From an uncultured Methanosarcinales archaeon (GTDB lineage Archaea; Nanobdellota; Nanobdellia; Woesearchaeales; JACPBV01), in NCBI GenBank assembly GCA_964577685.1, contig CAZNZT010000005.1, positions 4,185 through 68,184 on the forward strand: a stretch of 64,000 nt of DNA, written 5' to 3'. This document shows, in pieces, positions 1 to 64,000 of the stretch. The position numbers and the translations under genes are program-made. The notes under the pieces were generated by a model that saw only the letters and a list, made by a program, of their open reading frames with translations, did not search any database and was not told where the DNA came from. Positions within the stretch are counted from its first letter, which is position 1, and every line of letters starts with the position of its first letter.

Positions 1-1585
1 TTTTGATAAACCTTAATTCATCAAATTCTTTCTCTTCCTCAACTTTAACTTTCTTTAAATCAATATCTATTTCCATTTCTGGTATTTGTTCTATTATAGG
101 TCTTTTTCTAACAGGTTTCTTAATAGACTCTATTGCTTTTTCTATCTTTTTCTTTTCCTTTCCTTCTAGTTTTAATTTTTTTAGTTCTTCTTTTTTCTTT
201 ACCTTCTCAAGTTTCTTTCTTAGCTTTTCTTCTAACTTTTGTTTTCTTGCTTCTTCTTTTTTTCTTTTTAGTTCTTCTTTTAGTTTTAATTTTTCTTGCT
301 TCTTTTTTAGTTTTTCTTCTCTTTTCTTTTTCTTTAATTCTTCCCTTAGTTTTTTCTTTTTTTCTTTCTCTCTTTGTCTTCTTCTTTTCTCTAGGAGTTT
401 TTTTCTTCTTTCTTCTCTTTTCTTTCTTAGTTTTTCTTCCTTTTTCTTTCTTAACTTTTCTTCTAGCTTTCTTTTTCTTGCTTCTTCTTTTTTTCTTTTT
501 AGTTCTTCTTTAGTTTTTTCTTCAACAGGTTTTTCTTTTTCAAGTTCTTTGAATAACTCCTTAATAGTTGACTCTTCCTTGTAAATTTTTTCTTTCTCTA
601 ACTCAGAAATAAGTTCTGGTGGAGGCGGCGGGGGTATTTCTTCCTCGGATTCCTTTGGTTTTTTAACTGCAGATGTTGTTTTTTCCTTTTTCTTTCTTGA
701 CTCTTCTTCTAATTTTTGTTTTCTTGCTTCTTCTTTTTTTCTTTTTAGTTCTTCTTTTAGTTTTAATTTTTCTTGCTTCTTTTTTAGTTTTTCTTCTCTT
801 TTCTTTTTCTTTAATTCTTCCCTTAGTTTTTTCTTTTTTTCTTTCTCTCTTTGTCTTCTTCTTTTCTCTAGGAGTTTTTTTCTTCTTTTTTCTTCTTTCT
901 TTCTTAGTTTTTCTTCCTTTTTCTTTCTTTTTAGTTCTTCTTTTAGTTTTTTCTTTCTCTCTTTTTCTTTTTTCTTTTCTAGTTTTTCTGCTAGTTTTCT
1001 TTTTTTTGCTTCTTCTTTTTGTTTTTTCAATAATTGTTTTTTTCTTAACTTTTCTTCTTTCTTCTTTCTTTTTAGTTCTTCTTTAATTCTCTGTTTTCTT
1101 TTTTTCTCTAACAATGCTTGTCTTATTTTTTCCTGTTCTTTCTTCTCTTCCTCCTCCAACCTTTGCATTTCTTCCAACTCTTTTCTTCTCTCTGCCATTA
1201 AAAGCTCTCTAATTCGTTTTTCCTTTTCCCTTTGTTTTCTCTTCCTCAACAACTCTTTTAGCCTTCTCTTGTTTAATTTTTGCTCAAGTTTTCTCTTTTT
1301 TCTCTCTGCTTTTTCTAGTGCGAGTTCGCTTAGTTTCTTCAGTTTTTCTAGCTCCTTTAGCCCTCTTCTTATTTTTTTCTCTCTTCTTCTTTCTTTTATT
1401 CTCTGGCTTATTCTCTCAAGAAAGCTTCGTTTTCTTAATGTAACAGAATTCTTAGTATGGTTGGGTGGCAATGGAACTTTGTTTAGTCCTTCATTTGGTT
1501 TATTTTTAGGGCTATCTTTGTCATTAGAACTAGGCAATTCAAAGCTAATCTCTACCACCCCTTTTTTATATTTTGTTTTATACAT
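1..1585 (-). CDS. Partial (3' end beyond window) highly repetitive K/E/L/R-rich coiled-coil protein; N-terminus MYKTKYKKGVVEISFELPSSNDKDSPKNKPNEGLNKVPLPPNHT..., then a PPPPPP linker (about 620-640), then K/E repeats
   Basis: Hand-translated the minus strand. A stop (TAA at 1594-1592) is followed by ATG at 1585-1583, and the frame (codon first base congruent to 1 mod 3) stays open where I checked (1381-1585, 1141-1200, 481-780), giving sensible K/E/R-rich protein. The plus-strand ORFs 3..584, 133..513 and 673..1086 (F/S/L-rich) are its low-complexity mirror. It is not in the supplied ORF track because it runs off the window edge. I did not check frame continuity over the whole 1.5 kb. Confidence 0.5.
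   Translation of the reverse strand, partial: MYKTKYKKGVVEISFELPSSNDKDSPKNKPNEGLNKVPLPPNHTKNSVTLRKRSFLERISQRIKERRREKKIRRGLKELEKLKKLSELALEKAERKKRKLEQKLNKRRLKELLRKRKQREKEKRIRELLMAERRKELEEMQRLEEEEKKEQEKIRQALLEKKRKQRIKEELKRKKKEEKLRKKQLLKKQKEEAKKRKLAEKLEKKKEKERKKKLKEELKRKKKEEKLRKKEEKRRKKLLEKRRRQREKEKKKKLREELKKKKREEKLKKKQEKLKLKEELKRKKEEARKQKLEEESRKKKEKTTSAVKKPKESEEEIPPPPPPELISELEKEKIYKEESTIKELFKELEKEKPVEEKTKEELKRKKEEARKRKLEEKLRKKKEEKLRKKREERRKKLLEKRRRQREKEKKKKLREELKKKKREEKLKKKQEKLKLKEELKRKKEEARKQKLEEKLRKKLEKVKKKEELKKLKLEGKEKKKIEKAIESIKKPVRKRPIIEQIPEMEIDIDLKKVKVEEEKEFDELRFIK
228..940. repeat. Intragenic near-identical direct repeat: about 228-460 repeated at about 708-940 (480-bp offset), inside the K/E-rich gene
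   Basis: Read directly: tctaacttttgttttcttgcttcttctttttttctttttagttc... at about 230 recurs at about 710 with only a few substitutions over about 230 bp. Plus-strand ORF translations 133..513 and 673..1086 are near-identical over more than 100 aa. Confidence 0.7.
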
Positions 1586-1698
1586 ACTTATTTATAAAGT
1601 TTTGGTTTTTTATTTTCAATGTCTTTTGTAACATTTGTTATCACTATGCTATAGTTAAAAAGGAAAGATTTTTATATTTGGGTTTAAACCTACCTAGT

Positions 1699-2388
1699 AT
1701 GGAAAAAGCTAGGCAGTATAGGATTCTGGTTGTTGATGAGAGAGGAGGTATTTGTGATATTATTGATGCCTTGGGGGATAAATACTCTATTGAACATAGA
1801 ACCAGAGCAAATGACTCTCTTGGTTCTGGAAGGTATAATTATGACTGCATCTTAGTTAATGCTTCATCGTATGACAAAAGCCTAGAGTTTTTGTCTAGGG
1901 CAAAGAAGAATGATCCTACATCTGCTGTTTTGGTTGTTGCAAATTCCTTTGATGTAGGTATTAATGAGGCCTTAGAATATATGAGGATGGGTGCTTATGA
2001 CCTTATATTACCAGACAAGGATGGAGAAATAAAGCCAGAATACCTTGAGGACAGAATTCGGGCTGCTATTGGAAAAAGGAGGGGACTATTATTGAATGTA
2101 AAAACTGAGGCTCTTGATGAAGCATCGCGTGCTATTATGGATGGTGTAAACAACCCACTGACGATTATATATGGATGGCTACAAGAGATAAGAAATGGGG
2201 TGGGAATTACAGATGAAATAATAAATGAAATGACAAAAGCATGTGGTGATATAAGAGATGTGGTTGCTTCATTGCAGATAATAGTAGAAAATGGAAAAAA
2301 CGGTGTAGAAATTCCTTTAACCCCGTCCCCTACAGGAGGTCGTATGCTTTATATGAAAGATAGGGGTAAAGAAAGAAAAGGAAATTAA
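1699..2388 (+). CDS. Response-regulator receiver (CheY-like) domain protein with a C-terminal HisKA/DHp-like segment
   Basis: RILVVDE... receiver signature after ATG at 1699. I moved the start from the track's 1573 because the first 42 aa are F/I-rich read-through of the divergent intergenic region. The C-terminal segment AIMDGVNNPLTIIYGWLQEI resembles an H-box (SHELRTPLTxIxGY) but has Asp where the phosphoacceptor His sits. Confidence 0.6.
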   Translation: MEKARQYRILVVDERGGICDIIDALGDKYSIEHRTRANDSLGSGRYNYDCILVNASSYDKSLEFLSRAKKNDPTSAVLVVANSFDVGINEALEYMRMGAYDLILPDKDGEIKPEYLEDRIRAAIGKRRGLLLNVKTEALDEASRAIMDGVNNPLTIIYGWLQEIRNGVGITDEIINEMTKACGDIRDVVASLQIIVENGKNGVEIPLTPSPTGGRMLYMKDRGKERKGN

Positions 2389-2705
2389 GTATAATCTCTC
2401 CAAGTATGACCGCATTTTTTACATTTAAGGAACTTTGTTTCTGGTTCGTCTCCTGCTCTTGTTTGCACAGTCCAAAACTTTGCTTTTCTGTGGCCACATT
2501 TTGGACATTCTACATCTATTGTTGGCAATATATCTATTTTATTATGCTTCTCAACTACTTCAATTCCTTTTTTCTTAGACTCAACTTTTTCTTTTAGTTT
2601 AGCAATATCTGTATTATCGCTCCTATAACCACAAGAGCAAACAAGTATTCTTTTCTCTCCCTCTTTCTTAGGTACTAGTATTGAACCACACTTTGGACAA
2701 AACAT
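2385..2705 (-). CDS. tfs: Transcription factor S (TFS; RNA polymerase subunit M-like transcript cleavage factor)
   Basis: N-terminal CPKCG...CSCG and C-terminal CPKCG...CKKCG zinc ribbons, with the acidic TRAGDEPET hairpin typical of TFS/TFIIS domain III. ATG verified at 2705. Confidence 0.85.
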   Translation of the reverse strand: MFCPKCGSILVPKKEGEKRILVCSCGYRSDNTDIAKLKEKVESKKKGIEVVEKHNKIDILPTIDVECPKCGHRKAKFWTVQTRAGDEPETKFLKCKKCGHTWRDYT

Positions 2706-2708
2706 TTT

Positions 2709-3296
2709 CTATCTAAATAAACTTATTAACTCCACAAACCAGATTTTTATATATCCAAGGAGAGGTATCCTCACATAGGCCTTTCCTAAAACGCTTTTCT
2801 CGCTAATACTTTTTTCAAACCCTATTGAATCAATATTGTGATCCCCTTTTGTTTGAAAATAGTATTTATCATTATTTTTCCATTTTCTTACCACCCTATG
2901 GATGATTGGATCTGGCCTATAAGTTCTAAAGACAATAACATCTCCTATTTCTATACGAGACGGGTTTGTTCCATAAAGAATCATTATATCCCCTTTGTTG
3001 AACCCGTTTTTGAAGTCAAAGTTTAGAAACTGGTCTTTAGTTATATTGTAGGAGAGATACCATCCTTTTTGGGAATCCCACCACTCATCAAAGATTTTAT
3101 CATGCTCCATAGAGCCAGAAACAACAGCTACTATTGGGTATTTAGTGGACAAGATTAAGCCTAGACCGGGATAGACTATAAACTTTATTAAAACAAACGC
3201 AAGTATAACATTCACTATCCAACTCCATATGCTATCATCCTTCCAAATAAAATGCCATATCTTCTTTAATATAACTCTAACCTTGTCTTTGTCCAT
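2709..3296 (-). CDS. Signal peptidase I, archaeal/Sec11-type (S26 family)
   Basis: N-terminal TM segment followed by the VVSGSMEHDK catalytic Ser box. Size 195 aa. ATG verified at 3296. Confidence 0.7.
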   Translation of the reverse strand: MDKDKVRVILKKIWHFIWKDDSIWSWIVNVILAFVLIKFIVYPGLGLILSTKYPIVAVVSGSMEHDKIFDEWWDSQKGWYLSYNITKDQFLNFDFKNGFNKGDIMILYGTNPSRIEIGDVIVFRTYRPDPIIHRVVRKWKNNDKYYFQTKGDHNIDSIGFEKSISEKSVLGKAYVRIPLLGYIKIWFVELISLFR

Positions 3297-3330
3297 ACCT
3301 CAGGAGAAGGATAAGAAAAACATTAAAAAA

Positions 3331-4116
3331 CTATCGTTTTTGGGTTTGTTTTAGGAATGTTCCTATGAAAAGAATAAAGAGGATTATAAAGATAAGCACT
3401 AAAAAGATTAATGTGCTTCTCCATATTTTTAATCCAGGTGGGCTGGATTTTTCTTGATATTTCTTTGTATAATCTTCTCTAGGTTTTATTATTGCTTTTT
3501 TATTCTCTGTTGTGGTTCGCACAGGTTTATTTTCTTTTATTGCTTTATTTTTTGATTTTATAATCTTGTGTTTTGCTCCTAGAGCATAAAAACCAAATCT
3601 ATCAAAGCTAGAAACAAAAATGAGATTGTGGTTATCTGAACCTATAAACCTTGTTTCTTTCTCTATCCAAGAATTATTAACCAAAGCGTACATCCTAATG
3701 TCCCTACTAGATAGGTTGTTTTTAATCAACCAACTCTTTTCAATTTTGAAATATATAGAAGCATTTGATAGGCTATCCAAAAATCCGCTAGAAGATAACC
3801 TAAAGAAATTGTAGAATGTTATAGTATGGTCTGTTTTTGAAGAAGGATTTGTATTTAGTAGTTCAAGTTTTATTGTAGCCTTTGTTAGATTCTTATTTAC
3901 ATTAAAGTAAATCCTAGTGAATGGAAGATTATCTGTATCTATATCCCACTTTGTTAGACTATTTGCTTCTATGTTTGCAAAATACCTTGAGATAGCCTTT
4001 TTGATATCAATTTGGATAATATTCTCTTGATAGGTTGCTTCTGTCATCATAGATGAAATAAGCGAAACTAGTAGAAAGAGTAGTAATAAAAAAGAACCTT
4101 TTACCTCTTTTTTCAT
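3331..4116 (-). CDS. Hypothetical type-I membrane/surface protein (N-terminal signal peptide, C-terminal TM anchor, Asn-rich ectodomain)
   Basis: MKKEVKGSFLLLLFLLVSLISS signal-like N-terminus and a hydrophobic LIFLVLIFIILFILFIGTFL near the C-terminus. No recognisable catalytic motifs. Confidence 0.4.
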   Translation of the reverse strand: MKKEVKGSFLLLLFLLVSLISSMMTEATYQENIIQIDIKKAISRYFANIEANSLTKWDIDTDNLPFTRIYFNVNKNLTKATIKLELLNTNPSSKTDHTITFYNFFRLSSSGFLDSLSNASIYFKIEKSWLIKNNLSSRDIRMYALVNNSWIEKETRFIGSDNHNLIFVSSFDRFGFYALGAKHKIIKSKNKAIKENKPVRTTTENKKAIIKPREDYTKKYQEKSSPPGLKIWRSTLIFLVLIFIILFILFIGTFLKQTQKR

Positions 4117-4188
4117 TTTGTTGACAAAAAGATTATAAATGAAATTGCTTTAATAACCTAAAAATTTGCGATTATATATTTAAAGTTT

Positions 4189-4509
4189 ATGAATAAAATG
4201 GGAAAAACCAAGATATTGCATAAGGATTATTATGAAGGGATATTGCAGCTAAGAAATCCAAGTGAAGAGGTAATAAGATGTGTGAAAAACCAGATAAAAA
4301 AGAAAGGGGATGTTTTTATAGCTAAAGAAGTAACGCAAAAGAATGGAGTAGACTACTATATCTCTTCTCAAAGGTTCTTATTATCATTAGGAAGAAAATT
4401 AAAAAAATCTTTTAGGGGTGAGTTGAAGACATCAAGAAAACTTTATACAAGGGATAGGATAACAAGTAAGAGGGTTTATAGGGTAACTGTTCTATTCAGA
4501 TTGACTTAG
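4189..4509 (+). CDS. Hypothetical small basic protein (106 aa)
   Basis: Intact ORF with ATG at 4189. K/R-rich with no recognisable motif. It overlaps the 3' end of the convergent downstream gene by about 18 nt. Confidence 0.35.
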   Translation: MNKMGKTKILHKDYYEGILQLRNPSEEVIRCVKNQIKKKGDVFIAKEVTQKNGVDYYISSQRFLLSLGRKLKKSFRGELKTSRKLYTRDRITSKRVYRVTVLFRLT

Positions 4510-5682
4510 CCTCTCTTTTTTATAATCTTCTAGTATTTTTTCTAAGAACTTCTTTTTGTTTTTTACCTTTTCAAAGTCACTTTTGCTTATTATCCCAAAA
4601 TATTTATTTTCCTCAATGGGAAGTTCATTTATGTCTATAAAAACAAAAGGTAAGCTTGATTCTAGTTTTCTACTGATTTGTTTTTTATAGAATATAACAT
4701 GTATTTTGCCCTTTATTTTTTCTATTGTCTTTTTTGAGATTATATCTGGGTCTTTAACTAGGAGTATATCTCCTTCCTGAATATTTAATAATGTTCTTTT
4801 CTTCTCAAATTCCGTTATTCCAAGATTATCTAATTTTTTTAATAGAACACTTGAGTTCATATTAGCCAAAAAATATAACAGGGTGGTAACCTCGTTTTTC
4901 ATTGATTCTATTTCTTCTTGTTTTTTCTTTAGTTTTTTGTCAAGAATCCTTATTCTTTTTTCTTTGAATTGTAAAAGGGCTTGTGTTTTTCTATTAATTT
5001 GGGATTTATTTATTTGCCTTAGAACATACTCGTAATCCCTCTTGATTATTGCTATCTTGTCTTTTAGTTTTTTATTTTGTTTTCTTAGCAATTCTATGCT
5101 TCTTTTCGCTTCCTTTAGTTCTTTGTAAAGACGAATAAAATCTTTTTCTGACAGCTTTTTTTCTTCTACGACATCTCTAATTATTTTTGTTTCTTTGGTT
5201 TCTGGCTCTTCTATAATCTCTATAGCGTCTTTTATACTTATATCCTTTCCCACTACAAACTCTATCAGTTCATCCTTTATTTGCTCTTTTTGGTAATGTT
5301 CTACAAATATGTTTATTTTCTTGAGTTTGGGGGATAATCTCTTAAAGGCAAAAAGGGCGGATGCTAGCGCATCTAACTCGTGTTGATTTTTTGTTTCATG
5401 TTCTCTTACTAATTGCCTCTTTTCCATTATCTTGAGGTCATAGTCAGGGGTTATTATTCTTGCTCCAAGTTTTGTTGCTAGTTTATCTACAAAATCTGGG
5501 TTATGCTCCTTATCGCTAGCAATAATCAATGGTTTTCCTAAATTTATTAGGTCTGATATTAAGCTACTTATATCAAAATCTTTCTTTGAGTAGACTTTAA
5601 TGACATTCCCTTCAAAATCTATTGCTGCATAGCCCAAAGTTGTGCCTGGGTCAATACCAACTATTAACAATGATTTCTTCAT
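4492..5682 (-). CDS. RNase H-fold (RuvC/YqgF-like) domain protein with a central coiled coil (archaeal DUF460/COG2433-like)
   Basis: N-terminal LLIVGIDPGTTLGYAAID motif typical of YqgF/RuvC-like nucleases, and a long K/E coiled-coil middle region. ATG verified at 5682. Confidence 0.55.
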   Translation of the reverse strand: MKKSLLIVGIDPGTTLGYAAIDFEGNVIKVYSKKDFDISSLISDLINLGKPLIIASDKEHNPDFVDKLATKLGARIITPDYDLKIMEKRQLVREHETKNQHELDALASALFAFKRLSPKLKKINIFVEHYQKEQIKDELIEFVVGKDISIKDAIEIIEEPETKETKIIRDVVEEKKLSEKDFIRLYKELKEAKRSIELLRKQNKKLKDKIAIIKRDYEYVLRQINKSQINRKTQALLQFKEKRIRILDKKLKKKQEEIESMKNEVTTLLYFLANMNSSVLLKKLDNLGITEFEKKRTLLNIQEGDILLVKDPDIISKKTIEKIKGKIHVIFYKKQISRKLESSLPFVFIDINELPIEENKYFGIISKSDFEKVKNKKKFLEKILEDYKKERLSQSE

Positions 5683-5735
5683 CTATTAATTAGAAGTTTT
5701 TTTGTCTAAAAAAATTTTTCTGTTTTGCTATTTAT

Positions 5736-5751
5736 TACTTATTTTTAAGTA
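5736..5751. promoter_or_regulatory. Perfect inverted repeat TACTTA-tttt-TAAGTA, 40-55 bp upstream of the RbkR-like ribK start; a second AGTAacTACT palindrome lies at 5766-5775
   Basis: Read directly from the sequence; arm pairing checked base by base. It lies in the divergent intergenic region 5683-5790. Confidence 0.35.
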
Positions 5752-5790
5752 GCGTAAAATTTATAAGTAACTACTCATTTTCTTTTAAAT

Positions 5791-6435
5791 ATGGATATAT
5801 ACGAATATTTTGAATTGTTGATGTACATTGCAAAAAGAGGTGGGCTCTTTGGAGATTTGAAAAGCTCTACAACAAAGATATCCAAAGAGATAGGAATCTC
5901 ACAACAAACAGTAAGCAGGAAACTTAGGGAAATGGAAAAAGAGGGGTTTATCAAAAGAAAGGTTAGTCCTAGGGGTATTAGTGTAGGTATAGACAAGAAG
6001 GGGCAAGAACTACTATTTGAGATATACAAGAAGTTAGAAGGTCTTTTTGAGAGAAAAGAGAAAGAGATTTTTGGAATAGTCAAAAGCGGTATTGGAGAAG
6101 GTGCATATTATGTTTCAAAGGAAAAGTATCAAAGACAATTTGAAAAAAAGATTGGCTTCAGGGCTTTTCCTGGGACATTGAATTTGATGGTGAATAAAGC
6201 TAAACTAGCACAACTGATTATCACCAAAAAAGCAATCCTGATAAAGGGGTTTAAGACAAAAAAAAGAAGTTTTGGCTCACTGACTTGTTATAAGGCAAAG
6301 ATAAACAATGTCAGATGTGCAATGGTCATACCAGAAAGAACAAGACATAGTGAAAATATAATAGAGATTATAGCTCCTATGAGATTGCGTAGTTTTTTAA
6401 GACTTAAAGATGGAGACAAAGTAGTTTTGAGGTAG
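5791..6435 (+). CDS. ribK: CTP-dependent archaeal riboflavin kinase fused to an N-terminal winged-HTH (RbkR-like bifunctional kinase/regulator)
   Basis: C-terminal domain has the FRAFPGTLNLMV (PGTLN) motif of MJ0056-type archaeal riboflavin kinases. The N-terminal 85 aa (ISKEIGISQQTVSRKLREMEKEGFI) form a wHTH. Confidence 0.8.
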   Translation: MDIYEYFELLMYIAKRGGLFGDLKSSTTKISKEIGISQQTVSRKLREMEKEGFIKRKVSPRGISVGIDKKGQELLFEIYKKLEGLFERKEKEIFGIVKSGIGEGAYYVSKEKYQRQFEKKIGFRAFPGTLNLMVNKAKLAQLIITKKAILIKGFKTKKRSFGSLTCYKAKINNVRCAMVIPERTRHSENIIEIIAPMRLRSFLRLKDGDKVVLR

Positions 6436-6441
6436 ATAAAA

Positions 6442-6918
6442 ATGGCAAAGAAGATTGGGATTGCGGATACGATGTTTGCTAGAGTGGATATGTTTAAGAT
6501 TGTAAAAAAAGCATTAGATGATAGTATGGAATCGGATATAAAGCTAGAGAGATATACTGTACCGGGAATAAAAGACCTTCCAGTTGCATGTAAAAAATTA
6601 ATTGAAGAGTATAAATGTGACATATGTATGGCTTTGGGTATGCCGGGGGATAAGCCAATAGATAAAACTTGTGCTCATGAGGCATCTCTAGGAATAATAC
6701 AGGTTCAATTGATAACTAACAAGCATGTTATTGAGGTCTTTGTACATGCTGACGAAGGTAGAAATGAAAAAGAATTATTTGAAATAGTAGAGGATAGAAC
6801 ATATAAGCATACACTCAATGCTATTGGTCTATTAAAAGGCAAAGAAGAATTATCAAGAATGGCTGGAAGGGGAATAAGACAAGGAAAAGAGAATGTTGGA
6901 CAAATAAAGGGAAAATAA
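6442..6918 (+). CDS. ribC: Archaeal-type riboflavin synthase (RibC, lumazine-synthase-like fold)
   Basis: Strong end-to-end similarity to M. jannaschii riboflavin synthase (KKIGIADTMFARVDM..., VPGIKDLPVACKKL..., CAHEASLG..., IEVFVH...). Confidence 0.85.
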   Translation: MAKKIGIADTMFARVDMFKIVKKALDDSMESDIKLERYTVPGIKDLPVACKKLIEEYKCDICMALGMPGDKPIDKTCAHEASLGIIQVQLITNKHVIEVFVHADEGRNEKELFEIVEDRTYKHTLNAIGLLKGKEELSRMAGRGIRQGKENVGQIKGK

Positions 6919-6920
6919 AA

Positions 6921-7424
6921 ATGAAGGATGAATTTTTTGAAATAAAGAAGATCGGAATTATATCTGATACACATATACCGATAAGAGCAAAGAATATACC
7001 AGAAAAGGTTTTTAAAATATTTGAAAGCGTTGACTTGATTTTACATGCCGGTGACTTAGTAGAGCTGTATGTGATAGAAGAACTTGAGAAGATTGCACCA
7101 GTAGTTGCTGTAAAGGGAAACATGGACAGATTTATAGATAGTCTTCCTGAGAAGAGGATTATAAAGGTCAACAACAAATTTAAGATCGGGATAATACATG
7201 GCTCAGGGGATCCATTTAGTCTTCCTGTAAGAGTGAAGAAAGAGTTTAGGGATGTTGATTGTATTGTGTTTGGACATAGCCATAGAGCATTTAATGAGTT
7301 AGTAGATGGGATTCTATTATTTAATCCTGGTTCTGCTTGTGATACTGTCTTTACCTCTGTAAACTCTGTTGGTTTGTTATATATTGGTGATAAAATAAAA
7401 GGAGAGATAATAAGAATAAACTAA
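6921..7424 (+). CDS. Metallophosphoesterase, YfcE/MJ0936 family
   Basis: IGIISDTHIP...HAGD...GNMD...GHSH metallophosphatase motifs. Size 167 aa. Confidence 0.7.
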   Translation: MKDEFFEIKKIGIISDTHIPIRAKNIPEKVFKIFESVDLILHAGDLVELYVIEELEKIAPVVAVKGNMDRFIDSLPEKRIIKVNNKFKIGIIHGSGDPFSLPVRVKKEFRDVDCIVFGHSHRAFNELVDGILLFNPGSACDTVFTSVNSVGLLYIGDKIKGEIIRIN

Positions 7425-7435
7425 GGGGTGGTAAA

Positions 7436-7846
7436 ATGAATGAAAAACTTGGTTTTGTTGTATCTGAATATAATGCAGATATAACATACCTAATGAGCAA
7501 AGTTGGGGAAGAACATGCCCAGTTCCTAGGCGCGAAAGTGATTGAGACGATAAAGGTTCCTGGCGCGTTTGATATGCCCCTAGCTGTAAACTATCTATTA
7601 GAGAAAAATGATATAGATGGTGTTGTTTGCTTAGGTGCTGTGGTCGAGGGAGATACTGACCATGACCAGATTGTTGCCCACAATGCAGCCAGGAAGATAG
7701 TTGATTTGAGTATTAAATTTAAAAAGCCTGTTGCACTAGGAGTTTCTGGTCCTGGTATGAGTAGAGCAGATGGCGTAAAAAGAATAGAAAGTTATGCAAA
7801 AAGAAGTGTAGAGTCCGCCCTAAAGATGATTAGAAGACTAAAGTGA
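7436..7846 (+). CDS. ribH: 6,7-dimethyl-8-ribityllumazine synthase
   Basis: Lumazine synthase fold motifs (VVSEYNADIT..., KVPGAFDMPLA, VVCLGAVVEGDTDHD). AAGGGGTGG RBS-like motif upstream. Confidence 0.85.
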   Translation: MNEKLGFVVSEYNADITYLMSKVGEEHAQFLGAKVIETIKVPGAFDMPLAVNYLLEKNDIDGVVCLGAVVEGDTDHDQIVAHNAARKIVDLSIKFKKPVALGVSGPGMSRADGVKRIESYAKRSVESALKMIRRLK

Positions 7847-8653
7847 ACGTTCATCAAATTCAACAATAGGTGTTTTTCCACCTAATATAGCTTTGAATCT
7901 GCCATCTTCAAAGGTTAATGTGAATATATTTACATTAGATTTTGTGGCTCTCATCTTTGCTATTGATATCTCTCTCTGGACTATTCTCCCATACCTTGCT
8001 AGATCTAGGAATATAATTGAATCTGCCAGATAATTCTCAACTATGTATTGGTCGTGTGTTCTTTTATCAGAAGAAACCTCTAGGATAAGGTAAGAAGTTA
8101 GATTCTTTGATCTAAAGAATTCAAACATGTTAAATAGTGTTTCCCTAGGATTTTTAATATTAGAAATCGCATAAAGAGCATTTAGTGAATCCAAAACAAG
8201 ATATTGGCAATATAGGCGCTTTTGTAATTCGTTTATTAGTGTTGATATTGTTGTTACTAGGTCTCCAAATTTTTTTGCTTTCATAATTCTATATCTTGCT
8301 GAGGGAACATCTAGGAAAACAATTGTGCCCATACTTTTCTTTCCTTTGCTAATATAATTTAATCTTGTACCACTGAAGTGGGCAATAGCAACATTAATCT
8401 TTGACAAATCTATATTCAAACTAGATAATTGCATTGAGAAGTTATTAAAAGGTTGTTCAATAGAAATATAAAGTGAATTCTTTCCTTTCAGGGCTTCATT
8501 ATAGATAATATTAAATGCTATAGAGGACTTCATAGTTCCTGTAACCCCGCTGATTAGGTTGACGAAGCCCTCAGGTATTCCTCCCTCTATTTCCTCATCA
8601 AGCCCTTCTATATATGTAGGTATTCTCCTTATTTTTGCTCCCATGTTTCCCAT
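7838..8653 (-). CDS. KaiC/RadA-like RecA-superfamily ATPase homologue with degenerate Walker A (SGVTGTMKSS)
   Basis: IEGLDEEIEGGIPEGFVNLISG... matches the KaiC-like domain start. LVLDSLNAL and ILEVSSD match the Walker B/downstream region. The P-loop deviates from GxxxxGK[ST]. Confidence 0.6.
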   Translation of the reverse strand: MGNMGAKIRRIPTYIEGLDEEIEGGIPEGFVNLISGVTGTMKSSIAFNIIYNEALKGKNSLYISIEQPFNNFSMQLSSLNIDLSKINVAIAHFSGTRLNYISKGKKSMGTIVFLDVPSARYRIMKAKKFGDLVTTISTLINELQKRLYCQYLVLDSLNALYAISNIKNPRETLFNMFEFFRSKNLTSYLILEVSSDKRTHDQYIVENYLADSIIFLDLARYGRIVQREISIAKMRATKSNVNIFTLTFEDGRFKAILGGKTPIVEFDERSL

Positions 8654-8729
8654 TTTTAGAGGAAGGGATATAAATATCTTTCTAAATTTTTAGAAAATTT
8701 TTTATAGAGACAATGAAAAATAAAATATA

Positions 8730-9092
8730 ATGAAAACAACAAGGGTCCAAGGATATATCCTGTATGCACTTGGAAAATGGTTTGAAGAAGCAAACAAAAA
8801 GATTAAAGATAAACCATTACAGGTTAGTATCTCAAAAAGCATCTTTATAGATTTAATGAAAAAGGCAAAATTAACAAAAAAACAAGAGCGGGCTTTATAT
8901 AAAAATCTTGAGATACTTGAAAAGAAAAAATTGATTGAATATAAAAATAAGGAGTTAAACCTAACTAACAAAGGTAAAAAGGTTTATAATGAAATAAACA
9001 AACAAGTAGAGCCATATTTTTATTTGATAAAAAAACTAAAAGAAAAGGATCCTGCTTCTTATACAAAAAAGATACAGACGATATTTAAGTAG
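8730..9092 (+). CDS. Hypothetical basic protein, probably wHTH-like
   Basis: Intact ORF with ATG at 8730. K-rich with no diagnostic motif. The antisense ORF 8702..8971 was rejected. Confidence 0.35.
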   Translation: MKTTRVQGYILYALGKWFEEANKKIKDKPLQVSISKSIFIDLMKKAKLTKKQERALYKNLEILEKKKLIEYKNKELNLTNKGKKVYNEINKQVEPYFYLIKKLKEKDPASYTKKIQTIFK

Positions 9093-9243
9093 TAAATTAG
9101 AATTAACCTCTAGAGAGTATATACAGATTCTCGAAAACTTTAAATATTGTAGTTTTTTATTGCTTATCTAGTCAGTTCATCAAAAACTGGCGAATTGGCT
9201 ATCTTTACATAGGAAGAACTTTATTTTCATATTTTTTTCTTTT

Positions 9244-9924
9244 TTAAGGATGATTCTTCTTATAAATAATGATATTCCCTCTTCCTTTCTTAATCTTTTT
9301 AACTAAACCTTTGGTCTCTAATTCGGATATAATTAAAGAGACCTTTGCTTCAGACAAAGGCAATTGTTTTCTTATCTCTTTCTGAGTGATTCTTTTATTA
9401 TCTTTTATTATCTTTAATACTGTCCTAAGGTACTCATCGGACTGTTCTATCTTTTTGGTTTTTCTTTTGATAAAAAAATAGCCCACAATTATCAAGATCA
9501 CTAGGAAAGTAATAAAAGTAATAATAATATTGAGGATTAAACCAAAATTTGACTCTTCCTTGAAATAATCCTCATCTATTTCAAATTTTGCCTCCTCAAT
9601 GATATCAGATTCTATGGAGGGAAAAAGGACAAGGTCTAAGACAAAGTCTCCATCCTGTTCTACAGAGATATTTTCAGTTGCAGCAAGTGTGGTTCCTTGA
9701 AGGATTTTTTTCGCTTCTATTTTATAGTCACCTATGGGGACAGTAAAAGAATAAGTTCCATTCTTTGCTATATACTTTTGCCTTGGTTGAGTGTTTATAG
9801 TAACAACTACATTATTTGCTTTGGTCAGGGATAAATCATATATGCTCCCATGTATTGTGGCTCCAAAGACAAAGTTTGTTAATATGACAAATATAAACAA
9901 ATATAGTACAACCTTCATACTCAT
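9244..9924 (-). CDS. Membrane-anchored winged-helix regulator: signal peptide, carboxypeptidase-regulatory-like beta-sandwich ectodomain, one TM helix, cytoplasmic wHTH
   Basis: N-terminal hydrophobic signal; GSIYDL...NGTYSFTVPIGDYKIEAKK beta-sandwich-like segment; TM LILNIIITFITFLVILIIVGYFF; C-terminal ITQKEIRKQLPLSEAKVSLIISELETKGLV wHTH. Confidence 0.5.
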   Translation of the reverse strand: MSMKVVLYLFIFVILTNFVFGATIHGSIYDLSLTKANNVVVTINTQPRQKYIAKNGTYSFTVPIGDYKIEAKKILQGTTLAATENISVEQDGDFVLDLVLFPSIESDIIEEAKFEIDEDYFKEESNFGLILNIIITFITFLVILIIVGYFFIKRKTKKIEQSDEYLRTVLKIIKDNKRITQKEIRKQLPLSEAKVSLIISELETKGLVKKIKKGRGNIIIYKKNHP

Positions 9925-10155
9925 TAATTTTAGTAATCTTATATAAAAAGTTTATTTTTTTAAAACATACCGAGAGAGGGGTTTATAAAGTATAAAACAA
10001 GCAAAATGACTCTTATAAAGGGTTAGAAAGCATAATAAAGCTTTAATTTTTTCGTAAAAAAAGTTTATTTATAAATAAGAAGTGTCTAAAAGATTATTAA
10101 ATTAAAATTTCAAAATTAAAAATAAACAATATAAATAACAGGAGGTGAAATAACA

Positions 10156-11670
10156 ATGAAAGGTATTACTAGCTTGATTGTGATTTGTTTATTCTTAACA
10201 AGTTTTGTTTATGCTGAAGAAATAGTTAGTTCTGTACCAGAAAAACCAATTCTTAAAAGTACCAATAGTGGAGAAGAAGCAAAGCCTATTATTAGAAATG
10301 TTGAAAAAGAAAATATAAAGAAAGGAGTAGGATCAATAGAAGAAAAGAAAGGGCCAATAAAGGCAATAATTTCTAGGAGGAACAAAGGAATCACCAGTCT
10401 AGGGAAGATAGATAATTGTATTACTAGATTGGTTGAAAAGGAGGGTATAAAAAAAGAGGAAGCATATAGAAGGTGCAGGTATAGGATTCTTAGAGCAAAA
10501 CCAATCAAAGAAAGGATAAGAGTTGTAAGGAAAGTTGATAATTTTCTTGATATCAAAAAAGGAGAGATAGAAGAAAAAATTAAGGAATGCAAAGATGAAG
10601 AATGTAAGAAAAAACTGGAGGATAGACTCGGGAAAATTGAGAAATTGGATAAAAAATTAGGACCTATTTTTAATAGGATAGAAGAAAAAAGACTAGAAAA
10701 ATTAAATGAGATTAAAGAACTAAAAGAAAAAGAAGGGTTTTCAAAGTTTAGGGGAACTCTAAATTTAAAAGCAAGAGCTATTAATAATATCATGTTAGAA
10801 AAGGCAAAAAAGAATTTTATTGAAGCAAAGAAAAGGTTTGAAAGAGCGAAGACAAGATATCTAGACGCTAGAAAAAGATTCTTAGAAAAAAAGAAGTTAA
10901 TAGGAGCATGCAAGGATAATGAATCTGATGAATGTAAAAAAGCAAAAGAAGAGATTATAGAAGACTCTAAAGAGTATTTAATCGGAATCGCTGACCAGAT
11001 GATTGAGTATATAAACAAGATAGAGGCCAAGGTTGAGTCTAATGATGATTTGTCAGAGGAAGAAGTTAATCAAATTATTGAAAACCTAGACGAATGGGCT
11101 AAGGAAGTTGAGGAGCTAAAAGTTAAAATAGAGGGCGCCGAGGACAAAGAGGACATAAAAGAGGCAGCAAAAAAACTAAGTGAATACTGGAAAAGAATAA
11201 AATATAGACTAGAAATAAAGGCAGCTAGGATTGTAAATGCGAGAATAGGGGGCATAATAATAAGGTCAAAATATTTAGAGATTAAATTAAACAGAATACT
11301 AGACAGACTAGCCGAAGATGGAGTAGATATATCAGAGATAGAAACACTAGTAGACAAATTCAATGCCAAGATAGAAGAGGCAAAGAAATTATATGAAAAG
11401 GCACGGAAAAGTTTCAAAGAGGCTGCTTTATTAAAGAGGGAAGCGGGTGAGAAAACAGAGGAAGAAATAGAAAAAATAAAAGAGTTGTCTTCTGCAGGAC
11501 ATGAAGCTATGAAGGGAGCACAAAGGGCTTTAAATGAAGCACAGAAAACATTAAGAGATATTATAATCAAAATAAAGAATATAGGAAGAGAGGATGTACT
11601 AGAGAAAACATCAATTGGCACAGGAGAGATAGAAAAGGAAATCTCTAGAGAGGAAGAGACGACAGAATAA
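10156..11670 (+). CDS. Secreted K/E-rich coiled-coil protein (signal peptide plus about 480 aa charged helical repeats)
   Basis: GGAGGTG RBS, ATG at 10156, signal-like MKGITSLIVICLFLTSFVYA, then low-complexity charged sequence. The antisense ORFs 10209..11030 and 11070..11621 are artefacts of this region. Confidence 0.5.
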   Translation: MKGITSLIVICLFLTSFVYAEEIVSSVPEKPILKSTNSGEEAKPIIRNVEKENIKKGVGSIEEKKGPIKAIISRRNKGITSLGKIDNCITRLVEKEGIKKEEAYRRCRYRILRAKPIKERIRVVRKVDNFLDIKKGEIEEKIKECKDEECKKKLEDRLGKIEKLDKKLGPIFNRIEEKRLEKLNEIKELKEKEGFSKFRGTLNLKARAINNIMLEKAKKNFIEAKKRFERAKTRYLDARKRFLEKKKLIGACKDNESDECKKAKEEIIEDSKEYLIGIADQMIEYINKIEAKVESNDDLSEEEVNQIIENLDEWAKEVEELKVKIEGAEDKEDIKEAAKKLSEYWKRIKYRLEIKAARIVNARIGGIIIRSKYLEIKLNRILDRLAEDGVDISEIETLVDKFNAKIEEAKKLYEKARKSFKEAALLKREAGEKTEEEIEKIKELSSAGHEAMKGAQRALNEAQKTLRDIIIKIKNIGREDVLEKTSIGTGEIEKEISREEETTE

Positions 11671-11734
11671 CCTACCTTGTTTTGTTTTTGTTTTCATAGA
11701 AAAATTTAAATAATTTTAATCAAAAGAGAGAAAA

Positions 11735-11965
11735 ATGATGAAAAAAGAGGTTTTTTTGAGTTTAATATTAGGTTTTTTATTGATAATGTTTTTGTTTGGG
11801 TGTAAGAAAGCTAGTGTAGAAAGGGAAAAGCAGATAGAATCAGAAGAAGAGAAGACCAAACTAGGTGTAGAAGAAGAGATTAGTGATGTTAGCAATGTTG
11901 AAAAAGAGTTAGATTTAGGAGAGCTAGAGAATATTGATAAAGAGCTTGAAGAAATAAATTGGTAA
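11735..11965 (+). CDS. Small acidic lipoprotein-like protein (LFGC lipobox-like)
   Basis: MMKKEVFLSLILGFLLIMFLFGCKK signal with Cys, followed by an E-rich tail. Confidence 0.3.
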   Translation: MMKKEVFLSLILGFLLIMFLFGCKKASVEREKQIESEEEKTKLGVEEEISDVSNVEKELDLGELENIDKELEEINW

Positions 11966-11996
11966 TATTTATATAACAAAAAATTATCTTCTTTTT

Positions 11997-13085
11997 ATGA
12001 TAGAAATAGATGGTTCATTCTTAGAAGGTGGAGGGCAGATAGTAAGGACAGCCTTAGCTATCTCTACTGTTATTCAAAAGCCATTTTGTGTTTTTAATAT
12101 AAGGAAAGGAAGGCCTAAATCAGGTTTAAAAAATCAACATCTCTATTGCATTAAGGCTTTAGAGAAGCTATGTAATGCAAAGACAGAAGGAGCAGAGCTT
12201 GGTTCTATGAAACTGAAATATGTTCCAGGAAAGATTAAAGGTCAAACTATTTCTATTGATATTGGTACTGCTGGTTCTGTAACCTTATTGTTACAATCGT
12301 TGCTCTTACCAGCTTTTTTTTCTAATTCAAAGGTTAGATTTAAGATTAGCGGAGGGACAGATGTTCAATGGAGCCCACAGTTTGACTATTTTGCGAATGT
12401 GGTCATTCCTCAATTACAAAGATTTAGTGAGATGATAGAAATATCTCTAGTAAAGAGGGGCTATTATCCAAAAGGTGGTGGTAAGGTAGATATAAAAATC
12501 AAACCAAAATTTAGTTTAGAAAAAATAAAAGAAGCACCTCAGATTAATCTTATAGAACAATATAATTTAATTCAAATAAAAGGAATCTCCCATGCAAGTC
12601 TAGATTTACAAAAAGCACAAGTAGCTGAAAGACAAGCAAGATCAGCAAGAATTGCTTTAGGTAGATTCAATTGTCCGATTAATATTAGAACTGAATACCG
12701 TGAAACCCTATCAACTGGAAGTGGAATTACTCTTTGGGCTATATTCTCAAAGGACCTAGATGAGATAGACATTTTTAATCCAATAAGGATTGGTGCTGAT
12801 GCCTTAGGTGAGAGAGGTAAAAGGGCCGAGGATGTCGGAAAAGAGGCAGCAGATAAACTGATTCAGGAAATCAATTCTAAAGCTCCTGTTGATTCCCATT
12901 TGGCCGATAACCTAATACCCTTTTTGGCTTTATTTGGGGGTAGAATAAAGGTAAGCAAAATAACGCCCCATACATTAACAAATATTTATACATGTGAACA
13001 ATTTCTAGGTAAGATTTTTGAACTTGACGAGGATAAAAAAATAATAAGACAACTATATTTTAAACACCAAAACTTTTTTAAATAG
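11997..13085 (+). CDS. rtcA: RNA 3'-terminal phosphate cyclase
   Basis: MIEIDGSFLEGGGQIVRTALAIS... start and overall RtcA architecture (362 aa). Confidence 0.85.
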   Translation: MIEIDGSFLEGGGQIVRTALAISTVIQKPFCVFNIRKGRPKSGLKNQHLYCIKALEKLCNAKTEGAELGSMKLKYVPGKIKGQTISIDIGTAGSVTLLLQSLLLPAFFSNSKVRFKISGGTDVQWSPQFDYFANVVIPQLQRFSEMIEISLVKRGYYPKGGGKVDIKIKPKFSLEKIKEAPQINLIEQYNLIQIKGISHASLDLQKAQVAERQARSARIALGRFNCPINIRTEYRETLSTGSGITLWAIFSKDLDEIDIFNPIRIGADALGERGKRAEDVGKEAADKLIQEINSKAPVDSHLADNLIPFLALFGGRIKVSKITPHTLTNIYTCEQFLGKIFELDEDKKIIRQLYFKHQNFFK

Positions 13086-13134
13086 TTTTGTTTTCTTTGT
13101 TTTAATGATTCAAATAGGGTTATGAGGTGTAAAA

Positions 13135-13635
13135 ATGAAAACAATAGATGAATTAAAGAATGAGCAAGGACAGCTTGATTCAAATGCTATAAAATATATA
13201 ATACCATATGACACGCCATTCCTTATGATAGACAAGGTATTGAGTTTAGATAAGACAAAGATAGTTGCGATAAAGAACACATCCGCGAATGAATATTACT
13301 TTAAGGGGCATTTTGCAGGTTTTCCTATTATGCCTGGTGCTTTGATAGTGGAAGGAATGGGTCAAGCAGCAACATTGCTTGTAAGATATAACATAGAAAA
13401 TCACTGGGAAAAAGAGGTACTGGCATACAGGATAAAAGATGCTAAATTCTCGGCTCCAACATTCCCTGGAGATACAATAAAATATGAGATAACACTTCTT
13501 GGTAAGGATGACAGGGGTGCTTTACTTTCTGGGAAGGCCATAGTTAATGAAAAAGTTGTGGCAGAGGCAACAATGATGTTGGCGGTAGTTGATAGGCGGG
13601 AGTTTAGAATAAAAGCATCTCCTGTTTATAAGTGA
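13135..13635 (+). CDS. fabZ: FabZ/FabA-like hotdog-fold 3-hydroxyacyl thioester dehydratase
   Basis: YFKGHFAGFPIMPGALIVEGMGQAA matches the FabZ His/Glu active-site region. GAGGTG RBS upstream. First gene of a co-directional block. Confidence 0.75.
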   Translation: MKTIDELKNEQGQLDSNAIKYIIPYDTPFLMIDKVLSLDKTKIVAIKNTSANEYYFKGHFAGFPIMPGALIVEGMGQAATLLVRYNIENHWEKEVLAYRIKDAKFSAPTFPGDTIKYEITLLGKDDRGALLSGKAIVNEKVVAEATMMLAVVDRREFRIKASPVYK

Positions 13636-13641
13636 TTAATC

Positions 13642-14772
13642 ATGAAGAGGTATGTAAAGGGCGTTGGTATGACTAAATTCAGTGTAGAATCAAGAACTAC
13701 ACAAGACATGGCTATTGAAGCCATAAGTCTTGCTTTAGATGATTCTAACCTTAACATAAATGATATTGAAGCTGTTGTTGTTTCAACAGTCGACACAAAA
13801 GTAAATACTGAAAGGCAGAGACATTATCCTGCTGTTCTTTCAAGTCTGCTAAAGAGAAAGATGCCTATTATCAGGGTTCCAGCTGTTTGTGGTGGGGGTG
13901 GTGCTGCATTTTGGACAGCATTAAGACTAAAATACAATAATATCCTTGTTATAGGTGTTGATAATGTGTTAGCAGGGCCTACACCAATAATCACAAAAGA
14001 GATTATGAACGCTGGAGAAAATCTCTGGGAACAAGAAGAGGGGCTTAATTTTCCTGGACAAAATGCACTAGTTGCTCAGCAACATATGTTAAAATACGGA
14101 ACTACGCATGATGACTTGGCTTTAATATCCTATAAAAACCACCTTCATGGTAGCATGAATCCTAAAGCAAGATTTTATGGTAAAAAGGTAACTCTAGAAG
14201 AAATAAAGAAGGCACCAATCATAGCTTCACCATTCAATTTATATGATTGTTCAATATCTGTAAATGGGGCTGCAGCTGTTGTAGTATCAAGGGATAAAAC
14301 AGACATTAAGGTTATAGGGTCTGCCCTAGCTACGGATTATTTACCTCCATTTGAGAGGCCTGATATAACCACATGGCAATCAAGCGTAGAAGCTGGAAAA
14401 AAGGCATTTAAGGAAGCAGGAGTAGAACCAAGCGATATAGATGTGGCAGAAATCCATGATGCGTTTACAATTGTTGAACTTATATCATATGAAGACCTTG
14501 GATTTTGTAAGAAAGGAGAAGGCGGAAAACTGGTAAGAGATGGTTATGTAAACCTTGATGGAAAAATGCCTGTAAATACATCTGGGGGATTAAAGGCAAG
14601 AGGCCACCCCATATCTCCTACTGGAGTTGCCCAAATTGTTGAGATTGTTGACCAGTTAAGGGACAGATGTGGTGACCGTCAAGTTAATAATCCAAAAATA
14701 GGTTTAACCCAAAATATAGGTGGGGCTGGAGGTACAGCAACTGTTCATATTTTTAGAAAAATAGCGGGATGA
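13642..14772 (+). CDS. Thiolase-superfamily protein (archaeal DUF35-associated thiolase / SCP-x-like), paralogue A
   Basis: MKRYVKGVGMTKF start, catalytic-Cys region IIRVPAVCGGGGAAF, C-terminal GGLKARGHPISPTG..NIGGAGGT. Sits immediately upstream of a DUF35 gene. Confidence 0.75.
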   Translation: MKRYVKGVGMTKFSVESRTTQDMAIEAISLALDDSNLNINDIEAVVVSTVDTKVNTERQRHYPAVLSSLLKRKMPIIRVPAVCGGGGAAFWTALRLKYNNILVIGVDNVLAGPTPIITKEIMNAGENLWEQEEGLNFPGQNALVAQQHMLKYGTTHDDLALISYKNHLHGSMNPKARFYGKKVTLEEIKKAPIIASPFNLYDCSISVNGAAAVVVSRDKTDIKVIGSALATDYLPPFERPDITTWQSSVEAGKKAFKEAGVEPSDIDVAEIHDAFTIVELISYEDLGFCKKGEGGKLVRDGYVNLDGKMPVNTSGGLKARGHPISPTGVAQIVEIVDQLRDRCGDRQVNNPKIGLTQNIGGAGGTATVHIFRKIAG

Positions 14773-15908
14773 TAAAGATGGCAAAGATAATAAGGTGGAT
14801 ATGCGAGAAATGTAATAAGAAATGGATTTATCCAATAAGTAGGTGTCTATATTGCAATGGGGAAATAAAAAAGCAGATAGGTATGAAAATAAAGGTTATA
14901 GGATTCACAAGGATTCACATTCCGTGCCCTCCACATCCAATAGTACCCTACAATGTTCTTCTTCTGGAAGATGAATATGGGAATAGAATGCCAAAAAAAA
15001 CAATAAAGGATTACAATATAGGGGATACATACGAAGATATTCCATCTAAGGAAGAAAATGCAATAGCAATAACAAAGATAAAATATGATGTTTATGAAGC
15101 TGTTAAAGAAGCATTAGAGCTGATAGGGGATATTGAAGTAGATAGGACAAACAAAATACTTATTAAACCAAATTTGAGTATTCCTGGGTATCCATATCTT
15201 GGTATTGGAACGCATCCAGAAGTAATGAGGGGTTTATTGCGATACTTAATTGAAAGAGGAGCTAATCCAAAGAATATAACAATAGCTGAGCAAAGCTTCT
15301 TCTTTCCATTTGATAAGGCTATTGCAAAATCAAGAATCAATCAAATAGTAAAGGAGTTTGGTGTCAACCTGGTTGATTTAAGTAAAACAGAGTTCATAGA
15401 GAAAAAAGAGAGGGAATTTGTATTTAGGGTGTCTAAGATAGTTTATGATTTTGATTTGATTTTTAATGTGCCTGTTATTAAAACAGATATGTTGCTTGGT
15501 ATAGACGGGGCGTTTGAAAATCTAACGAGATTTTTATCTAAGGAAAACTTTAATGAGTTTGTAAGGGATATTAAAAAAGCTATAGGTGCTCTTGCTGTTT
15601 TACCTAACATATTACCAAGGTTTATCACGATAGGGGATGGAACCATAGGTATGCAGGGTAATGGTCCAGCAGAACATGGTGAGCCAGGATTCTATAATAT
15701 GATATTTGCAGCGAGAAATCCAGTTGTACATGATAAAATTGTACAGGAGGTATTATGTTTAAGAAGACTACCTTATGTTGAGTTAGCAGGAAAACTTGGT
15801 ATTGGTGAATATGAAGTATCAAAGATAAAAGTTATTGGAAATGAGTTAGATGCTGTTAGGAGGGATATAAAACAACCAATAGGCTCAAAGCTAATTAAAA
15901 AGGACTAA
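14769..15908 (+). CDS. DUF35 (rubredoxin-like Zn ribbon plus OB-fold) N-terminus fused to a roughly 280-aa C-terminal domain resembling DUF362
   Basis: CEKCNKKWIYPISRCLYCNG zinc ribbon followed by an OB-like segment, then KPNLSIP... and ITIGDGTIGMQGNGPAEHGEP motifs (assigned to DUF362 from memory). A single uninterrupted ORF. The ATG overlaps the upstream stop (ATGA). Confidence 0.55.
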   Translation: MIKMAKIIRWICEKCNKKWIYPISRCLYCNGEIKKQIGMKIKVIGFTRIHIPCPPHPIVPYNVLLLEDEYGNRMPKKTIKDYNIGDTYEDIPSKEENAIAITKIKYDVYEAVKEALELIGDIEVDRTNKILIKPNLSIPGYPYLGIGTHPEVMRGLLRYLIERGANPKNITIAEQSFFFPFDKAIAKSRINQIVKEFGVNLVDLSKTEFIEKKEREFVFRVSKIVYDFDLIFNVPVIKTDMLLGIDGAFENLTRFLSKENFNEFVRDIKKAIGALAVLPNILPRFITIGDGTIGMQGNGPAEHGEPGFYNMIFAARNPVVHDKIVQEVLCLRRLPYVELAGKLGIGEYEVSKIKVIGNELDAVRRDIKQPIGSKLIKKD

Positions 15909-15909
15909 G

Positions 15910-17037
15910 ATGTACATAAAAGGAGTTGGTATGACCAAATTTGGTATTTCTGGCAAGTTCTCACAGATGTTAGCATATGAAGCTACATTAGAAGCATTAA
16001 ATGATGCGGATATTAACTTTAAGGATATAGATGCTGTTGTTTGCTCTAGTTTAGAGTGGTTCTTCTCAATAGAAAAACAGAGGCACTTTGCAGCTTTGTT
16101 GGCTTCTGTTTTCAAAACCCATAAGCCAATAATTCGAGTGCCTGCTGCCTGTGCTGGTGGTGGCGCTGCCTTATGGGTAGCACAACAATTAGGTTACGAC
16201 AATGTATTAGTTGTTGGAGTAGAAAAACTGATGACATGCAAATCGGAAAGTATAACAGATGAATTTATGATGGCTGCTGAGAGCAAATGGGAGCAAGTAG
16301 AGGGGCTTAATTTTCCTGGGCAAAACGCACTAGTTGCTCAACAATATTTGGAAAAATATAAAAAAACGACTACAGAACATTTGGCTTTAATCTCTTTTAA
16401 GAATCACTCAAACGCATTACTAAATCCAAAAGCGAGATTTTATGGTAGAAAGGTAACTCTAGAAGAAATAAAAAATTCTCCAATAATATGTTCCCCGTTA
16501 AGACTCTATGATTGTTCAATATCTGTTGATGGAGCAGCTGCATGTGTTGTTACAAATGAAAAAACAGATATCAAAATAATTGGTTCTGATTTATGTGCTG
16601 AATACCTACCAACATGGGAAAGGGAAGATAGCCTTAGATGGGAGGGAACAATTATTAGCTCCAAAAATGCGTTCAACCAAGCAGGAGTAGAACCAAGTGA
16701 TATAGATGTGGCAGAAATCCATGATGCGTTTACAATTGTTGAGCTGATAGCTTATGAAGACCTTGGATTCTGTAAGAAGGGAGAGGCTTATAAAAAAATT
16801 GAAGAGGGTTATTTTAATCTTGATGGAAAGATGCCTGTAAATACATCTGGGGGATTAAAAGCAAAGGGACATCCTGTCTCTGCAACCGGATTAGCCCAGA
16901 TATATGAAATAGTAAAACAGCTTAGGGGGGAGGCTAAGGATAGGCAGGTTTCAAAAGCGAAGATAGGGCTAGCCCATAATATCGGTGGGGCAGGAGGAAC
17001 TGTTACTTGTCATATCCTAAAGAAAATCTGTGGTTAA
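15910..17037 (+). CDS. Thiolase-superfamily protein, paralogue B
   Basis: MYIKGVGMTKFG..., IIRVPAACAGGGAAL. The C-terminal half is about 90% identical at nucleotide level to paralogue A. Confidence 0.75.
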   Translation: MYIKGVGMTKFGISGKFSQMLAYEATLEALNDADINFKDIDAVVCSSLEWFFSIEKQRHFAALLASVFKTHKPIIRVPAACAGGGAALWVAQQLGYDNVLVVGVEKLMTCKSESITDEFMMAAESKWEQVEGLNFPGQNALVAQQYLEKYKKTTTEHLALISFKNHSNALLNPKARFYGRKVTLEEIKNSPIICSPLRLYDCSISVDGAAACVVTNEKTDIKIIGSDLCAEYLPTWEREDSLRWEGTIISSKNAFNQAGVEPSDIDVAEIHDAFTIVELIAYEDLGFCKKGEAYKKIEEGYFNLDGKMPVNTSGGLKAKGHPVSATGLAQIYEIVKQLRGEAKDRQVSKAKIGLAHNIGGAGGTVTCHILKKICG

Positions 17038-17055
17038 AAATTAAAGGTGATAAAA

Positions 17056-17796
17056 ATGGGTTTAAAAGGAAAAAATGCTTTAATAACAGGTTCTGCAAGG
17101 GGATTGGGAAAAGAAATGGCTCTAACATTAGCAAAGGAAGGTTGTAATATAATAGTTAATGACTTGGAAGATATGAAAGAAGAAGCGATAAAAACAGTGG
17201 AAGAGATAAAAAAACTAGGTGTAGAGTCTGATTTTGTTCCTGCAGATGTATCTGATTTTGAGAGTTGTAAAAAGATGGCTGAAACAGTAAAGCAAAAATT
17301 TGAAAAAGTTGACATACTGATAAACAATGCAGGCATAACGAAAGACAGAACATTAAAAAAGATGGTCCCGGATGAATGGTACCCAGTGATTAATGTAAAT
17401 CTAAATAGCCTATACAATGTAACCCATAATATATTGGAACTAATACCAGAAGGAGGGAGAATAATCAATATAAGTTCGGTAGCAGGTATAGCAGGAAATT
17501 TTGGACAAACGAATTATGCAGCAACAAAAGCGGGGGTGATTGGATTTACAAAATCGTTAGCAAAAGAAGTAGGCAAAAAAAAGATTACTGTCAATGCTGT
17601 TGCACCTGGTTTTATTAAGTCACCTATGACTGATAAAATACCAGTAGAGTTATTAGCAAATATTATTGAACTAATACCATTGAAAGAAATGGGGCAACCG
17701 GAAGATGTTGCTAATGCTGTAAAGTTTCTTGCTTCAGATGAAGCAAGATACATATCTGGCACTGTATTAAGGGTTGATGGAGGAATTGCTTTGTAA
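17056..17796 (+). CDS. fabG: 3-oxoacyl-(ACP/CoA) reductase, SDR family (FabG-like)
   Basis: TGSARGLG Rossmann motif, NNAGI, YAATKAGV catalytic Y/K. The track start 17047 is GTG; the in-frame ATG at 17056 is preferred. Confidence 0.8.
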   Translation: MGLKGKNALITGSARGLGKEMALTLAKEGCNIIVNDLEDMKEEAIKTVEEIKKLGVESDFVPADVSDFESCKKMAETVKQKFEKVDILINNAGITKDRTLKKMVPDEWYPVINVNLNSLYNVTHNILELIPEGGRIINISSVAGIAGNFGQTNYAATKAGVIGFTKSLAKEVGKKKITVNAVAPGFIKSPMTDKIPVELLANIIELIPLKEMGQPEDVANAVKFLASDEARYISGTVLRVDGGIAL

Positions 17797-17856
17797 CATA
17801 AGAAAGTTAAAGCAATATTTATAAAGCAATTAAAATTTGTGATTTTAGGGGATATC

Positions 17857-19008
17857 ATGAATTTTGATTTTACACCAGAACAATTGGCAATAAAAAAAAT
17901 GATTAGAGAATTCGCTGAATCAGAGATAAAACCATACGCGGAAGAGATTGACAAGGAAAAGAAGTTTCCTGAAAAACAATTAAAAAAACTAGCTAAGCTA
18001 GGGATAATGGGAATGACAATCCCAGAGGAATACGGTGGAAGCCAAATAGATTGTGTATCACAAACAATAATAATGGAAGAGTTAAGCAGGGTTTGTAACT
18101 CAACTGCTGTTTCTTTTGGTGCTCACACAAGTTTGGCATGTAACCCAATAACAAACTATGGGACAAAAGAACAAAAGGAGAAATACCTACCATTACTTGC
18201 TTCTGGGAAGTATCTTGGTGCTTTCTCTTTAACAGAGCCAAGTGCTGGTTCTGACGCAGCAAATATACAAACAACGGCTATAAGGGACGGGGATGAATAT
18301 ATCATAAATGGTTCTAAAATATTTATAACAAATGGTGCAAAGGCAGATCTAGTAAATGTTGTTGCAATGACAGACAAAGCAAAAAAACATAATGGGATTT
18401 CTATTTTTATTGTTGAAACAAAGACTCCTGGTTTTGAAGTAGGAAAGATTGAGGATAAGTTAGGACTATGCGGTTCTTGTACAGCAGAACTTGTATTCAA
18501 GGATATGAGAGTTCCAAAAGAAAACTTATTAGGAGGAATAGAGGGGCAGGGTTTCAAACAAACTATGTGGACATTGGACTCTGGTAGAATCGGTATAGGC
18601 GCCCAAGGGGTTGGTATTGCACAAGCTGCTTTTGATGAATCACTAAAATATGTGAAAGAAAGAGAACAATTTGGAAGAAAACTGTTCAAATTCCAAGCCA
18701 TACAATTCATGCTTTCTGACATGGCAATGAAAATAGATGCTGCAAGGTTATTATGCCTAAGAGCAGCAGATATGAAAGAAAAAGGAAAAAGGTATGTTAA
18801 AGAGGCTGCCATGGCAAAGTTGTTTGGTAGTGAGGTAGCAATGGAAGTAACAAGAAAGGCTATACAGATACATGGAGGATACGGATTTACTAAGGATTAT
18901 CCTGTAGAACGATTCTATAGAGATGCAAAAATTACGGAAATATATGAAGGCACATCCGAAATCCAAAGGCTAGTTATAGCTGCAGAACTGTTGGGAAGAG
19001 GTTTCTGA
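17857..19008 (+). CDS. Acyl-CoA dehydrogenase (short/medium-chain type)
   Basis: MNFDFTPEQ...FAE N-terminus, the [16 protein letters not shown] signature, and a C-terminal [14 protein letters not shown] tail. The track start 17839 is GTG; ATG 17857 is preferred. Confidence 0.85.
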
Positions 19009-19010
19009 AG

Positions 19011-19805
19011 ATGAGAATAATAGTGTGTATTAAACAAGTTCCAGATACTAATGAAGTTAAAATTGACCCAAAAAAAGGTACGCTAATTAGAGAGGGTATC
19101 CCTACGATTATGAATCCTGAAGATAAACATGCATTGTTGGAAGCAATAGAGATTAAGAATAAAACAAAAGGTAAGGTCATAGCACTCTCAATGGGGCCTC
19201 CACAAGCAGAGGAAGTATTAAGAGAGGCTCTAGCTTTAGGTGCAGATGAAGCAATATTGCTTTGTGATAGAGCTTTTGCTGGTTCTGACACATGGGCTAC
19301 AGCTAATGCTTTGGGAACAGCTATAGAAAAGATAGGCAACTATGATTTGCTGCTGTTTGGCAGACAGGCTATTGATGGTGATACAGCCCAGGTAGGTCCG
19401 CAAACAGCAGAATTTCTTAGTATCCCTCAGATAACTTATGCCAGAAAAATTGAGATTAAAGACAATAGTGTGATAGTAGAAAGGCAAATGGAAGATGGCT
19501 ATGAGATTATAAGAGGTAACTTACCTTGCTTAATAACCTGTACTTCAGATATTAATGAAATAGAATACCCAACATTAAGAGGGATAAAGCAAGCCTACAG
19601 AAATAAAAAAGTAAAGGTATGGAGTGCAGATGATATAAAAGCAAATAAATCAAAAATAGGTTTGCTAAACAGCCCTACAAGGGTAAAAAGAATATTCACA
19701 CCTCAACCAAGGGGTCAAGGTCAACTTCTTAGAGGCCCAACAAAAGAGGTAGTGAAAAAAATTGTTAATCTGCTAAAAGAGAAAGAACTAATACGGGCGT
19801 TTTAG
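19011..19805 (+). CDS. etfB: Electron transfer flavoprotein beta subunit
   Basis: MRIIVCIKQVPDT start, 264 aa, immediately followed by etfA. Confidence 0.85.
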   Translation: MRIIVCIKQVPDTNEVKIDPKKGTLIREGIPTIMNPEDKHALLEAIEIKNKTKGKVIALSMGPPQAEEVLREALALGADEAILLCDRAFAGSDTWATANALGTAIEKIGNYDLLLFGRQAIDGDTAQVGPQTAEFLSIPQITYARKIEIKDNSVIVERQMEDGYEIIRGNLPCLITCTSDINEIEYPTLRGIKQAYRNKKVKVWSADDIKANKSKIGLLNSPTRVKRIFTPQPRGQGQLLRGPTKEVVKKIVNLLKEKELIRAF

Positions 19806-20966
19806 ATGAAAGTAAAAATATCTCCAATATGTCCTGAATCAAGTCTTAACCTAGGTGGTGTTATATTAATAAGGGGAGAAGACTTCAAAGAAGTTCCAGA
19901 TATTCCTGAAGTCAGGAATGCTGTTGATAAGGGGTACTTAGAGGTACTAAAAGAAGAGAAGAAAAAAACAAAAAGTGTGAAAAAAGAAGGTAGCGAGGTA
20001 TTGGTGTTTGCAGAACAAAGAAATAATAAAATTGCTAGGGTTGTTTTTGAACTTTTAGGAAAGGCGAGGGAACTTGCAGATAAATTAAATGTGAAACTAG
20101 CTACAATTCTATTGACAGAGAAAGACAACGGATTATCTAACCAATTAATCCAATATGGTGCTGATAGGGTTTATTTAGCGGAGAACTCCTTACTTAAGAA
20201 CTATCAAACTGAGTTGTATACCAAAGTCATTGTTGAACATATTAAAAAAACAAAACCACAAATAGTAATATATGGTGCAACTAATATTGGGCGTGATTTG
20301 GCTCCAAGAATTGCACAAAGAATAACTACTGGACTAACTGCTGATTGCACAGGATTGGATATTACAGAAGAAGGTTTACTTCTACAAACAAGGCCTGCTT
20401 TTGGTGGAAACATTATGGCACAGATTGTTTGTCCAAAGCATAGACCACAAATGGCTACAATAAGACCTGGTGTAATGAAAGCAAAGGAAAAAGACAAAAA
20501 AAGAAATGGGGAAACAATCAGAGTTGAAGTGAAAATATCAGAAAAAGACAAAAAAACAGAGATCATAAAAATAATTAGAGAAACAAAGAAAAAAGTTAAC
20601 TTAGAAGAAGCGAAGATAATAGTCTCAGGTGGCAGAGGATTAGGAAAAAAAGAAAATTTCAAACTTATAGAAGAATTAGCTTCTCTGTTAAATGCTGAAG
20701 TAGGGGCTTCAAGGGCTGCTGTCGATGCGGGTTGGATTTCTAAAGAACATCAAGTTGGACAAACCGGAAAAACAGTAAGGCCAAAACTTTACCTTGCTAT
20801 AGGGATATCTGGTTCTATACAGCACAAAGCAGGGATGCAAAATTCTGATTTAATCATTGCCATTAATAAAGACCCAGAAGCACCTATATTCCAAATAGCG
20901 GACTATGGCATCGTAGATGACTTGTTTAAGATTGTTCCAGAAATGATTAAGCAATTGAAACAATAA
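19806..20966 (+). CDS. etfA: Electron transfer flavoprotein alpha subunit (with a K-rich insertion)
   Basis: C-terminal FAD-binding region YLAIGISGSIQHKAGM. 386 aa. Confidence 0.8.
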   Translation: MKVKISPICPESSLNLGGVILIRGEDFKEVPDIPEVRNAVDKGYLEVLKEEKKKTKSVKKEGSEVLVFAEQRNNKIARVVFELLGKARELADKLNVKLATILLTEKDNGLSNQLIQYGADRVYLAENSLLKNYQTELYTKVIVEHIKKTKPQIVIYGATNIGRDLAPRIAQRITTGLTADCTGLDITEEGLLLQTRPAFGGNIMAQIVCPKHRPQMATIRPGVMKAKEKDKKRNGETIRVEVKISEKDKKTEIIKIIRETKKKVNLEEAKIIVSGGRGLGKKENFKLIEELASLLNAEVGASRAAVDAGWISKEHQVGQTGKTVRPKLYLAIGISGSIQHKAGMQNSDLIIAINKDPEAPIFQIADYGIVDDLFKIVPEMIKQLKQ

Positions 20967-20998
20967 ATTTTATAATTAAAAAGCTATTTTTTTCTTTT

Positions 20999-21658
20999 AT
21001 GTTACATCCAATACAAAGGATAATAATTCCCCCTCTACTTAAATTAGTATGGATCAAAAAAATAGAGGGAATAAAAAATATACCCTTAGATGGTAAATTC
21101 GTTGCTACTCCGAATCATCAAAGTTTCTTTGATGATTGGATTGTACCAAGTATAATAGCAGTTTACCTCAATAGAGAACTTCATATGTATGTCAACAGAA
21201 AATATTTTAGAAATCCCTTGTTTAGATGGTATCTTAACCATCATAAGTGCATACCTGTAGAAGTATATAATAGTAAAGATAAAAAAGAAGTAAATGAGAA
21301 GGCATTTTGGATGGCTATGCAATATTTGGAAAAGAATGAGCCAATATGTATATACCCAGAGGGACATAGAAGTAGGGATGGGAAATTACAAATTGGAAAA
21401 CTTGGTGCAGCAAGATTGGCGATAACAGCAAGGGTTCCAGTGTTACCTATTGGCATAATTGGAACAAGAGAAGTATTACCTAAAGGAAAAATAATACCAA
21501 AAATAAAGAAGGTTATAACTGTAAAGATTGGTAAGCCTATTTATTTTAAAGAATACTACGAAAAAGGAGCAAGTAAAAAAATATTAATAAAGGCCACAAA
21601 TAAAATAATGAGAGAAATCGGAAAATTAATAGGACAGAAATACAAAAATGGTGTATGA
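20999..21658 (+). CDS. plsC: PlsC-family lysophospholipid/glycerol-phosphate acyltransferase, paralogue 1
   Basis: HX4D motif NHQSFFDD and YPEGHRS (EGTR-like) block. 219 aa. Confidence 0.7.
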   Translation: MLHPIQRIIIPPLLKLVWIKKIEGIKNIPLDGKFVATPNHQSFFDDWIVPSIIAVYLNRELHMYVNRKYFRNPLFRWYLNHHKCIPVEVYNSKDKKEVNEKAFWMAMQYLEKNEPICIYPEGHRSRDGKLQIGKLGAARLAITARVPVLPIGIIGTREVLPKGKIIPKIKKVITVKIGKPIYFKEYYEKGASKKILIKATNKIMREIGKLIGQKYKNGV

Positions 21659-22277
21659 AATATCAAAAAATACACTTGGTTTGATTGTAAATCTTTATGT
21701 GAAAGAGATAAGGGGGCTAGAGAATGTTCCAAGGAGAGGTCCCTACATAGTTGCAGCAAATCATTCTAGCTATATGGACCATTTAATTTTACAAAATATA
21801 TGGGCAAGAAAGTTTAATTTGGTCCTGCATTTTCTTGCTAAGAAAGAACACTTTGTAGGCTTACAGAAGATATGGCACAAACACTTTAAAGCTATACCAA
21901 TAGACAGAAAAAGAGGAGGAAAAACAGCCTTAAGGAAAGCTGTTAGTCTACTTAAAAGAGGAGAAGTTATTGGTATATACCCCGAAGGCACTAGAACATT
22001 AACCGGAAAACTTCAAAAGGGCAAAACAGGTGCTATTAGGCTAGCCTTAGCTTCTAGGGTCCCAATATTACCTGTAGGTATAATAGGAACATTTGAGATG
22101 TTACCAAAGGGCAAGATAATACCAAGATTTAAAAGGGCAAAGGTTAATATAGGGAAAGTTATGCATTTTGATAAATACTATGGCAAGAAGATTGATAAAA
22201 AAACATTAAGGCTTCTGACTACAAGGCTTATGAAAGAGATAGGAAGACTATGTAAAAAAAGATACATTTTTGATTAA
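21648..22277 (+). CDS. plsC: PlsC-family acyltransferase, paralogue 2
   Basis: HX4D motif NHSSYMDH and YPEGTRT block. Its ATG overlaps the end of paralogue 1 by 11 nt. Confidence 0.7.
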   Translation: MVYEISKNTLGLIVNLYVKEIRGLENVPRRGPYIVAANHSSYMDHLILQNIWARKFNLVLHFLAKKEHFVGLQKIWHKHFKAIPIDRKRGGKTALRKAVSLLKRGEVIGIYPEGTRTLTGKLQKGKTGAIRLALASRVPILPVGIIGTFEMLPKGKIIPRFKRAKVNIGKVMHFDKYYGKKIDKKTLRLLTTRLMKEIGRLCKKRYIFD

Positions 22278-22278
22278 A

Positions 22279-23259
22279 ATGGAGGTTTCTGTAATAGGCG
22301 CAGGTGGCTGGGGGACAACCTTAGCAAATCTGTTAGCAGAAAAAGGAATAGAAACTATATTGTGGGCCAGAGAACCAGAAGTAGTTAGGGAAATAGAAGA
22401 AAATAGAACAAATAATCAATTTTTACCAGGAGTTAAACTTTCTATTAAAATAAAGCCAACAAACAATCTAGAGAATGCTGTAAGAGACAAGAAAATCATA
22501 ATTATGGCTATTCCATCACAGTTTTTAAGAGTCATGGCAAAAAAAATAACAGGATATATCAAAACAGATGCTATTGTAGTAGATGTAGCAAAAGGGATAG
22601 AAGAAGGAACATTCAAGAGGATGTCCCAAATACTAGAAGAGGAGTTACCTTCTGGAGTGAGAATAATTGCTCTATCTGGACCGAACCATGCGGAGGAGGT
22701 AAGTAGAAAGATACCAACGGCTACAGTAATAGCTTCAAAGCATTCTGAAATATTAACAAAAATAAAGGAACTCTTAGAAGTAGAGTACTTCAAGGTTTAT
22801 CCACATGATGATATAATTGGAGTGGAAATATGTGGAGCGATAAAGAATATAAGCGCTATTGCTACAGGCGTTTGTGATGGTCTTGGCTTAGGGAATAATT
22901 CAAAGGCTTCTATAATCACTCTTGGTTTAATGGAGATGAGCAAAGTAGGTAGATTTTTTGGAGCAAGGAGAAGTACTTTTTATGGTCTAGCAGGAGTAGG
23001 TGATTTAGTAGCTACATGCATGTCAAAATATTCAAGGAATAGATTCGTAGGAGAAAAGATAGCTGAAGGCAAGAGTCTTGATGAAATAAAAAAAGAAATG
23101 CATGGTATGATTGCAGAAGGAGTAAAAACAACAAAAGCTGTCTATGAGTTATCAAAGAAGGAGAATATGGATTTACCTTTAACAAATCAGGTCTATAAAG
23201 TTTTATATGAAAAAAAAGAGTTAAAAAGTGCAATAAAGGATTTAATAGAATTAATATAG
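22279..23259 (+). CDS. gpsA: NAD(P)H-dependent sn-glycerol-3-phosphate dehydrogenase (bacterial-type GpsA)
   Basis: VIGAGGWGTTLA, GPNHAEE, GAIKNISAIA, GDLVATC, SRNRFVG, EGVKTTK and YKVLYEK all align with E. coli GpsA blocks. The track start 22270 is TTG; ATG 22279 is preferred. Confidence 0.85.
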   Translation: MEVSVIGAGGWGTTLANLLAEKGIETILWAREPEVVREIEENRTNNQFLPGVKLSIKIKPTNNLENAVRDKKIIIMAIPSQFLRVMAKKITGYIKTDAIVVDVAKGIEEGTFKRMSQILEEELPSGVRIIALSGPNHAEEVSRKIPTATVIASKHSEILTKIKELLEVEYFKVYPHDDIIGVEICGAIKNISAIATGVCDGLGLGNNSKASIITLGLMEMSKVGRFFGARRSTFYGLAGVGDLVATCMSKYSRNRFVGEKIAEGKSLDEIKKEMHGMIAEGVKTTKAVYELSKKENMDLPLTNQVYKVLYEKKELKSAIKDLIELI

Positions 23260-23277
23260 TAACATGACAAACAAGTT

Positions 23278-23880
23278 TTATTCTTCTGTGAAATCTTCAA
23301 TTGTTTCTTTTAACTCTTCATTTGGTTTTAATATCCCTCTGTTCCTGAGATATTCTCTTGCTAATATCCAAAAGAATAAGCCCAAACTCTTTTTTCCTTT
23401 ATTATTACAAGGGATTACTAAATCAATATTATTTGTTTGATTGTTTGTGTCACATAGCGCTACAACCGGGATTCCAACATTTATTGCATCCATTAAAGCA
23501 TTTCTATCTGGCCACGAGTCTGTAATTAATATAACCTTCGCTTCATGGTAGATGTCCAAATTTGGATTTGTCAACATACCTGGGGGGTATCTTCCGGCTA
23601 CGACTTTAATACCTGTAACCTTACCCAACATTCTAACTGGTTTCCATCCATTCTCTCTCCTACTGACAACTAGTATCTCATCTGGCTTATATCTTGAAAG
23701 AAATTTTGTAGCTATTCTTATTCGTTCATCTATTTTTTGTAAGTTCAGAACACTCAACCCATCTGGTCTGGTTTTATAAATAAAATCTTCCATATATTTT
23801 GTTTTGAACTTTGTACCTATATGTATTCCAGACTTTAGATACACATCTGTAGGTACTAAAAATTCTTGTGATTCTGCCAT
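23278..23880 (-). CDS. rps2: Ribosomal protein uS2 (archaeal S2)
   Basis: YLKSGIHIGTKFKTKYMEDFIYKTRPDGLSVLNLQKIDERIRIA matches the archaeal S2 N-terminal region. Confidence 0.85.
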   Translation of the reverse strand: MAESQEFLVPTDVYLKSGIHIGTKFKTKYMEDFIYKTRPDGLSVLNLQKIDERIRIATKFLSRYKPDEILVVSRRENGWKPVRMLGKVTGIKVVAGRYPPGMLTNPNLDIYHEAKVILITDSWPDRNALMDAINVGIPVVALCDTNNQTNNIDLVIPCNNKGKKSLGLFFWILAREYLRNRGILKPNEELKETIEDFTEE

Positions 23881-24017
23881 TTTATTGTATTTAAACCATT
23901 TAATTGCTGTCTGCTATTTTTATAACCTCAAGCAGCAATCCTCTTGACCCATAGCCGAGCCAGAGGGTTGGTATTGATTAATAGGGTTATGCTATTATTT
24001 AAAAAGGTTACGAAAAT

Positions 24018-24554
24018 TTATTCTTTAGCTTTGAATATAGAGATTTCGCGATATATTGGTCCTTCTCTTGTTAGTGTACTTTCCATTAACTTGAATGAGT
24101 CTATTTTCAATTCTTCTTCATCCACTTTTATACTCTTTAGGTTCTTTATAAATCCTTCTTTATCTTTGATGGACTTAACTCTGCCTATTGTTATATGTGG
24201 ATAGAAGTTTGGTTCCTTCTTGAAACCAAGCTCAAACAAAATATTGTCTATATCTTCCTTTAACCTTGTAGGTTCTTCTTTTGGCCTTACACCAATCCAA
24301 ATAACCCTTATATAACTCTCATTAGGAAATACACCAATATTATCTAAGGTCAAGGAAAATTGACTAAAGTTTATTTTATTCAACCTTTCTTCTATTTGAT
24401 TGACTAGATTATTAGAAACCTCTCCAAGGAATTTTAGGGTTAGATGATAATCAGAAGTTAGTTTTATCTTGGCGATATTTCTATCAAGCCTTTTTTGTAT
24501 TGAACTGAGATTATTTTTTAATGGATTAAAATCTAGAGCAATGAACAATCTCAT
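24018..24554 (-). CDS. RNA 2',3'-cyclic phosphodiesterase / 2'-5' RNA ligase family (LigT/ThpR, 2H phosphoesterase)
   Basis: Two H-x-T-x motifs (HLTLKF, HITIGR). Start moved to the ATG at 24554 (MRLFIALDF), which removes an 18-aa hydrophobic leader. Confidence 0.7.
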   Translation of the reverse strand: MRLFIALDFNPLKNNLSSIQKRLDRNIAKIKLTSDYHLTLKFLGEVSNNLVNQIEERLNKINFSQFSLTLDNIGVFPNESYIRVIWIGVRPKEEPTRLKEDIDNILFELGFKKEPNFYPHITIGRVKSIKDKEGFIKNLKSIKVDEEELKIDSFKLMESTLTREGPIYREISIFKAKE

Positions 24555-24624
24555 CTTCTTAGTGATAGGCCTATGCCGTATAAAAATTATTATAAAATAA
24601 AAAAACAAGTTTTTTATTCAGGAT

Positions 24625-24942
24625 TTACTTTAAATCCTCACCGAAATCCTCAGTATCAACTGGGGCTCCTTCAGTCTTTGTATCCTGTTCTTCCTTTTGA
24701 ATGGACTCGTCTTTTCCTTTTGAGTTACTAACCACTTCTGCAAAACCCATTCTTCTTAATACTCTTGTCACTTTTACTCTAACTTCATCTCCTTTTTTTG
24801 TATTCGGTACAAACAAAACAAATCCATTCTTCTTTGCTATGCCATCTCCTTTCTGTCCAACTGCCTCTATTTTCACATCAAGCTCTTCCCCAACACTAAT
24901 AGGAGCAACAGAACTCCTACCTGAAAAAAAACCTTTTCCCAT
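24625..24942 (-). CDS. TRAM-domain protein
   Basis: GEELDVKIEAVGQKGDGIAKKNGFVLFVPNTKKGDEVRVKVTRV matches the TRAM OB-fold pattern. The track start 24954 is GTG; ATG 24942 is preferred. Confidence 0.65.
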   Translation of the reverse strand: MGKGFFSGRSSVAPISVGEELDVKIEAVGQKGDGIAKKNGFVLFVPNTKKGDEVRVKVTRVLRRMGFAEVVSNSKGKDESIQKEEQDTKTEGAPVDTEDFGEDLK

Positions 24943-25062
24943 ATTTATTTCCACCTTACTAATTTCTTATGATTGTGTTTTTATAGCACAATCACAATCT
25001 TACACAAGATATATGTGTAATATTCTTCAGAAAGAGGGATGAGTATTTAAATGTATTGTTAT

Positions 25063-26619
25063 TTATGTGTTTCTCAATAAAAAATATCTAAATCCCTTTT
25101 CAATAGCTTCTAGGCTTGCTTCTAGTATATTAGTAGAAACTCCAACTGTTCCGAATTCTTCTTTTCCATTTTTAAATTCTATATAAACCCTAACAGAACT
25201 TTCAGCACCTTTATCTTCTGCTATCATTACCTTGTAGTTTATTAGAGAAACTTTCTTTATTTCTTTGTAATTAGTTGCTATCATTTTTTTTAAGGCACTA
25301 TATGCAGCATCTACTGGTCCTCCATTTACTGGGGCTACTACCTCCCTATTTTTTCCGTCTACTGTCCCTGTAATTATACATTCAGAGAACTCACCATTTC
25401 TTTGTTCTGAAAGTATCTTCCATGTTTTTATTTCAAATATTTTTCCCCTTTTACCAAAGAATTCTTCCTTCAGTAGGAATTGTTCTGCTGGCAAAGAGCC
25501 TATATTATAGCCCTTTCTTTCCATTTCCTCAACTTTATTAAGAATCTTTGTAACATTTGGATGGTTTTTATTTATCTTAAGGTTGAATTTTTTTAGGACT
25601 TCTACAACATTGGCTTTACCTGACAAATCACTTAAGATTATATTTCTTTTATTTCCTACTAACTCTGGTTTTATATGCTCATATGAAGCTCCTTTAGATA
25701 TTGCATCCACATGAACTCCTCCTTTATGAGAAAAGGCATTCTTTCCTACATAGGGTTGGTGTGTCGATGGTTTAATATTTGCTAAAGTGTAAACTAAATT
25801 ACTGAGGTATGTTAATTTCTTAAGTTTCACTTGTATAGGGAATTTCTTTTTTAGTACAAGGTTTGGAATTAACTGGCATAAATCTGTATTTCCTGTTCTT
25901 TCTCCAAACCCGTTTATTGTTCCGTGGATTTGTGTTATCCCTAACTCAACAGCTATAAGGGAATTTGCAACCGCACAGCCAGAATCATTATGAAAATGAC
26001 AACCAGTTTCAGATTTTATATTTTCTTTTTTTAAGAATGTTATTACATCTCCAATTATTTTTCTTACTTCAGTTGGTAGGGTCCCACCATTTGTATCGCA
26101 AAAAATTAAACAATCTGCTTCTCTAGCTGAACTTATACACCTAAGGGCATATTCTCTGTTATCTTTGAATCCATCAAAAAAGTGTTCTAAGTCATAAAAA
26201 ACTTTTAAGCCTTTTCTCTTTAGGAATCTTATACTTTCTTCTATCGCCTTAAGATTTTCGTCTTTTTTTGCCTTTAGTTGCCTCTTTACATGCTGTAACC
26301 AAGTTTTTCCAAATATACAAGCAATAGGGGCCTTACTTTTTATGATTGCATTAAGGTTTTTGTCTTCATTCGCTTTTATGTTCATCCTTCTTGTGGAGCC
26401 AAATGCCACTATCTTGCTTTTTTTTAATCTTATTTTTGATATTTCCAAGAACGAGTCTAACTCCTTCTTATTTGAAGCTGGCCAACCAAACTCGATATAA
26501 TCAATACCAAAATCATCAAGGGCTTTAGCTATTTCTATCTTGTCCCTTATAGAAAAACTAATATCTGGGCTTTGAGTTCCATCCCTTAATGTTGTGTCAA
26601 GTATTTTTATTTTCTTCAT
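25063..26619 (-). CDS. 2-isopropylmalate / (R)-citramalate synthase family (LeuA/CimA)
   Basis: ILDTTLRDGTQSP start, HMGL-like TIM barrel (HFHNDSGCAVANS), C-terminal LeuA dimerisation/regulatory domain. 518 aa. Confidence 0.8.
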   Translation of the reverse strand: MKKIKILDTTLRDGTQSPDISFSIRDKIEIAKALDDFGIDYIEFGWPASNKKELDSFLEISKIRLKKSKIVAFGSTRRMNIKANEDKNLNAIIKSKAPIACIFGKTWLQHVKRQLKAKKDENLKAIEESIRFLKRKGLKVFYDLEHFFDGFKDNREYALRCISSAREADCLIFCDTNGGTLPTEVRKIIGDVITFLKKENIKSETGCHFHNDSGCAVANSLIAVELGITQIHGTINGFGERTGNTDLCQLIPNLVLKKKFPIQVKLKKLTYLSNLVYTLANIKPSTHQPYVGKNAFSHKGGVHVDAISKGASYEHIKPELVGNKRNIILSDLSGKANVVEVLKKFNLKINKNHPNVTKILNKVEEMERKGYNIGSLPAEQFLLKEEFFGKRGKIFEIKTWKILSEQRNGEFSECIITGTVDGKNREVVAPVNGGPVDAAYSALKKMIATNYKEIKKVSLINYKVMIAEDKGAESSVRVYIEFKNGKEEFGTVGVSTNILEASLEAIEKGFRYFLLRNT

Positions 26620-26662
26620 TTTTCCGTTTTTGGTTCTTTATTTAACATCTTAATCTTTTTGT

Positions 26663-26688
26663 CTGCAGTCAGAAAAAGAACTGCAGTC
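26663..26688. promoter_or_regulatory. Two copies of CTGCAGTC (each containing the palindromic CTGCAG) 18 bp apart, 45-70 bp upstream of the leuA/cimA start in the leuA/trmB-like divergent intergenic region
   Basis: Read directly: gtCTGCAGTCagaaaaagaaCTGCAGTCtc. It is the only GC-rich motif in a 313-bp AT-rich spacer. Confidence 0.25.
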
Positions 26689-26932
26689 TCTAAGATATAA
26701 TAATAGGAATAATAAAGACAACTAATATAATAGAAACAATATTCTTCATTGGTTTATGATTACTGTAAGACATATCTCTGTGAGGGTTTTATTGGATATT
26801 TAAATTTTTTCATTTTTACTCATTTTTATTTTTGCCATTTTAGAGTAGCAAAAAAAGAAAGATTTAAATATGATACTTTATTTCTACTAAAGTCTATAAG
26901 AATTTAAAGAACTTAGAGGAGAACGATGAAAA

Positions 26933-27718
26933 ATGATAGTTCAAAGAGATTTTTTAAATAAGCTAAAAGAATTCGGTTTAAATGGTTATGAAAGTAAAAT
27001 ATGGACAGCCTTGCTTTCTAGAGGGGTTTCTACTGCTGGAGAACTCTCAGATATAGCAGATGTACCAAGGAGCAGAAGTTATGATGTTCTTGAAAGTTTG
27101 GAGAAGAAGGGATTTATAATAAAAAAGATGGGAAAGCCAATAAAATATATCGCAATCAAACCTGAAGAGGCCATAGAAAGGATAAAGAAAAAGATTGAAG
27201 AAGAAACAAAGCTTCGCTTGGAATTAATAGAGAGCTTAAAGTCTGCTGATGTATTTGAAGAACTGAATTTAATGCATAACAGAGGACTAGCATCTATTAA
27301 AGCATCGGATTTAAGTGGAGCAATAACAAATAGGAGGAATATATACAATCACCTTATATCAATGATTAAGAACTCAAAAAAATCAATTACATTGTTCACT
27401 ACATCAGAAGGCATTATAAGGAAGAAAGATATTATGCTAAGGTATCTAAAAAAAGCAAAAGAAAGAGGCGTAAAGATAAGAATTGCTGCACCGATTGATA
27501 ATAAGGCAAAGAGAGAACTATCAGAATTATATAGAATAGCAGAAATAAAAAAAACAAATATAAGGGCGAGATTCTGTATTATAGACGGAGAAGAAATATT
27601 AATTATGCCAATTGATGATGAGAAGATACATCCAAGCTATGATGTAGGAGTATGGATTAACACACCTTTCTTTGCTAGGGCTTTAGAGGGAGCCATAGAT
27701 AGTTACTTAAAGAGATAA
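26933..27718 (+). CDS. TrmB-family transcriptional regulator
   Basis: N-terminal wHTH KIWTALLSRGVSTAGELSDIADVPRSRSYDVLESLEKKGF typical of TrmB. C-terminal effector domain. 261 aa. Confidence 0.7.
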   Translation: MIVQRDFLNKLKEFGLNGYESKIWTALLSRGVSTAGELSDIADVPRSRSYDVLESLEKKGFIIKKMGKPIKYIAIKPEEAIERIKKKIEEETKLRLELIESLKSADVFEELNLMHNRGLASIKASDLSGAITNRRNIYNHLISMIKNSKKSITLFTTSEGIIRKKDIMLRYLKKAKERGVKIRIAAPIDNKAKRELSELYRIAEIKKTNIRARFCIIDGEEILIMPIDDEKIHPSYDVGVWINTPFFARALEGAIDSYLKR

Positions 27719-27838
27719 CTAAAATCGAAGATGGCTCTTTTTTTGTTTTGTATGTTATCTAACAAACATAAATTCAAAAGATTTAAATATTACTTTAATT
27801 TTATTTAAAGCTATAACAAAAAAGAGGTGCAAACCAAA

Positions 27839-28024
27839 ATGTTAACAATCCAAGAAGTTACCCTTGCCATAATTGTAGGAACATTAGCAGCAATAATATA
27901 CTCCCTGAGGATACTTGTTCTTATGGAGAGAAGAATCGCTAGAATAGAGATGCACATTGAGAGGGTTGTTGAGAGAGTAATGAAAGAAGAACTGAAAATA
28001 GAAAAAAAGCTTAAGAAAAGATAA
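27839..28024 (+). CDS. Small single-TM protein
   Basis: GAGGTG 9 nt upstream of ATG 27839. The track start 27827 is GTG. Hydrophobic LAIIVGTLAAIIYSL. Confidence 0.3.
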   Translation: MLTIQEVTLAIIVGTLAAIIYSLRILVLMERRIARIEMHIERVVERVMKEELKIEKKLKKR

Positions 28025-28414
28025 TTATCTTATTAGCTCCTCAAATAGGAGTCCCTTTTTTTCCGCTATTTCTATATTTGTCATATATGCTTTGTCTGTT
28101 TCTTCTAAATCATCCAAAGACAAAAAAAGCCAATCTTTCTTTCTGAATTTTATAGCTATATATGGTTCAGCTCCAAATATTTCAGAGAATGTTTTGAGTT
28201 GTTCAATCTCTTCTTTGCTTATATACTTCCATGGTTTCTTTGCTGTTTTACATTCTATAGCTAATTTTCTTATCTTGTTTGTTGCTAATATGTCTGCAGA
28301 AGGGTATTTCATTGAACCAGAGCCAGCTATCCTTACTGCTGACCATGAGTCACTGCCCCAGAATTTGTGTACAAGTTCCCTTTCAGCATTTATTCCTTTT
28401 GTTTTCCTACTCAT
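28025..28414 (-). CDS. hjc: Holliday junction resolvase Hjc
   Basis: GINAERELVHKFW...AVRIAGSGS...PSADILA...IECKT nuclease motifs. 129 aa. Confidence 0.8.
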   Translation of the reverse strand: MSRKTKGINAERELVHKFWGSDSWSAVRIAGSGSMKYPSADILATNKIRKLAIECKTAKKPWKYISKEEIEQLKTFSEIFGAEPYIAIKFRKKDWLFLSLDDLEETDKAYMTNIEIAEKKGLLFEELIR

Positions 28415-29304
28415 ATCTTCACCACCATGAAGTCTTCTGCTACTATTGTATTATCAAATACAGCTCTTGCATCTTCCTCAATCTCTTGGGTATTCTTATA
28501 TCTTGCACTGAAGTGGGTAAGGATGAGTTTCTTAACATTCGCTCTATTCGCAAGCAAACCTGCTTGTTTTGCAGTCATATGACCATATTCTTCTCCTTTT
28601 TTTTCTAGTTCAGATGTATATGTAGATTCACAAATTAGGATATCTGCATTCTTTGCTAATTTTAGAGCATTTTTACATGGAACTGTGTCTGATATTATTG
28701 TAATCTTTTTTCCTTTTTCTATGTAGGTTACATCATTTGGGTTTATTTTTTTGCCTTTATAGAATATTGGTTTGTTACTTTGTAATTTACCAAGTAAAGG
28801 TCCCTGAGGAATACCAAACTTTTTTACTTTTTTTGTATCAATATGCCTTATATCTTTTTCAATAAAATTATATCCTAATGTAATAATACCGTGTTCTAGC
28901 TTCATTGTTTCTAGACAAAAATAATCATTTTCAAAAAATTTTCCTTCTTTATTTATTTCATTAACTTCTAGCTTTATTCTTTTATCAAAGACAAATGCTT
29001 TGAACATAGCATCGAAGTGTTTTTTTGTTCCAACTGGACCGTATATTTGTAATTTACCAGAATACTCTGAGGCACCTAGGGTAGATATGATACCTGGTAA
29101 ACCAAATACATGGTCGCCATGCCAATGAGTAATTAGAATTTTAGTTATTTTTGTTATTGGTATTCCTTTCTTTTTGAATTGTCTTTGGGTTCCTTCTCCA
29201 CAATCTACTAATATGCCTTCATTCCTATATCTAATAAAAATTGAACTCTGATTCCTATCTTTTGTTGGTACCATAGAGGATGTTCCTAAAAAGATTATTT
29301 CCAT
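28411..29304 (-). CDS. rnz: Ribonuclease Z (tRNA 3' endonuclease, metallo-beta-lactamase fold)
   Basis: MEIIFLGTSSMVPTKDRN...HWHGDHVFGLPG motifs. Start moved to ATG 29304, dropping a 50-aa hydrophobic extension. Its stop overlaps the hjc ATG. Confidence 0.8.
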   Translation of the reverse strand: MEIIFLGTSSMVPTKDRNQSSIFIRYRNEGILVDCGEGTQRQFKKKGIPITKITKILITHWHGDHVFGLPGIISTLGASEYSGKLQIYGPVGTKKHFDAMFKAFVFDKRIKLEVNEINKEGKFFENDYFCLETMKLEHGIITLGYNFIEKDIRHIDTKKVKKFGIPQGPLLGKLQSNKPIFYKGKKINPNDVTYIEKGKKITIISDTVPCKNALKLAKNADILICESTYTSELEKKGEEYGHMTAKQAGLLANRANVKKLILTHFSARYKNTQEIEEDARAVFDNTIVAEDFMVVKI

Positions 29305-29393
29305 CTCACTAAAATAAGAATAAGTAATATTTAAATATGTTTGTTTATATACCACTTTATCCAAAAGGATAAAAAGATATTTTAAGAGCCAAT

Positions 29394-29954
29394 ATGAATG
29401 AAGAGAAAAAAGAAATAAAGGAAGAAAAGAATAAAATAAAGGCAATGTTTGCAAGAGAGAGAGTCATAACAGAAAGCTCTGATTTGGCAAGAGAACTATA
29501 TAATAAGAGCAGATATGGTACTATGTTAGAGAATGGAAAGGTACAGCTCTCATTACTTGAGGCACTTTATTTGCTAGAAAAAGGGAAACTAGAGATTCTA
29601 GATGGAAAAAATAAGCCTATTAGTTTTGAAAAATTTATAAAAAAAGCCCAGAAGATAGAACCAAATTTTTGGATAAGGTATTGCGTGTTTAAGGATATTA
29701 GGAATAGAGGTTATATAATAAAAACAGCGTTAAAATTTGGTGCAGATTTTAGAGTCTATGACAGAGGGGTAAAACCCGGAGAAGATCATGCTAAATGGAT
29801 AGTATATCCAGTCCACGAAGCAGATACTCTAACATGGTATGAATTTGCTGCTAAGAATAGGGTTGCTCATTCTACAAGAAAAAGATTACTATTGGGCATA
29901 GTAGATGAGGAGAACTCTTGCACTTATTACGAGATTGCTTGGAAGAGGCCTTAG
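29394..29954 (+). CDS. endA: tRNA-splicing endonuclease catalytic subunit
   Basis: GADFRVYDRG...HAKWIVYPV...K catalytic region and N-terminal domain. 186 aa. Confidence 0.8.
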   Translation: MNEEKKEIKEEKNKIKAMFARERVITESSDLARELYNKSRYGTMLENGKVQLSLLEALYLLEKGKLEILDGKNKPISFEKFIKKAQKIEPNFWIRYCVFKDIRNRGYIIKTALKFGADFRVYDRGVKPGEDHAKWIVYPVHEADTLTWYEFAAKNRVAHSTRKRLLLGIVDEENSCTYYEIAWKRP

Positions 29955-30001
29955 TAAATATATAAAAAATTATATAAACAAAGATTCCTTTTTTGTAAAA
30001 T

Positions 30002-30832
30002 ATGGAAAATAACAAAGAAAGAATTATCCAGTTTATAAAGCAAAAAGGACCTGTTCTACCAGTAGAAGTTGCAAAGAGCGTAGGCTCTAATATTATAATG
30101 GCTTCTGCTCTTTTATCTGAATTATGTTCAACTAAGCAAATAAAAATCTCGCACTTAAAGGTAGGTGGTTCTCCTCTGTACTATTTACCTGGACAGGAAG
30201 CAGAATTACAAAAATTTTCAGATAATCTGCATGAGAGAGAAAAAGAGGCATATTTATTACTCAAAGAAAACAAGGTTTTAGATGATTCAAAATTGGAGCC
30301 AGCAATAAGAGTTGCTATAAGAAATCTTAGGGATTTTGCAATCCCTTTAGAAGTAAATTACAAAGATAAGAAGGGGTTATTTTGGAAATGGTATTTGCTG
30401 ACAAACAAAGAGGTCGAAGAGTTAATAAAGGTTCTTTTTGGAGAAAAGAAAACTAAATTTGAAAAGAACAAAAATGAAGTAGAGACATTTGAGCAAAAAA
30501 AAATAGAAAGCAAGAGAATAGACAATAATAGATTCCTAGATGAAGTCATAAAGTACTTAAACAAGAATAAGATGGACATACTAAGCAAAGACATTATTAA
30601 AAAAAATGAGATTGACTTTATTATTCAAATCCCCTCGGCTGTAGGCAAATTAGAGTATTATTGTAAAGCAAAAAATAAAAAAAGAATTAATGATGGGGAT
30701 TTGGCGTCTGCATTTATACAAGGACAACAAAAAAAATTGCCAGTATTGTTTTTGACTAGTGGAGAATTAACAAAAAAAGCAAGAAGCATGCTTGAAAAGG
30801 AATTCAAAGGAATGTATGTAAAGAGGATATAA
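30002..30832 (+). CDS. Hypothetical protein with N-terminal winged-helix-like region
   Basis: IIQFIKQKGPVLPVEVAKSVGSNIIMASALLSEL wHTH-like. The C-terminal 80 aa are weakly nuclease-fold-like. No firm motif. Confidence 0.35.
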   Translation: MENNKERIIQFIKQKGPVLPVEVAKSVGSNIIMASALLSELCSTKQIKISHLKVGGSPLYYLPGQEAELQKFSDNLHEREKEAYLLLKENKVLDDSKLEPAIRVAIRNLRDFAIPLEVNYKDKKGLFWKWYLLTNKEVEELIKVLFGEKKTKFEKNKNEVETFEQKKIESKRIDNNRFLDEVIKYLNKNKMDILSKDIIKKNEIDFIIQIPSAVGKLEYYCKAKNKKRINDGDLASAFIQGQQKKLPVLFLTSGELTKKARSMLEKEFKGMYVKRI

Positions 30833-30833
30833 A

Positions 30834-31871
30834 ATGGGGGTTGCTATAACTGAGTTACTCATAAGGAAAGAAATAGAAATAAGAGAACTCAATAACAAGA
30901 TAATAGTAGTAGATGCTCCTCTTTGGTTATATCAGTTCTTGAGTTCTATTAGACAGGTTGATGGAAGTCCGTTAATGGATAGCAAAGGAAATGTTACATC
31001 ACATCTTTCTGGTTTGTTTAATAGGTCAATAAAATTAATGGAGAGGGGAATAAGACTTGCTTATTGTTTTGATGGAAAGCCTCCGGAATTAAAAAAACAA
31101 GAACAAAAAAGAAGAGCAGAGTTAAAAGAAGAAGCAGAGTTAAGATATAAAGAGGCTCTCAAAAAAGAGGATATAAAAGAAATGAAAAAATATGCATCAA
31201 GAACTTCAAGACTAACAGAAGACATGATAAAAGAATCAAAAAAACTTTTAAATGCTTTGGGAATACCTGTAATAGAAGCTCCCTCTGAAGCTGAAGCACA
31301 AGCGTCGCATATAGTTAAAAAAGGAGATGCATTCGCAGTTGGTACAAATGATGCTGATTGCTTGATGTTCTCTGCACTTAGGATAGTAAGAAATTTAAAT
31401 ATAGCTGGAAAAAGAAAAAGAACAAATAAACTTGCATATGAGACAATAAAACCAGAGCTTATTGAACTCTCAGAAAATCTCAATAATTTAGGAATAGACA
31501 ATGATCAGTTAATAGCCCTATGTATGTTGGTTGGGACTGATTATAATGTTGGAGGAATAAGAGGAATAGGCCAAAAAAGTGCATTGAAATTAGTTAAAAG
31601 ATATAAATCAAATTTTGATGGGTTATTTAAAGAAGTAAGATGGGATGAAAACTTTGAATTTCCTTGGACAGATGTTTTCTATTTGATTAAAAAAATGCCA
31701 GTTAATGATAATTACTCATTAGAATGGGAAGGGTTAGATAAAGAAAAAATCCTAAAGATATTAGTTGATGAGCATGATTTCTCTGAAGAGAGGGTAAACA
31801 ATGCTCTAAAAAAACTGATTGAAGAGAAAGAAAAAAGAAAGCAAAAAGGATTACAAGAGTTCTTCAAATAA
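30834..31871 (+). CDS. fen: Flap endonuclease 1
   Basis: MGVAITELL...IVVDAPLWLYQFLSSIRQVDGSPLMDSKGNVTSHLSGLF...YCFDGKPPELK XPG-N/XPG-I domains. Confidence 0.9.
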   Translation: MGVAITELLIRKEIEIRELNNKIIVVDAPLWLYQFLSSIRQVDGSPLMDSKGNVTSHLSGLFNRSIKLMERGIRLAYCFDGKPPELKKQEQKRRAELKEEAELRYKEALKKEDIKEMKKYASRTSRLTEDMIKESKKLLNALGIPVIEAPSEAEAQASHIVKKGDAFAVGTNDADCLMFSALRIVRNLNIAGKRKRTNKLAYETIKPELIELSENLNNLGIDNDQLIALCMLVGTDYNVGGIRGIGQKSALKLVKRYKSNFDGLFKEVRWDENFEFPWTDVFYLIKKMPVNDNYSLEWEGLDKEKILKILVDEHDFSEERVNNALKKLIEEKEKRKQKGLQEFFK

Positions 31872-31901
31872 GTTGGAAAATATAATTCATAGCTCAAAAA
31901 A

Positions 31902-32729
31902 ATGGTTACATTGAAAGAGGCACTAAAAGGAAAGTTAACAAAAAAAGAACTCAAGTTAGTCCCAAGTTCATTTGACATAGTAGGTGATTTGGTTATATTC
32001 TCTGATTTTCCAAAAGAGCTTGATAAGAAAGATAAGATTGTAGGTGAAACTCTATTAAAACTTCATAAGAATGTGAAAGTTGTTCTCAAAAAAGTGGGAA
32101 AATACTCAGGAGAGTTCAGAACTCCAAAATTAAAGATAATTGCTGGAGAAAGAAGAAAAGAAACAGAGTTAAAAGAGAATGGAATAAGATTGAAGCTTAA
32201 TCCAGAGAGAGTGTATTTTTCTGTAAGATTGGCAAACGAAAGAAAGAGAATAATAGAGCAAATAAAGGAAAATGAGGTTATTTTGGTTATGTTTTCAGGT
32301 ATTGGTCCTTATCCTATAAGTATTGCTAAAAATAAGAAAGTAGATGAGATATATTCTATAGAATTGAATCCTATTGCTTGTGAATACCAAAAAGAAAATA
32401 TAGCCCTAAACAAAATTAACAATATAAAGCTATACAAAGGAGATGTTAGAGATATTGTCCCAAAAATAAAGAAAAAATTTGATAGAATAATCATGCCGCT
32501 TCCAAAAGGGGCTGAAGATTACTTGGATATTGCTCTTGGGGTTGCAAAAAAAGGGACAATGATACATTTCTATGATTTTCTAAATGAGAATGAGTTTGAA
32601 AATGCTGAAGAAAAAATAAAAAAAGTCTGTAAAAAGATGAATAGAAAATATAAGATAGTAAATCTAGTAAAATGTGGGCAGTTTGGTCCTGGGATATTTA
32701 GGATTTGTGTTGATTTTAAGATATGTTAA
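31902..32729 (+). CDS. trm5: tRNA (guanine37-N1)-methyltransferase Trm5 family (Trm5/Taw2-like class I SAM MTase)
   Basis: FDIVGDLVIFSDFPKEL, Met-10+-like fold, VMFSGIGPYPISIA SAM-binding loop. Confidence 0.7.
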   Translation: MVTLKEALKGKLTKKELKLVPSSFDIVGDLVIFSDFPKELDKKDKIVGETLLKLHKNVKVVLKKVGKYSGEFRTPKLKIIAGERRKETELKENGIRLKLNPERVYFSVRLANERKRIIEQIKENEVILVMFSGIGPYPISIAKNKKVDEIYSIELNPIACEYQKENIALNKINNIKLYKGDVRDIVPKIKKKFDRIIMPLPKGAEDYLDIALGVAKKGTMIHFYDFLNENEFENAEEKIKKVCKKMNRKYKIVNLVKCGQFGPGIFRICVDFKIC

Positions 32730-32785
32730 TTTTACATTATATTGATTGATAAATATTTAAATAGAAGAAGAGCATTCTTATTATT

Positions 32786-32860
32786 GCGTGTGCAATGACC
32801 TAGTGAACACCCACTGAAGCAATGCTGATGATTAACGGAAAGTAACTTGGGAGCACACGC
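32786..32860 (+). ncRNA. Candidate small structured RNA: 8-bp terminal stem GCGTGTGC/GCACACGC closing about 58 nt that contain CUGA and UGAUGA (box D'/C'-like) motifs
   Basis: A GC-rich island in the convergent spacer between trm5 and pan. The inverted repeat was read directly. No canonical terminal C box or D box, and not tRNA-like. Confidence 0.15.
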
Positions 32861-32887
32861 CTTCTTTATAAAAGAAAAAGATACTAG

Positions 32888-34042
32888 TTATCCAAACATT
32901 CTTAAATAATCTTCTCCCTCAAGCTTTTCTGTTTGCCTAACTTTATTTATGGCTAATATAATGTCTTCTTTTTTTATTTTTGTTCTGTTTTCTCTTATAG
33001 CGAAATATCCTGCTTCTGTACAAACAGCATGTATCTCTGCACCTGAGAACCCTTCCATTTTTGATATGAGGGTTGGAAGGTTTATATCTTTATCTAGATT
33101 CATATCCCTTGTATGAATCTTGAATATCTGTTCTCTGGCTCTTTTGTTTGGTAAGTCTATCTTAATCAGTCTATCTAATCTACCGGGTCTTATAACCGCA
33201 GGATCTAAAATATCTTTTCTATTAGTTGCACCTATCACTTTAACATTACCTAATGGTTCAAAGCCATCTAGTTCTGCCAATAGTTGCATAAATGTCCTGT
33301 TCACCTCTCTTTCCCCAGAAGTGCCTAACTCAACCCTCTTTGCCGCTAATGCATCAATCTCATCTATAAATATTATTGCCGGAGCTTTTCTCCTCGCCAT
33401 TTCAAATATTTCTTTAACAAGTTTAGCTCCTTCTCCAATGAACTTTTGAACAAGTTCTGAAGCAACTATTTCTATAAATGTGGAATGAGTGGAATTAGCA
33501 ACGGCTTTTGCAAGTAAAGTCTTTCCTGTTCCTGGTGGTCCGTAAAGTAATATCCCTTTCGGTGGTTTGATACCAACTTTCTTGAAGAGCTGTGGTTTCT
33601 TTAATGGTAACTCCACAACTTCTTGTATTTCCTTTATTTGTTGGTCTAAACCACCTATATCTTCCCATGTTATATTTGGTTTCTCTACAATCACAAATCT
33701 TTCTACATTGAAGCTTTTTGACGCCTTAATTTTTTTTATTATGGTAAGATTCTTCTGGTCTGCTAAAACAATATCTCCTGGTTTAAGTTTTTTACATGAG
33801 CCAGAGATTTGGACATAGAATTTATTACCATTCGGTATTTTGACAATAGCATTATTGTCATAGACATCTGAGACTTCGCAAACCATTAAAGGAGGAGTCT
33901 TAAACCTGTTAAGTTCCTCTTGTAATTTTTTTATTGTTTCCCTTAGAATCTTATTTTCATGATGAGAGCTGTTAACTGAAGTAGAATACTTATACACTGC
34001 ACTATCCAAAAGCTCATCTCCTTTTATATCATTATTTGTCAT
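32888..34042 (-). CDS. pan: Proteasome-activating nucleotidase (AAA+ ATPase)
   Basis: N-terminal coiled coil, OB domain, GPPGTGKT Walker A, AAA SRH region. C-terminal ...LRMFG terminus. Confidence 0.9.
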   Translation of the reverse strand: MTNNDIKGDELLDSAVYKYSTSVNSSHHENKILRETIKKLQEELNRFKTPPLMVCEVSDVYDNNAIVKIPNGNKFYVQISGSCKKLKPGDIVLADQKNLTIIKKIKASKSFNVERFVIVEKPNITWEDIGGLDQQIKEIQEVVELPLKKPQLFKKVGIKPPKGILLYGPPGTGKTLLAKAVANSTHSTFIEIVASELVQKFIGEGAKLVKEIFEMARRKAPAIIFIDEIDALAAKRVELGTSGEREVNRTFMQLLAELDGFEPLGNVKVIGATNRKDILDPAVIRPGRLDRLIKIDLPNKRAREQIFKIHTRDMNLDKDINLPTLISKMEGFSGAEIHAVCTEAGYFAIRENRTKIKKEDIILAINKVRQTEKLEGEDYLRMFG

Positions 34043-34062
34043 AAGGCTTAATAATTGATATG

Positions 34063-35028
34063 CTATTTAAAAACTTTTGGGTTAAGAATTCCATTTTTGA
34101 TTATGGCCTTACTTCCTAGCAAAATTGTCGGTTTTGAGATTATGCCATCCAAATGGATAGGGGCCTTTGTTTTTCCTCCAGGAAAACTAGTGTTATCTCC
34201 TAGGGCTATATGAACTGTACCATAGGCTTTCTCATCCTCTAGAGTTATCCCTGTTACTTTAGCTTTGTAGTTAGTCCCTATGGCAAATTCAGCAATGTTG
34301 TAGACATTCCTATTGTTGAATTTTTTTAACAATCTAATGAGTCTGTTAGCCTCTTTCTTTCCACTTATTCTTTTTACAAATCCTCCCTCTATCTCAAGCC
34401 TTATAGGAGCCCTTAGTTTTCCTATTCCTGCCATTGTTTTATCTATTACTATAGTACCATTTGTTTTATTTTCTACTGGAGCAAATCCAACCTCCCCAGC
34501 TGGAAGATTTCCAAAAGAACCTTTTTTACGATATAGTCCAGTGTCTTTGAAAGGTTTATTAATATGAAAAATAACATCAGTGCCTAAGGCAGTTATCAAT
34601 CTGAGTTTTCTCCTGTTTTTTAGCAAATTATAAAGAAATTGACAAGTTTTATTTATTCTATAATAATTTGCGGTTAGTGTCCTAATCATTATAGCTTTTG
34701 TAATACCTGGCATTGTTACTATCCTAACGCCAAGTCTAGAAGCGTCTCTTCTTGCCTTTGTATGGCTTAGGGACATTTTAGTTACTATTACAATAACATC
34801 ATATTCTTTCATTATTTTAGCTACTTTACTTGGTGGTTCTTCCCCATGGATTTTAGCAATTGGAATTTTTACCTTATCTGTATAGTTAGATATCCTTCTT
34901 GCCCTTTCTAGTAAAACATTTGCTATATCCTCTTTACTCCTATCATATATAACAAGAAATCTTTCATCTTTATTCAATCCCATACATGTATTTAGAATTG
35001 TATCAGCAGCTTCTTCTAATTTCCTCAT
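34063..35028 (-). CDS. M29-like (AmpS/aminopeptidase T-like) metallopeptidase homologue, short paralogue
   Basis: GNLPAGEVGFAPVEN, TNYKAKVTG, HIALG and HLDG motifs resemble M29. The track start 35136 is TTG and overlaps the upstream gene; ATG 35028 is preferred. Confidence 0.45.
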   Translation of the reverse strand: MRKLEEAADTILNTCMGLNKDERFLVIYDRSKEDIANVLLERARRISNYTDKVKIPIAKIHGEEPPSKVAKIMKEYDVIVIVTKMSLSHTKARRDASRLGVRIVTMPGITKAIMIRTLTANYYRINKTCQFLYNLLKNRRKLRLITALGTDVIFHINKPFKDTGLYRKKGSFGNLPAGEVGFAPVENKTNGTIVIDKTMAGIGKLRAPIRLEIEGGFVKRISGKKEANRLIRLLKKFNNRNVYNIAEFAIGTNYKAKVTGITLEDEKAYGTVHIALGDNTSFPGGKTKAPIHLDGIISKPTILLGSKAIIKNGILNPKVFK

Positions 35029-35030
35029 TT

Positions 35031-36812
35031 TCAAACTAGAAATTCTCCTTTTTTGAGAACCCAAAATATCTTTTTTTCTTTGTTCACTCCATAGATATCC
35101 AACTTCTGCCTTGGGGCATTGACAACTATATCCCAATGGTACATTGTTTTCCTATCTGGTTCAAAACCTAACCCAAGAGCAACATGTATCATTCTAGCTA
35201 TTTTTTCATTGACAATAAGATAATTGCATAATTTTGCTTTGGGGTTTGTATTAACAGCAAACTCTCCGATATTATAGAAATTTCTTTTGTAGATATTTAT
35301 TATCTCTTTTGGTAGACTTTTGCTTTTTTCTATCTCCCTAATTTTTTGCCATGCTTCCTTTCTTTCACGCTTCATAGCGTTTAATATGTGGCGTGGGGCT
35401 TTTACTATTTTGTATCTGTTTCCAGAAAATTCAACAACTATAGGTCTTTTCTCTGGTATCACATAACTTCTATCTATGTTTATAACGACATCGCCTATCA
35501 TCACACCATAAATCTCCTCTGGTGTTACAAATGTTTCTCCAGAGGGAAAATTTGCATAAGAACCTGCTTTTATTCCTGTCCTCTTATAATATTCTTTATC
35601 AATTATAGACCTCACATCAGAGTCCTGAGCTGTAAATAGTCTCCTTTTCCCATCTTTTACTAGAATAACCTTAAAGTCTGTTTTATATCCATCTATAGTC
35701 TGCCCTACCACCCTAACATAATCACACTTATTAAATATATCTCTTATCCTCTCACTTCTTTTTCTTAACCTATAATAATTGATATTGCAGGTTTCAATAA
35801 ATATGTCTATTGGTAGTGTTTCTGTTACAGCATATCTCATCATAGGGTCTCTCTTGTCTATGGCTGTTTGAGGCTCATATGGATCTTTTAACATCATCTG
35901 TCCCGGGGATGTCCATCTTGTTTTTTTATCTAGGGATGGATAACCAATAGATTCTCCAAAAAAATGTTTACCATAATAGCCCTTTGCATGAATGCCAAAA
36001 CCTGCTCGTATATATTCCATCCTATCTATCTTTAAAAGTTTTGAAAAATGCTTATATTTTTTAAAAACTTCTTCATCAACATTTTTGCATAATTCACATC
36101 CCTTTATGGTCTTAATAAGTTCTGCTGTTCTTACAGGTTTAGCTAACAATGAGAATCTGTCAGATATGGATGTCATTTTTACTTTTGCCTTAAACTTTTC
36201 TGCTACCAGAGCCATAGAAAGTGCTATTGAATAAGAATCAAGGTAGTCCTCTAATGGTAACTCTGTATGTTTTTCTGACGGTATCAATACAAAAGAAATA
36301 TTGATTATCTCCCCCTTCTGTAAGTTATATCCCTCTTTCCATATTCTATTTGAAGTTTCTGTTAATTCTCTCCACCTATATCTTCTATGCCATTTACAGT
36401 TGTATGGCAAATCCAAGGTCCCAGTAAAACCATTCTCTTCTGCCCTTAGTACTATTTCTGGGCTCCTGAAGATTTCTTTAAATTTTCTTGTTTTTGTTCT
36501 CTTATTTACTGCAGATATAAAACCCTTTAATGCCTTGACCTTTTCTGTTTCAAGCTTCTTTTTTGTCCAATCATCATAAACAGACCAGATAGTTTCTAGT
36601 ATCCCTATGTTTGGGTCATCTTCTCTTGTTACGATAACATGTAAATCTCCACCAAGATTATGGATAGCTCTTGAAAGTGGAGCTAAAGAATAGAATGCAT
36701 TTTTCTGTTTTAAGCCTAAAGTAATAAAAACAACATTATTTTTTACCTTGCCTTCTAGGAGATTTGTATAATGTCTTACTTCTTCATTAAATATCCTTGT
36801 GTTATATTTCAT
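35031..36812 (-). CDS. M29-like metallopeptidase homologue, long paralogue (593 aa)
   Basis: ANFPSGETFVTPEE, TNPKAKLCN, HVALG, HWD. ATG verified at 36812. Confidence 0.45.
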   Translation of the reverse strand: MKYNTRIFNEEVRHYTNLLEGKVKNNVVFITLGLKQKNAFYSLAPLSRAIHNLGGDLHVIVTREDDPNIGILETIWSVYDDWTKKKLETEKVKALKGFISAVNKRTKTRKFKEIFRSPEIVLRAEENGFTGTLDLPYNCKWHRRYRWRELTETSNRIWKEGYNLQKGEIINISFVLIPSEKHTELPLEDYLDSYSIALSMALVAEKFKAKVKMTSISDRFSLLAKPVRTAELIKTIKGCELCKNVDEEVFKKYKHFSKLLKIDRMEYIRAGFGIHAKGYYGKHFFGESIGYPSLDKKTRWTSPGQMMLKDPYEPQTAIDKRDPMMRYAVTETLPIDIFIETCNINYYRLRKRSERIRDIFNKCDYVRVVGQTIDGYKTDFKVILVKDGKRRLFTAQDSDVRSIIDKEYYKRTGIKAGSYANFPSGETFVTPEEIYGVMIGDVVINIDRSYVIPEKRPIVVEFSGNRYKIVKAPRHILNAMKRERKEAWQKIREIEKSKSLPKEIINIYKRNFYNIGEFAVNTNPKAKLCNYLIVNEKIARMIHVALGLGFEPDRKTMYHWDIVVNAPRQKLDIYGVNKEKKIFWVLKKGEFLV

Positions 36813-36827
36813 ATGGATACTAGAATT

Positions 36828-37898
36828 TCAGTTGACTATTAATAAATCTTTTGGTAATTTACTCAGAATCTCTATTTTATTTTTATTAGAAAGTAATCCG
36901 TCTTCTATTCTTATACCAAAATTTTTTAGATATATCCCTGGTTCTATTGTAAACACCGTGTTTTCTTTGATTTTGTCTTTTGATTTCTCTGTTATATTTG
37001 GAAGTTCGTGAATCTTTATTCCAAATCCATGACCAAGACCATGTGTAAAATACTTTGAGTAATTTCCCAAATACCCGACAGCTTCTTTATATATTCTTTC
37101 ACATCTTTTTCCTACCCTTAGGTTTCTTATTATATTCTTTTGTACTTTTAATAAGAAGTTGTATATTCTTATTTCTTCCTCAGAGGGTTCTCCTAAGTAG
37201 ACCATTCTTGTGGTATCAGTACAATAGTTCTTGTATCTTATGCCAAAATCTATAAGACAAAATCCCTTCCTCAGCTTTTTATTTTCAACCCAATAATGTG
37301 GTTGGGAACTATGCTTTCCTGAAGCAACTATGGGGGGAAATGAAGTCTCGCATCCATACTTTCTTGCTTCAAACTCCAAAAATGCACTTACATCCGATTC
37401 TGTCTTGAAGCTCTTAAATCTAGAAAAGCAATTTTTTAGTATTCTATCTGAAATCCTATATGCCTCCTTTATGGTTTTTATTTCTATTTCAGTTTTTTGC
37501 TCTCTCAGTTTATATAGATATTTTCTGATATCTACTAATCTAGAATTTCTAAAGCTTTTTTTTATATAATCCTTGTATAACAAGCTAAGTTCTTCTTTAT
37601 CTACAGCAATTCTTTTTTTTCCTATTTTGTTTTCTCTGGCTTTCTCCCTCATAAAATCAAAAAATCTAGTTTTTTCTGGTGTATATACCCTAAAACCACA
37701 CTTCCTAGCCTTTTCAAGCTCCATTTTTGGTACTATTAGGAATGGTTTCTCCTTACTTGGAATAATAAGAGCTCCAACACCGTTGTATCCTGAAAAGTAA
37801 GCAGAATTATAACTTGTCTCATCAAAACCAAGATTTATGAAAAGAGCAAAGTTTATTTTTTTCTTTTTTAAAAATTTCTGAAGTTCTTTAATCCTCAT
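36828..37898 (-). CDS. Xaa-Pro aminopeptidase / M24 family (creatinase-N plus pita-bread domains)
   Basis: THGLGHGFGIKIHE, EPGIYL, IEDGLL. Start moved to ATG 37898; the track's 92-aa N-terminal extension runs antisense into the M16 gene. Confidence 0.7.
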   Translation of the reverse strand: MRIKELQKFLKKKKINFALFINLGFDETSYNSAYFSGYNGVGALIIPSKEKPFLIVPKMELEKARKCGFRVYTPEKTRFFDFMREKARENKIGKKRIAVDKEELSLLYKDYIKKSFRNSRLVDIRKYLYKLREQKTEIEIKTIKEAYRISDRILKNCFSRFKSFKTESDVSAFLEFEARKYGCETSFPPIVASGKHSSQPHYWVENKKLRKGFCLIDFGIRYKNYCTDTTRMVYLGEPSEEEIRIYNFLLKVQKNIIRNLRVGKRCERIYKEAVGYLGNYSKYFTHGLGHGFGIKIHELPNITEKSKDKIKENTVFTIEPGIYLKNFGIRIEDGLLSNKNKIEILSKLPKDLLIVN

Positions 37899-37986
37899 TG
37901 TTTTAAGGTTTATTTGAGAGATATTAAAAGTTTTCCTTTTGATTATCAAAAAAAATTTAAATAGGTGGGTAGGAGTTGGATATGGA

Positions 37987-39195
37987 ATGATAAGAAAAAC
38001 ATTCAAGAATGGATTAAAGGTCATTATAGAGAAAAAACCAGTAGAAACTGTTACAATACATGTTAGTGTTAATGTTGGGTCTAACAATGAGACACCAGAT
38101 AATAATGGTATATCACACTTTGTAGAACATATGCTTTTTGAAGGCACAAAAAAAAGACCAGATGCTAGGGTCATATCAAATGAAATTGAAAGTATTGGTG
38201 GGGAGCTTAATGCTTATACTTCCAATGAGCGTACTTGTTTTTATGTTAGGGTTCCAAAAAACCATTTCAATAGGGGGATAGATATAATATCGGATATTAT
38301 ACAAAATCCAATATTTGATAATAGAAAAATAGAAAAGGAAAGGAAAATAGTTCTAAAGGAAATAAAATTGCATATGGATGAACCACGCTTTTACCAGTGG
38401 ATATTATTCCAAAGCACATTATTTGAAAAACTACCAGCAAGAATGCCTGTGTATGGTACAGTAAATAATGTAAAATCCATAACAAAAAAAGAATTACTGG
38501 ACTATTACGATAAGTACTATTTACCGAATAATATGGTAATCTCTATTGTTGGAAAAGTAGGAAATATAGTAGGTATTGTAGAAGAGAAATTCAAATATTT
38601 CAAAAAGAAAAAATTAATAGAAAATAGGTTAATAAAAGAGCCAAAACAGAAGAAAGTTATAAAAAGAGAGAAACGGAAGATTTTTAGTTCTTATTTGGTC
38701 CTAGGATATAAAACAGTACCAAGAACAAACAGAGATTCTTATGTCCTGGATATAATAAAGGCTATTCTTGGAAGAGGCCAATCTGGGAAAATATTCGATG
38801 AAATTAGAAATAAGAAAGGTTTGGCTTACGAGGTTGGGGTCCACCACGAAGTTTGTTCTCGCTATGGTTTTTTTGCTGTTTATTTGAATACAGACAAAAG
38901 AAACATCAAAGAAGTCGTCAGAATAATAACAAATGAATTCAAAAAATTGGAGAATATTACAGATAAAGAAATAAAAGAAGCTAAAGGATTCCTCATAGGC
39001 CAACACATCTTAAAAAATGAAGACACAAAAGAAAGGGCTGATGAGCTAGGGTTTTGGGAAGGTATAAAAGATGCGAGATTATCTGATGAGTATATAAGAA
39101 AGATAAAAGAAATAAAAGTTAATGATATAAAAAGGATAGCAAAGAAATATTTAACAGAAAAATATGTTCTTACAATAATAGAACAAGAAAAATAG
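37987..39195 (+). CDS. M16-family zinc peptidase (insulinase-like)
   Basis: HFVEHMLFEGT (HxxEH inverted zincin). The track start 37939 is TTG; ATG 37987 (MIRKTFKNGLKVII) is preferred. Confidence 0.7.
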   Translation: MIRKTFKNGLKVIIEKKPVETVTIHVSVNVGSNNETPDNNGISHFVEHMLFEGTKKRPDARVISNEIESIGGELNAYTSNERTCFYVRVPKNHFNRGIDIISDIIQNPIFDNRKIEKERKIVLKEIKLHMDEPRFYQWILFQSTLFEKLPARMPVYGTVNNVKSITKKELLDYYDKYYLPNNMVISIVGKVGNIVGIVEEKFKYFKKKKLIENRLIKEPKQKKVIKREKRKIFSSYLVLGYKTVPRTNRDSYVLDIIKAILGRGQSGKIFDEIRNKKGLAYEVGVHHEVCSRYGFFAVYLNTDKRNIKEVVRIITNEFKKLENITDKEIKEAKGFLIGQHILKNEDTKERADELGFWEGIKDARLSDEYIRKIKEIKVNDIKRIAKKYLTEKYVLTIIEQEK

Positions 39196-39240
39196 AATAA
39201 AAAATACAGTTAATATTTTAAAAATTTTTATTTGGGAAGA

Positions 39241-40314
39241 CTATCGTGTAATTTCAAAAGCGTTTATTTTATCCAACAGCTCTCTTGGTTTTCCTTTCTC
39301 AAAATGTTTTCTTATTGGTTCAATAAGTTTGTTAATATAAAAAGAAACAGCATTCTTTAGATCCATTGGATGCAATTCTCCTGTTGAATAAACTTTTACC
39401 AATTCGTCAAAATTGTGGAGAAGAATATCTCCACCAAATTTTTTAGGTCTTTCTATTTTTATCTCCTTAAATTTCTCAAACAAGATATACTTACAATACT
39501 CAATTACTGGATTTTCTTTGATTTCTTTTTCGGGGCAGTATGCTTTATTTATCTTTCTTTTAATGTCTTCTTCAGAATCAGTCATAAATATAGCAGTATC
39601 TGGCTTTGATTTTGACATTTTCATTTCTATTCCCCTTTCAACACCGCTTAATCCTGATTTCGGTGGCTTACCTAACCCCATAAGCATATGGTGATGGACA
39701 GCTATAGGTTTAGAAAAACCTAGTTTTGGTGCTATTTCTCTGGCAAGGACATTAACCTTTCTTTGGTCAAGGCCTAACTGTGCAATATCAACTTCTAAAT
39801 GAAATATATCCGCTGCTTGCATACAAGGATAAAGTATCTGTGAAGCCTGTAAGGTCTCTTTTTCACTTCTACCCATAATTTGACTACATCTTATTATTCT
39901 ATTTATGGTATTGTTTCTTGCTACCTGCATGACCTTCATCCAATACGATTCCTCCCTAACTAAATCTGAGGCCCATATAATTTCAACCTTTGAGAAATCA
40001 ACTCCTGCTGCCTTCCATACCTCCATAAAATAATCTCCAGCCGTTTTTATGTTATCAAGGTTACCACCAAGTTTATTATTTGCCCATGCATGCCAATCTG
40101 CTATGAGGATTTTAAACTTGCATCCTGCATTTATCATCTTATTAATGTTTATTGACCTGAGAATCCCCTGAGCAATGTGAATCTTTCCAGATGGTTCAAA
40201 TCCATCATAAGCTATGGGTTGTCTCTTATTTTCTAGAAGCAATTCTAGCTCTTCTTTTGTTATGATTTCTTCACCTACCTCTTCTATTAAACAAAGTCTT
40301 TTTTTTACATCCAT
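39241..40314 (-). CDS. tyrS: Tyrosyl-tRNA synthetase, archaeal type
   Basis: Near-collinear match to M. jannaschii TyrRS (AYDGFEPSGKIHIAQ..., KMSKSKP, KAYCPEKEIKENPVIEYCKY..., ELHPMDLKNAV). Confidence 0.9.
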   Translation of the reverse strand: MDVKKRLCLIEEVGEEIITKEELELLLENKRQPIAYDGFEPSGKIHIAQGILRSININKMINAGCKFKILIADWHAWANNKLGGNLDNIKTAGDYFMEVWKAAGVDFSKVEIIWASDLVREESYWMKVMQVARNNTINRIIRCSQIMGRSEKETLQASQILYPCMQAADIFHLEVDIAQLGLDQRKVNVLAREIAPKLGFSKPIAVHHHMLMGLGKPPKSGLSGVERGIEMKMSKSKPDTAIFMTDSEEDIKRKINKAYCPEKEIKENPVIEYCKYILFEKFKEIKIERPKKFGGDILLHNFDELVKVYSTGELHPMDLKNAVSFYINKLIEPIRKHFEKGKPRELLDKINAFEITR

Positions 40315-40402
40315 ATTTTCTGAGTAAGATATTTAGATATTTAAAAGCTTTATGAAAATTGAAAGAAAAAAATATATAAACTAGGATCAGTTATTTAGAA
40401 TA

Positions 40403-41263
40403 ATGCTATCTGTAACATCATTATCTACTTATGCGTATTGTAAAAGGAAGCTTTATCTCCAGTATGTTTTAGGAATAAAAGAACCACCAAGCAAGGTAAT
40501 AATTAAAGGAAGTTTGTGTCATAAAGTGTATGAAAAGATAAATAAAATCGACAAGGAATTAGTAATCAATATAAAGAAGGGGGCTACCTTATCTGAGATA
40601 AAAGAAAAATACAATAAAGGTTATATAGGGATTTTAACAAGTATTATTAAAGATTACAAAGCAAAATTAGAAAGTCTAAAAATAGAGCCAGTTGATATTC
40701 TTAGGTATTTATTTCCATTAATAGTTTATGAATCAGAAATAAGGGCAAAGATAGTATATGATTTTATTAAAAAGTACAATATATATGGGGAGGAGCTTTG
40801 GCTTAGGCTAACTCCAAAAATAAAGTCAGAAATGAAGATAGAGTCAGGTGTATTAGGATTGAGAGGTGTAATTGACCAAATAAGAATCTATGATGAGAGG
40901 ATTGTGCCAGTAGAGATAAAAACAGGAAAATGTCCAAAGGAAGGTGTTTGGCCTTCCCATAAGATACAGCTTATTGCTTATGCATTGTTGTTAGAAGAAG
41001 AGCTAAAATTAAAGGTAAACGAGGGGTGGGTCTATTATATAGATGAAAAAGAAAAAAGACAAATTCCTATAAACCCATTTATGAAATTAGAGATAGTTGA
41101 ATTAATAAAGAAAGCAAAGGAAACTATAACCTCTGACACCATTCCAGGTTTTGAAAAAAATCAGAATAAGTGTGTGGCTTGTGGTTTGAAAGAGATATGC
41201 TATGATGAAAAAAAGCTAGATGAATTGATAGAAGAAAGAAAAAATCAAAAACAGGTTCTGTAA
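40403..41263 (+). CDS. Cas4-like / RecB-family PD-(D/E)xK nuclease with 4-Cys cluster (standalone)
   Basis: N-terminal Cys (YAYCKRKLYLQ), C-terminal CVACGLKEIC, a QxxxY-like region in the middle. No cas genes or CRISPR array nearby. Confidence 0.6.
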   Translation: MLSVTSLSTYAYCKRKLYLQYVLGIKEPPSKVIIKGSLCHKVYEKINKIDKELVINIKKGATLSEIKEKYNKGYIGILTSIIKDYKAKLESLKIEPVDILRYLFPLIVYESEIRAKIVYDFIKKYNIYGEELWLRLTPKIKSEMKIESGVLGLRGVIDQIRIYDERIVPVEIKTGKCPKEGVWPSHKIQLIAYALLLEEELKLKVNEGWVYYIDEKEKRQIPINPFMKLEIVELIKKAKETITSDTIPGFEKNQNKCVACGLKEICYDEKKLDELIEERKNQKQVL

Positions 41264-41403
41264 ATTTAGTTTTTTGGGTTTATGAATGTGTTTCTTTAGT
41301 TGCAAGACCTATGCCTGTTTTAAAAATAAGACTAATAAAGAGAAGATTTCAAAAGTAAAAAAACAAGAAAACTTTTAAAGCCTTCCTTATTTATATTAAG
41401 AAT

Positions 41404-42036
41404 ATGAAAAAGAAAAAACCTAATCCAGAAGAGGGGTTATCTAAGGAAGTAAAAAAAGCGTACGATAACGGTGGAATACAATGGGACGACCAGTTTGGGG
41501 GATTTGTATTTCCTGATTTGAATGGATTATTTCATAAAGCAACAGAAGCATATGAGGGGGGAAGACTGGATGAAGCAGAGCATATGTTAAAAAGGATTCT
41601 GGGTTGTAACGACCAGATTCCTGATGTCCATTATAATCTTGGCATTCTTTATAGAGATAGGGGACAGTTTGATTTGTCTATACAACATTTTAGGAGAGCC
41701 ATAGAATTAAAACCTGATGATGCGGCCATATACTGTGAACTAGCTACAGCATTATATCAAAATGGAATGAAAGAAGATGCAAAACAAAATCTAGAACAAG
41801 CTATTAGAATTGACCAGTCTTATGCACTGGCCTATGCTAATCTTGGTGTTTGGTATCTAAAAGAAGTAGAGGGGCCTGAATTCGAATTAAGAAAATCAAA
41901 GGGGCCTACCTACATTGATGATTGTCTTGAAAAGGCGCAGAAGTACTTTGAAAAAGCATTGAATTTAGACCCTGAATGTATTACAGCAAGAAAAGGTTTA
42001 ATACGAATAGGGGCAAGGCGTAGTGCGTTCAGATAA
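41404..42036 (+). CDS. TPR-repeat protein
   Basis: Repeated W/LG/Y/A/F/A/P TPR pattern (HYNLGILYRDRGQFDLSIQHFRRAIELKPDDAAIY...). Confidence 0.7.
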   Translation: MKKKKPNPEEGLSKEVKKAYDNGGIQWDDQFGGFVFPDLNGLFHKATEAYEGGRLDEAEHMLKRILGCNDQIPDVHYNLGILYRDRGQFDLSIQHFRRAIELKPDDAAIYCELATALYQNGMKEDAKQNLEQAIRIDQSYALAYANLGVWYLKEVEGPEFELRKSKGPTYIDDCLEKAQKYFEKALNLDPECITARKGLIRIGARRSAFR

Positions 42037-42239
42037 ACTATTTTTATTAGAATCTCGTCCCTTAAGGCTTTTAATGGTTTAATTTTCTTTTTCATACTGT
42101 TCAAATATATAAATATCTTCAGAATGGCTTCGTTAAATTCCGTACTGCATTGATAAAAAGTTTATAAAATCAAAAAACAAAAAGTTTATATATTACTTAA
42201 CCTATCACTAATACAAGATATTAGGTAAGAGTGGTTTTT

Positions 42240-42503
42240 ATGGCTGGGGATGAAAAGAAATTTTCAAAGCAATTGATAGGTAAGACAGTCGTTTCTAAAA
42301 CAGGAAAGCGTTTTGGAGAAGTAGGTGATATCATATTCGAGACAAGATCTGGTGAATTGATTCATATGATGCTTAAAAATCCCACATCTTATGCTGAAAA
42401 ACTAGAGCTTGAAAAGGACAAAGAAGGAAATATATTAATACCATTTTCTGCTGTGATAGCTATAGGGGATTTCATGGTTATTGCAGAAGAAGACATAATA
42501 TAA
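42240..42503 (+). CDS. PRC-barrel domain protein
   Basis: LIGKTVVSKTGKRFGEVGDIIFETRSGELIHMML pattern. The track start 42231 is GTG; ATG 42240 is preferred. Confidence 0.55.
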   Translation: MAGDEKKFSKQLIGKTVVSKTGKRFGEVGDIIFETRSGELIHMMLKNPTSYAEKLELEKDKEGNILIPFSAVIAIGDFMVIAEEDII

Positions 42504-42538
42504 AAAGATTTTTAAACTAGCTATCTTTCTATATTCTT

Positions 42539-43504
42539 ATGCCAGAAAAAGAAGAGCATGCTATTTGGATAGAAAAATATAGGCCAAAGGATTTTTCAGA
42601 GATTAAAGGACAGAAAGAAATAGTGAAGAGGGTTAAAGCATTTGTTGAACAAAAAAACATGCCACACCAATTATATGCTGGTCCAGCTGGGGTTGGAAAA
42701 TCAACATTGGCCATAGTAGTAGCAAAAAAGTTGTTTGGAAGTGGCTGGAGAGAGAATTTCTTGGAACTAAATGCAAGCGACTCAAGGGGAATAGATACAA
42801 TCAGGGTAAACGTAAAAGATTTTGCAAGAACAAGAGCTATTGGCAATGTTCCTTTTAAGATCATATTCCTTGATGAGTGCGATGCTCTGACAAGAGAGGC
42901 TCAACAGGCCTTAAGAAGGATAATGGAGAATTATACAACAACCTGTAGGTTTATTTTAAGCTGTAATTATTCTAGTAAGATTATAGACCCTATACAATCA
43001 AGATGTGCTATTTTCAGATTTAAGCCGTTAGAAAAAAAGGATTTGGTACAAATAATAGACAGGATAGCAAAAGAAGAAAAGCTCAAAATAAGCGATAAGG
43101 CAAAAGATGCATTAGTGGATATATCAGATGGTGATTGTAGGAGATTAGAAAATATAATGCAAAGTTGTGCAGCTATAAGCAAAAATATTACGGAAGAGCT
43201 CGTTTATAGCTTAGCTTCTGTTGCAAAGCCAAAGGAAGTAAAAGAGATATTAGAATTAGCTATAAATAATAGGTTCATAGAAGCAAGGAATAAATTGCTT
43301 GATCTCATGCTTAATTATGGATTATCTGGTCTTGATATAATAAAACAGATACAAAAACAAGTCATAGAGCTTGATGTAGATAATAGAGAGAAAATGAATC
43401 TAATTGAAAAGTGTGGAGAAATAGAGTTTAGAATGACAGAGGGTTCTGATGAGTTTATTCAATTAGAAGCATTACTAGCCAAATTTGCTCTGGTAAAAAA
43501 ATAA
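42539..43504 (+). CDS. rfcS: Replication factor C small subunit
   Basis: WIEKYRPKDFSEIKGQ, GPAGVGKST Walker A, LDECDALT, SRC motif (ILSCNYSSKIIDPIQSRC). Confidence 0.85.
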   Translation: MPEKEEHAIWIEKYRPKDFSEIKGQKEIVKRVKAFVEQKNMPHQLYAGPAGVGKSTLAIVVAKKLFGSGWRENFLELNASDSRGIDTIRVNVKDFARTRAIGNVPFKIIFLDECDALTREAQQALRRIMENYTTTCRFILSCNYSSKIIDPIQSRCAIFRFKPLEKKDLVQIIDRIAKEEKLKISDKAKDALVDISDGDCRRLENIMQSCAAISKNITEELVYSLASVAKPKEVKEILELAINNRFIEARNKLLDLMLNYGLSGLDIIKQIQKQVIELDVDNREKMNLIEKCGEIEFRMTEGSDEFIQLEALLAKFALVKK

Positions 43505-43530
43505 TAAAAAAATAAAATTTAAAACAAAAT

Positions 43531-44460
43531 TTAGGTTGTGTGTTTTACTAGAACGCTAACTTCTTTATGTGTCTTATAATCATATATTACCTTGATATGA
43601 ACCTTCTTCTCAAAATCTCTTCCATTCACTTCTGGTGCAGATGTATCTTGGGTACATCTTACCAGCCTCTTGCCGCCATAGAGAGTAATATATCCTGATG
43701 TTTTAGTCCCATCTGACAATCCAGAACATTCAAGCCCAGGCAACCCTGACTCTACTTCTACCCAAACCTTATCTTTTTCTGGAATCTCATCAGAACAACC
43801 ACTATCTTTCTTTGATATCGCTCCAGAACCCCTATGTACTATCTCAAATGAGAATGTTATTTTATCTGTTCCTGCTACGCTTTCTTGGAAATTTTCTATT
43901 TGAATTGGTGCTGATGAGGAATAAACTGTTTTTCTCTCATTGACAACGCAAACTTTATCATTTGTTTCTGTTAAATCATCTAATATACATAAGTCAGCTT
44001 CTGCTATTGTTCCGTAAAGATAACAAAGGTCTGCTCTTATTGTATATCTATTGTTAGCTGATAGATTAGATTTAAAGTTAAATCCTGGGAAATTAACATA
44101 TGTTATTGTCCCGGGGATTATGTTTCCCTCTGAATCTATATAAGATTTCTTCAAGTCTTCATCTGGGTTCTTTGTTGTATTTGGATTACCGAAGTCAGGT
44201 GGGTAGAACCCTACAAGATTTATCTTTAGCTTCTCTTTTGGAACATCATATTCCCCTTTATTCTCCAGGTTTAAGGTGACTTCGAATGGATAATTCCCAC
44301 CATCATAGACTTCCGATGGAGGACTACCTTCTAAAAAGTTAAACTCTATTGACTCTGTACCTCCGACAAATGGTCTTTGTGTTGTTGTTTCCTCTGTACC
44401 TTGTTTACAACCAACAACGAGAAGCAATAGTCCTAAAAAAACAATTGTTTTTTTATTCAT
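43531..44460 (-). CDS. Secreted lipobox-type protein, paralogue 1 of a three-member family
   Basis: GGAGG about 10 nt upstream of ATG 44460 (the track start 44481 is GTG). MNKKTIVFLGLLLLVVGCKQ signal plus lipobox Cys. Shares the ...SAPIQIEN... block with the neighbours. Confidence 0.45.
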   Translation of the reverse strand: MNKKTIVFLGLLLLVVGCKQGTEETTTQRPFVGGTESIEFNFLEGSPPSEVYDGGNYPFEVTLNLENKGEYDVPKEKLKINLVGFYPPDFGNPNTTKNPDEDLKKSYIDSEGNIIPGTITYVNFPGFNFKSNLSANNRYTIRADLCYLYGTIAEADLCILDDLTETNDKVCVVNERKTVYSSSAPIQIENFQESVAGTDKITFSFEIVHRGSGAISKKDSGCSDEIPEKDKVWVEVESGLPGLECSGLSDGTKTSGYITLYGGKRLVRCTQDTSAPEVNGRDFEKKVHIKVIYDYKTHKEVSVLVKHTT

Positions 44461-44489
44461 CTTTATATAACCTCCTTTCACTTAAATAT

Positions 44490-45464
44490 TTAATCGAATG
44501 AAACTTCCTCAAAAATTTCTATTTCCCTCTCTATTGAATTAGCATAACCATATGACAATATTATGTTTATGGGTGTTTGATATGCCTCGTTTGGTAAATT
44601 GTCTTTATTTATTCTACAGAATATATACCCCTCACCGTTTATTAGATTTACCTCACTGCCAATCCTAGGCCTACATTCTGTCATTGGTATATTCCCAAGG
44701 GTTACTTCATCCAAGAATACTTTGTTCAAATCCCTCCAATCGTATCCTTTGTTTGGGTTTTTATCTATTTCATAATCAGGTATTACTATACCATTACCCA
44801 TATTTCTTATGAAAATCTTAAACAGGATATTATCTGATGTCACATCTTGCTCTATCTTGGTTACCGCTATAGGTGCTCCTTGACTCCCTGGGCTTACTGA
44901 TTCATCCATATCACAGACTTTTTCCCTTATTCTTGTGCTTCTTGGTTCTGGGTCAACGCATATCATCGGGCTGGCAATGGTTTGGTATTTGTATGTAGCT
45001 GTTACTATAATCTTTGGTCTGTAAAAAGGCATTCCTTGAGGTAAATCCATTACACTCATCTCAAACTCAACAGCAGAGTAGCCTCCTTGAGGATTATAAG
45101 AAGTTTTCCCCTCTAGTTCATCATTTTTTAATTGAATTCCTCCTCCACCAATTGGTGTTGAATCTTTAGGCAATATTTCCAATATATTGTTATCAAACCC
45201 GCCTATCCAGAGATATGCCTCAAAATTTTCTATTTCGTCTGGTTGCGGGAATGCTCCTTTATTTCTTACCTCCACAATAAAACTCACAGAGTTATCATGT
45301 TCATATATCTTTGTGGGTGTGTCTGCTGGAAAGTTCAAAACTAGTCCCTGTGTTCCTGTTCTATAGCTAATCTCCCGTGGTTCTTGTTTTTTTGTTCTGT
45401 TACAACCAAGACTAGTTAGAAGAAAAACTATTAGAATAAAAATCAAAAACTCCTTTTTACGCAT
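44490..45464 (-). CDS. Secreted lipobox-type protein, paralogue 2
   Basis: MRKKEFLIFILIVFLLTSLGCNR signal/lipobox. Conserved block ICVDPEPRS...KVCDMDESVSPGSQGAPIAVTKIEQ shared with paralogue 3. Confidence 0.45.
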   Translation of the reverse strand: MRKKEFLIFILIVFLLTSLGCNRTKKQEPREISYRTGTQGLVLNFPADTPTKIYEHDNSVSFIVEVRNKGAFPQPDEIENFEAYLWIGGFDNNILEILPKDSTPIGGGGIQLKNDELEGKTSYNPQGGYSAVEFEMSVMDLPQGMPFYRPKIIVTATYKYQTIASPMICVDPEPRSTRIREKVCDMDESVSPGSQGAPIAVTKIEQDVTSDNILFKIFIRNMGNGIVIPDYEIDKNPNKGYDWRDLNKVFLDEVTLGNIPMTECRPRIGSEVNLINGEGYIFCRINKDNLPNEAYQTPINIILSYGYANSIEREIEIFEEVSFD

Positions 45465-45551
45465 TCTTAATCACTCTTGAATATTAACTCTTGGTATATG
45501 ATTATATAAACTTTTCGATTTTTTGATTTTTATGATATATTCATAAAAATA

Positions 45552-46559
45552 TCATATTTTTGTTATTTTTATGCTTCTTAATGTTTTATCTTTATATGCA
45601 TATTCAAGTGTAACTACCAATGGAGAAGAGAATGTTTGAGTTTCTGAGCTATAGCCTACTTCAGATTCACATAGTATTGTACCTTTATTATCTTTGAGAG
45701 TTATAATTCCATTATTCTCGCATTTAAGTGGTTTGCCTCTTAAGGATGCCTCAATCTTAATTTTGTCCCATTCATTTGTATTGGGAGTTGTACTGCATTC
45801 TCTCTCTAGGGTTTCTTCATCAGTACTATAACTAACTACCCTGCCTGTTCCTTTATTAGCTATATAAACAATAAATCTTGGTTTCATAAGCTCTTTATTC
45901 TTTTGGTCTGGGACCATTGTTGTCTCTATCTTAGTTACTGCTATAGGTGCTCCTTGACTATCCAATACTATTGGCCTTATATTACAAGGTTTATTTTTTA
46001 TTTTAATGCCATATGGATCGGGGTCTATACATGCAGTAGCTATTGCCCTTGTCTTGTAACCATAACAATAGTTTACAATTATTTGTGCATTTTTTGTTTT
46101 TACAATATCATCTATTGTTGAATCTACTGTGAAGGTTATTATACTATAATCCCCGTCTGGATTTTCTATGCTTTTACCTTCAAGGGCTATCCTAAATTTT
46201 TTTTCGTCTAGGGTTTCTATATCCTCACCTTTAATTGAAGTGAGAGAACCTTTATTGATTTTAATTTCTATAGGTTTAATGGTGATATAAGCCATAGATG
46301 GAACTAAGAGGTTATTTTCTGCATCATTTACACCAACATAACAAGCACCCTTATTTGATATTTTGAAGGCGATTGGTAAGAATTTATTCTCAATAGAATT
46401 ATCGGGGGGTGTATCTTTTATGAACTCTACGATGATTCCTTGTGTTCCCTTGTAGATGTCTTCTGTTGTGAATGATGGTCCATGTTCCCTCTCTTTAGTT
46501 TTACCACAACTCATAACAAAGAATAATAAAAAAACCAAGATTAACTTTTTGTAATTCAT
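45552..46559 (-). CDS. Secreted lipobox-type protein, paralogue 3
   Basis: MNYKKLILVFLLFFVMSCGK signal/lipobox. ACIDPDPYG...KPCNIRPIVLDSQGAPIAVTKIETT block. Confidence 0.45.
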   Translation of the reverse strand: MNYKKLILVFLLFFVMSCGKTKEREHGPSFTTEDIYKGTQGIIVEFIKDTPPDNSIENKFLPIAFKISNKGACYVGVNDAENNLLVPSMAYITIKPIEIKINKGSLTSIKGEDIETLDEKKFRIALEGKSIENPDGDYSIITFTVDSTIDDIVKTKNAQIIVNYCYGYKTRAIATACIDPDPYGIKIKNKPCNIRPIVLDSQGAPIAVTKIETTMVPDQKNKELMKPRFIVYIANKGTGRVVSYSTDEETLERECSTTPNTNEWDKIKIEASLRGKPLKCENNGIITLKDNKGTILCESEVGYSSETQTFSSPLVVTLEYAYKDKTLRSIKITKI

Positions 46560-46569
46560 TTTTATATGT

Positions 46570-48795
46570 TCACGGCATCGTTGGCCATAGCGATGGTTCT
46601 TTATTGGAAGTTCCGTTTGAGGTATTTTTTGTATCTTCCATTGGTTCTGGTGTTGTTTGTGGTGAGGTTGGTTTTGTTAGATTCTTTGGTGTTGTATTAG
46701 CAAGGTTCATTGTCCCATTTTGTTGATTTTTTGATTTCAATATAATTAAGGATGTTGACCTATCAATTTGATATACATAATCTATCCTGATTTCATATTT
46801 ATGTGCCATTTTCTCTAATACGCTCTCAATGTTCTCTTTTCTTATTATTATTGGACATTCCCAGGTTTTATATGTATCTATTGGAAGCTCAATTTTGTCT
46901 ATTGCTTCTTTTTTTAAGATATAGGTTTCATTTTCTATCATGAAGTCTCCCCTACAGTTATCCTTCAGTTCTATACCTTCTGGAAGTTTTATTTGAAGTT
47001 TATTTATCTTTATTACTTCTCCTATCCATTTTGGTTTCATTGTTAATCCTATGCGACTAAATCCATTTTTATCTTTTGAGAGACCTATTGGCGGACTTGG
47101 TGTTCCGATTCCTAATTCTATTGGTCCAGGATCATATTCAGCTCTCGGGTTTCTATCTGTAATTCCTGCCTCTTTTAATGGATCTATGTTTCTTTTTCTT
47201 AGAGACCTCATCCTATCTAGGTCCATAAAATAAGTCATTATTGATGCAGAGGTTTCATAGTTAAATTTCACATTTAATGTAATTTTGTTTACTCCTGTTT
47301 TTAATTTTCCTTTTTCAAATATGCAGTCAAAGGGTATCTCTTCATATTGATATACCTCATATCCTTGCTCATTGCTTAGGTCTTCCCTTGTTATTTTTCC
47401 CTTGACATCATCAGCACTACAACTTACTGTAAGCCTTATTGGTTTGTTTAGGGCTTTTGCTTTTATTGTACCCCATAATACAACATCTTCATCTTGGTAG
47501 AAGGTTTTAGTCATTGGCTCAAACTCTGTTATATAAACACCATAAGTGGTGGTTTCGCCTGTATCCTTTTCCCTCCCTGTATAATAACCACCTGTTGCTT
47601 CATCAAGGCTTCTGATAAATGTTTTTTTAATTCCGATGGGTATTTCCTTAATTCTGGTTAAAAGATTATTAAAAAAACTTGATGCTTCATCTATCTCTTC
47701 TGGGCTTGCTTCCATTTGCGTCCTGATGGAACTCCACCCATAAGTCCCTCCCAAGAAGACAAGAATATAGGCTGATACTATTATAATGCCTAAAACCTGA
47801 GCAGATTTTATTCCCTTATATGCTCCATAAAAAACTACAAACAAGGGCCATACTGGAAATATGAATCTATTTACCAGTGAAAGAGATGGTACATATGTTC
47901 GGAGTATATTAAAGAAAAAGAAATCTATTATAAGCAATATACTTATGATGTAGTTTGATGTTTCTAAGTTATTGGTGGGGTTTACAAGGAATAACCATAT
48001 CATCATAGCAATAACTAAGTGTAGAACACTTGCAAAATCAGTACCGCCCATTGAAAGTATTGTTGATACTGTTACTATAAGAAGAACCCATGAAAAAAAA
48101 AGAGTATTGTTTTCTAACTTTGATGCAACAATGAACATAGAAACAAGAAGGGCTATTACTGGTAGAGACATGCTAAATAAGGTGTAGCCTAGAGACAGTC
48201 TTGTTGAAAGAATATTAGCTACTAACAACGAAACAAAGACAACAACAAGATAATATGCCAACTTATGCTCCTCTATAGAAAGGAATAAAAGAAGAATGAG
48301 GAATATTACAAGGCTGTATATAGGAAATAATATCCGAAGTAACATTAAAAGGTTACCAGATTTGATTAAATCAAAAAAAACTCTAAAATCTAAACCTCCA
48401 AAATGTAAATAAAATAAATCTATAAAATAAAAAAAGAGAGTTATAATAAAAAAAATCAAAAAAATCAAAAATGAAGGCGTAGCATTTTTTTCTTTTGATT
48501 TTGTAAGATTGCTTGTAACTCCAAGACCAGTACCAATACCTAATCCAGCACCTGTTGCTATTTTGGCTATTCCTTTTTTAGTAGGTTGTTCATTACTTAC
48601 TTCGTTTGATTCATCTTTTTTTGGTTCACTAGCTTCATCTTCCCCTCTAGTGTGTGGTTCATTACTTGCTTCGTTTCTTGCATCAATACTTTCCGAACCC
48701 ATAGGTGGAAGTCCTCCCTCAAATTGTTTGTCTAGAATTTCCCTAATCCTTTCAATAATTTTTTTATAGTCGGAAACATCTTCTCCGGTAGCCAT
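46570..48795 (-). CDS. Large polytopic membrane protein: acidic cytoplasmic N-terminus, about 10 TM helices, a roughly 400-aa extracytoplasmic C-terminal domain and a Thr/Pro/Asn-rich tail
   Basis: Hydrophobicity pattern read from the translation. No AglB WWDYG motif and no other recognisable catalytic motif. Confidence 0.5.
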   Translation of the reverse strand: MATGEDVSDYKKIIERIREILDKQFEGGLPPMGSESIDARNEASNEPHTRGEDEASEPKKDESNEVSNEQPTKKGIAKIATGAGLGIGTGLGVTSNLTKSKEKNATPSFLIFLIFFIITLFFYFIDLFYLHFGGLDFRVFFDLIKSGNLLMLLRILFPIYSLVIFLILLLFLSIEEHKLAYYLVVVFVSLLVANILSTRLSLGYTLFSMSLPVIALLVSMFIVASKLENNTLFFSWVLLIVTVSTILSMGGTDFASVLHLVIAMMIWLFLVNPTNNLETSNYIISILLIIDFFFFNILRTYVPSLSLVNRFIFPVWPLFVVFYGAYKGIKSAQVLGIIIVSAYILVFLGGTYGWSSIRTQMEASPEEIDEASSFFNNLLTRIKEIPIGIKKTFIRSLDEATGGYYTGREKDTGETTTYGVYITEFEPMTKTFYQDEDVVLWGTIKAKALNKPIRLTVSCSADDVKGKITREDLSNEQGYEVYQYEEIPFDCIFEKGKLKTGVNKITLNVKFNYETSASIMTYFMDLDRMRSLRKRNIDPLKEAGITDRNPRAEYDPGPIELGIGTPSPPIGLSKDKNGFSRIGLTMKPKWIGEVIKINKLQIKLPEGIELKDNCRGDFMIENETYILKKEAIDKIELPIDTYKTWECPIIIRKENIESVLEKMAHKYEIRIDYVYQIDRSTSLIILKSKNQQNGTMNLANTTPKNLTKPTSPQTTPEPMEDTKNTSNGTSNKEPSLWPTMP

Positions 48796-48820
48796 TTTAG
48801 AGTAAAAATTTGGGCTTGAG

Positions 48821-50032
48821 TCATTTCTTTTCTGCTACAGCCTCTAGGGTTATTATGTTTAGTACTGTCAATGGTTTTAGCTCTATAACATTATTTCCCT
48901 CTTCGATATAGTTATCAATCTTTTTGCTATAGTCTGCTCTGTCTTGGTCGATTCTTGGTAGATTGGCACCATTCACTTTAATGTCTGCCTTTTTTGTCTT
49001 TCCATCATCAACAAACTTTATTTTTAGAAACAAATCATACTTATCATCTCCGGTATCTAAAATCTCGCTATACAGGGTATCATTAATAGTAAAATAATAA
49101 GCATTTGTTATTATGTCCTTTGAATCAAATATGAGCTTTACCTGTTCAATAGAATAAGAGCCTTTATTTGTCCTGAAGATAACCTTGTTCTGCCCCTCTC
49201 TTAATATGCCAATGGGTATTTCCTGCCTATACAGGTCACCACAAACAGGAACAGATGAAAATATGTTCCTATTGTTAATGAATAAATCCAAGATGCCTAC
49301 ACTTCTCTCAGCGGTGCAATACGGGATAAATCTAATCTCTGCTTTTTCTAGATTTTGATACTCTGTGCTTGTTAGGGTGAATATATTTTTGCTTTCTTGT
49401 TTGCTAAGGTCTGTTATATCACCAAGAATCTTTACATTATCAAGACTATATTCATTTGTTTTCCAAAATTTAATACCAACACTAGAAACGCTGAATTCAA
49501 GGATATTATCTTCCTTCAATAGCCTTTTATCTAACCTTATAGGTTCTACATTCACAGAAGTTATTGAGTATTCATAAATAACCTGTCCATTAAGTTTTAT
49601 TGTTAAGATTCCTTTCCTTTTAGGAGCAGAAAAACTTAATAGTACATTATCTGTATTTTCTAAATCATCAATCTTAAATTCTACTATCTTAGTCTTCTTA
49701 TCAAACCACCCGTTTCTCACATAAATGGGGTTTATCCTAGCTAATATTTTTGAGTTGGTTGTTTCAAATATGTTTACATTGGGTAGAGTTTTGTCTTCTA
49801 TCCTCTGAGCTGGATCAAGTCTCCCTATTCCCTCAGACAATAACACAATTTCCTCCTCGTTTGTTGATTCACGAGAAGAAACAGAGGTCTTCTTTTCTTC
49901 TAATAGCTCTCTTCTTTCTTCTGTCGGAAGAAATAATATATATGCTATAATCAAAACAGAGATTATAGCTACTAATATAGCTGCATTTAACCCTCCTTGT
50001 GCTTTTTTATGAAAAAGTCTGTCTTTTTTCAT
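48821..50032 (-). CDS. N-terminally membrane-anchored extracytoplasmic protein (about 403 aa)
   Basis: ATG 50032 (the track's 50041 is GTG). MKKDRLFHKKAQGGLNAAILVAIISVLIIAYILFLP anchor, then a beta-rich domain. First gene of the minus-strand cluster. Confidence 0.45.
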   Translation of the reverse strand: MKKDRLFHKKAQGGLNAAILVAIISVLIIAYILFLPTEERRELLEEKKTSVSSRESTNEEEIVLLSEGIGRLDPAQRIEDKTLPNVNIFETTNSKILARINPIYVRNGWFDKKTKIVEFKIDDLENTDNVLLSFSAPKRKGILTIKLNGQVIYEYSITSVNVEPIRLDKRLLKEDNILEFSVSSVGIKFWKTNEYSLDNVKILGDITDLSKQESKNIFTLTSTEYQNLEKAEIRFIPYCTAERSVGILDLFINNRNIFSSVPVCGDLYRQEIPIGILREGQNKVIFRTNKGSYSIEQVKLIFDSKDIITNAYYFTINDTLYSEILDTGDDKYDLFLKIKFVDDGKTKKADIKVNGANLPRIDQDRADYSKKIDNYIEEGNNVIELKPLTVLNIITLEAVAEKK

Positions 50033-50113
50033 AAATATCACCTTTTAGAGTAACATCTACCTTATTCAAATAATAAATAGATTTATATATAAATGTTGTT
50101 ATTTTCGAATTGA

Positions 50114-51178
50114 ATGAAACAAATATATTTTGATAAGAAAAAAGGAAAAGCAAAACTGAAAATTGGCAATTTAGATGACCTATGGTATCTAAGTCAGATT
50201 ATTGAGAATGGTGATCTCATTGAAGGAAAAACAATAAGGAAGATAAAAATCGGAAAAGAGCAAGATAGAAAGCAAGCTATAATAAAAAAGCCTGTATTTT
50301 TAAGGATTCAAGTAGAAAAAATAGAATTCAGTAAAACATCTGATGTCCTAAGAGTTTCTGGCAAGATTGTTGAGGCACCGGATGAGATACAAAAAGGGGT
50401 TTACCATACATTTAATTTAGGGATAAATTCTACTGTAAAGATTATAAAAGAAAGATGGCTTGGATATCAAATAGATAGATTGAAAGAAGCTTGTAAAGAA
50501 AAAAAATACGAGATATTAATATGTGTAATGGATAGAGACGAAGCATATTTTGCTTTATTAAAGAAATATGGTTATGAGATTTTAACCCATATAACAGGGG
50601 ATGTCAGTAAGAAGGGATTTAAAGAGAAAATAAAAGAAAACTTCTATTTTGAAATTATTAGAAAGCTTAGTGAATACATAGACAGATATGATATAAAAAA
50701 TGTAATTTTGGCTAGTCCTGCATTCTGGAAAGAAGAGCTAATAAAAGAAATAAAAGATGAGGAACTAAAAAAGAAGATAATACTTGCTAGTTGTAATGCA
50801 ACTGGAAAAAATGGGATTAATGAGGTTCTAAGAAGACCTGAAATAAAAGAAGCTCTAAGACAAGAAAGAATAACAAAAGAGATTAGCTTAGTTGAAGAGG
50901 TATTGAAAGAGATATCAAAAAATAATCTTGCTGTTTATGGTTTAAAAGATGTAGAAAGAGCGGCGGTTGTTGGAGCAATAGAAAATTTAATACTAACTGA
51001 CACCATCATAAAGGATAAAAGAGAAGAAGGAAACTACGAAAAACTAGAGAATATTATGAAATCTGTAGAAAAAACGAAAGGAAAGGTCTTTATTATCTCC
51101 TCCGAGCACGAAGGCGGAAGAAAGTTGAATGGACTTGGAGGGATAGCAGCAATAATCAGATTTAAACTCAGTTATTAG
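50114..51178 (+). CDS. pelA: Pelota/Dom34 (aRF1-like ribosome rescue factor)
   Basis: N-terminal Sm-like domain MKQIYFDKKKGKAKLKI...DLWYLSQII, central and eRF1-like C-terminal domains. 354 aa. Confidence 0.85.
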   Translation: MKQIYFDKKKGKAKLKIGNLDDLWYLSQIIENGDLIEGKTIRKIKIGKEQDRKQAIIKKPVFLRIQVEKIEFSKTSDVLRVSGKIVEAPDEIQKGVYHTFNLGINSTVKIIKERWLGYQIDRLKEACKEKKYEILICVMDRDEAYFALLKKYGYEILTHITGDVSKKGFKEKIKENFYFEIIRKLSEYIDRYDIKNVILASPAFWKEELIKEIKDEELKKKIILASCNATGKNGINEVLRRPEIKEALRQERITKEISLVEEVLKEISKNNLAVYGLKDVERAAVVGAIENLILTDTIIKDKREEGNYEKLENIMKSVEKTKGKVFIISSEHEGGRKLNGLGGIAAIIRFKLSY

Positions 51179-52842
51179 TCACCGCACTTATAAATTAGAT
51201 TAAATAAATCACTTAGATTTAGTTCTAAACCAACTACTGGGACTTCTAACCCAAAATTTGTTAAAACAACAGGTGAGATTTCCCCAATGAAGGCTATATT
51301 TTTTCCTTTAACAATGACTCTACCTACCCTCCCTGGGATAAAACTATCATGCTCAACTTCCTCAACGCTATAATCTATATTTAGCATCCTCATAATGTAG
51401 TCCAATATTTGTTTTATTTCAGTGTAATCTGCTTTCTCGTTTGCAGAAACGATAGCTATTCTTTCATATTCCTTTATCTCTTTTCCTTTTCTTACACTAA
51501 CTAAGCCTTGTTCAAAAATTCTTTGTGGATAACCTACATGTTTATTCTTTGATAGAAAATTTATCAATATTGGTAACAACCAACTTCTTACACAGCTATA
51601 AGTTTCTGACATAAAATTTTCAATCTCAATAGTGCCGAAATCTTTAATATTCATCATATCATAAAGAATCCTTTTGTTGGTTAGAACTGGACTAAAAACT
51701 TCTTGAAAATTTAGCCCTATTACTATCTCTCTTACTTTATCTATAAAGTCAACTAAATCGGAGGTTTCTCCTATTGTGTATGACCTCATAGGTAATTCTT
51801 CTATATTGTCAAATCCATACATAATACCAATGTCTTCTACAATATCACAAGGATGAAGAATATCTTTTCTGTAGGGAGGGACCTCAACTTGGAGATTATT
51901 TACTACATTATATCCAGCCATTTCTAATAATTCTTTGATTTTGGAATTATCAAGTTCTAATCCAAGAAGTCTTTTGATTTGTTCCTTTTTTATCCTGATC
52001 TTATCTTTAGAGAGGAGTGGAGTTTTAATTAATTTATTTGGATACTTAATCTCCACAGAATAAATATCAAATCCCCTTTCATAGAGAGCATAAGCCATTA
52101 TATTAGTAGCTAGAATTATTGGTTCCAATTCAGTGCCTGTCGCTTCCACAAACAAATGCTCTTCCCCTTCAACAACTTTCCCTGTAAGAGCAGAGTTAAT
52201 TATGGGAGGGAAACTTAAAACATTATTATTACTATCAATGAGGATAGGATATTTTTTGTATTGCTCTATAATCCACTTATATTCCTTTCCTTTTGGATGT
52301 TCTTCTAAAATCTCCTGTTGGGTCATTTCCTTCTTAAAATCTAAAGGAACAAATTTTATAGATTCTGGGTCTGTGGCTTTGTAGTAGATAGGGAACTCTA
52401 TTTTTTCATAAGAATAAACCCCAATAGCAACTTTTAGTCTTCTTTTTCCATAATTCTCACATAATTTTTCTTGTAGTTGAATTATTTGTTTGATAAGATA
52501 ATCATCAACCTTGTATCCCTTTGCTACAAAGGCAGAGATATAAGGCCTTACTGAGGATACAGACTTATCAACTAGTATCTTATAATCTCCATTTTTTATT
52601 TTAATTGGTGGGATTCCCTTTGTTTTTTTTAGTATTCCTTTTATTAGCCTTGCCACTCCTTCTACTGACCAAAGGTATGGTAGGTTGGTATCATCAAAGT
52701 TAACTATTACTTCATCACTTCCACTATTATAGCTCTCTAGCTCGCCCTTTCCATATTCTATTAATTTAGATAATTCCCCAATACTTAGTTTCTTTCCTAT
52801 CAAGTTGTTTAAGTCCCTTAGCGAGAATGTTATCGTTGGCAT
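51175..52842 (-). CDS. pheT: Phenylalanyl-tRNA synthetase beta subunit, archaeal type
   Basis: 555 aa, B3/4 and B5 domains plus C-terminal catalytic-like domain. Located directly downstream of pheS. Confidence 0.85.
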   Translation of the reverse strand: MPTITFSLRDLNNLIGKKLSIGELSKLIEYGKGELESYNSGSDEVIVNFDDTNLPYLWSVEGVARLIKGILKKTKGIPPIKIKNGDYKILVDKSVSSVRPYISAFVAKGYKVDDYLIKQIIQLQEKLCENYGKRRLKVAIGVYSYEKIEFPIYYKATDPESIKFVPLDFKKEMTQQEILEEHPKGKEYKWIIEQYKKYPILIDSNNNVLSFPPIINSALTGKVVEGEEHLFVEATGTELEPIILATNIMAYALYERGFDIYSVEIKYPNKLIKTPLLSKDKIRIKKEQIKRLLGLELDNSKIKELLEMAGYNVVNNLQVEVPPYRKDILHPCDIVEDIGIMYGFDNIEELPMRSYTIGETSDLVDFIDKVREIVIGLNFQEVFSPVLTNKRILYDMMNIKDFGTIEIENFMSETYSCVRSWLLPILINFLSKNKHVGYPQRIFEQGLVSVRKGKEIKEYERIAIVSANEKADYTEIKQILDYIMRMLNIDYSVEEVEHDSFIPGRVGRVIVKGKNIAFIGEISPVVLTNFGLEVPVVGLELNLSDLFNLIYKCGD

Positions 52843-52844
52843 TG

Positions 52845-54365
52845 CTATATCACCTTTTCTTCTCTTAAAAATCCTAAATCGTGTGAAAACAAGTCTCTAA
52901 TATCTGTAATCCCTAGTTTAAACATTGCAATCCTATCTATACCGATGCCCCATGCCAAGACAGGTATCTCCTTTCCCACAAGTGGTTTTACTAATTCGGG
53001 CCTGAATAGTCCAGAACCAGCTAGCTCTATCCAACCAAGTTCTGGATGTTTTGCTAACAGCTCTGCTGATGGTTCTGTAAATGGGAAATATGCTGGTTTT
53101 ATTTTTATTTGGTCTGTATTTGCAAACTCCTTAGCGAACATCTTGAGCAAACCTTTCAGATGTCTAAAATCTAGGCCCTCTTCTACGACTATTCCTTCCA
53201 CTTGATTAAAATCAACATTATGGGTTGCATCTATGACATCAGGTCTAAAGCATCTTGCAATTGCAAAGTATTTTCCTGGAATTTTGAGCTTTTTTGAAGC
53301 AAGGGTCCTAGCACTTAGTGCTGTTCCTTGTGTTCTCATAATTAATCTCCTTGTTTTTTTAATATCAAACTTATACCCCCATCCCTTGCTTATAGTTCCC
53401 TCGCCTCTTTCGTGAGAAGCTTTTACTTTTTCAATTAGATTAGTATCCACATCCCCATATTTTGGTTCTTTAATGTAATATGCAGAGTGTATATCCCTAG
53501 CAGAATGAAATTGTGGCATGAATAAAGCATCCATATTCCAGAACTCTGTTTCTACAATGGGTCCGAACATCTCCTTAAATCCTAAAGACAAAAACTTTAC
53601 TCTGACTTCATCTAGAAATCTCCGATAGTGTTGTTTTTTTCCTCCGAATATCTTAGGAACCTTGCTTTTTATATCATACCTTCTAAACTTTTTATCCCTC
53701 CAGTTATTAGATTTTAGCATTGATGGGGTTAGTCTATCTACAAGGTCTTCAATTTTGATTCCTTTTTTTAAAATTGCCCTACCAAGATCTGTAAGTTCTA
53801 TTTTTTTTATTTTTTTTATCTCAGCTTTAACAATATCTTTCCTTTTACTTAAACTTTCAAATGCAAATCTCTCTTCAGCACTGAGGTCATTGTAATCAAT
53901 TGGAAATTTTTTGTTTAAAAATTTCTCTTCAAGACTCTGTTTTTCTAATAATTTTTTTCCTTGAGGGAGGATGTTTATTATTAATTCTTTACCTTTCTTT
54001 ATTGTAATAGCATTTTTATTTCTTAAGATTCCCAAACATACATTAACTTCTTCTTTAGACAAACTCGCTTTTTTTATTATTTCTGAAATAGTTGTTTCAT
54101 CTTCAATTGCATCCAGAAATCTTCTTTCTGGCAATCCTTTTTTGAGATATTTATTCCCATTAACATTTAGGTCAATTATTTTTTTAGTATCCTCCCTTAT
54201 TTTGACAAGACCTTTATTTTCTAACCACTGTAGACCCCTCATGACTTCTACTTCCCTCAGTCCTGTTTTTTTTGCTATCTCTTGTACGGTATCTGCCTTA
54301 TCCAAAACTAGCAATACTTTTCTTTCATAGGTATGTAAGCTTTGGATTAATTTTTCTTTTTCCAT
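52845..54365 (-). CDS. pheS: Phenylalanyl-tRNA synthetase alpha subunit, archaeal type
   Basis: N-terminal wHTH repeats, class II motifs (FRPDVIDATH..., GSGLFRPE..., GIGIDRIAM). Confidence 0.85.
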   Translation of the reverse strand: MEKEKLIQSLHTYERKVLLVLDKADTVQEIAKKTGLREVEVMRGLQWLENKGLVKIREDTKKIIDLNVNGNKYLKKGLPERRFLDAIEDETTISEIIKKASLSKEEVNVCLGILRNKNAITIKKGKELIINILPQGKKLLEKQSLEEKFLNKKFPIDYNDLSAEERFAFESLSKRKDIVKAEIKKIKKIELTDLGRAILKKGIKIEDLVDRLTPSMLKSNNWRDKKFRRYDIKSKVPKIFGGKKQHYRRFLDEVRVKFLSLGFKEMFGPIVETEFWNMDALFMPQFHSARDIHSAYYIKEPKYGDVDTNLIEKVKASHERGEGTISKGWGYKFDIKKTRRLIMRTQGTALSARTLASKKLKIPGKYFAIARCFRPDVIDATHNVDFNQVEGIVVEEGLDFRHLKGLLKMFAKEFANTDQIKIKPAYFPFTEPSAELLAKHPELGWIELAGSGLFRPELVKPLVGKEIPVLAWGIGIDRIAMFKLGITDIRDLFSHDLGFLREEKVI

Positions 54366-54387
54366 TTTTGTTTGATTACTTAATTAC

Positions 54388-55197
54388 CTAATACTCTCTT
54401 GGATAACTTCCTAAAATCTTAAGGAAAAAAGATTCTTCTATTGAGCTAAGAGCTTCTTTTATTTTTTCATCCTCTTTACTTCCTTGCATATCAATAAAAA
54501 ATATATAATCGCCCAGTCTTCCCTTTGATGGTCTTGATTCAATCTTTGTTAAGTTTATATTCCTCTTAGCAAATTCTCCCAGAAGATTATAAAGCAACCC
54601 TGGTTTATCAACTTGAGGGTATATGGCGATTGATGTTCTGTCCCTGCTTGTCCTTTTAGCTTCTTTTTTACTCACAACAATAAATCTTGTAACATTAAAT
54701 TTATTATCCTGAACATCTTTTTTAATTACTTTAAGATTATAAATTTCTATTGCCTTTTCTGGTACAATCGCTCCCTTATTTTTATCTTTTTGAATAGATA
54801 TTATCTTTGCAGAAACTGCATTAGAGCTTGTTAGGATTGTCTTTATGTGTGGTAAGAACTTTCTGATGAATTTTTCACATTGGTCGTAAGTTGAAGGATG
54901 AACATAAAGTTCTTTGATTTCTGAGATTTTTCCATATCCAACGAGATTGTGTTTTATTGGCAATATTATTTCTGCAATAATGTTCAAATCAAATTCCATC
55001 AAAGCATCTAAGGTTAGACCAACAGTTCCAGAAACAGAATTTTCTAATGGAACTACCCCTTCATCTACTTCATTAACAGAAACTGATTCAAAAATATCCC
55101 ATACTGTATCTTTAAAAACAATGGTAGCATTTTTGTTTCTTTTCAATGCCGCTTCATGACTGAATGTGCCTTTGGGACCAAGGGTTGCTATTTTCAT
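54388..55197 (-). CDS. pheA: Prephenate dehydratase with C-terminal ACT domain
   Basis: MKIATLGPKGTFSHEAA PDT start, ESRPSK...YIFFIDM ACT region. No chorismate mutase domain. Confidence 0.8.
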   Translation of the reverse strand: MKIATLGPKGTFSHEAALKRNKNATIVFKDTVWDIFESVSVNEVDEGVVPLENSVSGTVGLTLDALMEFDLNIIAEIILPIKHNLVGYGKISEIKELYVHPSTYDQCEKFIRKFLPHIKTILTSSNAVSAKIISIQKDKNKGAIVPEKAIEIYNLKVIKKDVQDNKFNVTRFIVVSKKEAKRTSRDRTSIAIYPQVDKPGLLYNLLGEFAKRNINLTKIESRPSKGRLGDYIFFIDMQGSKEDEKIKEALSSIEESFFLKILGSYPREY

Positions 55198-56051
55198 TTT
55201 AATTTTCCTTTTTTGACTAATTGTTCTATTATATAATCTGAATATTCTGTAGCTTCTTGTTTGAAATCCCCCAAAAAATCTGAACCCTCATTAAAAAATT
55301 TAATGAATTCGCTTCTATTTTTTCTTTTTATTATCCCTATCAATTCCCTTGTGGATTTTATGTATTCCTCTATTGCTTTTTTATTATAAGGATTTAGCAT
55401 CTCAATATCAGCATATAGTATGGGGTCTTGGTTGAGCAATCTTCCAACCATATCCATCCTTAACTTGTAGATAGGGGAAGTATAATGCAAACTTTCTTTT
55501 ACATCTATGCCTAATTTCTTCAATGTGTGTGCTATGCAGATAGTAGAAAAGTGAGTAACACCCTGTATGATAGACATCATCTTATCATGTTTCTCAGGGG
55601 TTGTTATTCTAACTAAAGCCCCATTTTTCTCCAAAATATCTTTTATCCAAAGTAACCATTTCTTTGGCCTAGCCGGACATAGGATAACTGTTTGGTTTTT
55701 GATTGTACTAACAGAAGGACCAAAAACAGGATGTGCTCCTATTACTGCGGATTTTGAGTATTTGAGCATCGCTTTTATTGGCTCTACTTTTAGTGAAGTT
55801 AAATCCATCAATAAACCGTCTTCTTTAACTAAAGGTGCTATCTTTTTTATAACATCAATGGTGACATGAATAGGAACTGAGATAACCACAACATCGCTTT
55901 TTTTAGCACATTCTTCTATCTTCAACTTTGTTCTTCTGCTTGCTATTAGAACATGACAGTTATTTTTTTCAAAAAAATTTTTAAACCACTGACCAATTTG
56001 GCCAGTTCCTCCTATAATTCCAATAGTTATCTTCTTTTTAGTTCCATCCAT
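55194..56051 (-). CDS. tyrA: Prephenate dehydrogenase
   Basis: IGIIGGTGQIGQWF Rossmann, GAHPVFGP, HDKMMSIIQGVTHF. Confidence 0.75.
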   Translation of the reverse strand: MDGTKKKITIGIIGGTGQIGQWFKNFFEKNNCHVLIASRRTKLKIEECAKKSDVVVISVPIHVTIDVIKKIAPLVKEDGLLMDLTSLKVEPIKAMLKYSKSAVIGAHPVFGPSVSTIKNQTVILCPARPKKWLLWIKDILEKNGALVRITTPEKHDKMMSIIQGVTHFSTICIAHTLKKLGIDVKESLHYTSPIYKLRMDMVGRLLNQDPILYADIEMLNPYNKKAIEEYIKSTRELIGIIKRKNRSEFIKFFNEGSDFLGDFKQEATEYSDYIIEQLVKKGKLK

Positions 56052-57181
56052 TTTTTATCCAATTTAGCTAGGGCATCGTATGCTCTAGCAAGATATAATG
56101 CATCCAATATCGCTATTGCCATCATTGCCTCTGCAACAACATATATCCTTCCGAGTAAGGTTGGATCTCTTCTTGTTATTGGGCTTAGTCTTTCTTCTTT
56201 CATTGTCCTCATATTAATTGATGTTTGTTCTACAGAGATTGTTGGTGTTGGTTTTACAGCTATCCTAACCACAATGTCTTCACCATTTGTTATGCCTCCC
56301 AAAAATCCTCCAGCATTATTAGTCCTAAATCTTACTTTCCCATCTTCTGTTAGGTATGGTTGGTCATTATTTTCAGAACCTTTCATATTAGCCACTCTAA
56401 ATCCTGATCCAAACTCTATACCTTTAACAGCACCGATGGAACATAGTGCATGGGCGATTGTGGCATTTAGTTTATCAAATACAGGCTCACCCAAACCAGG
56501 TGGCACATTATGGGCTATTACCTCTATTATACCACCTGCTGTATCCCCTTGCTCTTTTATTTCTAGAACTTTCTTTTCCATCTCTTTAACTGCTTCTAAA
56601 TCTGGACAATTAATCTCGTTTTTTCTATAATTCTTCTTTATCTCTTCATAAGTCATCTCTTTCGCTTTAATACCCATACACTCTCTTGTGTAGGCTATTA
56701 TTTCTATCCCTTCCCTTGCTAATATGAATTTAGCAACTGCTCCACCAGCAACTCTAGCTACTGTTTCTCTCCCAGAAGCTCTGCCAGCCCCACACCAGTC
56801 TTGATATTCTCCATACTTAAGGTAGAACGGATAGGTTGCATGACCTGGTCTAAAAAGGTCTTTATATTCCCTGTATTGGTCTATATGTATTTTTTTTGTA
56901 TCAACATTATAAACTATAATCCCAAGTGGTGCTCCTGTTGTTACACCATCCTGCCCGATACCAGCAAAGATTTCACATTGGTCTGTTTCCTTTCTTGGAC
57001 TATTAAGTTTACCCACGCCAGGTCTTCTTTTATCTAATTCTTTTTGGATTATTTCTTTTGTTATCTTTAATCCTGGGGGAACACCATCTATTATTACTAC
57101 CAACCCTGAGCCTTTTCCTTTACCGTAGGATTCACCACAAGTAGTTATCCTAAATATCCTTCCAAATGTGTTTCCTAAAAT
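56027..57181 (-). CDS. aroC: Chorismate synthase; true N-terminus upstream of the first canonical start
   Basis: The track starts at TTG 57103 (MVVIIDGVPPG). The in-frame upstream open stretch 57104-57187 encodes FKILGNTFGRIFRITTCGESYGKGKGSGL, the universally conserved AroC N-terminal motif (GNxFG..FRxTTxGESHG), and contains no ATG, GTG or TTG. The codon at 57181-57179 is ATT (Ile), which would give M-L-GNTFG if read as a start and lies 1 nt after the aroA stop. Confidence 0.8.
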   Translation of the reverse strand: MLGNTFGRIFRITTCGESYGKGKGSGLVVIIDGVPPGLKITKEIIQKELDKRRPGVGKLNSPRKETDQCEIFAGIGQDGVTTGAPLGIIVYNVDTKKIHIDQYREYKDLFRPGHATYPFYLKYGEYQDWCGAGRASGRETVARVAGGAVAKFILAREGIEIIAYTRECMGIKAKEMTYEEIKKNYRKNEINCPDLEAVKEMEKKVLEIKEQGDTAGGIIEVIAHNVPPGLGEPVFDKLNATIAHALCSIGAVKGIEFGSGFRVANMKGSENNDQPYLTEDGKVRFRTNNAGGFLGGITNGEDIVVRIAVKPTPTISVEQTSINMRTMKEERLSPITRRDPTLLGRIYVVAEAMMAIAILDALYLARAYDALAKLDKKWMELKRR

Positions 57182-57182
57182 T

Positions 57183-58463
57183 TTAAATCACCTCCATTTT
57201 TGCTCCTAATGCACGCATTGATTCTACATAATTCGGATAAGTAATATTGATTGCCTCAGCTGTTGTTATCTCTGTCTTTCCTTCTGCTATTAAACCTGCT
57301 AGACTAAGAGCCATCACAACTCTGTGGTCACCGTGTCCCCTTACCTTACTTCCTTTTAGGATGCTTTTATTAATAACAAGACCTTCTTCCCTTTCTTTGA
57401 TATCTGCATTCAACTTAGATAATTCTTCAGCCATGACTTTTATTCTATCAGTTTCCTTTACTCTTGCTTGAGGTACATTGACTAGGGTCGTTGTTCCTTC
57501 TGCAAAACATCCTGCAACAGCCATTGAGGGCAGAGCATCTGGGGTATTATTTAGGTCTAATTCACATCCATAAAGTTTTTTTCCCATTATCCTTATTCCA
57601 TTTTCTTCAATTAATATCTCAGCATCCATCTTTTTGAGATAATCCAAAATCGCTTTATCTCCTTGGACATCATCCGTATCTAGACCTTTAACTAAAACAT
57701 TTGAATTGGTAATAGCAGCTCCAACGATAGGGAATGCTGCACTGCTCCAGTCTGCAGGTATCTTTTTTTCAAAGCTTTTATATCTTTGATTTCCAAAAAC
57801 CCTAAATTCTGTAAAATCTTCTTTTGCTTCATATTTGATTCCTTGTTCATCTAACCAGCTTAGGGTCATTTTTATGTAAGGTATCTCATTAGGGTTTATT
57901 ACTGTGATTATACTATCTTCCTCAAGTAGGGGGCAGGCAAGAAGAAGACTTGAAACATATTGTGAAGTGAAACTATTAATCTCGGTTCTCCCTCCTTTCA
58001 TTTTTCCCCTTATTTTTATTGGACAGTATCCATTATTATTTATAGAAAGTGCCTCTGCACCAAGCTGGTTGAGAGATTTTAATAATGGTTGTATAGGCCT
58101 TGTTCTCAACGAGCTATCACCATCTAATTCAACTTCGAAGTCACATAAAGCAGCAATAATTCCTGATAATAGCCTTAAAGATGTTCCAGAATTAAGCATA
58201 TTGATTGGCTCATCAACATACCTTGGCTTATTGTCAAACCCTTCAACAATCCATTCCTTATTATTATCTGTATTTATCTTTGCTCCTAATGTTCTACAAG
58301 CGTTTACAGCAGCCATTGTGTCTTTTGAATTCAGTGGATTTATTATCCCGGATCTTCCTTCGGCAAGAGAGGCTATTATAACAGCCCTAATAGTATGCGA
58401 TTTAGAGGAAGGGACAGTAATTTCTCCTTCTAACCTGTCTGTTTTTTCAACGCACAGCTTCAT
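57183..58463 (-). CDS. aroA: 3-phosphoshikimate 1-carboxyvinyltransferase (EPSP synthase)
   Basis: VPSSKSHTIRAVIIASLAEG, LNSKDTMAAV, the GTSLRLL loop. 426 aa. Confidence 0.85.
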   Translation of the reverse strand: MKLCVEKTDRLEGEITVPSSKSHTIRAVIIASLAEGRSGIINPLNSKDTMAAVNACRTLGAKINTDNNKEWIVEGFDNKPRYVDEPINMLNSGTSLRLLSGIIAALCDFEVELDGDSSLRTRPIQPLLKSLNQLGAEALSINNNGYCPIKIRGKMKGGRTEINSFTSQYVSSLLLACPLLEEDSIITVINPNEIPYIKMTLSWLDEQGIKYEAKEDFTEFRVFGNQRYKSFEKKIPADWSSAAFPIVGAAITNSNVLVKGLDTDDVQGDKAILDYLKKMDAEILIEENGIRIMGKKLYGCELDLNNTPDALPSMAVAGCFAEGTTTLVNVPQARVKETDRIKVMAEELSKLNADIKEREEGLVINKSILKGSKVRGHGDHRVVMALSLAGLIAEGKTEITTAEAINITYPNYVESMRALGAKMEVI

Positions 58464-58464
58464 A

Positions 58465-59904
58465 TCAATCAGCCTCCAAAAAGAGCCTAAATTGTTCTTT
58501 GGCTTGGTTTATGAACATGCTATAGCCACTTATTGTAATTAGACCTAGTTTTTCAGCGTCTTTTAAAAGTTTTGTTTTTTTAGGGTTATAAACGGAATCA
58601 AATATGACAGAACCTCTTTTTGTTATTTTTCTCAGAATTTTTTTATTTATAGGTGTTTCTTCAATTTTTGGGAACATTCCCAAAGAGGTTGCATTTATTA
58701 CAACATCAATCTCCCTTAGAGATATTAAATCATCCAAGCTACCCCATAAACAATTTAACTCTTTAGCAAGCTTCTTTGCTTTGCTAACTGTTCTGTTCAA
58801 AATAATGAGATTACCTTTATTCTTAACAATACCATAGGCTATTGCTCTGGCTACACCTCCAGCCCCAATTATCAAAATGTTCTTGTCTTCTATTTTGGTT
58901 TTTGAGAGAATTGCTTTTATTGCTCCTATCATGTCAGTATTATAACCGATAAGCTTATTATTTTTTTTAATCACGGTATTAACTGCTCCAATCTTCTTAG
59001 CTGTTGGTTCTATTTTGTCCAGATACCTTATTATTCTACTTTTAAATGGGATAGTAATACTTAGACCACTAACCATAGATTTGTAATTTTTAAGGAAAGA
59101 ATTGAGATTATCAACTAAAAAATTTAAATAAATATAATTCAAATGAAGCTTTTTAAATCTTGTATTGTGGAGTATAAAGCCTTTGCTATGTTCTACTGGA
59201 TTTCCAACCAAACCAAATATTTTTGGGTCTTTCAATTTTTTTACTCTGTAAATATTCTTTAAAGTGTTAACATCAACTTGTCCAGGTGCTGATTCCATTC
59301 CTTTCTCCAATGAAGCAAAAGTTAAATATGCACCCATAGGTACACTCAGAATTCTGCTTATCTCCCCCAGTTTGCCCATACAAAAAGAGATTATCTTTGT
59401 GTTATCACTATTTGCTTTTCTTATTAAGTCAAACATATTTTTGTTGTCATCTATTGAGTTCGCAAATGTTACTATCTTTATAATATCTGGATTCAAGGAT
59501 TTTATTTTTCTGTATTTGGTTAGTATTTCTTCTCTATTTGTATTTCTGAAGTTATGGTAAGACACTATTATCTTTGTTTTTCTCTTTGATTTTATTAATT
59601 GCTTGATTGTTTCAGTTCCTGTTGATAATTCCATATCAATAAAATCCACATTAAGGTCCATCGCTTTTTTAAAAAATTCTATCCTCTTACTCTCCATTAT
59701 TTTGTGCTTTCCGCCTTCTTCTTTTTTTCTTATTGTGACTATAAGCGGTTTTGTTTTATTTAGTATCAATTTTTCTAGAATATTAGGAGTAAGGTTCTTC
59801 AAATAATCAAGTCTTAGCTCTATTATATCTGCGTACCTGCTTGCTTTTTTTATAGATTTAACTGCTTGTTTTAAGTTATAAGCTATTATGGGTACTGCAA
59901 TCAT
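58465..59904 (-). CDS. aroDE: Bifunctional type I 3-dehydroquinate dehydratase / shikimate dehydrogenase (AroD-AroE fusion)
   Basis: The N-terminal half has an AroD-like TIM barrel (IAVPIIAYNL...ELRLD). The C-terminal half has AroE motifs (SITIPFK, GAVNTV, GYNTD, IIGAGGVARA). The track start 59928 is TTG; ATG 59904 overlaps the aroB stop (ATGA). Confidence 0.8.
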   Translation of the reverse strand: MIAVPIIAYNLKQAVKSIKKASRYADIIELRLDYLKNLTPNILEKLILNKTKPLIVTIRKKEEGGKHKIMESKRIEFFKKAMDLNVDFIDMELSTGTETIKQLIKSKRKTKIIVSYHNFRNTNREEILTKYRKIKSLNPDIIKIVTFANSIDDNKNMFDLIRKANSDNTKIISFCMGKLGEISRILSVPMGAYLTFASLEKGMESAPGQVDVNTLKNIYRVKKLKDPKIFGLVGNPVEHSKGFILHNTRFKKLHLNYIYLNFLVDNLNSFLKNYKSMVSGLSITIPFKSRIIRYLDKIEPTAKKIGAVNTVIKKNNKLIGYNTDMIGAIKAILSKTKIEDKNILIIGAGGVARAIAYGIVKNKGNLIILNRTVSKAKKLAKELNCLWGSLDDLISLREIDVVINATSLGMFPKIEETPINKKILRKITKRGSVIFDSVYNPKKTKLLKDAEKLGLITISGYSMFINQAKEQFRLFLEAD

Positions 59905-60992
59905 CTGCTTTCCTTTAGTGCCCCCCAAATTATTTTTTTTGGTACCTTTATGCCAAATTTTGCTTTTCCTATTTTTTCTAATAACACAAACTCTATTTCT
60001 CTACCAACGTTTTTTTTGTCTTTTTTTAACTGTTCAATGAATTCCCTGATATCAATATTAGGTAATTTTTTAACTAATCCTGCCCTAAATAAGAGGTTAT
60101 TCTGTCTGTGCAATTCTTTTTTGGATAGCGATCCAATTTTGTTTGATATAAGCCCTTCTACTAGCATACCAATAGCAACTGCTTCTCCATGAGAATACTT
60201 TTTATAATGCGTTAATGTTTCCAGTGCATGTCCTATTGTATGACCATAATTTAACACTTTTCTAAAGCCTTTTTCTTTTTCATCTTTCATTACAATATCT
60301 GCCTTTATCTCACAACTTCTCTTTATTAATCGGATTAAGATGTTTTTATCTTTATTTAGTATCCTATCAAGATTTTTTTCTATAAAGTCAAATAGTTTTT
60401 TATCTTTTATGAGGGCATGCTTTATTATTTCAGTCAGTCCATTCCTCATTTCTTTTATTGGTAATGGTCCTAAAAGGCAAATATCTATGTAAACCCTCTT
60501 CGGCTGATAAAAAGCACCGACTAGATTCTTTCCTTCTGGCAAATCAATGGCTACCTTGCCCCCTATAGAGCTATCTACCATGGCTAAAAGAGAGGTAGGA
60601 ATGTGCACATAGTTAATGCCCCGCATATATGTGGCTGCTATAAATCCCGAAATGTCACCTACAACCCCCCCACCTAAGGAGATAATCGCTGATTTTCTGT
60701 CTAACCCAAAAGAGACAATTTTTCTCATAAGCTTCTTAAAAACCAGTAGATTCTTGTTTTTTTCTCCAGATTCAATTGATAGAAGATACGAATTAATCCC
60801 CTTTTTTTTCATCAATCTAAGAAATGTTTCTCCAAATAATTTCTTAGTATTAGAATCGGTTATTATCACATATTTATTACCTAATTCATTCTTTTTTAGG
60901 TCTAATGGAATCCTATTGAGTATACCATTATCTATTAAAATATCATATGAATTGTCTATCTGTTTTTTTAAATTCAAATGAACTTTTTCCAT
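59901..60992 (-). CDS. aroB: 3-dehydroquinate synthase (classical AroB type)
   Basis: LGGGVVGDISGFIAATYMRGINYVHIPTSLLAMVDSSIGGKVAID, HGEAVAIGM. Confidence 0.8.
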   Translation of the reverse strand: MEKVHLNLKKQIDNSYDILIDNGILNRIPLDLKKNELGNKYVIITDSNTKKLFGETFLRLMKKKGINSYLLSIESGEKNKNLLVFKKLMRKIVSFGLDRKSAIISLGGGVVGDISGFIAATYMRGINYVHIPTSLLAMVDSSIGGKVAIDLPEGKNLVGAFYQPKRVYIDICLLGPLPIKEMRNGLTEIIKHALIKDKKLFDFIEKNLDRILNKDKNILIRLIKRSCEIKADIVMKDEKEKGFRKVLNYGHTIGHALETLTHYKKYSHGEAVAIGMLVEGLISNKIGSLSKKELHRQNNLLFRAGLVKKLPNIDIREFIEQLKKDKKNVGREIEFVLLEKIGKAKFGIKVPKKIIWGALKESR

Positions 60993-60994
60993 AT

Positions 60995-62008
60995 TTATAA
61001 TCTCCTTCCAACAGCTCTTGCAATTAGTTTTAATTCTTCCATTAATTTCAAAAAGTTTTTTGGTGTAAGGCTCTGAGCTCCATCTGACGCTGCTTCCTCT
61101 GGTTTGGGATGTACTTCTACCAATAAGCCATCTGCACCAGCAGCAATAGCTGCTTTACTCATTGGAGCAACCAAATCATACCTGCCTGTTCCGTGACTTG
61201 GATCAACGATAACCGGCAAATGTGTTTCTCTCTTTAGAGCAGGGACTATGTTTAGGTCAAGTGTATTCCTTGTGTACTCACAAAAAGTGCGTATACCTCT
61301 CTCACATAGAATAATGTTGTGGTTTCCTTCAGCCATTATGTATTCTGCTGCCATTAGGAATTCTTTGAGGGTTGCTGCTAATCCTCTCTTTAATAAAACA
61401 GGGGTGTTGACTTTACCAACAGCTCTTAGTAGATCAAAGTTCTGCATATTTCTTGTTCCTATCTGCAAGATATCTGCATAATCAGATACAAGTGGAACAT
61501 CTGCTGTATCCATTACTTCGGTTACAATAGGCAATCCAGTAATTTTCCTTGCTTTTGCCATTAATTTAAGGCCCTCCTCTCCCATTCCCTGAAATGAATA
61601 TGGAGAGGTTCTTGGTTTAAAGGCGCCACCCCTAAGAAGTTTTGCTCCAGCTTTTTTAACAGCTTTAGCTGTTTCAATAATCTGTTTTTCACTTTCAATA
61701 GCACAAGGACCAGCCATGATTATTATTTCATTACCGCCTATCTTCACGCCTCTAACTTTTATAATAGTATCTTCCTTTTTAAACTCCCTAGAAACAAGTT
61801 TATAGGGTTTAAGGATTGGTAGGACCTTTTCAACAACAGGCATTGCCTTAAGCTGATCTGCTTTTAATAATGACTCATCACCTATAGCACCAACAATTGT
61901 TCTCTCTATACCCCTTGAAATATGTGGTTTAAGGCCCATCTTTTTTATTTTTTGTACAACAAGGTCTATATCTTTCTTGGTTGCTTTGGCTTTTAGCACA
62001 ACTATCAT
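60995..62008 (-). CDS. 3-deoxy-7-phosphoheptulonate (DAHP) synthase, class I-beta (KDO8PS-related, with N-terminal regulatory extension)
   Basis: GPCAIESEKQIIETAKAVKKAGAKLLRGGAFKPRTSPYSFQGMG, DP(S)HG. Confidence 0.8.
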   Translation of the reverse strand: MIVVLKAKATKKDIDLVVQKIKKMGLKPHISRGIERTIVGAIGDESLLKADQLKAMPVVEKVLPILKPYKLVSREFKKEDTIIKVRGVKIGGNEIIIMAGPCAIESEKQIIETAKAVKKAGAKLLRGGAFKPRTSPYSFQGMGEEGLKLMAKARKITGLPIVTEVMDTADVPLVSDYADILQIGTRNMQNFDLLRAVGKVNTPVLLKRGLAATLKEFLMAAEYIMAEGNHNIILCERGIRTFCEYTRNTLDLNIVPALKRETHLPVIVDPSHGTGRYDLVAPMSKAAIAAGADGLLVEVHPKPEEAASDGAQSLTPKNFLKLMEELKLIARAVGRRL

Positions 62009-62958
62009 TTTTGAACCTCCTTATCCTTATATCTTAATAGAGATTTTACTTTAGCAATTATGTTGTCCTTGGTTAAACCATATTTTTTATAAAGTTCTTT
62101 TGGTTTTCCAGATTCACCAAATCTATCATTAACCCCAATCATACAGATTCTTATAGGATAATTCTTAATAAGAACTTCTGCAACTGCAGAACCAAGGCCC
62201 CCTATTATATTGTGGTCTTCAGCGGTTATTATTGCCTTGGTTTCTTTTGCGGCTTTAATTATTATTTCTTGGTCTATTGGTTTTATTGTATGGATATTTA
62301 TAACCCTAGCTGAAATGTTCTCTCTTTTTAACTCATCATGGGCTTTTAATGCTTCATGAACTAAAGCTCCTGAAGCGATTATTGCAACATCATTTCCTGG
62401 CTTCAAAAGAACCCCCTTACCTATCTTGAATACGTAGTCTTCTTTATTGATTATTGGTAATTTCTCCCTTAATAAGCGTAGATAAACCGGACCTTTGTGT
62501 TTTGCTATTGATTTGGTTGCTTTCTTTGCCTCTATAAAATCGCAAGGTTGTATTACAGTCATTCCAGGGATTCCCCTCATCAAAGAAATATCCTCTAACG
62601 ACTGATGAGATGCACCATCCTCTCCTGTTAATAGCCCTGCATGAGAGCCTACTATCTTTATATTTAAATTTGAGATTCCAGCGTTTAATCTAATCTGACC
62701 ATATGCTCTTCCTGTTATAAATACCGCAAAGCTTGAAGCAAAAGGTATTTTTCCTGATGCTGCCAAACCTGCTGCAGTAGCTATTAAATTTTGTTCTGCT
62801 ATTCCAACATTAAAAAATCGCTCTGGATATTTTTTCTTGAACTTTTCGGACCTTGTTGATTTTGATAAATCTGCATCAAGGACCACAACCCTTTTATCTT
62901 CTCCAAGTTCTAGTAACGCCTCTCCATAGCCATCTCTTGTTGCTTTTAACTCGTTCAT
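62005..62958 (-). CDS. tkt: Transketolase, C-terminal (pyrimidine-binding plus C-terminal domain) subunit
   Basis: Split-transketolase arrangement. FNVGIAEQNLIATAAGLA, GEDGASHQSLEDI. Confidence 0.85.
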   Translation of the reverse strand: MNELKATRDGYGEALLELGEDKRVVVLDADLSKSTRSEKFKKKYPERFFNVGIAEQNLIATAAGLAASGKIPFASSFAVFITGRAYGQIRLNAGISNLNIKIVGSHAGLLTGEDGASHQSLEDISLMRGIPGMTVIQPCDFIEAKKATKSIAKHKGPVYLRLLREKLPIINKEDYVFKIGKGVLLKPGNDVAIIASGALVHEALKAHDELKRENISARVINIHTIKPIDQEIIIKAAKETKAIITAEDHNIIGGLGSAVAEVLIKNYPIRICMIGVNDRFGESGKPKELYKKYGLTKDNIIAKVKSLLRYKDKEVQK

Positions 62959-63794
62959 TTCAGAGTTCTAAGTACCTCCTTTAATTGTTCTCTTGTTAGA
63001 GCTTTACCATGCCATTCAAGTTTATTTTCCATAGAAGGGACTCCCTTACATTTTATTGTGTTTGCAATGATCACCTTTGGTTTTTCTTTTACGAGTTCTA
63101 CCTCTTCAAAGGCTGTTATTATTTCATTAAAGTTATGTCCATCTATTTCTATTGTGTACCAACCAAAAGATTTGAATTTATCTCTTATTGGCTCTATGTC
63201 CATAACTTCTTTTGTCGTACCATCTATTTGCAATTTATTCTTATCAAGAATAGTTATTAAATTATCTAGCTTATAGTGAGATGAAAACATAGCAGCTTCC
63301 CAAATGTTACCCTCTTGTACCTCACCATCGCCAAGCAGAACATAAACTTTGTAGTTTCTTTTATCTAACTTACCTGCTAATGCTATACCACTGGCAAAAC
63401 TTAGTCCTTGACCAAGTGGTCCGGTGGAAGCTTCTACACCTGGACATCTCGTACTTTCTGGATGACCTTGCAAAAAAGAACCCAGTTTTCTTAGACTCTT
63501 TAATTTACTAATAGGAAAATAACCACTTCTTGCTAAGCATGAATAGAGAGCTGGACATGCATGACCCTTGCTCAGGATGAACCTATCCCTATTGGGCCAA
63601 TCTGGCCTTTTGGGGTTGTGCCTTAATTTATAAAAATATAATGTTACGAGAATATCAGTAGCAGACAAACTACCTCCTGGATGTCCTGAACCTGCTTCTG
63701 TAGTCATCTCTAAGATATCCCTTCTTACTTCTAGTGCTATCTTTTCAAGCTTTTTTATTATATTTTTTCTCATTTCTTTGGTTTTTTTAATCAT
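62955..63794 (-). CDS. tkt: Transketolase, N-terminal (TPP-binding) subunit
   Basis: GSGHPGGSLS, GHACPALY, GDGEVQEGNIWEA. First gene of the aro operon; the 4-nt overlap with the C-terminal subunit suggests translational coupling. Confidence 0.85.
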   Translation of the reverse strand: MIKKTKEMRKNIIKKLEKIALEVRRDILEMTTEAGSGHPGGSLSATDILVTLYFYKLRHNPKRPDWPNRDRFILSKGHACPALYSCLARSGYFPISKLKSLRKLGSFLQGHPESTRCPGVEASTGPLGQGLSFASGIALAGKLDKRNYKVYVLLGDGEVQEGNIWEAAMFSSHYKLDNLITILDKNKLQIDGTTKEVMDIEPIRDKFKSFGWYTIEIDGHNFNEIITAFEEVELVKEKPKVIIANTIKCKGVPSMENKLEWHGKALTREQLKEVLRTLK

Positions 63795-64000
63795 TCATTA
63801 TTTTTAAACTTTGTGTCTTAAAAATTTTTAGAGCATTTAAAAAGAACCAAAAAGGAAAAATGAGATAGTATTTAGTAAATAAAGTAAAAAAACAAGAACA
63901 TAAAGAATTCCTTAAAAACAAACCAACTCTGGTGTTTAGGCATTTTTAGGTTACTTAACGGGCTTCATATTCTTCCAGGCTACTTCAAACAGATTATCTA

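Follow-up and report, generated by a model that had tools for sequence, protein, structure and literature searches.

A cluster of eleven genes from a small uncultured archaeon is, on balance, best read from its sequence as a hybrid module in which CoA-based fatty-acid synthesis would feed acylation of sn-glycerol-3-phosphate (G3P), a lipid-biosynthesis cluster that appears fixed in a Woesearchaeota lineage. The cluster joins a condensing system of archaeal type to enzymes of bacterial type and, if read rightly, represents a bacterial way of making membrane lipids in an archaeon. Inspection of the ORF listing for the 64-kb window (the whole stretch of DNA analyzed) reveals eleven tightly packed, co-directional genes on the + strand at 13135–23259, which encode, in order, FabZ, thiolase A, a DUF35-like/DUF362 fusion, thiolase B, FabG, a Bcd-type acyl-CoA dehydrogenase (ACAD), EtfB, EtfA, two PlsC proteins and GpsA. 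Gene identities were assigned with Pfam and NCBIfam profiles, by which the family assignments are firm, and start codons were chosen by database support. An earlier note on this DNA had described a ten-gene operon joining thiolase/DUF35, FabG, FabZ and ACAD/Etf genes to two plsC genes and gpsA. The co-directional block and the joining are both borne out, but the genes number eleven, in the ORF listing as in that note's own list. Successive spacers measure 6, 5, 1, 18, 60, 2, 0, 32, -11 and 1 nt with database-supported starts, and the ATGA overlaps claimed earlier appear only with longest-ORF starts. The 32-nt spacer between EtfA and PlsC1 (20967–20998, +) contains a TATA-like box (TTTATAAT) and a T-run, making it a candidate internal promoter for plsC1-plsC2-gpsA. 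The element TTTATA(A/T)T, located ~25 nt before the PlsC1 ATG, is common to the window and loci L089, L090 and L003, and its conservation suggests two transcription units rather than the single one previously proposed.

The contig is archaeal. Pfam searches of neighboring genes matched Hjc, EndA, FEN1, PAN, RFC, Pelota, both PheRS subunits (alpha and beta), TyrRS, ribosomal protein S2 (rpS2) and a CTP-dependent riboflavin kinase, in agreement with the archaeal background described earlier, although the host is a DPANN Woesearchaeon rather than a generic archaeon. The enzymes are mostly bacterial-type and the data metagenomic, as would be expected of a bacterial contaminant or chimera fused to an archaeal contig, a concern that Coleman et al. 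2019 voiced for archaeal PlsC and GpsA (PMC6431249). Against such an artefact, the genes, together with RtcA and rpS2 as archaeal flanks, stand in the same order in two independent sample assemblies (ENA ERZ27248458 and Logan SRR7051284), and the RtcA|FabZ and GpsA|rpS2 junctions are present in both. Codon usage of the cluster matches that of housekeeping genes without a break (r = 0.96), as does GC3 (0.23–0.32 versus 0.22–0.28). Dozens of related loci show the synteny, GpsA adjoins archaeal rpS2 in >20 loci drawn from separate studies (with contigs of 187–400 kb among them), and the fusion protein family is nearly confined to Woesearchaeota. As far as sequence reaches, the artefact is refuted, and we regard its probability as negligible.

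Profile searches of the window detected no egsA, GGGPS, UbiA, CarS, MEP genes or ACP, consistent with the earlier statement that EgsA and GGGPS are not seen here. For Woesearchaeota subgroup J, which includes YT1_182 (loci L003 and L085 of the present set), the account of Huang et al. (PMC8421398) implies that the archaeal lipid route is missing where the cluster occurs, which counts for lipid synthesis by the cluster. Counting against lipid synthesis by this cluster, Castelle et al. place a UbiA prenyltransferase near MEP genes in Woesearchaeota genomes, such that isoprenoid lipids may also be made.

We infer each proposed reaction step from family membership; all chain-building steps would take place on CoA thioesters, free of ACP. 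Thiolase A (13642–14772, +, 376 aa) is of the SCP2/archaeal, DUF35-partner class (PF22691, 171 bits; PRK06064, 357 bits; AcCoTHIOL_METTL, 293 bits), has 7yvy, 4yzo and 6esq_A as top PDB matches, and keeps its Cys, HDAF and GHP motifs. Thiolase B (15910–17037, +, 375 aa) is a paralogue with 62% identity that also keeps the catalytic motifs, matches the same three profiles best, and forms an orthologous clade apart from thiolase A in close relatives. Between the two lies the fusion gene (14778–15908, +, 376 aa; the alternative start 14769 gives an ATGA overlap), in which Pfam detects DUF362 alone (96 bits). An AF2 model (pLDDT 86.6) predicts a DUF35-like zinc ribbon and OB fold at approximately residues 1–105, for which Foldseek returns DUF35 subunits (6ok1_B, 7pxp, 6esq_E-G, 5m3k); the C-terminal DUF362 domain returns LarA-family structures (7s91, 6d6z, 5huq). 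The predicted folds thus support a DUF35-like domain fused to a DUF362 domain of LarA-like fold, so that the DUF35 fusion claimed earlier stands by predicted fold but not by sequence, with DUF362 as the partner. The fusion family comprises ~261 proteins, nearly all labeled Woesearchaeota or Nanoarchaeota.

In the first step, the two thiolases, held by the DUF35-like domain, would condense acyl-CoA with acetyl-CoA. The FabG-type 3-ketoacyl reductase (SDR; 17056–17796, +, 246 aa; PF13561, 225 bits; alternative GTG start 17047), which passes TIGR01830 at 301.2 bits versus a cutoff of 297.75, would then yield (R)-3-hydroxyacyl-CoA. Dehydration would fall to the FabZ-type (hot-dog fold) 3-hydroxyacyl dehydratase (13135–13635, +, 166 aa; PF07977, 82.8 bits), which passes NF000582 at 122.8 bits versus a cutoff of 113, follows a GAGGTG Shine-Dalgarno-like element and opens the block in all related loci. 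The window genes share the logic of the experimentally demonstrated Sulfolobus acidocaldarius fatty acid synthase, whose R-specific FabG-like reductase and hot-dog dehydratase both associate with KT/DUF35 (bioRxiv 10.1101/2024.07.05.601840), and by that logic the DUF35 fold and DUF35-class thiolases count for lipid synthesis. FabG and FabZ belong to R-specific, biosynthetic families, and Pfam finds no S-specific 3-hydroxyacyl-CoA dehydrogenase, crotonase or acyl-CoA synthetase in the window; together these argue for synthesis. The classical role of archaeal thiolase/DUF35 pairs is in the acetoacetyl-CoA thiolase/HMG-CoA synthase complex (6esq), which would suit a role of this pair in mevalonate-based isoprenoid synthesis, with the rest of the cluster unrelated. 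We consider such a role very improbable: the window and neighborhoods examined contain no HMG-CoA synthase in or near the cluster, Woesearchaeota are reported with the MEP pathway only (PMC8421398, PMC8204110), dxr adjoins gpsA in L085, and FabZ and FabG always flank the thiolase/DUF35 pair.

Reduction of enoyl-CoA with NADH is assigned to the Bcd-type dehydrogenase and bifurcating-type EtfAB, probably with co-reduction of ferredoxin. The ACAD (17857–19008, +, 383 aa; alternative GTG start 17839) contains all three ACAD domains; its top NCBIfam match is AcrC (538 bits) and its top PDB matches are C. difficile Bcd from bifurcating Bcd-EtfAB (5ol2_C, 473 bits) and A. fermentans Bcd (4l1f). EtfB (19011–19805, +, 264 aa) matches CarD (6fah_B, 296 bits), 5ol2_B (262), 4kpu_B (218) and LctB (7qh2_B), versus 110 bits for non-bifurcating human 1efv_B, and shares the GRQAIDGDTAQVG motif with bifurcating proteins. 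EtfA (19806–20966, +, 386 aa; PF01012 and PF00766; top NCBIfam match AcrA, 408 bits) carries a 64-aa N-terminal ferredoxin-domain remnant, in which two CxxCxxCxxxC motifs kept in the L085 orthologue are lost. The nearest counterparts of EtfB and ACAD are thus the bifurcating complexes CarCDE and Bcd-EtfAB, physiological enoyl-CoA reductases (PMC6085437), and this resemblance counts for enoyl-CoA reduction in synthesis. Counting against a lipid product, the nearest characterized relatives of the ACAD are short-chain enzymes (Bcd, SCAD), such that products could be C4–C8 acids rather than membrane-length chains.

Downstream, GpsA would convert DHAP to G3P, and the two PlsC-family enzymes would acylate it, first to lyso-phosphatidate and then to phosphatidate. 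GpsA (22279–23259, +, 326 aa; PF01210, PF07479 and PF20618; alternative TTG start 22270), an NAD(P)H-dependent G3P dehydrogenase, passes NF000942 at 405 bits versus a cutoff of 257. Its identity is 54–75% across Woesearchaeota and ≤48% to bacterial-labeled clusters or loci; one Promethearchaeota-labeled cluster reaches 52%. The acyltransferases fall into two orthologous clades, each with its own conserved motifs, a pattern indicating distinct functions maintained over a long time. The GpsA-proximal PlsC2 (21648–22277, +, 209 aa; PF01553, 109 bits) has NHxSYxD, IPIDR and PEGTR, and by these canonical motifs would be LPAAT-like. The divergent, GpsA-distal PlsC1 (20999–21658, +, 219 aa; PF01553, 81 bits) has HX4D and EGxR, and motif II throughout its orthologue group is IPVEV with a 6-aa insertion and no Arg; it may catalyze the first acylation or act on another acceptor. 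The sole PDB match of PlsC2 is T. maritima PlsC (5kym, E = 4e-18), with residue 21 aligned to 5kym residue 66, so that the N-terminal two-helix membrane anchor of the T. maritima enzyme is missing. Neither paralogue has a transmembrane segment or anchor, and the two, both listed simply as plsC in the earlier note, are not equivalent. The missing anchors and the missing motif II Arg of PlsC1 count against lipid synthesis, as does the lack of PlsB, PlsX, PlsY, CdsA and head-group enzymes in the window and neighborhoods examined.

In the literature we found no description of the conserved cluster as a whole, of the DUF35-DUF362 fusion or of the carboxylase linkage described below. The novelty claimed earlier was overstated for the pieces: GpsA in Woesearchaeota (PMC5059525, PMC6431249), PlsC in DPANN (PMC6431249), "bacterial fatty acid synthesis genes including G3PDH" co-located with MEP genes (PMC8204110), FabG/FabI/FabZ in Woesearchaeota MAGs (PMC10936187) and Bcd adjoining EtfAB in subgroup J (PMC8421398) have all been published.

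Comparison with related loci reveals strong conservation. PlsC-PlsC-GpsA lies beside convergent archaeal rpS2 (23278–23880, - strand, PF00318, a synteny anchor outside the pathway) in 10 of 11 GTDB species genomes, and rpS2 is directly downstream of gpsA in L003–L013, L086, L089, L090, L092, L093, L099, L105, L109 and L166. The complete eleven-gene order is found in L090, L093, L095, L166 and one 400-kb JGI contig; L089, whose contig begins at the fusion gene, matches from there onward. Among the fusion-bearing metagenomic loci with enough flank to be informative, 10 of 11 keep the thiolase/DUF35-DUF362/FabG/FabZ block within 10 kb of PlsC and GpsA despite rearrangement. In the JGI contig and 13 related loci, FabZ is immediately preceded by an acyl-CoA carboxylase set comprising carboxyltransferase, BCCP, biotin carboxylase and biotin ligase genes, in many cases accompanied by a 4HBT thioesterase. 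Between the fusion gene and thiolase B, six loci carry at least the alpha subunit of a VorB-type 2-oxoisovalerate:ferredoxin oxidoreductase (VOR), with all three subunits in L094, L095, L098 and L166. Where a carboxylase adjoins, malonyl-CoA could replace acetyl-CoA in the condensation, and VOR would supply acyl-CoA primers. The linkage of these genes, together with the recurring synteny and distinct acyltransferase clades, strengthens the biosynthetic reading. Counting against it, the window itself contains no carboxylase, thioesterase or VOR genes, and the S. acidocaldarius SCP2-type thiolase, as tested, did not use malonyl-CoA, which leaves the adjacent carboxylase without an explained role. 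The acyl-chain-to-G3P route proposed earlier is best supported in its biosynthetic, ACP-independent form, with function, direction, chain length and product predicted from enzyme families. Separately, a patatin-like phospholipase gene is present in the cluster of L011, and crotonase genes in those of L094, L086 and L109.

A fermentative role, which we consider unlikely but the most serious competitor, would have thiolase, FabG, FabZ and Bcd-EtfAB turn acetyl-CoA into butyryl- or medium-chain acyl-CoA, an NADH sink yielding reduced ferredoxin as in clostridial butyrate/caproate formation. GpsA would be a second NADH sink and the membrane-lipid link incidental or minor. Huang et al. 2021 read subgroup J Bcd-EtfAB as redox balancing with Rnf and [FeFe] hydrogenase (PMC8421398), and the short-chain affinity of the ACAD, four CoA-transferase genes upstream in L085 and the 2-oxoacid:ferredoxin oxidoreductase genes in relatives' clusters fit this role. 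However, where butyrate pathways have Hbd and Crt, this cluster has the R-specific enzymes FabG and FabZ, no Ptb/Buk was seen, and butyrate fermentation needs none of the carboxylase, biotin ligase and thioesterase that abut the cluster. In addition, several rearrangements have left both acyltransferase groups and GpsA attached to the block, and L006 and L092 keep the block with PlsC/GpsA while lacking ACAD-Etf at that position.

The cluster could also act in scavenging, with beta-oxidation or remodeling of host-derived bacterial lipids and re-esterification of salvaged chains by PlsC and GpsA. DPANN are generally lipid auxotrophs fed by hosts, a view for which PMC8421398 and PMC5059525 cite earlier work; beta-oxidation has ACAD, ETF and thiolase at its core, and the phospholipase and crotonase genes of relatives would fit. 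We nevertheless find scavenging improbable. The window and neighborhoods examined contain no acyl-CoA synthetase or S-specific 3-hydroxyacyl-CoA dehydrogenase (PF02737), the Etf is bifurcating-type with no ETF:quinone oxidoreductase seen, and Woesearchaeota are reported to have no respiratory chain as electron acceptor (Huang et al., PMC8421398). The stereochemistry of FabG and FabZ is R, and the linkage to carboxylase and biotin ligase points to synthesis.

The gene cluster at 13135-23259 (+) is real and conserved, and it combines a set of the archaeal CoA-dependent fatty acid synthesis (FAS) type with the bacterial-type phospholipid genes of uncultured archaea, a combination whose function we infer. 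Inspection of the ORF listing reveals 11 consecutive ORFs, encoding FabZ, thiolase A, a DUF35-like/DUF362 fusion protein (gene 3), thiolase B, FabG, an acyl-CoA dehydrogenase (ACAD), EtfB, EtfA, two PlsC-family acyltransferases (PlsC1, distal to GpsA, and PlsC2, proximal to it) and GpsA. The earlier note had titled this a ten-gene operon; that count was wrong, while its own gene list names 11 and matches the ORFs. With the starts of the public gene calls, successive spacers measure 6, 5, 1, 18, 60, 2, 0, 32, -11 and 1 nt, such that the co-directional, tightly packed arrangement holds while the spacer range once given as 0-40 nt becomes -11 to 60 nt. RtcA lies 49 nt 5′ of the cluster, and a convergent archaeal ribosomal protein S2 gene (rpS2) lies 18 nt 3′ of it.

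The surroundings are archaeal, as had been claimed from the sequence alone. Pfam searches of the window identify Hjc, tRNA-splicing endonuclease (EndA), FEN1, PAN, RFC, Pelota, archaeal PheRS alpha and beta and TyrRS as neighbors, together with a CTP-dependent riboflavin kinase and a shikimate operon. Window GC is ~32%. For both GpsA and the DUF362 protein, the nearest homologues carry Woesearchaeota or Nanoarchaeota labels, which identifies the organism as a DPANN Woesearchaeon. The cluster gene order with both archaeal flanks was assembled independently in one ENA and one Logan assembly, and GC3 and codon usage of the cluster match housekeeping-gene values (r = 0.96). Given the two independent assemblies, the codon match and the synteny that recurs among relatives, contamination or chimeric assembly is effectively excluded. 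Within the 64-kb window, no egsA, GGGPS, UbiA, CarS, MEP, KAS or ACP genes were found (Pfam; phmmer for ACP), which confirms on that scale the earlier remark that neither G1PDH (EgsA) nor GGGPS is visible. Four related loci (L004, L005, L007 and L011) come from MAGs titled 'uncultured Methanosarcinales archaeon', yet they carry the Woesearchaeota-type PlsC-PlsC-GpsA-rpS2 arrangement and an rpS2 70-81% identical to that of the window. These organism labels look wrong, as does that of one fusion-protein homologue on a 1.5-kb contig labelled Thermodesulfovibrionia.

A scan for GpsA across one genome per GTDB species retrieved 11 Woesearchaeota-type loci at 54-65% identity. GpsA is followed by convergent rpS2 in all 11 of these and has the PlsC pair on its 5′ side in 10. 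A metagenome scan with the fusion protein retrieved 24 loci with the full fusion. The complete 11-gene order is present in four numbered relatives (L090, L093, L095 and L166) and on a 400-kb JGI contig, and the contig of L089, which begins at the fusion gene, keeps the same order from there on. Elsewhere, ACAD-Etf is missing from the corresponding position (L006 and L092), or rpS2 separates the acyl-chain block of thiolases, fusion gene, FabG and FabZ from the PlsC-GpsA block (L010, L011, L086, L099, L105 and L109). PlsC and GpsA are found ≤10 kb from the fusion gene in 10 of the 11 fusion loci with enough flank, the exception being the most divergent fusion locus (L110, 34% identity). Thiolases A and B form separate clades in close relatives, and the GpsA-proximal and GpsA-distal acyltransferases do so across the lineage.

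Features of a single operon are evident in that all spacers are ≤60 nt, yet there is an internal TATA-like box and the modules come apart in relatives. The EtfA-PlsC1 spacer (20967-20998, 32 nt) contains TTTATAAT ~25 nt 5′ of the ATG, an element kept in L089, L090 and L003, and FabZ of relatives is preceded by a TATA-like box, likewise conserved, and by a GGGGTG ribosome-binding site. On the basis of these TATA-like elements, two promoters would be expected, one for fabZ-etfA and one for plsC1-gpsA, an arrangement that fits the module rearrangements among relatives.

Relatives also carry genes beyond the 11. In 13 loci and the JGI contig, a carboxyltransferase (PF01039), BCCP and often a 4HBT thioesterase lie directly 5′ of FabZ, with biotin ligase and biotin carboxylase divergent from FabZ in the same 13 loci and contig; the carboxylase set (BC, BCCP, CT, biotin ligase) and the thioesterase are absent from the window. 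A three-subunit 2-oxoacid:ferredoxin oxidoreductase lies between the fusion gene and thiolase B, complete in L094, L095, L098 and L166 and partial at contig ends in L096, L097 and L100, and the score of its alpha subunit, 495 bits, exceeds the VorB cutoff of 399. Other insertions encode crotonase, B12-radical-SAM enzymes, SAM methyltransferases and a patatin-like lipase. Accessory genes in or beside the cluster are located at 16670-18241 of L093, 13772-15250 of L099, 10613-11572 of L011 and 15188-16165 of L109; the B12-binding radical-SAM enzymes have weak similarity to hopanoid or 'lipid biosynthesis' radical-SAM families, and the accessory radical-SAM, lipase and methyltransferase genes may act in lipid modification or turnover. 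In L085 (MAG YT1_182; 1-3606 and 11238-12844), four CoA-transferase-family genes and a weakly FabK-like NMO-family gene precede the cluster, and a DUF212 (PF02681) gene and dxr of the MEP pathway lie between gpsA and rpS2.

The FabZ-gene product (PF07977) is of the FabZ/FabA type, scoring 122.8 bits against an NCBI equivalog cutoff of 113 (NF000582), with a MaoC score of 22.5 bits that falls under its Pfam cutoff. FabG passes TIGR01830 at 301.2 bits (cutoff 297.75). Both thiolases contain the 'Thiolase_C_1' SCP2/archaeal-type domain (PF22691), are 62% identical to one another, have PRK06064 and the Methanothermococcus acetoacetyl-CoA thiolase (AcCoTHIOL_METTL) as top models and 6esq_A and 7yvy as PDB matches, and keep the Cys, HDAF and GHP motifs. 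A mevalonate-pathway role for the thiolase/DUF35 pair can be set aside with near certainty, as no HMGCS gene lies in or near the cluster and MEP is the route reported for the lineage. After FabG follow a three-domain ACAD, EtfB, EtfA, two PF01553 acyltransferases and GpsA (Pfam/NCBIfam).

Judged by their sequences, FabG and FabZ are members of R-specific biosynthetic families. In Sulfolobus acidocaldarius, an R-specific FabG-like reductase and a hot-dog dehydratase separate synthesis from beta-oxidation (bioRxiv 10.1101/2024.07.05.601840). This bears on whether the cluster serves the scavenging or beta-oxidation of host lipids, which we consider improbable: of the beta-oxidation set, the window lacks acyl-CoA synthetase, crotonase and S-specific 3-hydroxyacyl-CoA dehydrogenase alike, and no stand-alone 3HCDH protein was seen, the PF02737 matches being secondary matches on GpsA only.

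Gene 3 encodes 376 aa, with a database start at a later ATG than that of the longest ORF, and its sole Pfam match is to DUF362. No DUF35 was detected in its N-terminus by Pfam at E up to 10 or by PDB profile search (alignment A1). An AlphaFold model was built from 28 homologues (pLDDT 86.6, pTM 0.88), and Foldseek indicates that its first ~100 residues resemble DUF35 chains at E = 6e-5 to 3e-4. The matches are ChsH2-DUF35 (6ok1_B), BbsA (7pxp), PhlB (5m3k) and, at 22% identity, the DUF35 protein of the M. thermolithotrophicus thiolase/HMG-CoA synthase complex (6esq, chains E-G), and the matched subunits are partners of SCP2-type thiolases. The remainder of the model resembles LarA-family racemases, which fits the placement of DUF362 and DUF2088 in one Pfam clan (PMC11770544). 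The predicted structure thus has a DUF35-like domain (Zn ribbon and OB fold), seen at fold level only, joined to a DUF362/LarA-like domain, an architecture that departs from the canonical one of DUF35 partners. The 'DUF35 fusion' described from the sequence gains support from the fold search for its N-terminus, although this part is not recognizable by sequence and its partner is DUF362. Nearly all of the ~261 proteins in the fusion family carry a Woesearchaeota or Nanoarchaeota label, and some have lost the zinc-ribbon cysteines. At 18563-20032 of L086, the DUF362 protein between the two thiolases is longer (489 aa versus ~375 aa).

EtfB matches subunits of bifurcating complexes with 296 bits (CarD, 6fah_B), 262 bits (C. 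difficile EtfB, 5ol2_B), 218 bits (A. fermentans EtfB, 4kpu_B) and 204 bits (LctB, 7qh2_B), which contrasts the 110 bits for non-bifurcating human ETFB (1efv_B). At the sequence level it is therefore of the two-FAD type, far nearer to bifurcating than to non-bifurcating Etf beta subunits. The closest structures to ACAD are Bcd subunits of bifurcating complexes (best 5ol2_C, 473 bits). EtfA contains the PF00766 FAD domain, and its N-terminal 64 residues (19806-19997) are a decayed 2x[4Fe-4S] ferredoxin domain. L085 retains both CxxCxxCxxxC motifs of this domain, whereas they have disappeared from the window, L090 and L166, such that the electron path to ferredoxin may differ among relatives. 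The gene order ACAD-EtfB-EtfA, the top sequence matches and the motif GRQAIDGDTAQVG, common to EtfB and bifurcating EtfB proteins, are shared with Firmicutes Bcd/EtfAB (5ol2, 4kpu/4l1f) and with CarCDE (6fah), and the N-terminal ferredoxin domain of EtfA, intact in L085 and decayed in the window, is shared with CarE. In contrast to Firmicutes Bcd/EtfAB, the host is archaeal and the context is FabG/FabZ/thiolase/PlsC/GpsA rather than an Hbd-Crt-Thl butyrate operon.

Bcd/Car-EtfAB complexes are physiologically NADH-dependent enoyl-CoA reductases that co-reduce ferredoxin, and a 2018 survey reported Bf-Bcd in Bacteria only (PMC6085437). Huang et al. (2021) doubted bifurcation by Woesearchaeota Bcd-EtfAB orthologues and read the Bcd-EtfAB of the lineage as a fermentative NADH sink (PMC8421398). 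For the cluster as a whole we regard a fermentative NADH sink as unlikely, albeit less so than the breakdown of host lipids: a degradative or purely fermentative cluster would need no carboxylase and biotin ligase, thioesterase or primer source.

A CoA-dependent pathway for archaeal fatty acid synthesis was reportedly proposed by Dibrova et al. in 2014. The FAS of S. acidocaldarius comprises ketothiolase (KT)/DUF35, a FabG-like ACR, a MaoC dehydratase and an MDR enoyl-CoA reductase (Schmerling et al. 2024, bioRxiv 10.1101/2024.07.05.601840); DPANN, PlsC and GpsA are not mentioned in that work. The cluster resembles the Sulfolobus system in its SCP2-type thiolase as condensing enzyme with an adjoining DUF35-fold partner, in a FabG-family reductase and a hot-dog-fold dehydratase, both of R-specific families, and in having no ACP or KAS. 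It differs in its DUF35, which is joined to a DUF362/LarA-like domain and lies between two thiolase paralogues, in a dehydratase of FabZ rather than MaoC type, and in its candidate enoyl reductase, Bcd with a bifurcating-type EtfAB instead of an NADPH-dependent MDR, no MDR gene being present in the cluster. Another difference is that GpsA and both PlsC genes are physically linked to it, as is an acyl-CoA carboxylase in relatives. With bacterial FAS-II the cluster shares FabG and FabZ above NCBI equivalog cutoffs; relatives add adjoining genes for an acyl-CoA carboxylase, which may supply malonyl units, and for biotin ligase. Unlike FAS-II, condensation here would be performed by a thiolase, and neither the window nor the examined neighborhoods contain ACP, KAS (FabH/F/B; PF00109, PF02801), FabD or FabI. 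A phmmer search with E. coli ACP found no match in the window or in any Woesearchaeota locus; only non-Woesearchaeota DUF362 loci matched.

GpsA contains PF01210, PF07479 and PF20618 and scores 405 bits against a cutoff of 257 for NF000942, and it is also above the NF000940 cutoff. In the scan of one genome per GTDB species, bacterial GpsA proteins are ≤47% identical, those of Clostridia and Dehalococcoidia at 42-47%. An exhaustive search of 50%-identity representatives places the nearest non-Woesearchaeota cluster at 52%, with named members labelled Promethearchaeota, followed by KSB1, Firmicutes and 'Methanobacteriota' clusters at 44-48%. Neither search pointed to a particular donor of GpsA. 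The Promethearchaeota (Asgard)-labelled GpsA genes (loci L167-L169; proteins P0241 and P0391) lie on short contigs, where their neighbors are a P-type ATPase and MFS transporters and PlsC is absent from the vicinity; their similarity may stem from genes shared between Asgard and DPANN archaea or from mis-binning.

PlsC2 and its orthologues keep all the canonical motifs, NHxSYxD (NHSSYMD in the window), IPIDR and PEGTR, and the sole PDB relative of PlsC2 is Thermotoga maritima PlsC (5kym). PlsC1 and its orthologues keep HX4D and EGxR, while motif II reads IPV(E/Y)V with a six-residue insertion and no Arg. Since motif II has no arginine, PlsC1 classifies as a non-canonical PlsC-family member, and plain GPAT and LPAAT labels for the pair were not adopted. 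No transmembrane segment is predicted in either protein (maximum 19-residue Kyte-Doolittle hydropathy 1.45 for PlsC1 and 1.55 for PlsC2), and both are without the N-terminal two-helix anchor of T. maritima PlsC, the alignment of PlsC2 to 5kym beginning at chain residue 66. A split of the first and second acylation between PlsC1 and PlsC2 is plausible, and PlsC1 may have a different acceptor. Relative to the bacterial PlsB or PlsX/PlsY-PlsC pathway, the likeness lies in a GpsA above both family cutoffs and a PlsC2 with every canonical motif. The differences are that PlsB, PlsX and PlsY, like CDP-DAG synthase, are absent from the window and examined neighborhoods, and that the divergent PlsC1 is the candidate for the first step.

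Taken with the genes of relatives, these assignments lead us to infer, with moderate confidence and as the likeliest reading, a hybrid ACP-independent fatty-acid synthesis module. Thiolase/DUF35, FabG, FabZ and Bcd-EtfAB would generate acyl-CoA, and the acyl-CoA products would be esterified to G3P made by GpsA. This biosynthetic reading is favored by the carboxylase with its own biotin ligase, the thioesterase and the acyl-CoA primer source in relatives. Against it count the short-chain relatives of the ACAD, the lack of a dedicated GPAT and CdsA in the window and examined neighborhoods and of a PlsC membrane anchor, and the missing carboxylase of the window. The SCP2-type thiolase assayed from S. 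acidocaldarius did not use malonyl-CoA (bioRxiv 10.1101/2024.07.05.601840), which weighs on the same side.

Archaeal lipids are isoprenoid ethers on G1P, and bacterial lipids are fatty-acyl esters on G3P. [quoted passage not shown] Villanueva et al. (2017) are said to have described GpsA, PlsC and PlsY, phospholipid genes of bacterial type, in uncultured archaea that include MG-II/III and Lokiarchaeota. Until now such genes have been isolated matches, dismissed as patchy or as possible binning artefacts. GpsA has been reported in Woesearchaeota, with G1PDH absent in DPANN (Yokobori et al. 2016, PMC5059525), and Coleman et al. (2019, PMC6431249), who listed GpsA for Woesearchaeota and PlsC for DPANN, considered their occurrence patchy and a role in making membranes unlikely. 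In Woesearchaeota, Castelle et al. (2021, PMC8204110) noted that the MEP genes lie together with 'bacterial fatty acid synthesis genes including G3PDH', and no cluster details were found by search in their supplements. Bcd beside EtfAB was described by Huang et al. (2021, PMC8421398), who reported archaeal ether-lipid transferases missing from the carrier lineage and judged it 'unable to synthesize membrane lipids', probably lacking the means to make them. FabG/FabI/FabZ and cfa genes in Woesearchaeota MAGs (Zhang et al. 2024, PMC10936187) and GeR homologues in Woesearchaeota (Sahonero-Canavesi et al. 2022, bioRxiv 10.1101/2022.04.21.487849) have also been reported.

As in the surveys of GpsA and PlsC in uncultured archaea, both proteins here are bacterial-type, in a lineage reported without G1PDH, GGGPS and DGGGPS. 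In contrast to those gene-by-gene surveys, GpsA and the PlsC pair form a conserved tandem triad by rpS2, linked to an acyl-chain module and carboxylase. Within the literature searched in full text, we found no description of the integrated conserved cluster as one acyl-CoA-to-phosphatidate route, of the DUF35-DUF362 fusion between two thiolases, or of the carboxylase/VOR linkage, the two acyltransferase orthologue groups and the rpS2 anchoring. The novelty claimed in the earlier note is overstated, since the GpsA, PlsC, Fab and Bcd-EtfAB pieces had already been reported.

What emerges is a conserved, genome-anchored cluster whose genes in relatives would cover carboxylation and the provision of primers, chain elongation and, finally, the making and acylation of G3P. 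A bolder proposal, which we consider possible but doubtful, is that this Woesearchaeota lineage crosses the 'lipid divide', building an ester-linked fatty-acyl sn-glycerol-3-phosphate membrane de novo through the whole hybrid pathway. An archaeal thiolase/DUF35 condensing complex with its DUF362/LarA-like module would act on CoA esters, along with bacterial FabG/FabZ, a ferredoxin-coupled Bcd-EtfAB enoyl reductase, an acyl-CoA carboxylase and a specialized soluble PlsC-family pair. Were this true, a natural archaeon would have membrane lipids of bacterial type, and its fatty acid synthase would work without ACP and conserve energy as the chain grows. The 11 to ~20 genes are a compact clonable set for testing ACP-independent fatty acid synthesis coupled to phospholipid assembly, and they open the roles of DUF35 scaffolds and of the uncharacterized DUF362 domain to study. 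The same set allows one to ask whether the host dependence of some DPANN archaea has been overestimated.

Elsewhere in the window, five consecutive ORFs of ~309-741 aa at 43531-50041 (-) have no Pfam match (43531-44481, 44490-45464, 45552-46559, 46570-48795 and 48821-50041) and form a co-directional block between the RFC and Pelota genes. Two further ORFs, at 10156-11670 (+; 504 aa) and 35031-36812 (-; 593 aa), match no Pfam family. The first lies just 5′ of RtcA in a region of unusually high GC skew (0.45) and AT skew (0.31), and its position corresponds to that of the acyl-CoA carboxylase genes of relatives, directly 5′ of FabZ. A riboflavin-related run at 5791-7846 (+) encodes an HTH-CTP-dependent riboflavin kinase fusion, a short DMRL-synthase-like protein, a metallophosphoesterase and a second DMRL synthase.

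What the first reader, a model, noticed from the sequence alone, without database searches (positions are those of the whole stretch)
20999..23259. Tandem PlsC paralogues followed by a canonical GpsA: a minimal G3P to LPA to PA module
Both acyltransferases carry the HX4D and EGTR-type motifs (NHQSFFDD/YPEGHRS and NHSSYMDH/YPEGTRT). They overlap by 11 nt and run into gpsA (TTG/ATG at 22270/22279). There is no plsB/plsY, so two PlsC-like enzymes could supply both the sn-1 and sn-2 acylations. GpsA matches the E. coli enzyme block by block and makes the G3P stereoisomer, opposite to archaeal G1P.
Basis: partly seen in the sequence, partly recalled or inferred. Interest (0 to 1): 0.7.

Follow-up and report, generated by a model that had tools for sequence, protein, structure and literature searches.

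The report
Bacterial-style phospholipid genes in an archaeon
A small-celled archaeon (Woesearchaeota) carries one conserved gene block for the bacterial enzymes that make glycerol-3-phosphate and attach fatty acids to it, next to genes able to build acyl chains; this suggests, but does not prove, that these archaea make bacterial-type membrane lipids, and while the genes' presence was already reported, this organisation was not.

Summary
Window 20999-23259 (+) holds two PF01553 acyltransferase genes that overlap by 11 nt, followed 1 nt later by a full-length GpsA. The host is an archaeon: uS2 of archaeal type, Hjc, FEN1, RFC, TrmB and Pelota are all in the window, and the closest named homologues are Woesearchaeota/Nanoarchaeota. 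The triad PlsC1-PlsC2-GpsA, followed by convergent uS2, is present in all 14 other Woesearchaeota loci examined. It occurs in 1 of 69 bacterial gpsA loci. The two acyltransferases are old paralogues (42% identical; clades of 88 and 122 sequences). Both are short, very basic and lack a transmembrane helix. PlsC2 keeps all four LPAAT motifs. PlsC1 keeps the catalytic residues but has a 6-residue insertion and an unconserved Arg in motif II. In the window the triad ends an 11-gene co-directional cluster: FabZ, two thiolases, a DUF362 protein, FabG and a Bcd/EtfAB of the electron-bifurcating type. Together these form a CoA-based, ACP-free chain-building module. The best reading is DHAP to G3P to acyl-G3P to phosphatidic acid using acyl-CoA, without PlsB, PlsX or PlsY. 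Which enzyme acylates G3P is not shown. GpsA and PlsC in Woesearchaeota are already published, so this is a new variant of a known kind.

The parts
20999..21658 (+). PlsC1-type acyltransferase (219 aa). This is the divergent paralogue. HX4D is H40/D45 and motif III is PEGHR. Motif II carries a 6-residue insertion (IPV-EVYNSK-DK), with Lys where PlsC2 has Arg.
   Evidence: PF01553 81 bits. TIGR00530 59 bits, below the 103 cut-off. It belongs to a clade of 88 sequences in which H is 100% and PEGxR is 100%, while the motif II position is K27/S22/A18%. AF2 pLDDT 93.8. Foldseek best hit is TmPlsC 5KYM (E 3.6e-11, TM 0.69). No TM helix, net charge about +24, amphipathic C-terminal helix.
21648..22277 (+). 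PlsC2-type acyltransferase (209 aa). This is the canonical-looking paralogue, with NHSSYMDH, AIPIDR, PEGTR and VPILPVG.
   Evidence: PF01553 109 bits. TIGR00530 92 bits, below the 103 cut-off. It belongs to a clade of 122 sequences with H100, D100, motif II D98/R99 and PEGTR T99/R99. phmmer to 5KYM E 3.9e-18. AF2 pLDDT 88. Foldseek 5KYM E 1.6e-12, TM 0.73. No TM helix, net charge about +32.
22279..23259 (+). GpsA, NAD(P)H-dependent sn-glycerol-3-phosphate dehydrogenase (326 aa from ATG 22279). An alternative TTG start at 22270 would overlap plsC2 by 8 nt.
   Evidence: PF01210, PF07479 and PF20618. NF000942 406 bits against a 257 cut-off. 1Z82 E 3e-75, 3K96 E 1e-62, and closer to these than to Archaeoglobus 1TXG. 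35% identical and collinear with E. coli GpsA. Conserved GAGGWGT, AKGIE, GAIKN, GDLVATC and SRNR blocks are seen in those alignments.
13135..13635 (+). FabZ-type (R)-3-hydroxyacyl dehydratase. First gene of the co-directional cluster.
   Evidence: PF07977. NF000582 FabZ 122.8 bits against a 113 cut-off.
13642..14772 (+). Thiolase-like condensing enzyme 1 (archaeal 'thiolase domain-containing' type).
   Evidence: PF22691/PF02803. NF004720 357 bits, below its 420 cut-off.
14769..15908 (+). Protein with a CxxC...CxxC zinc ribbon plus DUF362. It is conserved between the two thiolase genes and its role is unknown.
   Evidence: PF04015 96 bits. No DUF35 hit for the N-terminus. No PDB relative. Same position in L003, L005, L009 and L014.
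15910..17037 (+). Thiolase-like condensing enzyme 2.
   Evidence: PF22691 167 bits. NF004720 365 bits.
17047..17796 (+). FabG-type 3-ketoacyl reductase (SDR). The public gene call starts at ATG 17056.
   Evidence: TIGR01830 301.2 bits against a 297.75 cut-off. PF13561 225 bits.
17839..19008 (+). Butyryl-CoA-dehydrogenase-like acyl-CoA dehydrogenase, proposed as the enoyl-CoA reductase. The public gene call starts at ATG 17857.
   Evidence: Three ACAD Pfam domains. Best PDB hit is the Bcd of the C. difficile Bcd/EtfAB complex, 5OL2_C, E 7e-141.
19011..19805 (+). EtfB, small subunit of an electron-bifurcating-type ETF.
   Evidence: 6FAH_B 296 bits, 5OL2_B 263, 4KPU_B 219, 7KOE_A 194. Non-bifurcating 1EFV_B scores 110 and 1EFP_B 90.
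19806..20966 (+). EtfA, large subunit, with a roughly 60-aa N-terminal extension.
   Evidence: 5OL2_A 375 bits and 6FAH_A 364, against human 1EFV_A 188. The orthologue in L004 carries a ferredoxin domain at this end.
23278..23880 (-). Archaeal/eukaryotic-type ribosomal protein uS2. It is not part of the module. It is the conserved convergent neighbour that marks the 3' boundary and the archaeal host.
   Evidence: TIGR01012 uS2_euk_arch 261 bits against a 211.5 cut-off. It lies downstream of gpsA in every related locus.

Best explanation
The three genes form a conserved unit of bacterial type in Woesearchaeota (DPANN archaea) that makes glycerol-3-phosphate ester lipids. Step 1: GpsA reduces dihydroxyacetone phosphate with NAD(P)H to sn-glycerol-3-phosphate. 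This is inferred from very strong family membership. Step 2: two peripheral PF01553 acyltransferases, both TM-less and highly basic, transfer acyl groups to the glycerol phosphate to give lysophosphatidic acid and then phosphatidic acid. The donor is probably acyl-CoA, because no ACP, PlsX or PlsY is encoded nearby. This step is inferred. PlsC2 keeps every LPAAT motif and is the likelier LPA acyltransferase. PlsC1 keeps the catalytic His/Asp and the EGxR motif but has a remodelled acceptor motif II. It is the likelier candidate for the non-canonical step, which could be acylation of G3P itself or of a different acceptor. That assignment is weak, at roughly 40%. Step 3: in this genome the acyl-CoA can be supplied by the eight genes directly upstream. 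They would form an ACP-independent elongation cycle: thiolase condensation, FabG reduction, FabZ dehydration, and enoyl-CoA reduction by a Bcd/EtfAB complex of the electron-bifurcating type. Direction and chain length are inferred and not shown. Head-group activation (CdsA or CarS) is not encoded in the window.
For: Functional linkage: PlsC1-PlsC2-GpsA occurs in that order, mostly overlapping or under 10 nt apart, in the window and in 14 other distinct Woesearchaeota loci whose GpsA is 54-74% identical where measured. Only 1 of 69 bacterial gpsA loci has a PlsC-like gene within 10 kb. Both paralogue clades keep the catalytic residues in 88 and 122 sequences, so both are under selection as enzymes. 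They differ in the acceptor motif II. There is no TM helix, a strong positive charge and an amphipathic C-terminal helix, which fits interfacial enzymes. Chain supply: FabZ and FabG pass NCBIfam equivalog cut-offs. ACAD, EtfB and EtfA score about twice as high against bifurcating Bcd/EtfAB or CarCDE complexes as against respiratory ETFs. Relatives insert pyruvate:ferredoxin oxidoreductase genes, or a FabK-like gene and a ferredoxin-EtfA fusion, into the same cluster. No ACP, PlsX, PlsY, CdsA or CDP-alcohol transferase motif was found in 317 kb of window plus related loci. Precedents: PlsM is a TM-less PlsC homologue that acylates G3P with acyl-CoA (PMC10593935). An ACP-independent archaeal fatty acid synthase has been described (bioRxiv 10.1101/2024.07.05.601840). 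No archaeal PlsX or PlsB was found in a survey (PMC6431249).
Against: No activity has been measured for any of these proteins. Both acyltransferases score below the TIGR00530 trusted cut-off. PlsC1 lacks the conserved motif II Arg that binds the acceptor phosphate in characterised GPATs and LPAATs, which is not what one would naively expect of a G3P-binding enzyme. Only 64 kb of the genome was visible, so a PlsY or another GPAT could lie elsewhere. One partial PlsY-like protein has been reported from a Woesearchaeota MAG. The closest solved relative of the ACAD is a short-chain (C4) enzyme, so the upstream genes could be a butyrate-type fermentation route rather than a long-chain synthase. L004 has CoA-transferase genes beside them. 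In several lineages the triad stands alone, without the chain-building genes. DPANN archaea are generally thought to take lipids from hosts (PMC11868695), and Coleman et al. judged a membrane role for archaeal PlsC/PlsY unlikely (PMC6431249).
Confidence: 0.5

Rival explanations
1. Conventional division of labour. A separate G3P acyltransferase encoded elsewhere in the genome (PlsY-like or unknown) makes LPA. The two tandem genes are both LPA acyltransferases that differ in acyl-chain or acceptor preference, as in bacteria with several plsC paralogues.
For: Both proteins are closest to the LPAAT TmPlsC among solved structures. Only 64 kb of the genome is visible. A partial PlsY-like hit exists in one Woesearchaeota MAG in Coleman et al.'s supplementary table.
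Against: PlsY needs acyl-phosphate made by PlsX from acyl-ACP. No archaeal PlsX or PlsB was found in a domain-wide survey (PMC6431249). No ACP, PlsX or PlsY motif occurs in 317 kb of these loci. The paralogues differ in the acceptor motif, not only in the acyl tunnel.
Confidence: 0.2
2. Lipid salvage and remodelling. The archaeon takes fatty acids or lysolipids from a bacterial host. The two acyltransferases re-acylate scavenged lysophospholipids in a Lands-cycle manner. GpsA supplies G3P for head groups or for redox balance rather than for de novo backbone synthesis.
For: DPANN archaea have reduced genomes and are thought to depend on hosts for lipids (PMC11868695, PMC8204110). In several lineages the triad has no chain-building genes nearby. 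NCBIfam's best full-length-model hit for PlsC1 is the acyltransferase domain of acyl-ACP-phospholipid O-acyltransferase (Aas), a lysolipid-reacylating enzyme.
Against: The invariant and often translationally coupled link to gpsA points to glycerol phosphate as the acceptor. No acyl-CoA synthetase or lipase is present in the cluster. In this genome a complete chain-building set lies directly upstream.
Confidence: 0.15
3. Catabolic cluster. The upstream genes run as beta-oxidation. GpsA oxidises G3P released from scavenged phospholipids. The acyltransferases work in reverse (CoA-dependent transacylation) to release acyl-CoA.
For: Acyl-CoA dehydrogenase, ETF and thiolase are classical beta-oxidation components. 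Thiolase and GpsA reactions are reversible.
Against: FabZ and FabG are biosynthetic-type, R-specific enzymes that pass equivalog cut-offs. The ETF is of the bifurcating type, which in characterised complexes drives enoyl-CoA reduction. No crotonase/HADH pair, acyl-CoA synthetase or ETF:quinone oxidoreductase is present. POR genes are inserted in a relative's cluster.
Confidence: 0.05
4. The acyltransferases act on a non-glycerolipid acceptor such as an amino-lipid, glycolipid or protein, and the adjacency to gpsA has no functional meaning.
For: PF01553 also contains OlsA-, PatA- and tafazzin-type enzymes. There are weak NCBIfam hits to ornithine-lipid acyltransferases. Both proteins score below the TIGR00530 cut-off.
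Against: The adjacency is conserved in all 15 loci while the surrounding genes change. The EGxR phosphate-binding motif is invariant in both clades. The best structural match is an LPAAT.
Confidence: 0.05

Closest known systems
Bacterial phosphatidic acid pathway (GpsA, then PlsB or PlsX/PlsY, then PlsC)
   Same: GpsA is a clear family member. The acyltransferases have the GPAT/LPAAT fold, HX4D and EGxR. The expected product is the same: diacyl-sn-glycerol-3-phosphate.
   Different: The host is an archaeon. No PlsB, PlsX, PlsY or ACP is seen. Two short (about 210 aa) TM-less paralogues replace the PlsB/PlsY plus PlsC pair. The tandem-plsC-gpsA order is essentially absent from bacterial gpsA loci (1 of 69).
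Mycobacterial PlsM/PlsB2 system (PMC10593935)
   Same: The system is independent of PlsX/PlsY and uses acyl-CoA. PlsM is a PlsC homologue without predicted TM domains that acylates G3P as well as LPA.
   Different: Homology of PlsC1 or PlsC2 to PlsM specifically was not tested, because no PlsM sequence was available to the tools. Mycobacteria pair PlsM with a large PlsB-type enzyme, not with a second short PlsC.
Thermotoga maritima PlsC (PDB 5KYM)
   Same: It is the best sequence and fold match for both paralogues. Motifs I-IV align for PlsC2.
   Different: The sequence alignments start at about residue 66 of TmPlsC, so its N-terminal two-helix membrane motif has no sequence counterpart. The models show one short N-terminal helix and a long basic C-terminal helix. 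PlsC1 has an insertion and no Arg in motif II.
Bacterial-type lipid genes reported in archaeal MAGs (Marine Group II/III, Asgard, DPANN; PMC6431249, PMC8204110, PMC10936187)
   Same: It is the same phenomenon. GpsA from Woesearchaeota MAGs, and an adjacent PlsC/GpsA pair from archaeon GW2011_AR11, are already in Coleman et al.'s data set. Fab genes and G3PDH near MEP genes were noted by Castelle et al.
   Different: Those papers list presence or absence. None of those I read or searched describes the fixed triad, the two paralogue clades, the motif II divergence, the TM-less architecture or the link to a bifurcating Bcd/EtfAB module.
Archaeal ACP-independent fatty acid synthase of Sulfolobus acidocaldarius (bioRxiv 10.1101/2024.07.05.601840)
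   Same: It uses CoA-bound intermediates, an archaeal-type thiolase as condensing enzyme, an SDR ketoacyl reductase and a hot-dog dehydratase.
   Different: No DUF35 scaffold was detected, and a Zn-ribbon/DUF362 protein sits in its place. The dehydratase is FabZ-type rather than MaoC. The enoyl reductase is Bcd/EtfAB-type rather than an NADPH-dependent MDR enzyme.
Clostridial Bcd/EtfAB and Acetobacterium CarCDE electron-bifurcating enoyl-CoA reductases (PDB 5OL2, 6FAH)
   Same: All three subunits have these complexes as best solved relatives.
   Different: Here the genes are embedded with FabZ/FabG-type (R-specific) enzymes and glycerolipid genes rather than with Hbd/Crt. Bifurcation itself and chain-length range are untested.

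Membership tests
GpsA, NAD(P)H-dependent glycerol-3-phosphate dehydrogenase (EC 1.1.1.94) | N-terminal Rossmann NAD(P)-binding domain with GxGxxG (PF01210) | tested here: met
   PF01210 179.6 bits, residues 5-160. The motif is GAGGWGT.
GpsA, NAD(P)H-dependent glycerol-3-phosphate dehydrogenase (EC 1.1.1.94) | C-terminal substrate-binding domain (PF07479, PF20618) and a score above a curated family cut-off | tested here: met
   PF07479 193.5 bits. NF000942 406.2 bits against 257, and NF000940 343 against 202.
GpsA, NAD(P)H-dependent glycerol-3-phosphate dehydrogenase (EC 1.1.1.94) | Conserved catalytic and substrate blocks (KG, GAxKN, GDL..TC, SRNR), collinear with characterised enzymes | tested here: met
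   The blocks are identical or conservative in alignments with T. maritima 1Z82, Coxiella 3K96 and E. coli GpsA. Mapping of these blocks to catalytic Lys/Asn/Asp/Thr/Arg rests on published GPDH structures recalled from knowledge.
GpsA, NAD(P)H-dependent glycerol-3-phosphate dehydrogenase (EC 1.1.1.94) | Product is sn-glycerol-3-phosphate, not sn-glycerol-1-phosphate | not testable with these tools
   This is inferred from family membership only. G1P dehydrogenase belongs to an unrelated fold. The window's only member of that fold is a genuine AroB (TIGR01357 378 bits against 305).
PlsC / LPAAT (AGPAT family, PF01553, TIGR00530) | Motif I, catalytic HX4D | tested here: met
   PlsC1 has H40-x4-D45 and PlsC2 has H39-x4-D44. 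His is 100% in both clades. Asp is 85% (Glu 14%) and 100%.
PlsC / LPAAT (AGPAT family, PF01553, TIGR00530) | Motif II, conserved Arg that binds the acceptor phosphate | tested here: inconclusive
   PlsC2 meets it (AIPIDR, R 99% in its clade). PlsC1 does not: it has a 6-residue insertion and Lys in the window protein, and the clade position is K27/S22/A18%.
PlsC / LPAAT (AGPAT family, PF01553, TIGR00530) | Motif III EGTR and motif IV (V/I)P(V/I)xP | tested here: met
   PEG and R are invariant in both clades. Thr is 99% in PlsC2 but H43/T23/R15% in PlsC1. VPVLP / VPILP is present.
PlsC / LPAAT (AGPAT family, PF01553, TIGR00530) | Score above NCBIfam TIGR00530 trusted cut-off (102.95 bits) | tested here: not met
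   59.3 bits for PlsC1 and 92.1 bits for PlsC2. They are safe members of the PF01553 superfamily but not of the curated PlsC model.
PlsC / LPAAT (AGPAT family, PF01553, TIGR00530) | GPAT/LPAAT alpha-beta fold | tested here: met
   AF2 pLDDT 93.8 and 88.0. Foldseek top hit is 5KYM (TM 0.69 and 0.73), followed by plant GPAT, human GPAT1, PatA and LpxM.
PlsC / LPAAT (AGPAT family, PF01553, TIGR00530) | N-terminal two-helix membrane-embedding motif as in TmPlsC, or a TM anchor as in E. coli PlsC | tested here: not met
   Sequence alignments begin at TmPlsC residue about 66. Only one short N-terminal helix is modelled. The maximum 19-residue hydropathy is 1.45-1.55 and falls in the core sheet.
PlsC / LPAAT (AGPAT family, PF01553, TIGR00530) | Acylation of 1-acyl-G3P at sn-2 | not testable with these tools
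   An enzyme assay or complementation is required.
G3P acyltransferases PlsB / PlsY(+PlsX) | Presence of a PlsB-size (about 800 aa) PF01553 protein, or a polytopic PF02660 PlsY with PlsX | tested here: not met
   None was found among window ORFs scanned with Pfam/NCBIfam. There is no genuine multi-TM candidate apart from an unrelated 741-aa protein. A crude motif search over 317 kb of window plus related loci found nothing. The rest of the genome is unseen.
Electron-bifurcating Bcd/EtfAB-type enoyl-CoA reductase | Three subunits (ACAD, EtfB, EtfA) encoded together and closest to known bifurcating complexes | tested here: met
   The genes are contiguous at 17839-20966. 5OL2, 6FAH, 4KPU and 7KOE score about 2-fold higher than the non-bifurcating 1EFV, 1EFP and 1O94.
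Electron-bifurcating Bcd/EtfAB-type enoyl-CoA reductase | Second FAD in EtfB and NADH/ferredoxin-coupled bifurcation | not tested
   Residue-level FAD-site motifs were not examined. The activity needs biochemistry.
Archaeal fatty acid synthase complex (thiolase/DUF35 + KCR + HCD + ECR) | DUF35 scaffold protein paired with the thiolase | tested here: not met
   There is no DUF35 (PF01796/PF12172) hit even at E up to 5 for the N-terminus of the protein between the thiolases. That protein is DUF362 with a CxxC...CxxC ribbon.

The most novel reading that the evidence does not exclude
Woesearchaeota make bacterial-type diacyl-sn-glycerol-3-phosphate lipids de novo by a route that needs no ACP, PlsB, PlsX or PlsY. 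A CoA-based elongation cycle driven by an electron-bifurcating enoyl-CoA reductase would feed two soluble or peripheral PlsC-like paralogues. One of these would have evolved into a G3P acyltransferase. If so, a whole archaeal lineage sits on the bacterial side of the lipid divide or has a mixed membrane. The fused double-PlsC proteins seen in Asgard archaea and Patescibacteria would be the same two-step machine in one polypeptide.
Probability: 0.3. Interest if true: 0.85.

Novelty: new variant of a known kind. Interest (0 to 1): 0.55.

Why it matters
The lipid divide separates G1P ether isoprenoid lipids in archaea from G3P ester fatty-acid lipids in bacteria and eukaryotes. It is a central unsolved problem for early cell evolution and eukaryogenesis. 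Published surveys list scattered bacterial lipid genes in archaeal MAGs and mostly doubt that they work in membrane synthesis. Here the genes form a fixed, translationally coupled three-gene cassette that is conserved across a lineage and often attached to a complete ACP-free chain-building set. That makes the question directly testable. Three small soluble-looking proteins, about 750 residues in total, can be expressed in E. coli plsB, plsC and gpsA mutants or assayed in liposomes. The result would show whether an archaeon encodes a self-sufficient route to phosphatidic acid, and whether a PlsC-type enzyme can replace PlsB/PlsY. If the result is negative, the cassette is a lipid-salvage device, which would inform how DPANN symbionts handle host lipids.

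Tried and rejected
1. I suspected the DHQS-fold gene at 59901-60992 might be G1P dehydrogenase. It is a genuine AroB inside a shikimate operon.

2. I tested whether the protein between the two thiolases is a DUF35 scaffold. There was no Pfam hit at E up to 5 and no PDB relative.

3. I tried to use fused double-PF01553 proteins as a Rosetta stone for 'PlsC1 half + PlsC2 half'. The halves do not sort cleanly by HMM score. Only 3 of 9 fusions show one Arg-containing and one Arg-less motif II, which is suggestive only.

4. I tried to assign sn-1 versus sn-2 roles from motifs. The block III spacing EGxRxxxGK is the same in both and in TmPlsC. Motif II is variable across the wider short-PlsC family. 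No assignment is justified.

5. I checked whether bacterial-labelled close homologues (Flavobacteriales, Nomurabacteria) indicate bacterial carriers of the triad. Both lie on contigs with archaeal RadA/RPA/uS2 synteny and are therefore mis-binned.

6. The genome-contig scan did not return the window's own genome, so whole-genome presence or absence of PlsY, EgsA, GGGPS or CdsA could not be checked.

7. A literature search for Woesearchaeota together with acyl-CoA dehydrogenase/ETF returned nothing relevant.

8. Bacterial sigma-70 promoter and terminator scanning was not used, because the host is archaeal. A/T richness (32% GC) makes TATA-box calls in the 32-nt EtfA-PlsC1 spacer meaningless.

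Full report
**What is in the sequence.** Window 20999-23259 (+) contains three ORFs exactly as described.
- ORF 20999-21658 is 219 aa and carries NHQSFFDD and YPEGHRS.
- ORF 21648-22277 is 209 aa and carries NHSSYMDH and YPEGTRT. It overlaps the first ORF by 11 nt.
- The third ORF starts at TTG 22270 or ATG 22279 and ends at 23259.

Both short proteins match Pfam PF01553 (81 and 109 bits against a 23-bit cut-off). The third matches both GpsA domains and NCBIfam NF000942 at 406 bits against a 257 cut-off. Public gene calls and homologue N-termini use the ATG, giving 326 aa. GpsA is 35% identical to E. coli GpsA over 322 residues with two gap positions. The GAGxxGT, KG(I/L)E, GAxKN, GDLVxTC and SRNR blocks are shared. 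The same holds against the T. maritima and Coxiella structures.

**Whose genome it is.** The window is archaeal. It encodes:
- uS2 of the archaeal/eukaryotic type, directly convergent on gpsA (TIGR01012 261 bits against 211.5);
- FEN1, RFC small subunit, a TFIIS/RpoM-type protein, a PAN-like ATPase, Hjc, Pelota and TrmB.

The window is about 32% GC throughout. The 120 best GpsA homologues are 59-75% identical. Wherever a source names them, they are called Woesearchaeota or Nanoarchaeota, which are DPANN archaea. Two close homologues labelled Flavobacteriales and Nomurabacteria lie on contigs with the same archaeal neighbours, so they are binning errors. The nearest bacterial GpsA proteins (Clostridia, Dehalococcoidia) are only 42-47% identical. 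The protein is closer to bacterial GpsA structures than to the Archaeoglobus enzyme. This fits an old acquisition from bacteria that has since been inherited within the lineage.

**The triad is a conserved unit.** I examined 14 further distinct Woesearchaeota loci: L003, L004, L005, L007-L009, L011-L016, L087 and L089. For the twelve found through GpsA itself (L003-L016), GpsA identity to the window ranges from 54 to 74%.
- Every locus with sequence upstream of gpsA has two PF01553 genes immediately before it, in the same orientation.
- The genes mostly overlap or are separated by fewer than 10 nt.
- Archaeal uS2 is convergent downstream.
- The surrounding genes change. Upstream there may be RadA/RPA, pilins or fatty-acid genes.
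- By contrast, only 1 of 69 bacterial gpsA loci has a PlsC-like gene within 10 kb.

This is strong comparative evidence that the three genes work together.

**The two acyltransferases are distinct, old paralogues.**
- They are 42% identical.
- A neighbour-joining tree of 228 homologues splits them into a PlsC1-type clade of 88 sequences and a PlsC2-type clade of 122 sequences.
- Both clades keep the catalytic His (100%), the Asp/Glu of HX4D, and P-E-G-x-R (100%). Both are therefore maintained as enzymes.
- PlsC2 also keeps motif II (AIPxDR, Arg 99%) and EGTR (Thr 99%).
- PlsC1 has a 6-residue insertion in motif II. The position aligned to the Arg is Lys in the window protein and variable in the clade (K27/S22/A18%). 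Its motif III reads EG(H/T/R)R.
- Motif II is also variable in the wider family of short PlsC-like proteins.

**Both proteins look like peripheral membrane enzymes.**
- Both score below the curated PlsC model TIGR00530 (59 and 92 bits against 103).
- Both align to T. maritima PlsC only from its residue 66 onward, so its two-helix membrane motif has no sequence counterpart.
- Neither has a transmembrane helix. Their net charges are about +24 and +32. Each ends in an amphipathic basic helix.
- AlphaFold2 models are confident (pLDDT 93.8 and 88.0). Their best structural match is TmPlsC, followed by plant and human G3P acyltransferases, PatA and LpxM.

In the window the triad is the end of an 11-gene co-directional cluster (13135-23259). 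Spacers range from an 11-nt overlap to a 42-nt gap; the gap is 60 nt if the ACAD starts at the public-call ATG 17857. The cluster contains:
- a FabZ-type dehydratase, which passes NF000582;
- two archaeal-type thiolases with a Zn-ribbon/DUF362 protein between them;
- a FabG-type reductase, which passes TIGR01830;
- an acyl-CoA dehydrogenase with EtfB and EtfA.

All three subunits of that last set have the electron-bifurcating Bcd/EtfAB of C. difficile (5OL2) and CarCDE of A. woodii (6FAH) as best solved relatives. Scores are about twice those for respiratory ETFs. No ACP, ketoacyl-ACP synthase, crotonase/HADH pair or acyl-CoA synthetase is present. The most economical reading is an ACP-independent, CoA-based elongation cycle running in the reductive direction. 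It would be a hybrid of the archaeal thiolase-based synthase shown in Sulfolobus (bioRxiv 10.1101/2024.07.05.601840) and a clostridial enoyl-CoA reductase.

Relatives support this reading. One inserts pyruvate:ferredoxin oxidoreductase genes into the cluster (L005). Another has a FabK-like gene, a ferredoxin-EtfA fusion and DXR beside gpsA (L004).

There are also caveats:
- The closest solved ACAD is a C4 enzyme.
- L004 has CoA-transferase genes nearby, so a butyrate-type fermentation role for the upstream genes is not excluded.
- In several lineages the triad stands alone.

**Mechanism proposed.** GpsA makes sn-G3P from DHAP. This rests on strong family membership, and the stereochemistry is inferred. 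The two interfacial acyltransferases then use acyl-CoA to give LPA and PA. PlsC2 is the likelier LPA acyltransferase. PlsC1, with its altered acceptor motif, is the likelier enzyme for the unusual step. I hold this assignment at only about 40%, because loss of the motif II Arg is not an obvious adaptation for binding G3P.

The PlsB/PlsY-independent reading is supported by four points:
- No such genes or motifs occur in the window or in about 250 kb of related loci.
- No archaeal PlsX or PlsB was found in a published survey, and only one partial PlsY-like hit comes from a Woesearchaeota MAG (PMC6431249).
- PlsY depends on acyl-ACP-derived acyl-phosphate.
- Mycobacterial PlsM is a precedent: a TM-less PlsC homologue that acylates G3P with acyl-CoA (PMC10593935).

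Recent work shows that PlsC and PlsY accept both glycerol-phosphate stereoisomers (PMC13400652). Backbone chirality would therefore be set by GpsA.

Nothing here shows activity. The rest of the genome is unseen. The rivals are a GPAT encoded elsewhere, lipid salvage, catabolism and a non-glycerolipid acceptor. They keep about half of the probability between them.

**Relation to what is known.** Already published:
- GpsA and PlsC homologues in Woesearchaeota MAGs. An adjacent PlsC/GpsA pair from archaeon GW2011_AR11 has consecutive accessions in Coleman et al.'s table.
- Fab genes and G3PDH near MEP genes (PMC8204110).
- FabG/FabI/FabZ and cyclopropane-fatty-acid synthase in DPANN MAGs (PMC10936187).

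Coleman et al. considered a membrane function unlikely. The Black Sea study (PMC11868695) assumes that DPANN cannot make the building blocks.

I did not find the following in the searched library:
- the invariant three-gene cassette;
- the two paralogue clades with different motif II;
- the TM-less architecture;
- the coupling to a bifurcating-type Bcd/EtfAB chain module.

I therefore class the finding as a new variant of a known kind, of moderate interest. It is a compact, directly testable candidate for a self-sufficient archaeal route to bacterial-type phosphatidic acid.

**Related observations.** Among the closest non-Woesearchaeota relatives of these proteins are single polypeptides with two PF01553 domains.
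- One comes from a Promethearchaeota (Asgard) MAG.
- One comes from a Patescibacteria MAG.
- One 1115-aa protein combines an acyl-AMP ligase, a carrier domain and two acyltransferase domains.
- In three of nine fusions, one domain keeps the motif II Arg and the other does not.

This hints that 'paired PlsC-like domains' may be a recurrent two-step acylation device. It is not proof.

Noticed in passing
window 14769-15908 (+); also L003 1474-2592, L005 1-1111, L009 5100-6230, L014 14044-15111: A protein with an N-terminal CxxC...CxxC zinc ribbon and a DUF362 domain sits next to thiolase genes in Woesearchaeota clusters, and between two of them wherever both flanks are visible (window, L003, L009, L014). 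It has no DUF35 Pfam hit and no solved relative. It may replace the DUF35 scaffold that pairs with thiolases in other archaea.
   Followed up: partly
proteins P0375, P0408, P0378, P0356, P0444, P0455, P0499: Close relatives of the short PlsC-like proteins occur as fusions of two PF01553 domains. One is from a Promethearchaeota (Asgard) MAG and one from a Patescibacteria MAG. A 1115-aa protein has AMP-binding + carrier + two acyltransferase domains. In three of the fusions, only one of the two domains keeps the motif II Arg.
   Followed up: partly
L087/L088 and L089/L090; titles of L007, L008, L010, L014: Public records label contigs carrying this archaeal triad as Flavobacteriales, Candidatus Nomurabacteria or 'uncultured Methanosarcinales'. 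The neighbours (archaeal uS2, RadA, RPA, TRAM, LigT) show they are Woesearchaeota-type contigs, so the bins or names are wrong.
   Followed up: yes
L004/L006 (JAHWIK010000002.1) 1-13438; L005 1122-3473: In one relative, DXP reductoisomerase (bacterial MEP pathway) lies directly after gpsA. Four CoA-transferase genes, a FabK/NMO-like gene and an EtfA with an N-terminal ferredoxin domain lie upstream. In another relative, three pyruvate:ferredoxin oxidoreductase subunit genes are inserted between the DUF362 gene and the thiolase.
   Followed up: no
L009 7546-9261; L016 4862-5629: There are variants of the cluster. L009 goes from FabG straight to PlsC1 with no ACAD/ETF genes. L016 has an extra 255-aa ORF of unknown function between PlsC2 and GpsA.
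   Followed up: no
window 43531-50041 (-): A block of five genes has no Pfam or NCBIfam match: three paralogous lipoprotein-like proteins (316-336 aa, N-terminal signal plus Cys), a 741-aa protein with about 8 hydrophobic segments, and a 406-aa protein. It may be a cell-surface or transport system of unknown kind.
   Followed up: partly
window 54388-63794 (-): A complete bacterial-style aromatic amino acid operon sits in a DPANN genome, a group usually described as biosynthetically poor. Confirmed by NCBIfam: DAHP synthase, AroB and fused AroD/AroE. Read from the translations only: split transketolase, EPSP synthase, chorismate synthase, prephenate dehydrogenase and prephenate dehydratase.
   Followed up: partly
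window 5791-7846 (+): A riboflavin-related cluster contains an HTH-fused CTP-dependent riboflavin kinase, two DMRL-synthase-family genes (one weak, possibly riboflavin synthase of the archaeal type) and a metallophosphoesterase between them.
   Followed up: no
window 11997-13085 (+) and 24018-24608 (-): RNA 3'-phosphate cyclase lies immediately upstream of the lipid/fatty-acid cluster. A 2',3'-cyclic phosphodiesterase (LigT) plus a TRAM-domain gene lie just downstream of uS2. The LigT-TRAM-uS2 neighbourhood is conserved with the triad in most related loci.
   Followed up: no

Follow-up and report, generated by a model that had tools for sequence, protein, structure and literature searches.

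Few archaea are as widespread and diverse as the Woesearchaeota, which form the most diverse DPANN group; to our knowledge, none has been cultured, no host is known for any Woesearchaeon, and their envelope is undescribed. Systems against which their surface proteins can be set include the bacterial trans-envelope hydrolases VirB1 and PrgK (type IV secretion), FlgJ (flagellum), and SpoIIQ (degenerate LytM), and archaeal S-layers such as Haloferax csg and Sulfolobus SlaA/SlaB. The closest described proteins are the large extracellular LT-domain proteins of Woese- and Pacearchaeota, for which attachment to bacterial walls has been proposed (PMC8204110; PMC9723730). Archaeal peptidoglycan hydrolases, which are prominent in Nanoarchaeota, kill bacteria (PMC12352652). 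The operon reported here was undescribed before, its sole prior description being that of transglycosylase-bearing proteins as isolated genes.

Our analysis of the window (the whole 64,000-nucleotide stretch of DNA that was analyzed) confirmed five minus-strand ORFs in the order E403-D741-C335-B324-A316 (Table 1), with spacers of 25 nt (E/D), 10 nt (D/C), 87 nt (C/B), and 8 nt (B/A), in line with the 8-90 nt of the original prediction. The ORF of E was listed from a GTG at 50041 (406 aa; 48821-50041); public gene calls instead begin at the ATG at 50032, which is preceded at 5 nt by a GGTGA motif. A TATA-like element is located ~50-60 nt upstream of this start codon, inside a 72-nt divergent spacer common to Pelota, and an oligo-T tract abuts the stop codon of A, which is convergent with RFC-small; this T-rich tract is likely the operon end. 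Taking into account the TATA box, the 8-87 nt spacers, the oligo-T end, and the overlap of the D stop and C start in 41 of 59 loci, genes E, D, C, B, and A form one co-directional operon.

Table 1. Features of the five-gene operon, in window coordinates (a slash marks the predicted cleavage site).
Feature	Position	Strand	Description	Basis
T-rich tract	43505..43530	(-)	putative terminator	read from sequence
Gene A	43531..44481	(-)	316 aa from GTG, alternative ATG at 44460; lipobox VVGC	
Gene B	44490..45464	(-)	324 aa; lipoprotein paralogue, lipobox SLGC	
B residues 169-205	44850..44960	(-)	most conserved block of the family	invariant or near-invariant alignment columns
Gene C	45552..46559	(-)	335 aa; lipoprotein paralogue, signal peptide ends VMSC	
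Gene D	46570..48795	(-)	741 aa; cytoplasmic head, polytopic TM block, ectodomain, glycosylation-type tail	
D tail, residues 689-741	46573..46731	(-)	Thr/Pro/Asn-rich	sequence reading
D ectodomain, residues 400-688	46732..47598	(-)		conserved across homologues
D hydrophobic block, residues 107-355	47731..48477	(-)	8-9 TM helices	Kyte-Doolittle scans and alignment
Gene E	48821..50032	(-)	403 aa from ATG 50032	
E residues 9-36	49925..50008	(-)	class III-like signal motif KKA/QGGLNAAILVAIISVLIIAYILFLP	motif count and alignment
E residues 61-208, 213-304, 310-402			jelly-roll/beta-sandwich domains	AlphaFold model
TATA-like element	50084..50093	(-)	tttatatata, putative promoter element	read from sequence

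The order E-D-C-B-A was found in all 49 sufficiently long Woesearchaeota/Nanoarchaeia loci, the others being cut by contig ends or having one paralogue more or fewer, and it is fixed despite divergence down to ~20-30% identity. Pelota adjoins the cluster in 45 of 47 loci and RFC-small in 53 of 65. The 137 relatives in GTDB species genomes are all titled Woesearchaeota/Nanoarchaeota or carry a generic label, bar one mis-binned record. Within the sampled lineage the cluster is universally present and syntenic, and gene order and flanks indicate that the operon is vertically inherited and ancestral throughout the sampled Woesearchaeota/Nanoarchaeia. Recurrence of all five genes in an identical order at 49 independent loci goes far beyond chance. 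The module first proposed, dedicated to the envelope and made up of a membrane platform plus multiple lipid-anchored subunits, is supported. Together with the frequent overlap of the D stop and C start, this fixed order makes it barely credible that five unrelated surface-protein genes simply lie side by side with no joint function. Inserts between C and B in two loci (L026 and L045) correspond to toxin-antitoxin cargo or an unrelated ORF, not to accessory subunits. It should be noted that lineage-wide synteny, the prepilin motif of E, and the murein hydrolase modules on D relatives (see below) were missed in the original prediction.

Searches against Pfam and NCBIfam gave no match for any of the five proteins, S-layer families included (none at E<=1), and PDB sequence searches with single proteins and profiles found no relatives of A, B, C, or E. 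The initial statement that the cluster matches neither AglB, a pilus, nor an S-layer holds for Pfam, NCBIfam, and PDB searches, and remote homology searches of profiles against the PDB gave no credible match to a known transporter, S-layer, or glycosylation system. In the window-wide annotation, genes for filaments, glycosylation, or hydrolases were not detected in the vicinity of the operon.

Gene D encodes the largest of the five proteins. Its acidic head (mildly so, with 19 D/E versus 13 K/R in the first 100 residues), outside domain, and Thr/Pro/Asn-rich tail agree with the earlier description, but nine helices were read where about ten had been proposed. The bounds of the hydrophobic block can also be read as residues 103-355, with nine helices. 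In the homologue alignment this block shows weak sequence conservation and almost no conserved polar residues, and a crude hydrophobicity scan gave ~4-9 helices across most homologues. Matches of the D profile to Piezo, presenilin, PfCRT, and GPCRs in the PDB were confined to the hydrophobic block and mutually unrelated, and were therefore rejected as compositional. AglB/STT3 is a 13-TM protein with an STT3 Pfam domain, a WWDYG-type motif, and a C-terminal outside domain; D has no Pfam or NCBIfam match and no WWD motif in its sequence. The D homologues were gathered by synteny, a word-indexed search, swamped by low-complexity candidates, having given only two. Across 62 homologues the ectodomain has a median length of 313 aa and invariant Cys459, Cys491, and Cys614; that of the window protein has 4 Cys. 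The tail spans 53 aa with five N-X-S/T sequons, suggesting that it is probably glycosylated.

The first functional lead for the operon comes from the relatives of D, ~15 of 62 of which bear peptidoglycan-targeting modules (SLT, GH73, or degenerate M23) behind the conserved ectodomain. SLT scores above the Pfam cut-off in the D homologues of six loci (L071, L059, L045, L075, L084, and L047), GH73 is found in those of L041 and L044, and degenerate M23 in that of L011; fn3 modules occur at the tail position too. The SLT-bearing homologues are long (1,000-1,200 aa), the SLT and GH73 modules retain their catalytic motifs, and mapping on the E tree indicates that hydrolase modules were gained or swapped at least four separate times. 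Since the archaeon itself has no murein, the target would be the wall of another cell. We tentatively propose, at somewhat less than even confidence, that the operon encodes a lineage-wide surface complex that contacts the bacterial cell wall, with murein hydrolases in some lineages. About three quarters of the D homologues have no hydrolase, and the window D has no SLT, GH73, or M23 domain (Pfam), its tail being of the glycosylation type only; because of this, the murein link is possibly a secondary add-on to another primary role.

The products of A, B, and C are, judged by BLASTP (E=4e-24 for B and C, 8e-8 for A and B, and 4e-6 for A and C), true paralogues, as had been suggested, with A the most divergent of the three. 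Their family comprises 3,482 clusters at 50% identity in 1.84 billion representatives. The lipobox signal peptides initially recognized were upheld across >200 orthologues: a hydrophobic region followed by the lipobox Cys is present in 228 of 232 complete orthologues (157 fit the strict [LVI][ASTVI][GAS]C pattern), and this Cys is invariant (C21) in the family alignment. In A, B, and C we found the basic region, hydrophobic region, [LVI][ASTVI][GAS]C motif, and conserved Cys expected of an archaeal lipobox, suggesting that the three proteins may be lipidated at this residue. Lipoproteins and the candidate lipidation enzyme AliA (arCOG02177) occur in DPANN (PMC12462473). One public call of gene C begins 15 codons later, so that its signal peptide is lost.

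The conserved block C.DP.P...K.C...SQGAPIAVTKIE, originally attributed to all three paralogues, is the top-conserved stretch of B and C but is degenerate in A. In B it comprises C169, D171, K182-x-C184, and Q195-G-A-P198, located in the inter-domain linker and the first strand of domain 2; the model has a pLDDT of 60-80 over residues 169-205. Overall, the AlphaFold model of B (pLDDT 91.2) is a tandem Ig-like sandwich, with beta-sandwich domains at residues 41-170 and 199-318. A thioester-type Cys...Q cross-link in the C.DP...SQGAP block was considered and dropped, as the fold is unlike that of thioester domains. Conserved Cys pairs are present in both the lipoprotein and D alignments and, like the lipobox and the sequons, speak for a surface location. 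Long atypical homologues of the lipoproteins and of E showed no informative fused domains except one fn3.

The D ectodomain and the A, B, and C proteins are equal in size (~310 aa). Their hhalign comparison gave E=0.004 over 199 colinear columns (0.065 with larger profiles), a score equaled by the E family control, and the best hmmsearch match had E=0.05, with D proteins making up 30 of 44 sub-threshold matches. The ectodomain is possibly a further, highly diverged version of the lipoprotein fold; as the alignment is colinear but non-significant and the control with E scores the same, we do not claim it as a fourth A/B/C paralogue.

Archaeal S-layer proteins typically have tandem Ig-like folds and lipid anchors, the operon is universal at a housekeeping locus, and most D proteins are without hydrolases, all of which would fit a structural envelope layer. 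In that case, the archaeon's own S-layer-like coat or its membrane anchorage would consist of the lipoproteins, the D ectodomain, and E, and the hydrolase tails would be weapons added later. We regard this as possible but doubtful, because no S-layer family was matched by any of the five proteins in Pfam or NCBIfam and because separately annotated S-layer genes are among the top-expressed genes of Woesearchaeota MAGs (PMC11606122). The subunits are also small, E is conserved far above usual S-layer proteins, and three orthologous paralogues have been retained since the clade root, unlike known one- or two-protein lattices.

Gene E encodes a protein with a prepilin-like N-terminus (K10-A11/Q12), a nearly invariant TM helix, a disordered linker, and three jelly-roll/beta-sandwich domains. 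The proposal that E is anchored at its N-terminus stands; the anchor is not a plain one, but a prepilin-type (class III) [KR][GAS]Q motif followed by an invariant helix. The pattern [KR][GAS][QED] is present in 40 of the 56 listed E homologues, some of whose ORFs are truncated or over-extended, and Q12, G14, N16, A17, A18, and L20 to P36 are conserved at >=90% in a 76-sequence alignment. With [KR] at -2, G/A/S at -1, and a hydrophobic helix right after the site, E is predicted to carry a class III signal and is probably cleaved at [KR][GA]/Q by a prepilin peptidase.

The AlphaFold model of E (pLDDT 81.2) shows the TM helix and three CBM-like jelly rolls, which by Foldseek resemble accessory domains of GH35 beta-galactosidases and the carbohydrate-binding domains of BcsB at TM-scores of ~0.2; the fold matches for B and E are all generic at this level. 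The E family has 604 members. Identity to the window protein has a median of 43% and a maximum of 61% in the fetched loci, and is 52-66% among the 120 best database hits. Such high conservation is unusual for a host-contact protein and would fit only an invariant ligand.

The [KR][GAS]Q motif and almost invariant helix would also suit a modular minor or tip pilin with lectin domains, in which case D, C, B, and A would be envelope accessories of a type IV filament encoded elsewhere. Epd-like (system 1) and 4A filament systems do exist in DPANN, and class III signal peptides are also found on non-pilin binding proteins (bioRxiv 10.64898/2026.04.22.720090). We find a filament accessory set distinctly improbable: among the Pfam-scanned window ORFs and in locus L001, neither a prepilin peptidase nor any type IV filament gene (assembly ATPase, platform protein) was detected, and these three components are likewise missing next to the operon in ~60 loci viewed with 8-kb flanks, its neighbors there being Pelota and RFC. 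In addition, E, at 403 aa, is much larger than structural pilins.

In the preferred reading of a complex contacting bacterial walls, D would be the membrane-embedded base, its variable head and TM block holding the ~310-aa conserved ectodomain outside the cell. C, B, and A would be anciently diverged, lipid-anchored tandem Ig-like subunits, probably assembling around the D ectodomain, and E, anchored by its pilin-type N-terminal helix, would display three lectin-like jelly rolls. This assembly would serve to keep the archaeal cell attached to a surface of glycan, for which bacterial peptidoglycan is the most plausible candidate. At the contact, the lytic transglycosylase, GH73 glucosaminidase, or degenerate LytM that about one quarter of the sampled lineages have at the C-terminus of D would cleave murein or hold on to it. 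The D of the window organism has only a short tail, probably glycosylated, so that its complex would bind or scaffold without cutting. A more far-reaching version, which we consider rather unlikely, is that the operon is the core of an unrecognized contact apparatus docking Woesearchaeota onto bacteria, where E, as a pilin-anchored lectin, and a hetero-oligomeric Ig-like collar of A, B, C, and the D ectodomain grip murein, the D tail breaches it locally, and the polytopic base marks the exchange site.

Another possibility is a scavenging module, in which E and the lipoproteins capture fragments of wall or other glycans freed by the hydrolase tail and the D TM block imports them. The CBM-like jelly rolls of E, the hydrolase modules of D relatives, and the polytopic nature of D would be in keeping with this, and DPANN, being auxotrophs, are thought to live on bacterial debris (PMC11537232). 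We nevertheless consider it quite unlikely, and the uptake alternative raised in the original prediction was not borne out, since the operon has no ATPase, energy-coupling gene, or permease family (Pfam), the lipoproteins are tandem Ig-like and B has no solute-binding-protein fold, and the weakly conserved D TM block combines a near absence of conserved polar residues with a variable helix number and no transporter family match.

The operon is universal in the sampled lineage, holds a fixed position, and encodes large protein families without a curated model, and the recurrent fusion of murein modules to one subunit ties a core envelope structure to the bacterial cell wall. This makes testable, at the protein level, the older idea of some Woesearchaeota preying on bacteria or attaching to them, and the operon offers targets for imaging (E or A/B/C), for assays on murein (recombinant tails), and for multimer prediction. 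If true, the contact apparatus would be to archaea what the wall-piercing components of secretion or feeding-tube machines are to bacteria and would provide the first molecular handle on archaeon-bacterium episymbiosis. As for novelty, the folds from which the proteins are built are common ones, and their function is one that we infer.

Compared with known systems, E resembles BcsB, the periplasmic subunit of bacterial cellulose synthase, in having a single TM anchor and jelly-roll carbohydrate-binding domains (Foldseek E ~1e-5), but the TM-score is only ~0.2, the anchor is at the opposite end, and there is neither a BcsA-type glycosyltransferase in the operon nor a BcsB Pfam match. With the sugar-binding proteins of the Sulfolobus bindosome and type IV pilins, E shares a basic residue, G/A/S, Q, a ~25-residue hydrophobic helix, and a large globular C-terminal part; it differs in having three jelly rolls instead of a solute-binding-protein fold or pilin head, and in the lack of filament genes nearby. 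Sulfolobus SlaA/SlaB and the Haloferax S-layer glycoprotein are similar to the operon products in their Ig-like sandwiches, lipid or TM anchors, probable N-glycosylation, and lineage-wide presence, whereas the operon encodes five distinct proteins where those systems have one or two, and its sequence conservation is high.

The bacterial trans-envelope hydrolases share with D relatives the same SLT, GH73, and LytM/M23 set, including a non-catalytic form, as well as membrane tethering and a presumed local action on murein, although sequence kinship is restricted to the hydrolase modules and the operon has no secretion ATPase or channel family. The LT-domain proteins (PMC8204110; Vigneron et al., 2022, PMC9723730) come from the same lineage, and SLT-bearing D homologues are likewise membrane-anchored and extracellular. 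These studies cover single SLT-identified proteins, without the D ectodomain, the polytopic base, the lipoproteins, E, or the operon, and the window D differs from LT-domain proteins in having no SLT domain. The role proposed for both is the same, i.e., attachment to or attack on bacterial walls, and the long SLT-bearing D homologues probably overlap with the proteins counted in PMC8204110 and PMC9723730.

Five minus-strand genes, which we call E, D, C, B and A in order of transcription, form the operon of the window: A, B and C encode lipobox lipoprotein paralogues, D a polytopic membrane base and E an N-terminally anchored protein. The successive spacers (E/D, D/C, C/B and B/A) measure 25, 10, 87 and 8 nt, and a T-rich tract lies directly after the stop codon of A. 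For E, public gene calls use the ATG start, which has a GGTGA motif 5 nt upstream. Housekeeping genes flank the operon on both sides. Next to E come Pelota, the beta and alpha subunits of PheRS and the shikimate pathway; beyond A lie genes for RFC-small, a PRC-barrel protein, a Cas4-type nuclease, an aminoacyl-tRNA synthetase, FEN1 and a PAN-like AAA ATPase. The whole window has a G+C content of 30-37%, and it contains no compositional island.

Operon features (window positions) and peptidoglycan-related modules in the tails of D homologues (by fetched locus)
Feature	Position	Strand	Detail
Gene E	48821-50041	-	406 aa from GTG; 403 aa from ATG 50032
Gene D	46570-48795	-	741 aa
Gene C	45552-46559	-	335 aa
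Gene B	44490-45464	-	324 aa
Gene A	43531-44481	-	316 aa
tttatatata element, upstream of E	50084-50093	-	in the 72-nt divergent spacer common to Pelota and E
SLT/GH23 in D tail, Pfam			L071 (2e-9), L059 (1e-11), L045 (3e-9), L075, L084, L047
SLT in D tail, just under Pfam cut-off			L053, L033, L035, L069
SLT in D tail, by similarity to other SLT modules solely			L030 (phmmer 2e-15)
GH73 glucosaminidase in D tail, Pfam			L041 (1e-16), L044 (1e-19)
M23 in D tail, Pfam			L011 (1e-7)
fn3 modules in D tail			C-terminal to the hydrolase in several homologues

The original prediction had seen no known catalytic or structural motif, and none of the five proteins matches Pfam or NCBIfam at E<=0.01. Searches of PDB sequences likewise gave no match, either for the five proteins or for the A/B/C and E family profiles. 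Relatives are nevertheless numerous: a word-indexed database holds 109 for the B family, all of those with names being "hypothetical" and from Woesearchaeota or Nanoarchaeia, and the E family has 604. An exhaustive search of 1.84 billion representatives with the lipoprotein profile returned 3,482 clusters at E<=1e-3, including 1,775 at E<=1e-30. A scan of GTDB with one genome per species gave 137 relatives, of which the best 80 loci were fetched. These are titled Woesearchaeota, Nanoarchaeota or Nanoarchaeia, apart from the generic "uncultured Methanosarcinales archaeon" carried by dozens of records (accessions beginning CAZ or CAY) and one bin, L045 (JAFCCF010000001.1), an operon-bearing contig deposited as "Candidatus Aminicenantes bacterium". 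Since archaeal RFC, Pelota and the operon are present, we regard these labels as mis-binning or generic placeholders.

Among the best 80 loci of the 137 relatives, 49 have the order E-D followed by three lipoprotein genes, two have four lipoprotein genes and four only two; the others are cut by contig ends. Pelota adjoins E in 45 of 47 loci and RFC-small adjoins A in 53 of 65. In 41/59 loci the D and C genes overlap, so that their translation may be coupled. The clade's common ancestor evidently had the operon already, inheritance since then has been vertical, and with such a conserved order, the idea that these are five genes without joint function is very improbable. Median identity to the window proteins (E 43%, A 38%, B 34%, C 30%, D 27%) indicates that E is the most constrained subunit and D the least.

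Other genes of the window also deserve mention. A block of bacterial-type lipid genes in this archaeal genome (13642-23259, plus strand) encodes two thiolases, DUF362, an SDR/FabG-like reductase, an acyl-CoA dehydrogenase, ETF beta and alpha, two PlsC-type acyltransferases and a bacterial-type NAD-dependent glycerol-3-phosphate dehydrogenase (GpsA). It suggests ester-lipid or G3P-backbone metabolism and agrees with reports of bacterial lipid genes in Woesearchaeota. On the minus strand, 54388-63794 encodes the shikimate/aromatic amino-acid pathway in full (DAHP synthase, DHQ synthase, fused DHQ dehydratase/shikimate dehydrogenase, EPSP synthase, chorismate synthase, prephenate dehydrogenase and prephenate dehydratase), a biosynthetic capacity that is unusually rich among DPANN archaea; a split transketolase comes next. 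A 593-aa ORF without a Pfam match (35031-36812, minus strand) lies between M24 and M29 peptidase genes; it may be another conserved unknown, likened by context and length to a 594-aa gene without a Pfam hit in the same M24/M29 context of L001, a distant relative. Two further ORFs, of 504 aa (10156-11670) and 276 aa (30002-30832), both on the plus strand, have no Pfam match at all.

The paralogy predicted for A, B and C was borne out (B~C 4e-24, A~B 8e-8, A~C 4e-6), as was their shared block, C.DP.P...K.C...SQGAPIAVTKIE, in the mature parts, which also have two conserved Cys pairs. Their lipobox signal peptides hold across the family: the Cys is invariant and is preceded by a hydrophobic segment in 228 of 232 complete orthologues, 157 of these 228 satisfying the strict rule [LVI][ASTVI][GAS]C. 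It should be noted that the public call for C (L085 3282-4226) begins at Met16, 15 codons late, and its 320-aa product would lose the signal peptide and half of the lipobox context; since 65/67 orthologues retain the signal peptide, the longer ORF is the better call. In an AlphaFold2 model of B with a 62-sequence alignment (pLDDT 91.2, pTM 0.83), a signal helix precedes two domains of beta-sandwich type (41-170 and 199-318), and the most conserved block of the family lies in the linker and first strand of domain 2. Foldseek matched this model in the PDB to generic tandem Ig-like proteins only (integrin alpha legs, SpaP C-domains, chaperone-usher pilins and chaperones), all at TM-scores near 0.2. 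Lipoproteins, and the candidate lipidation enzyme AliA, are reported to be prevalent in DPANN (PMC12462473).

The paralogue set is not completely fixed across lineages: five loci (L021, L023, L050, L058 and L082) have a fourth lipoprotein paralogue, or paralogues too divergent for typing as A, B or C. In one groundwater Woesearchaeon, C and B are separated by inserted genes (L026 3865-5300), namely a nucleotidyltransferase/HEPN pair and a gene for a RelE-like toxin.

In D, the acidic head that had been predicted is only mildly so, and the hydrophobic block (residues 103-355) contains nine helices by our count, not about 10; the outside domain with its Cys and the 53-residue Thr/Pro/Asn tail with five sequons are present. 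The odd helix number places the C-terminal domain outside, provided that the N-terminus is inside. Landmarks mapped over 62 full-length homologues divide D into four parts. The head, of 3-284 aa, is followed by a TM block whose length and number of helices vary; then come a conserved ectodomain, at a median of 313 aa roughly as large as mature A/B/C proteins, and a tail, which measures 0-362 aa. The ectodomain may be a fourth paralogue of A/B/C: profile-profile comparison aligned it colinearly with them over ~200 columns at E-values of 0.004 and 0.065, but the unrelated E family reaches an equal hhalign score. Paired motifs of D and the lipoproteins are CY.Y.T.A with F.F.T.AY, F.I.I.N.G.G with LGITL.N.W.G, and L.YGY with DY.Y; hmmsearch gave a best E-value of 0.05, D proteins making up 30 of the 44 sub-threshold hits. 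That this base and its lipoproteins serve as a scavenging or uptake module is quite unlikely.

E is anchored as predicted, although not by a plain anchor: its N-terminus is laid out like the class III (prepilin-type) signal peptides of archaea, with the consensus [KR][KR][GAS]Q-x-G-x-NAA[IV]LVAIIA.LII.YILFLP. Homologues with intact starts have a basic residue at -2, G/A/S at -1 and Q (rarely D/E) at +1; Gln at +1 is typical of EppA-type substrates. From Q12 to P36 nearly every residue is at least 90% conserved (76 sequences), so that the helix probably packs specifically against other helices and is not a mere anchor. In the model of E (76 sequences, pLDDT 81.2), a disordered linker joins a TM helix (14-34) to three beta domains, which match galactose-binding-like/CBM-type jelly rolls (GH35 beta-galactosidases, reelin and BcsB) at the fold level only. 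Epd-like and 4A type IV filament systems occur in DPANN, and class III signal peptides are found on non-pilin binding proteins too (bioRxiv 10.64898/2026.04.22.720090); a pilus accessory set is, in our estimate, slightly less probable even than an uptake module.

Taken together, we conclude firmly that the operon is ancestral and lineage-wide and that its products are exposed at the cell surface: D is a polytopic base with a domain on the outside, A, B and C are lipid-anchored paralogues of tandem Ig-like fold, and E is a triple jelly-roll protein with a pilin-type anchor.

A Pfam scan of the D family revealed that the tail often carries peptidoglycan-targeting modules. The SLT modules retain E-S, G[IV]MQ and AYNGWG motifs and the GH73 modules LES and GYA[ST]D, whereas the M23 module of L011 no longer has the His ligands and in this is similar to LytM domains without catalytic activity. 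Eight SLT domains (L047, L084, L075, L033, L035, L069, L030 and L053; absent from L071 and L059) carry a Cys-rich insertion, HCC.ESGKN....CK.S.D.SC, between the catalytic E-S and G[IV]MQ motifs; we know of no such insertion in bacterial SLT domains. A tree of E unites ten of the hydrolase-bearing loci in a single clade, the sister of the window's clade. Within the hydrolase-bearing clade GH73 replaces SLT in L041, the sister of which, L035, has SLT; L059 (SLT) and L011 (M23) fall in distant clades. These placements imply that modules were gained or swapped independently four times or more at this one position of D.

Our leading, still tentative reading is that the system serves to contact a surface made of glycan, bacterial murein being the most plausible one. 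Murein-targeting modules of three different classes have been recruited, repeatedly, to the outward end of D; E folds like a lectin, with a conservation that would suit an unvarying ligand, for instance the glycan of murein; archaea of this group, to our knowledge, make no murein themselves; and the lineage is already suspected of attaching to bacteria. We hold this at somewhat less than an even chance because most lineages lack hydrolases; the Pfam scan found no peptidoglycan-targeting module in the window D or in about three quarters of its family. The main rival, a structural envelope layer, is unlikely but stands ahead of the other alternatives; in a metatranscriptome, separately annotated S-layer genes are among the top-expressed Woesearchaeota genes (PMC11606122).

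A Woese-/Pacearchaeota-specific module of 51 families, mostly unknown, contains murein-like transglycosylase proteins, large and extracellular, for which binding to the walls of bacteria was proposed (Castelle et al., 2021; PMC8204110), predatory Woesearchaeota were proposed on the same basis (Vigneron et al., 2022; PMC9723730), and archaeal peptidoglycan hydrolases, prominent in Nanoarchaeota, have been shown to kill bacteria (PMC12352652). The operon offers a universal, well-defined five-protein module that bears on what it is that Woesearchaeota attach to. Uncharacterised surface proteins abound in DPANN genomes, so a finding of this kind is no surprise in itself. Literature searches found no paper on this operon, its lipoprotein family or E. 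Membership tests against known systems assigned it to none. As judged from sequence and models, the five-gene system is categorically new in family and architecture, its folds being common and its proposed function drawn from fusions in relatives; the transglycosylase proteins described earlier probably overlap with the transglycosylase-bearing subset of D, the one point in common with previous work.
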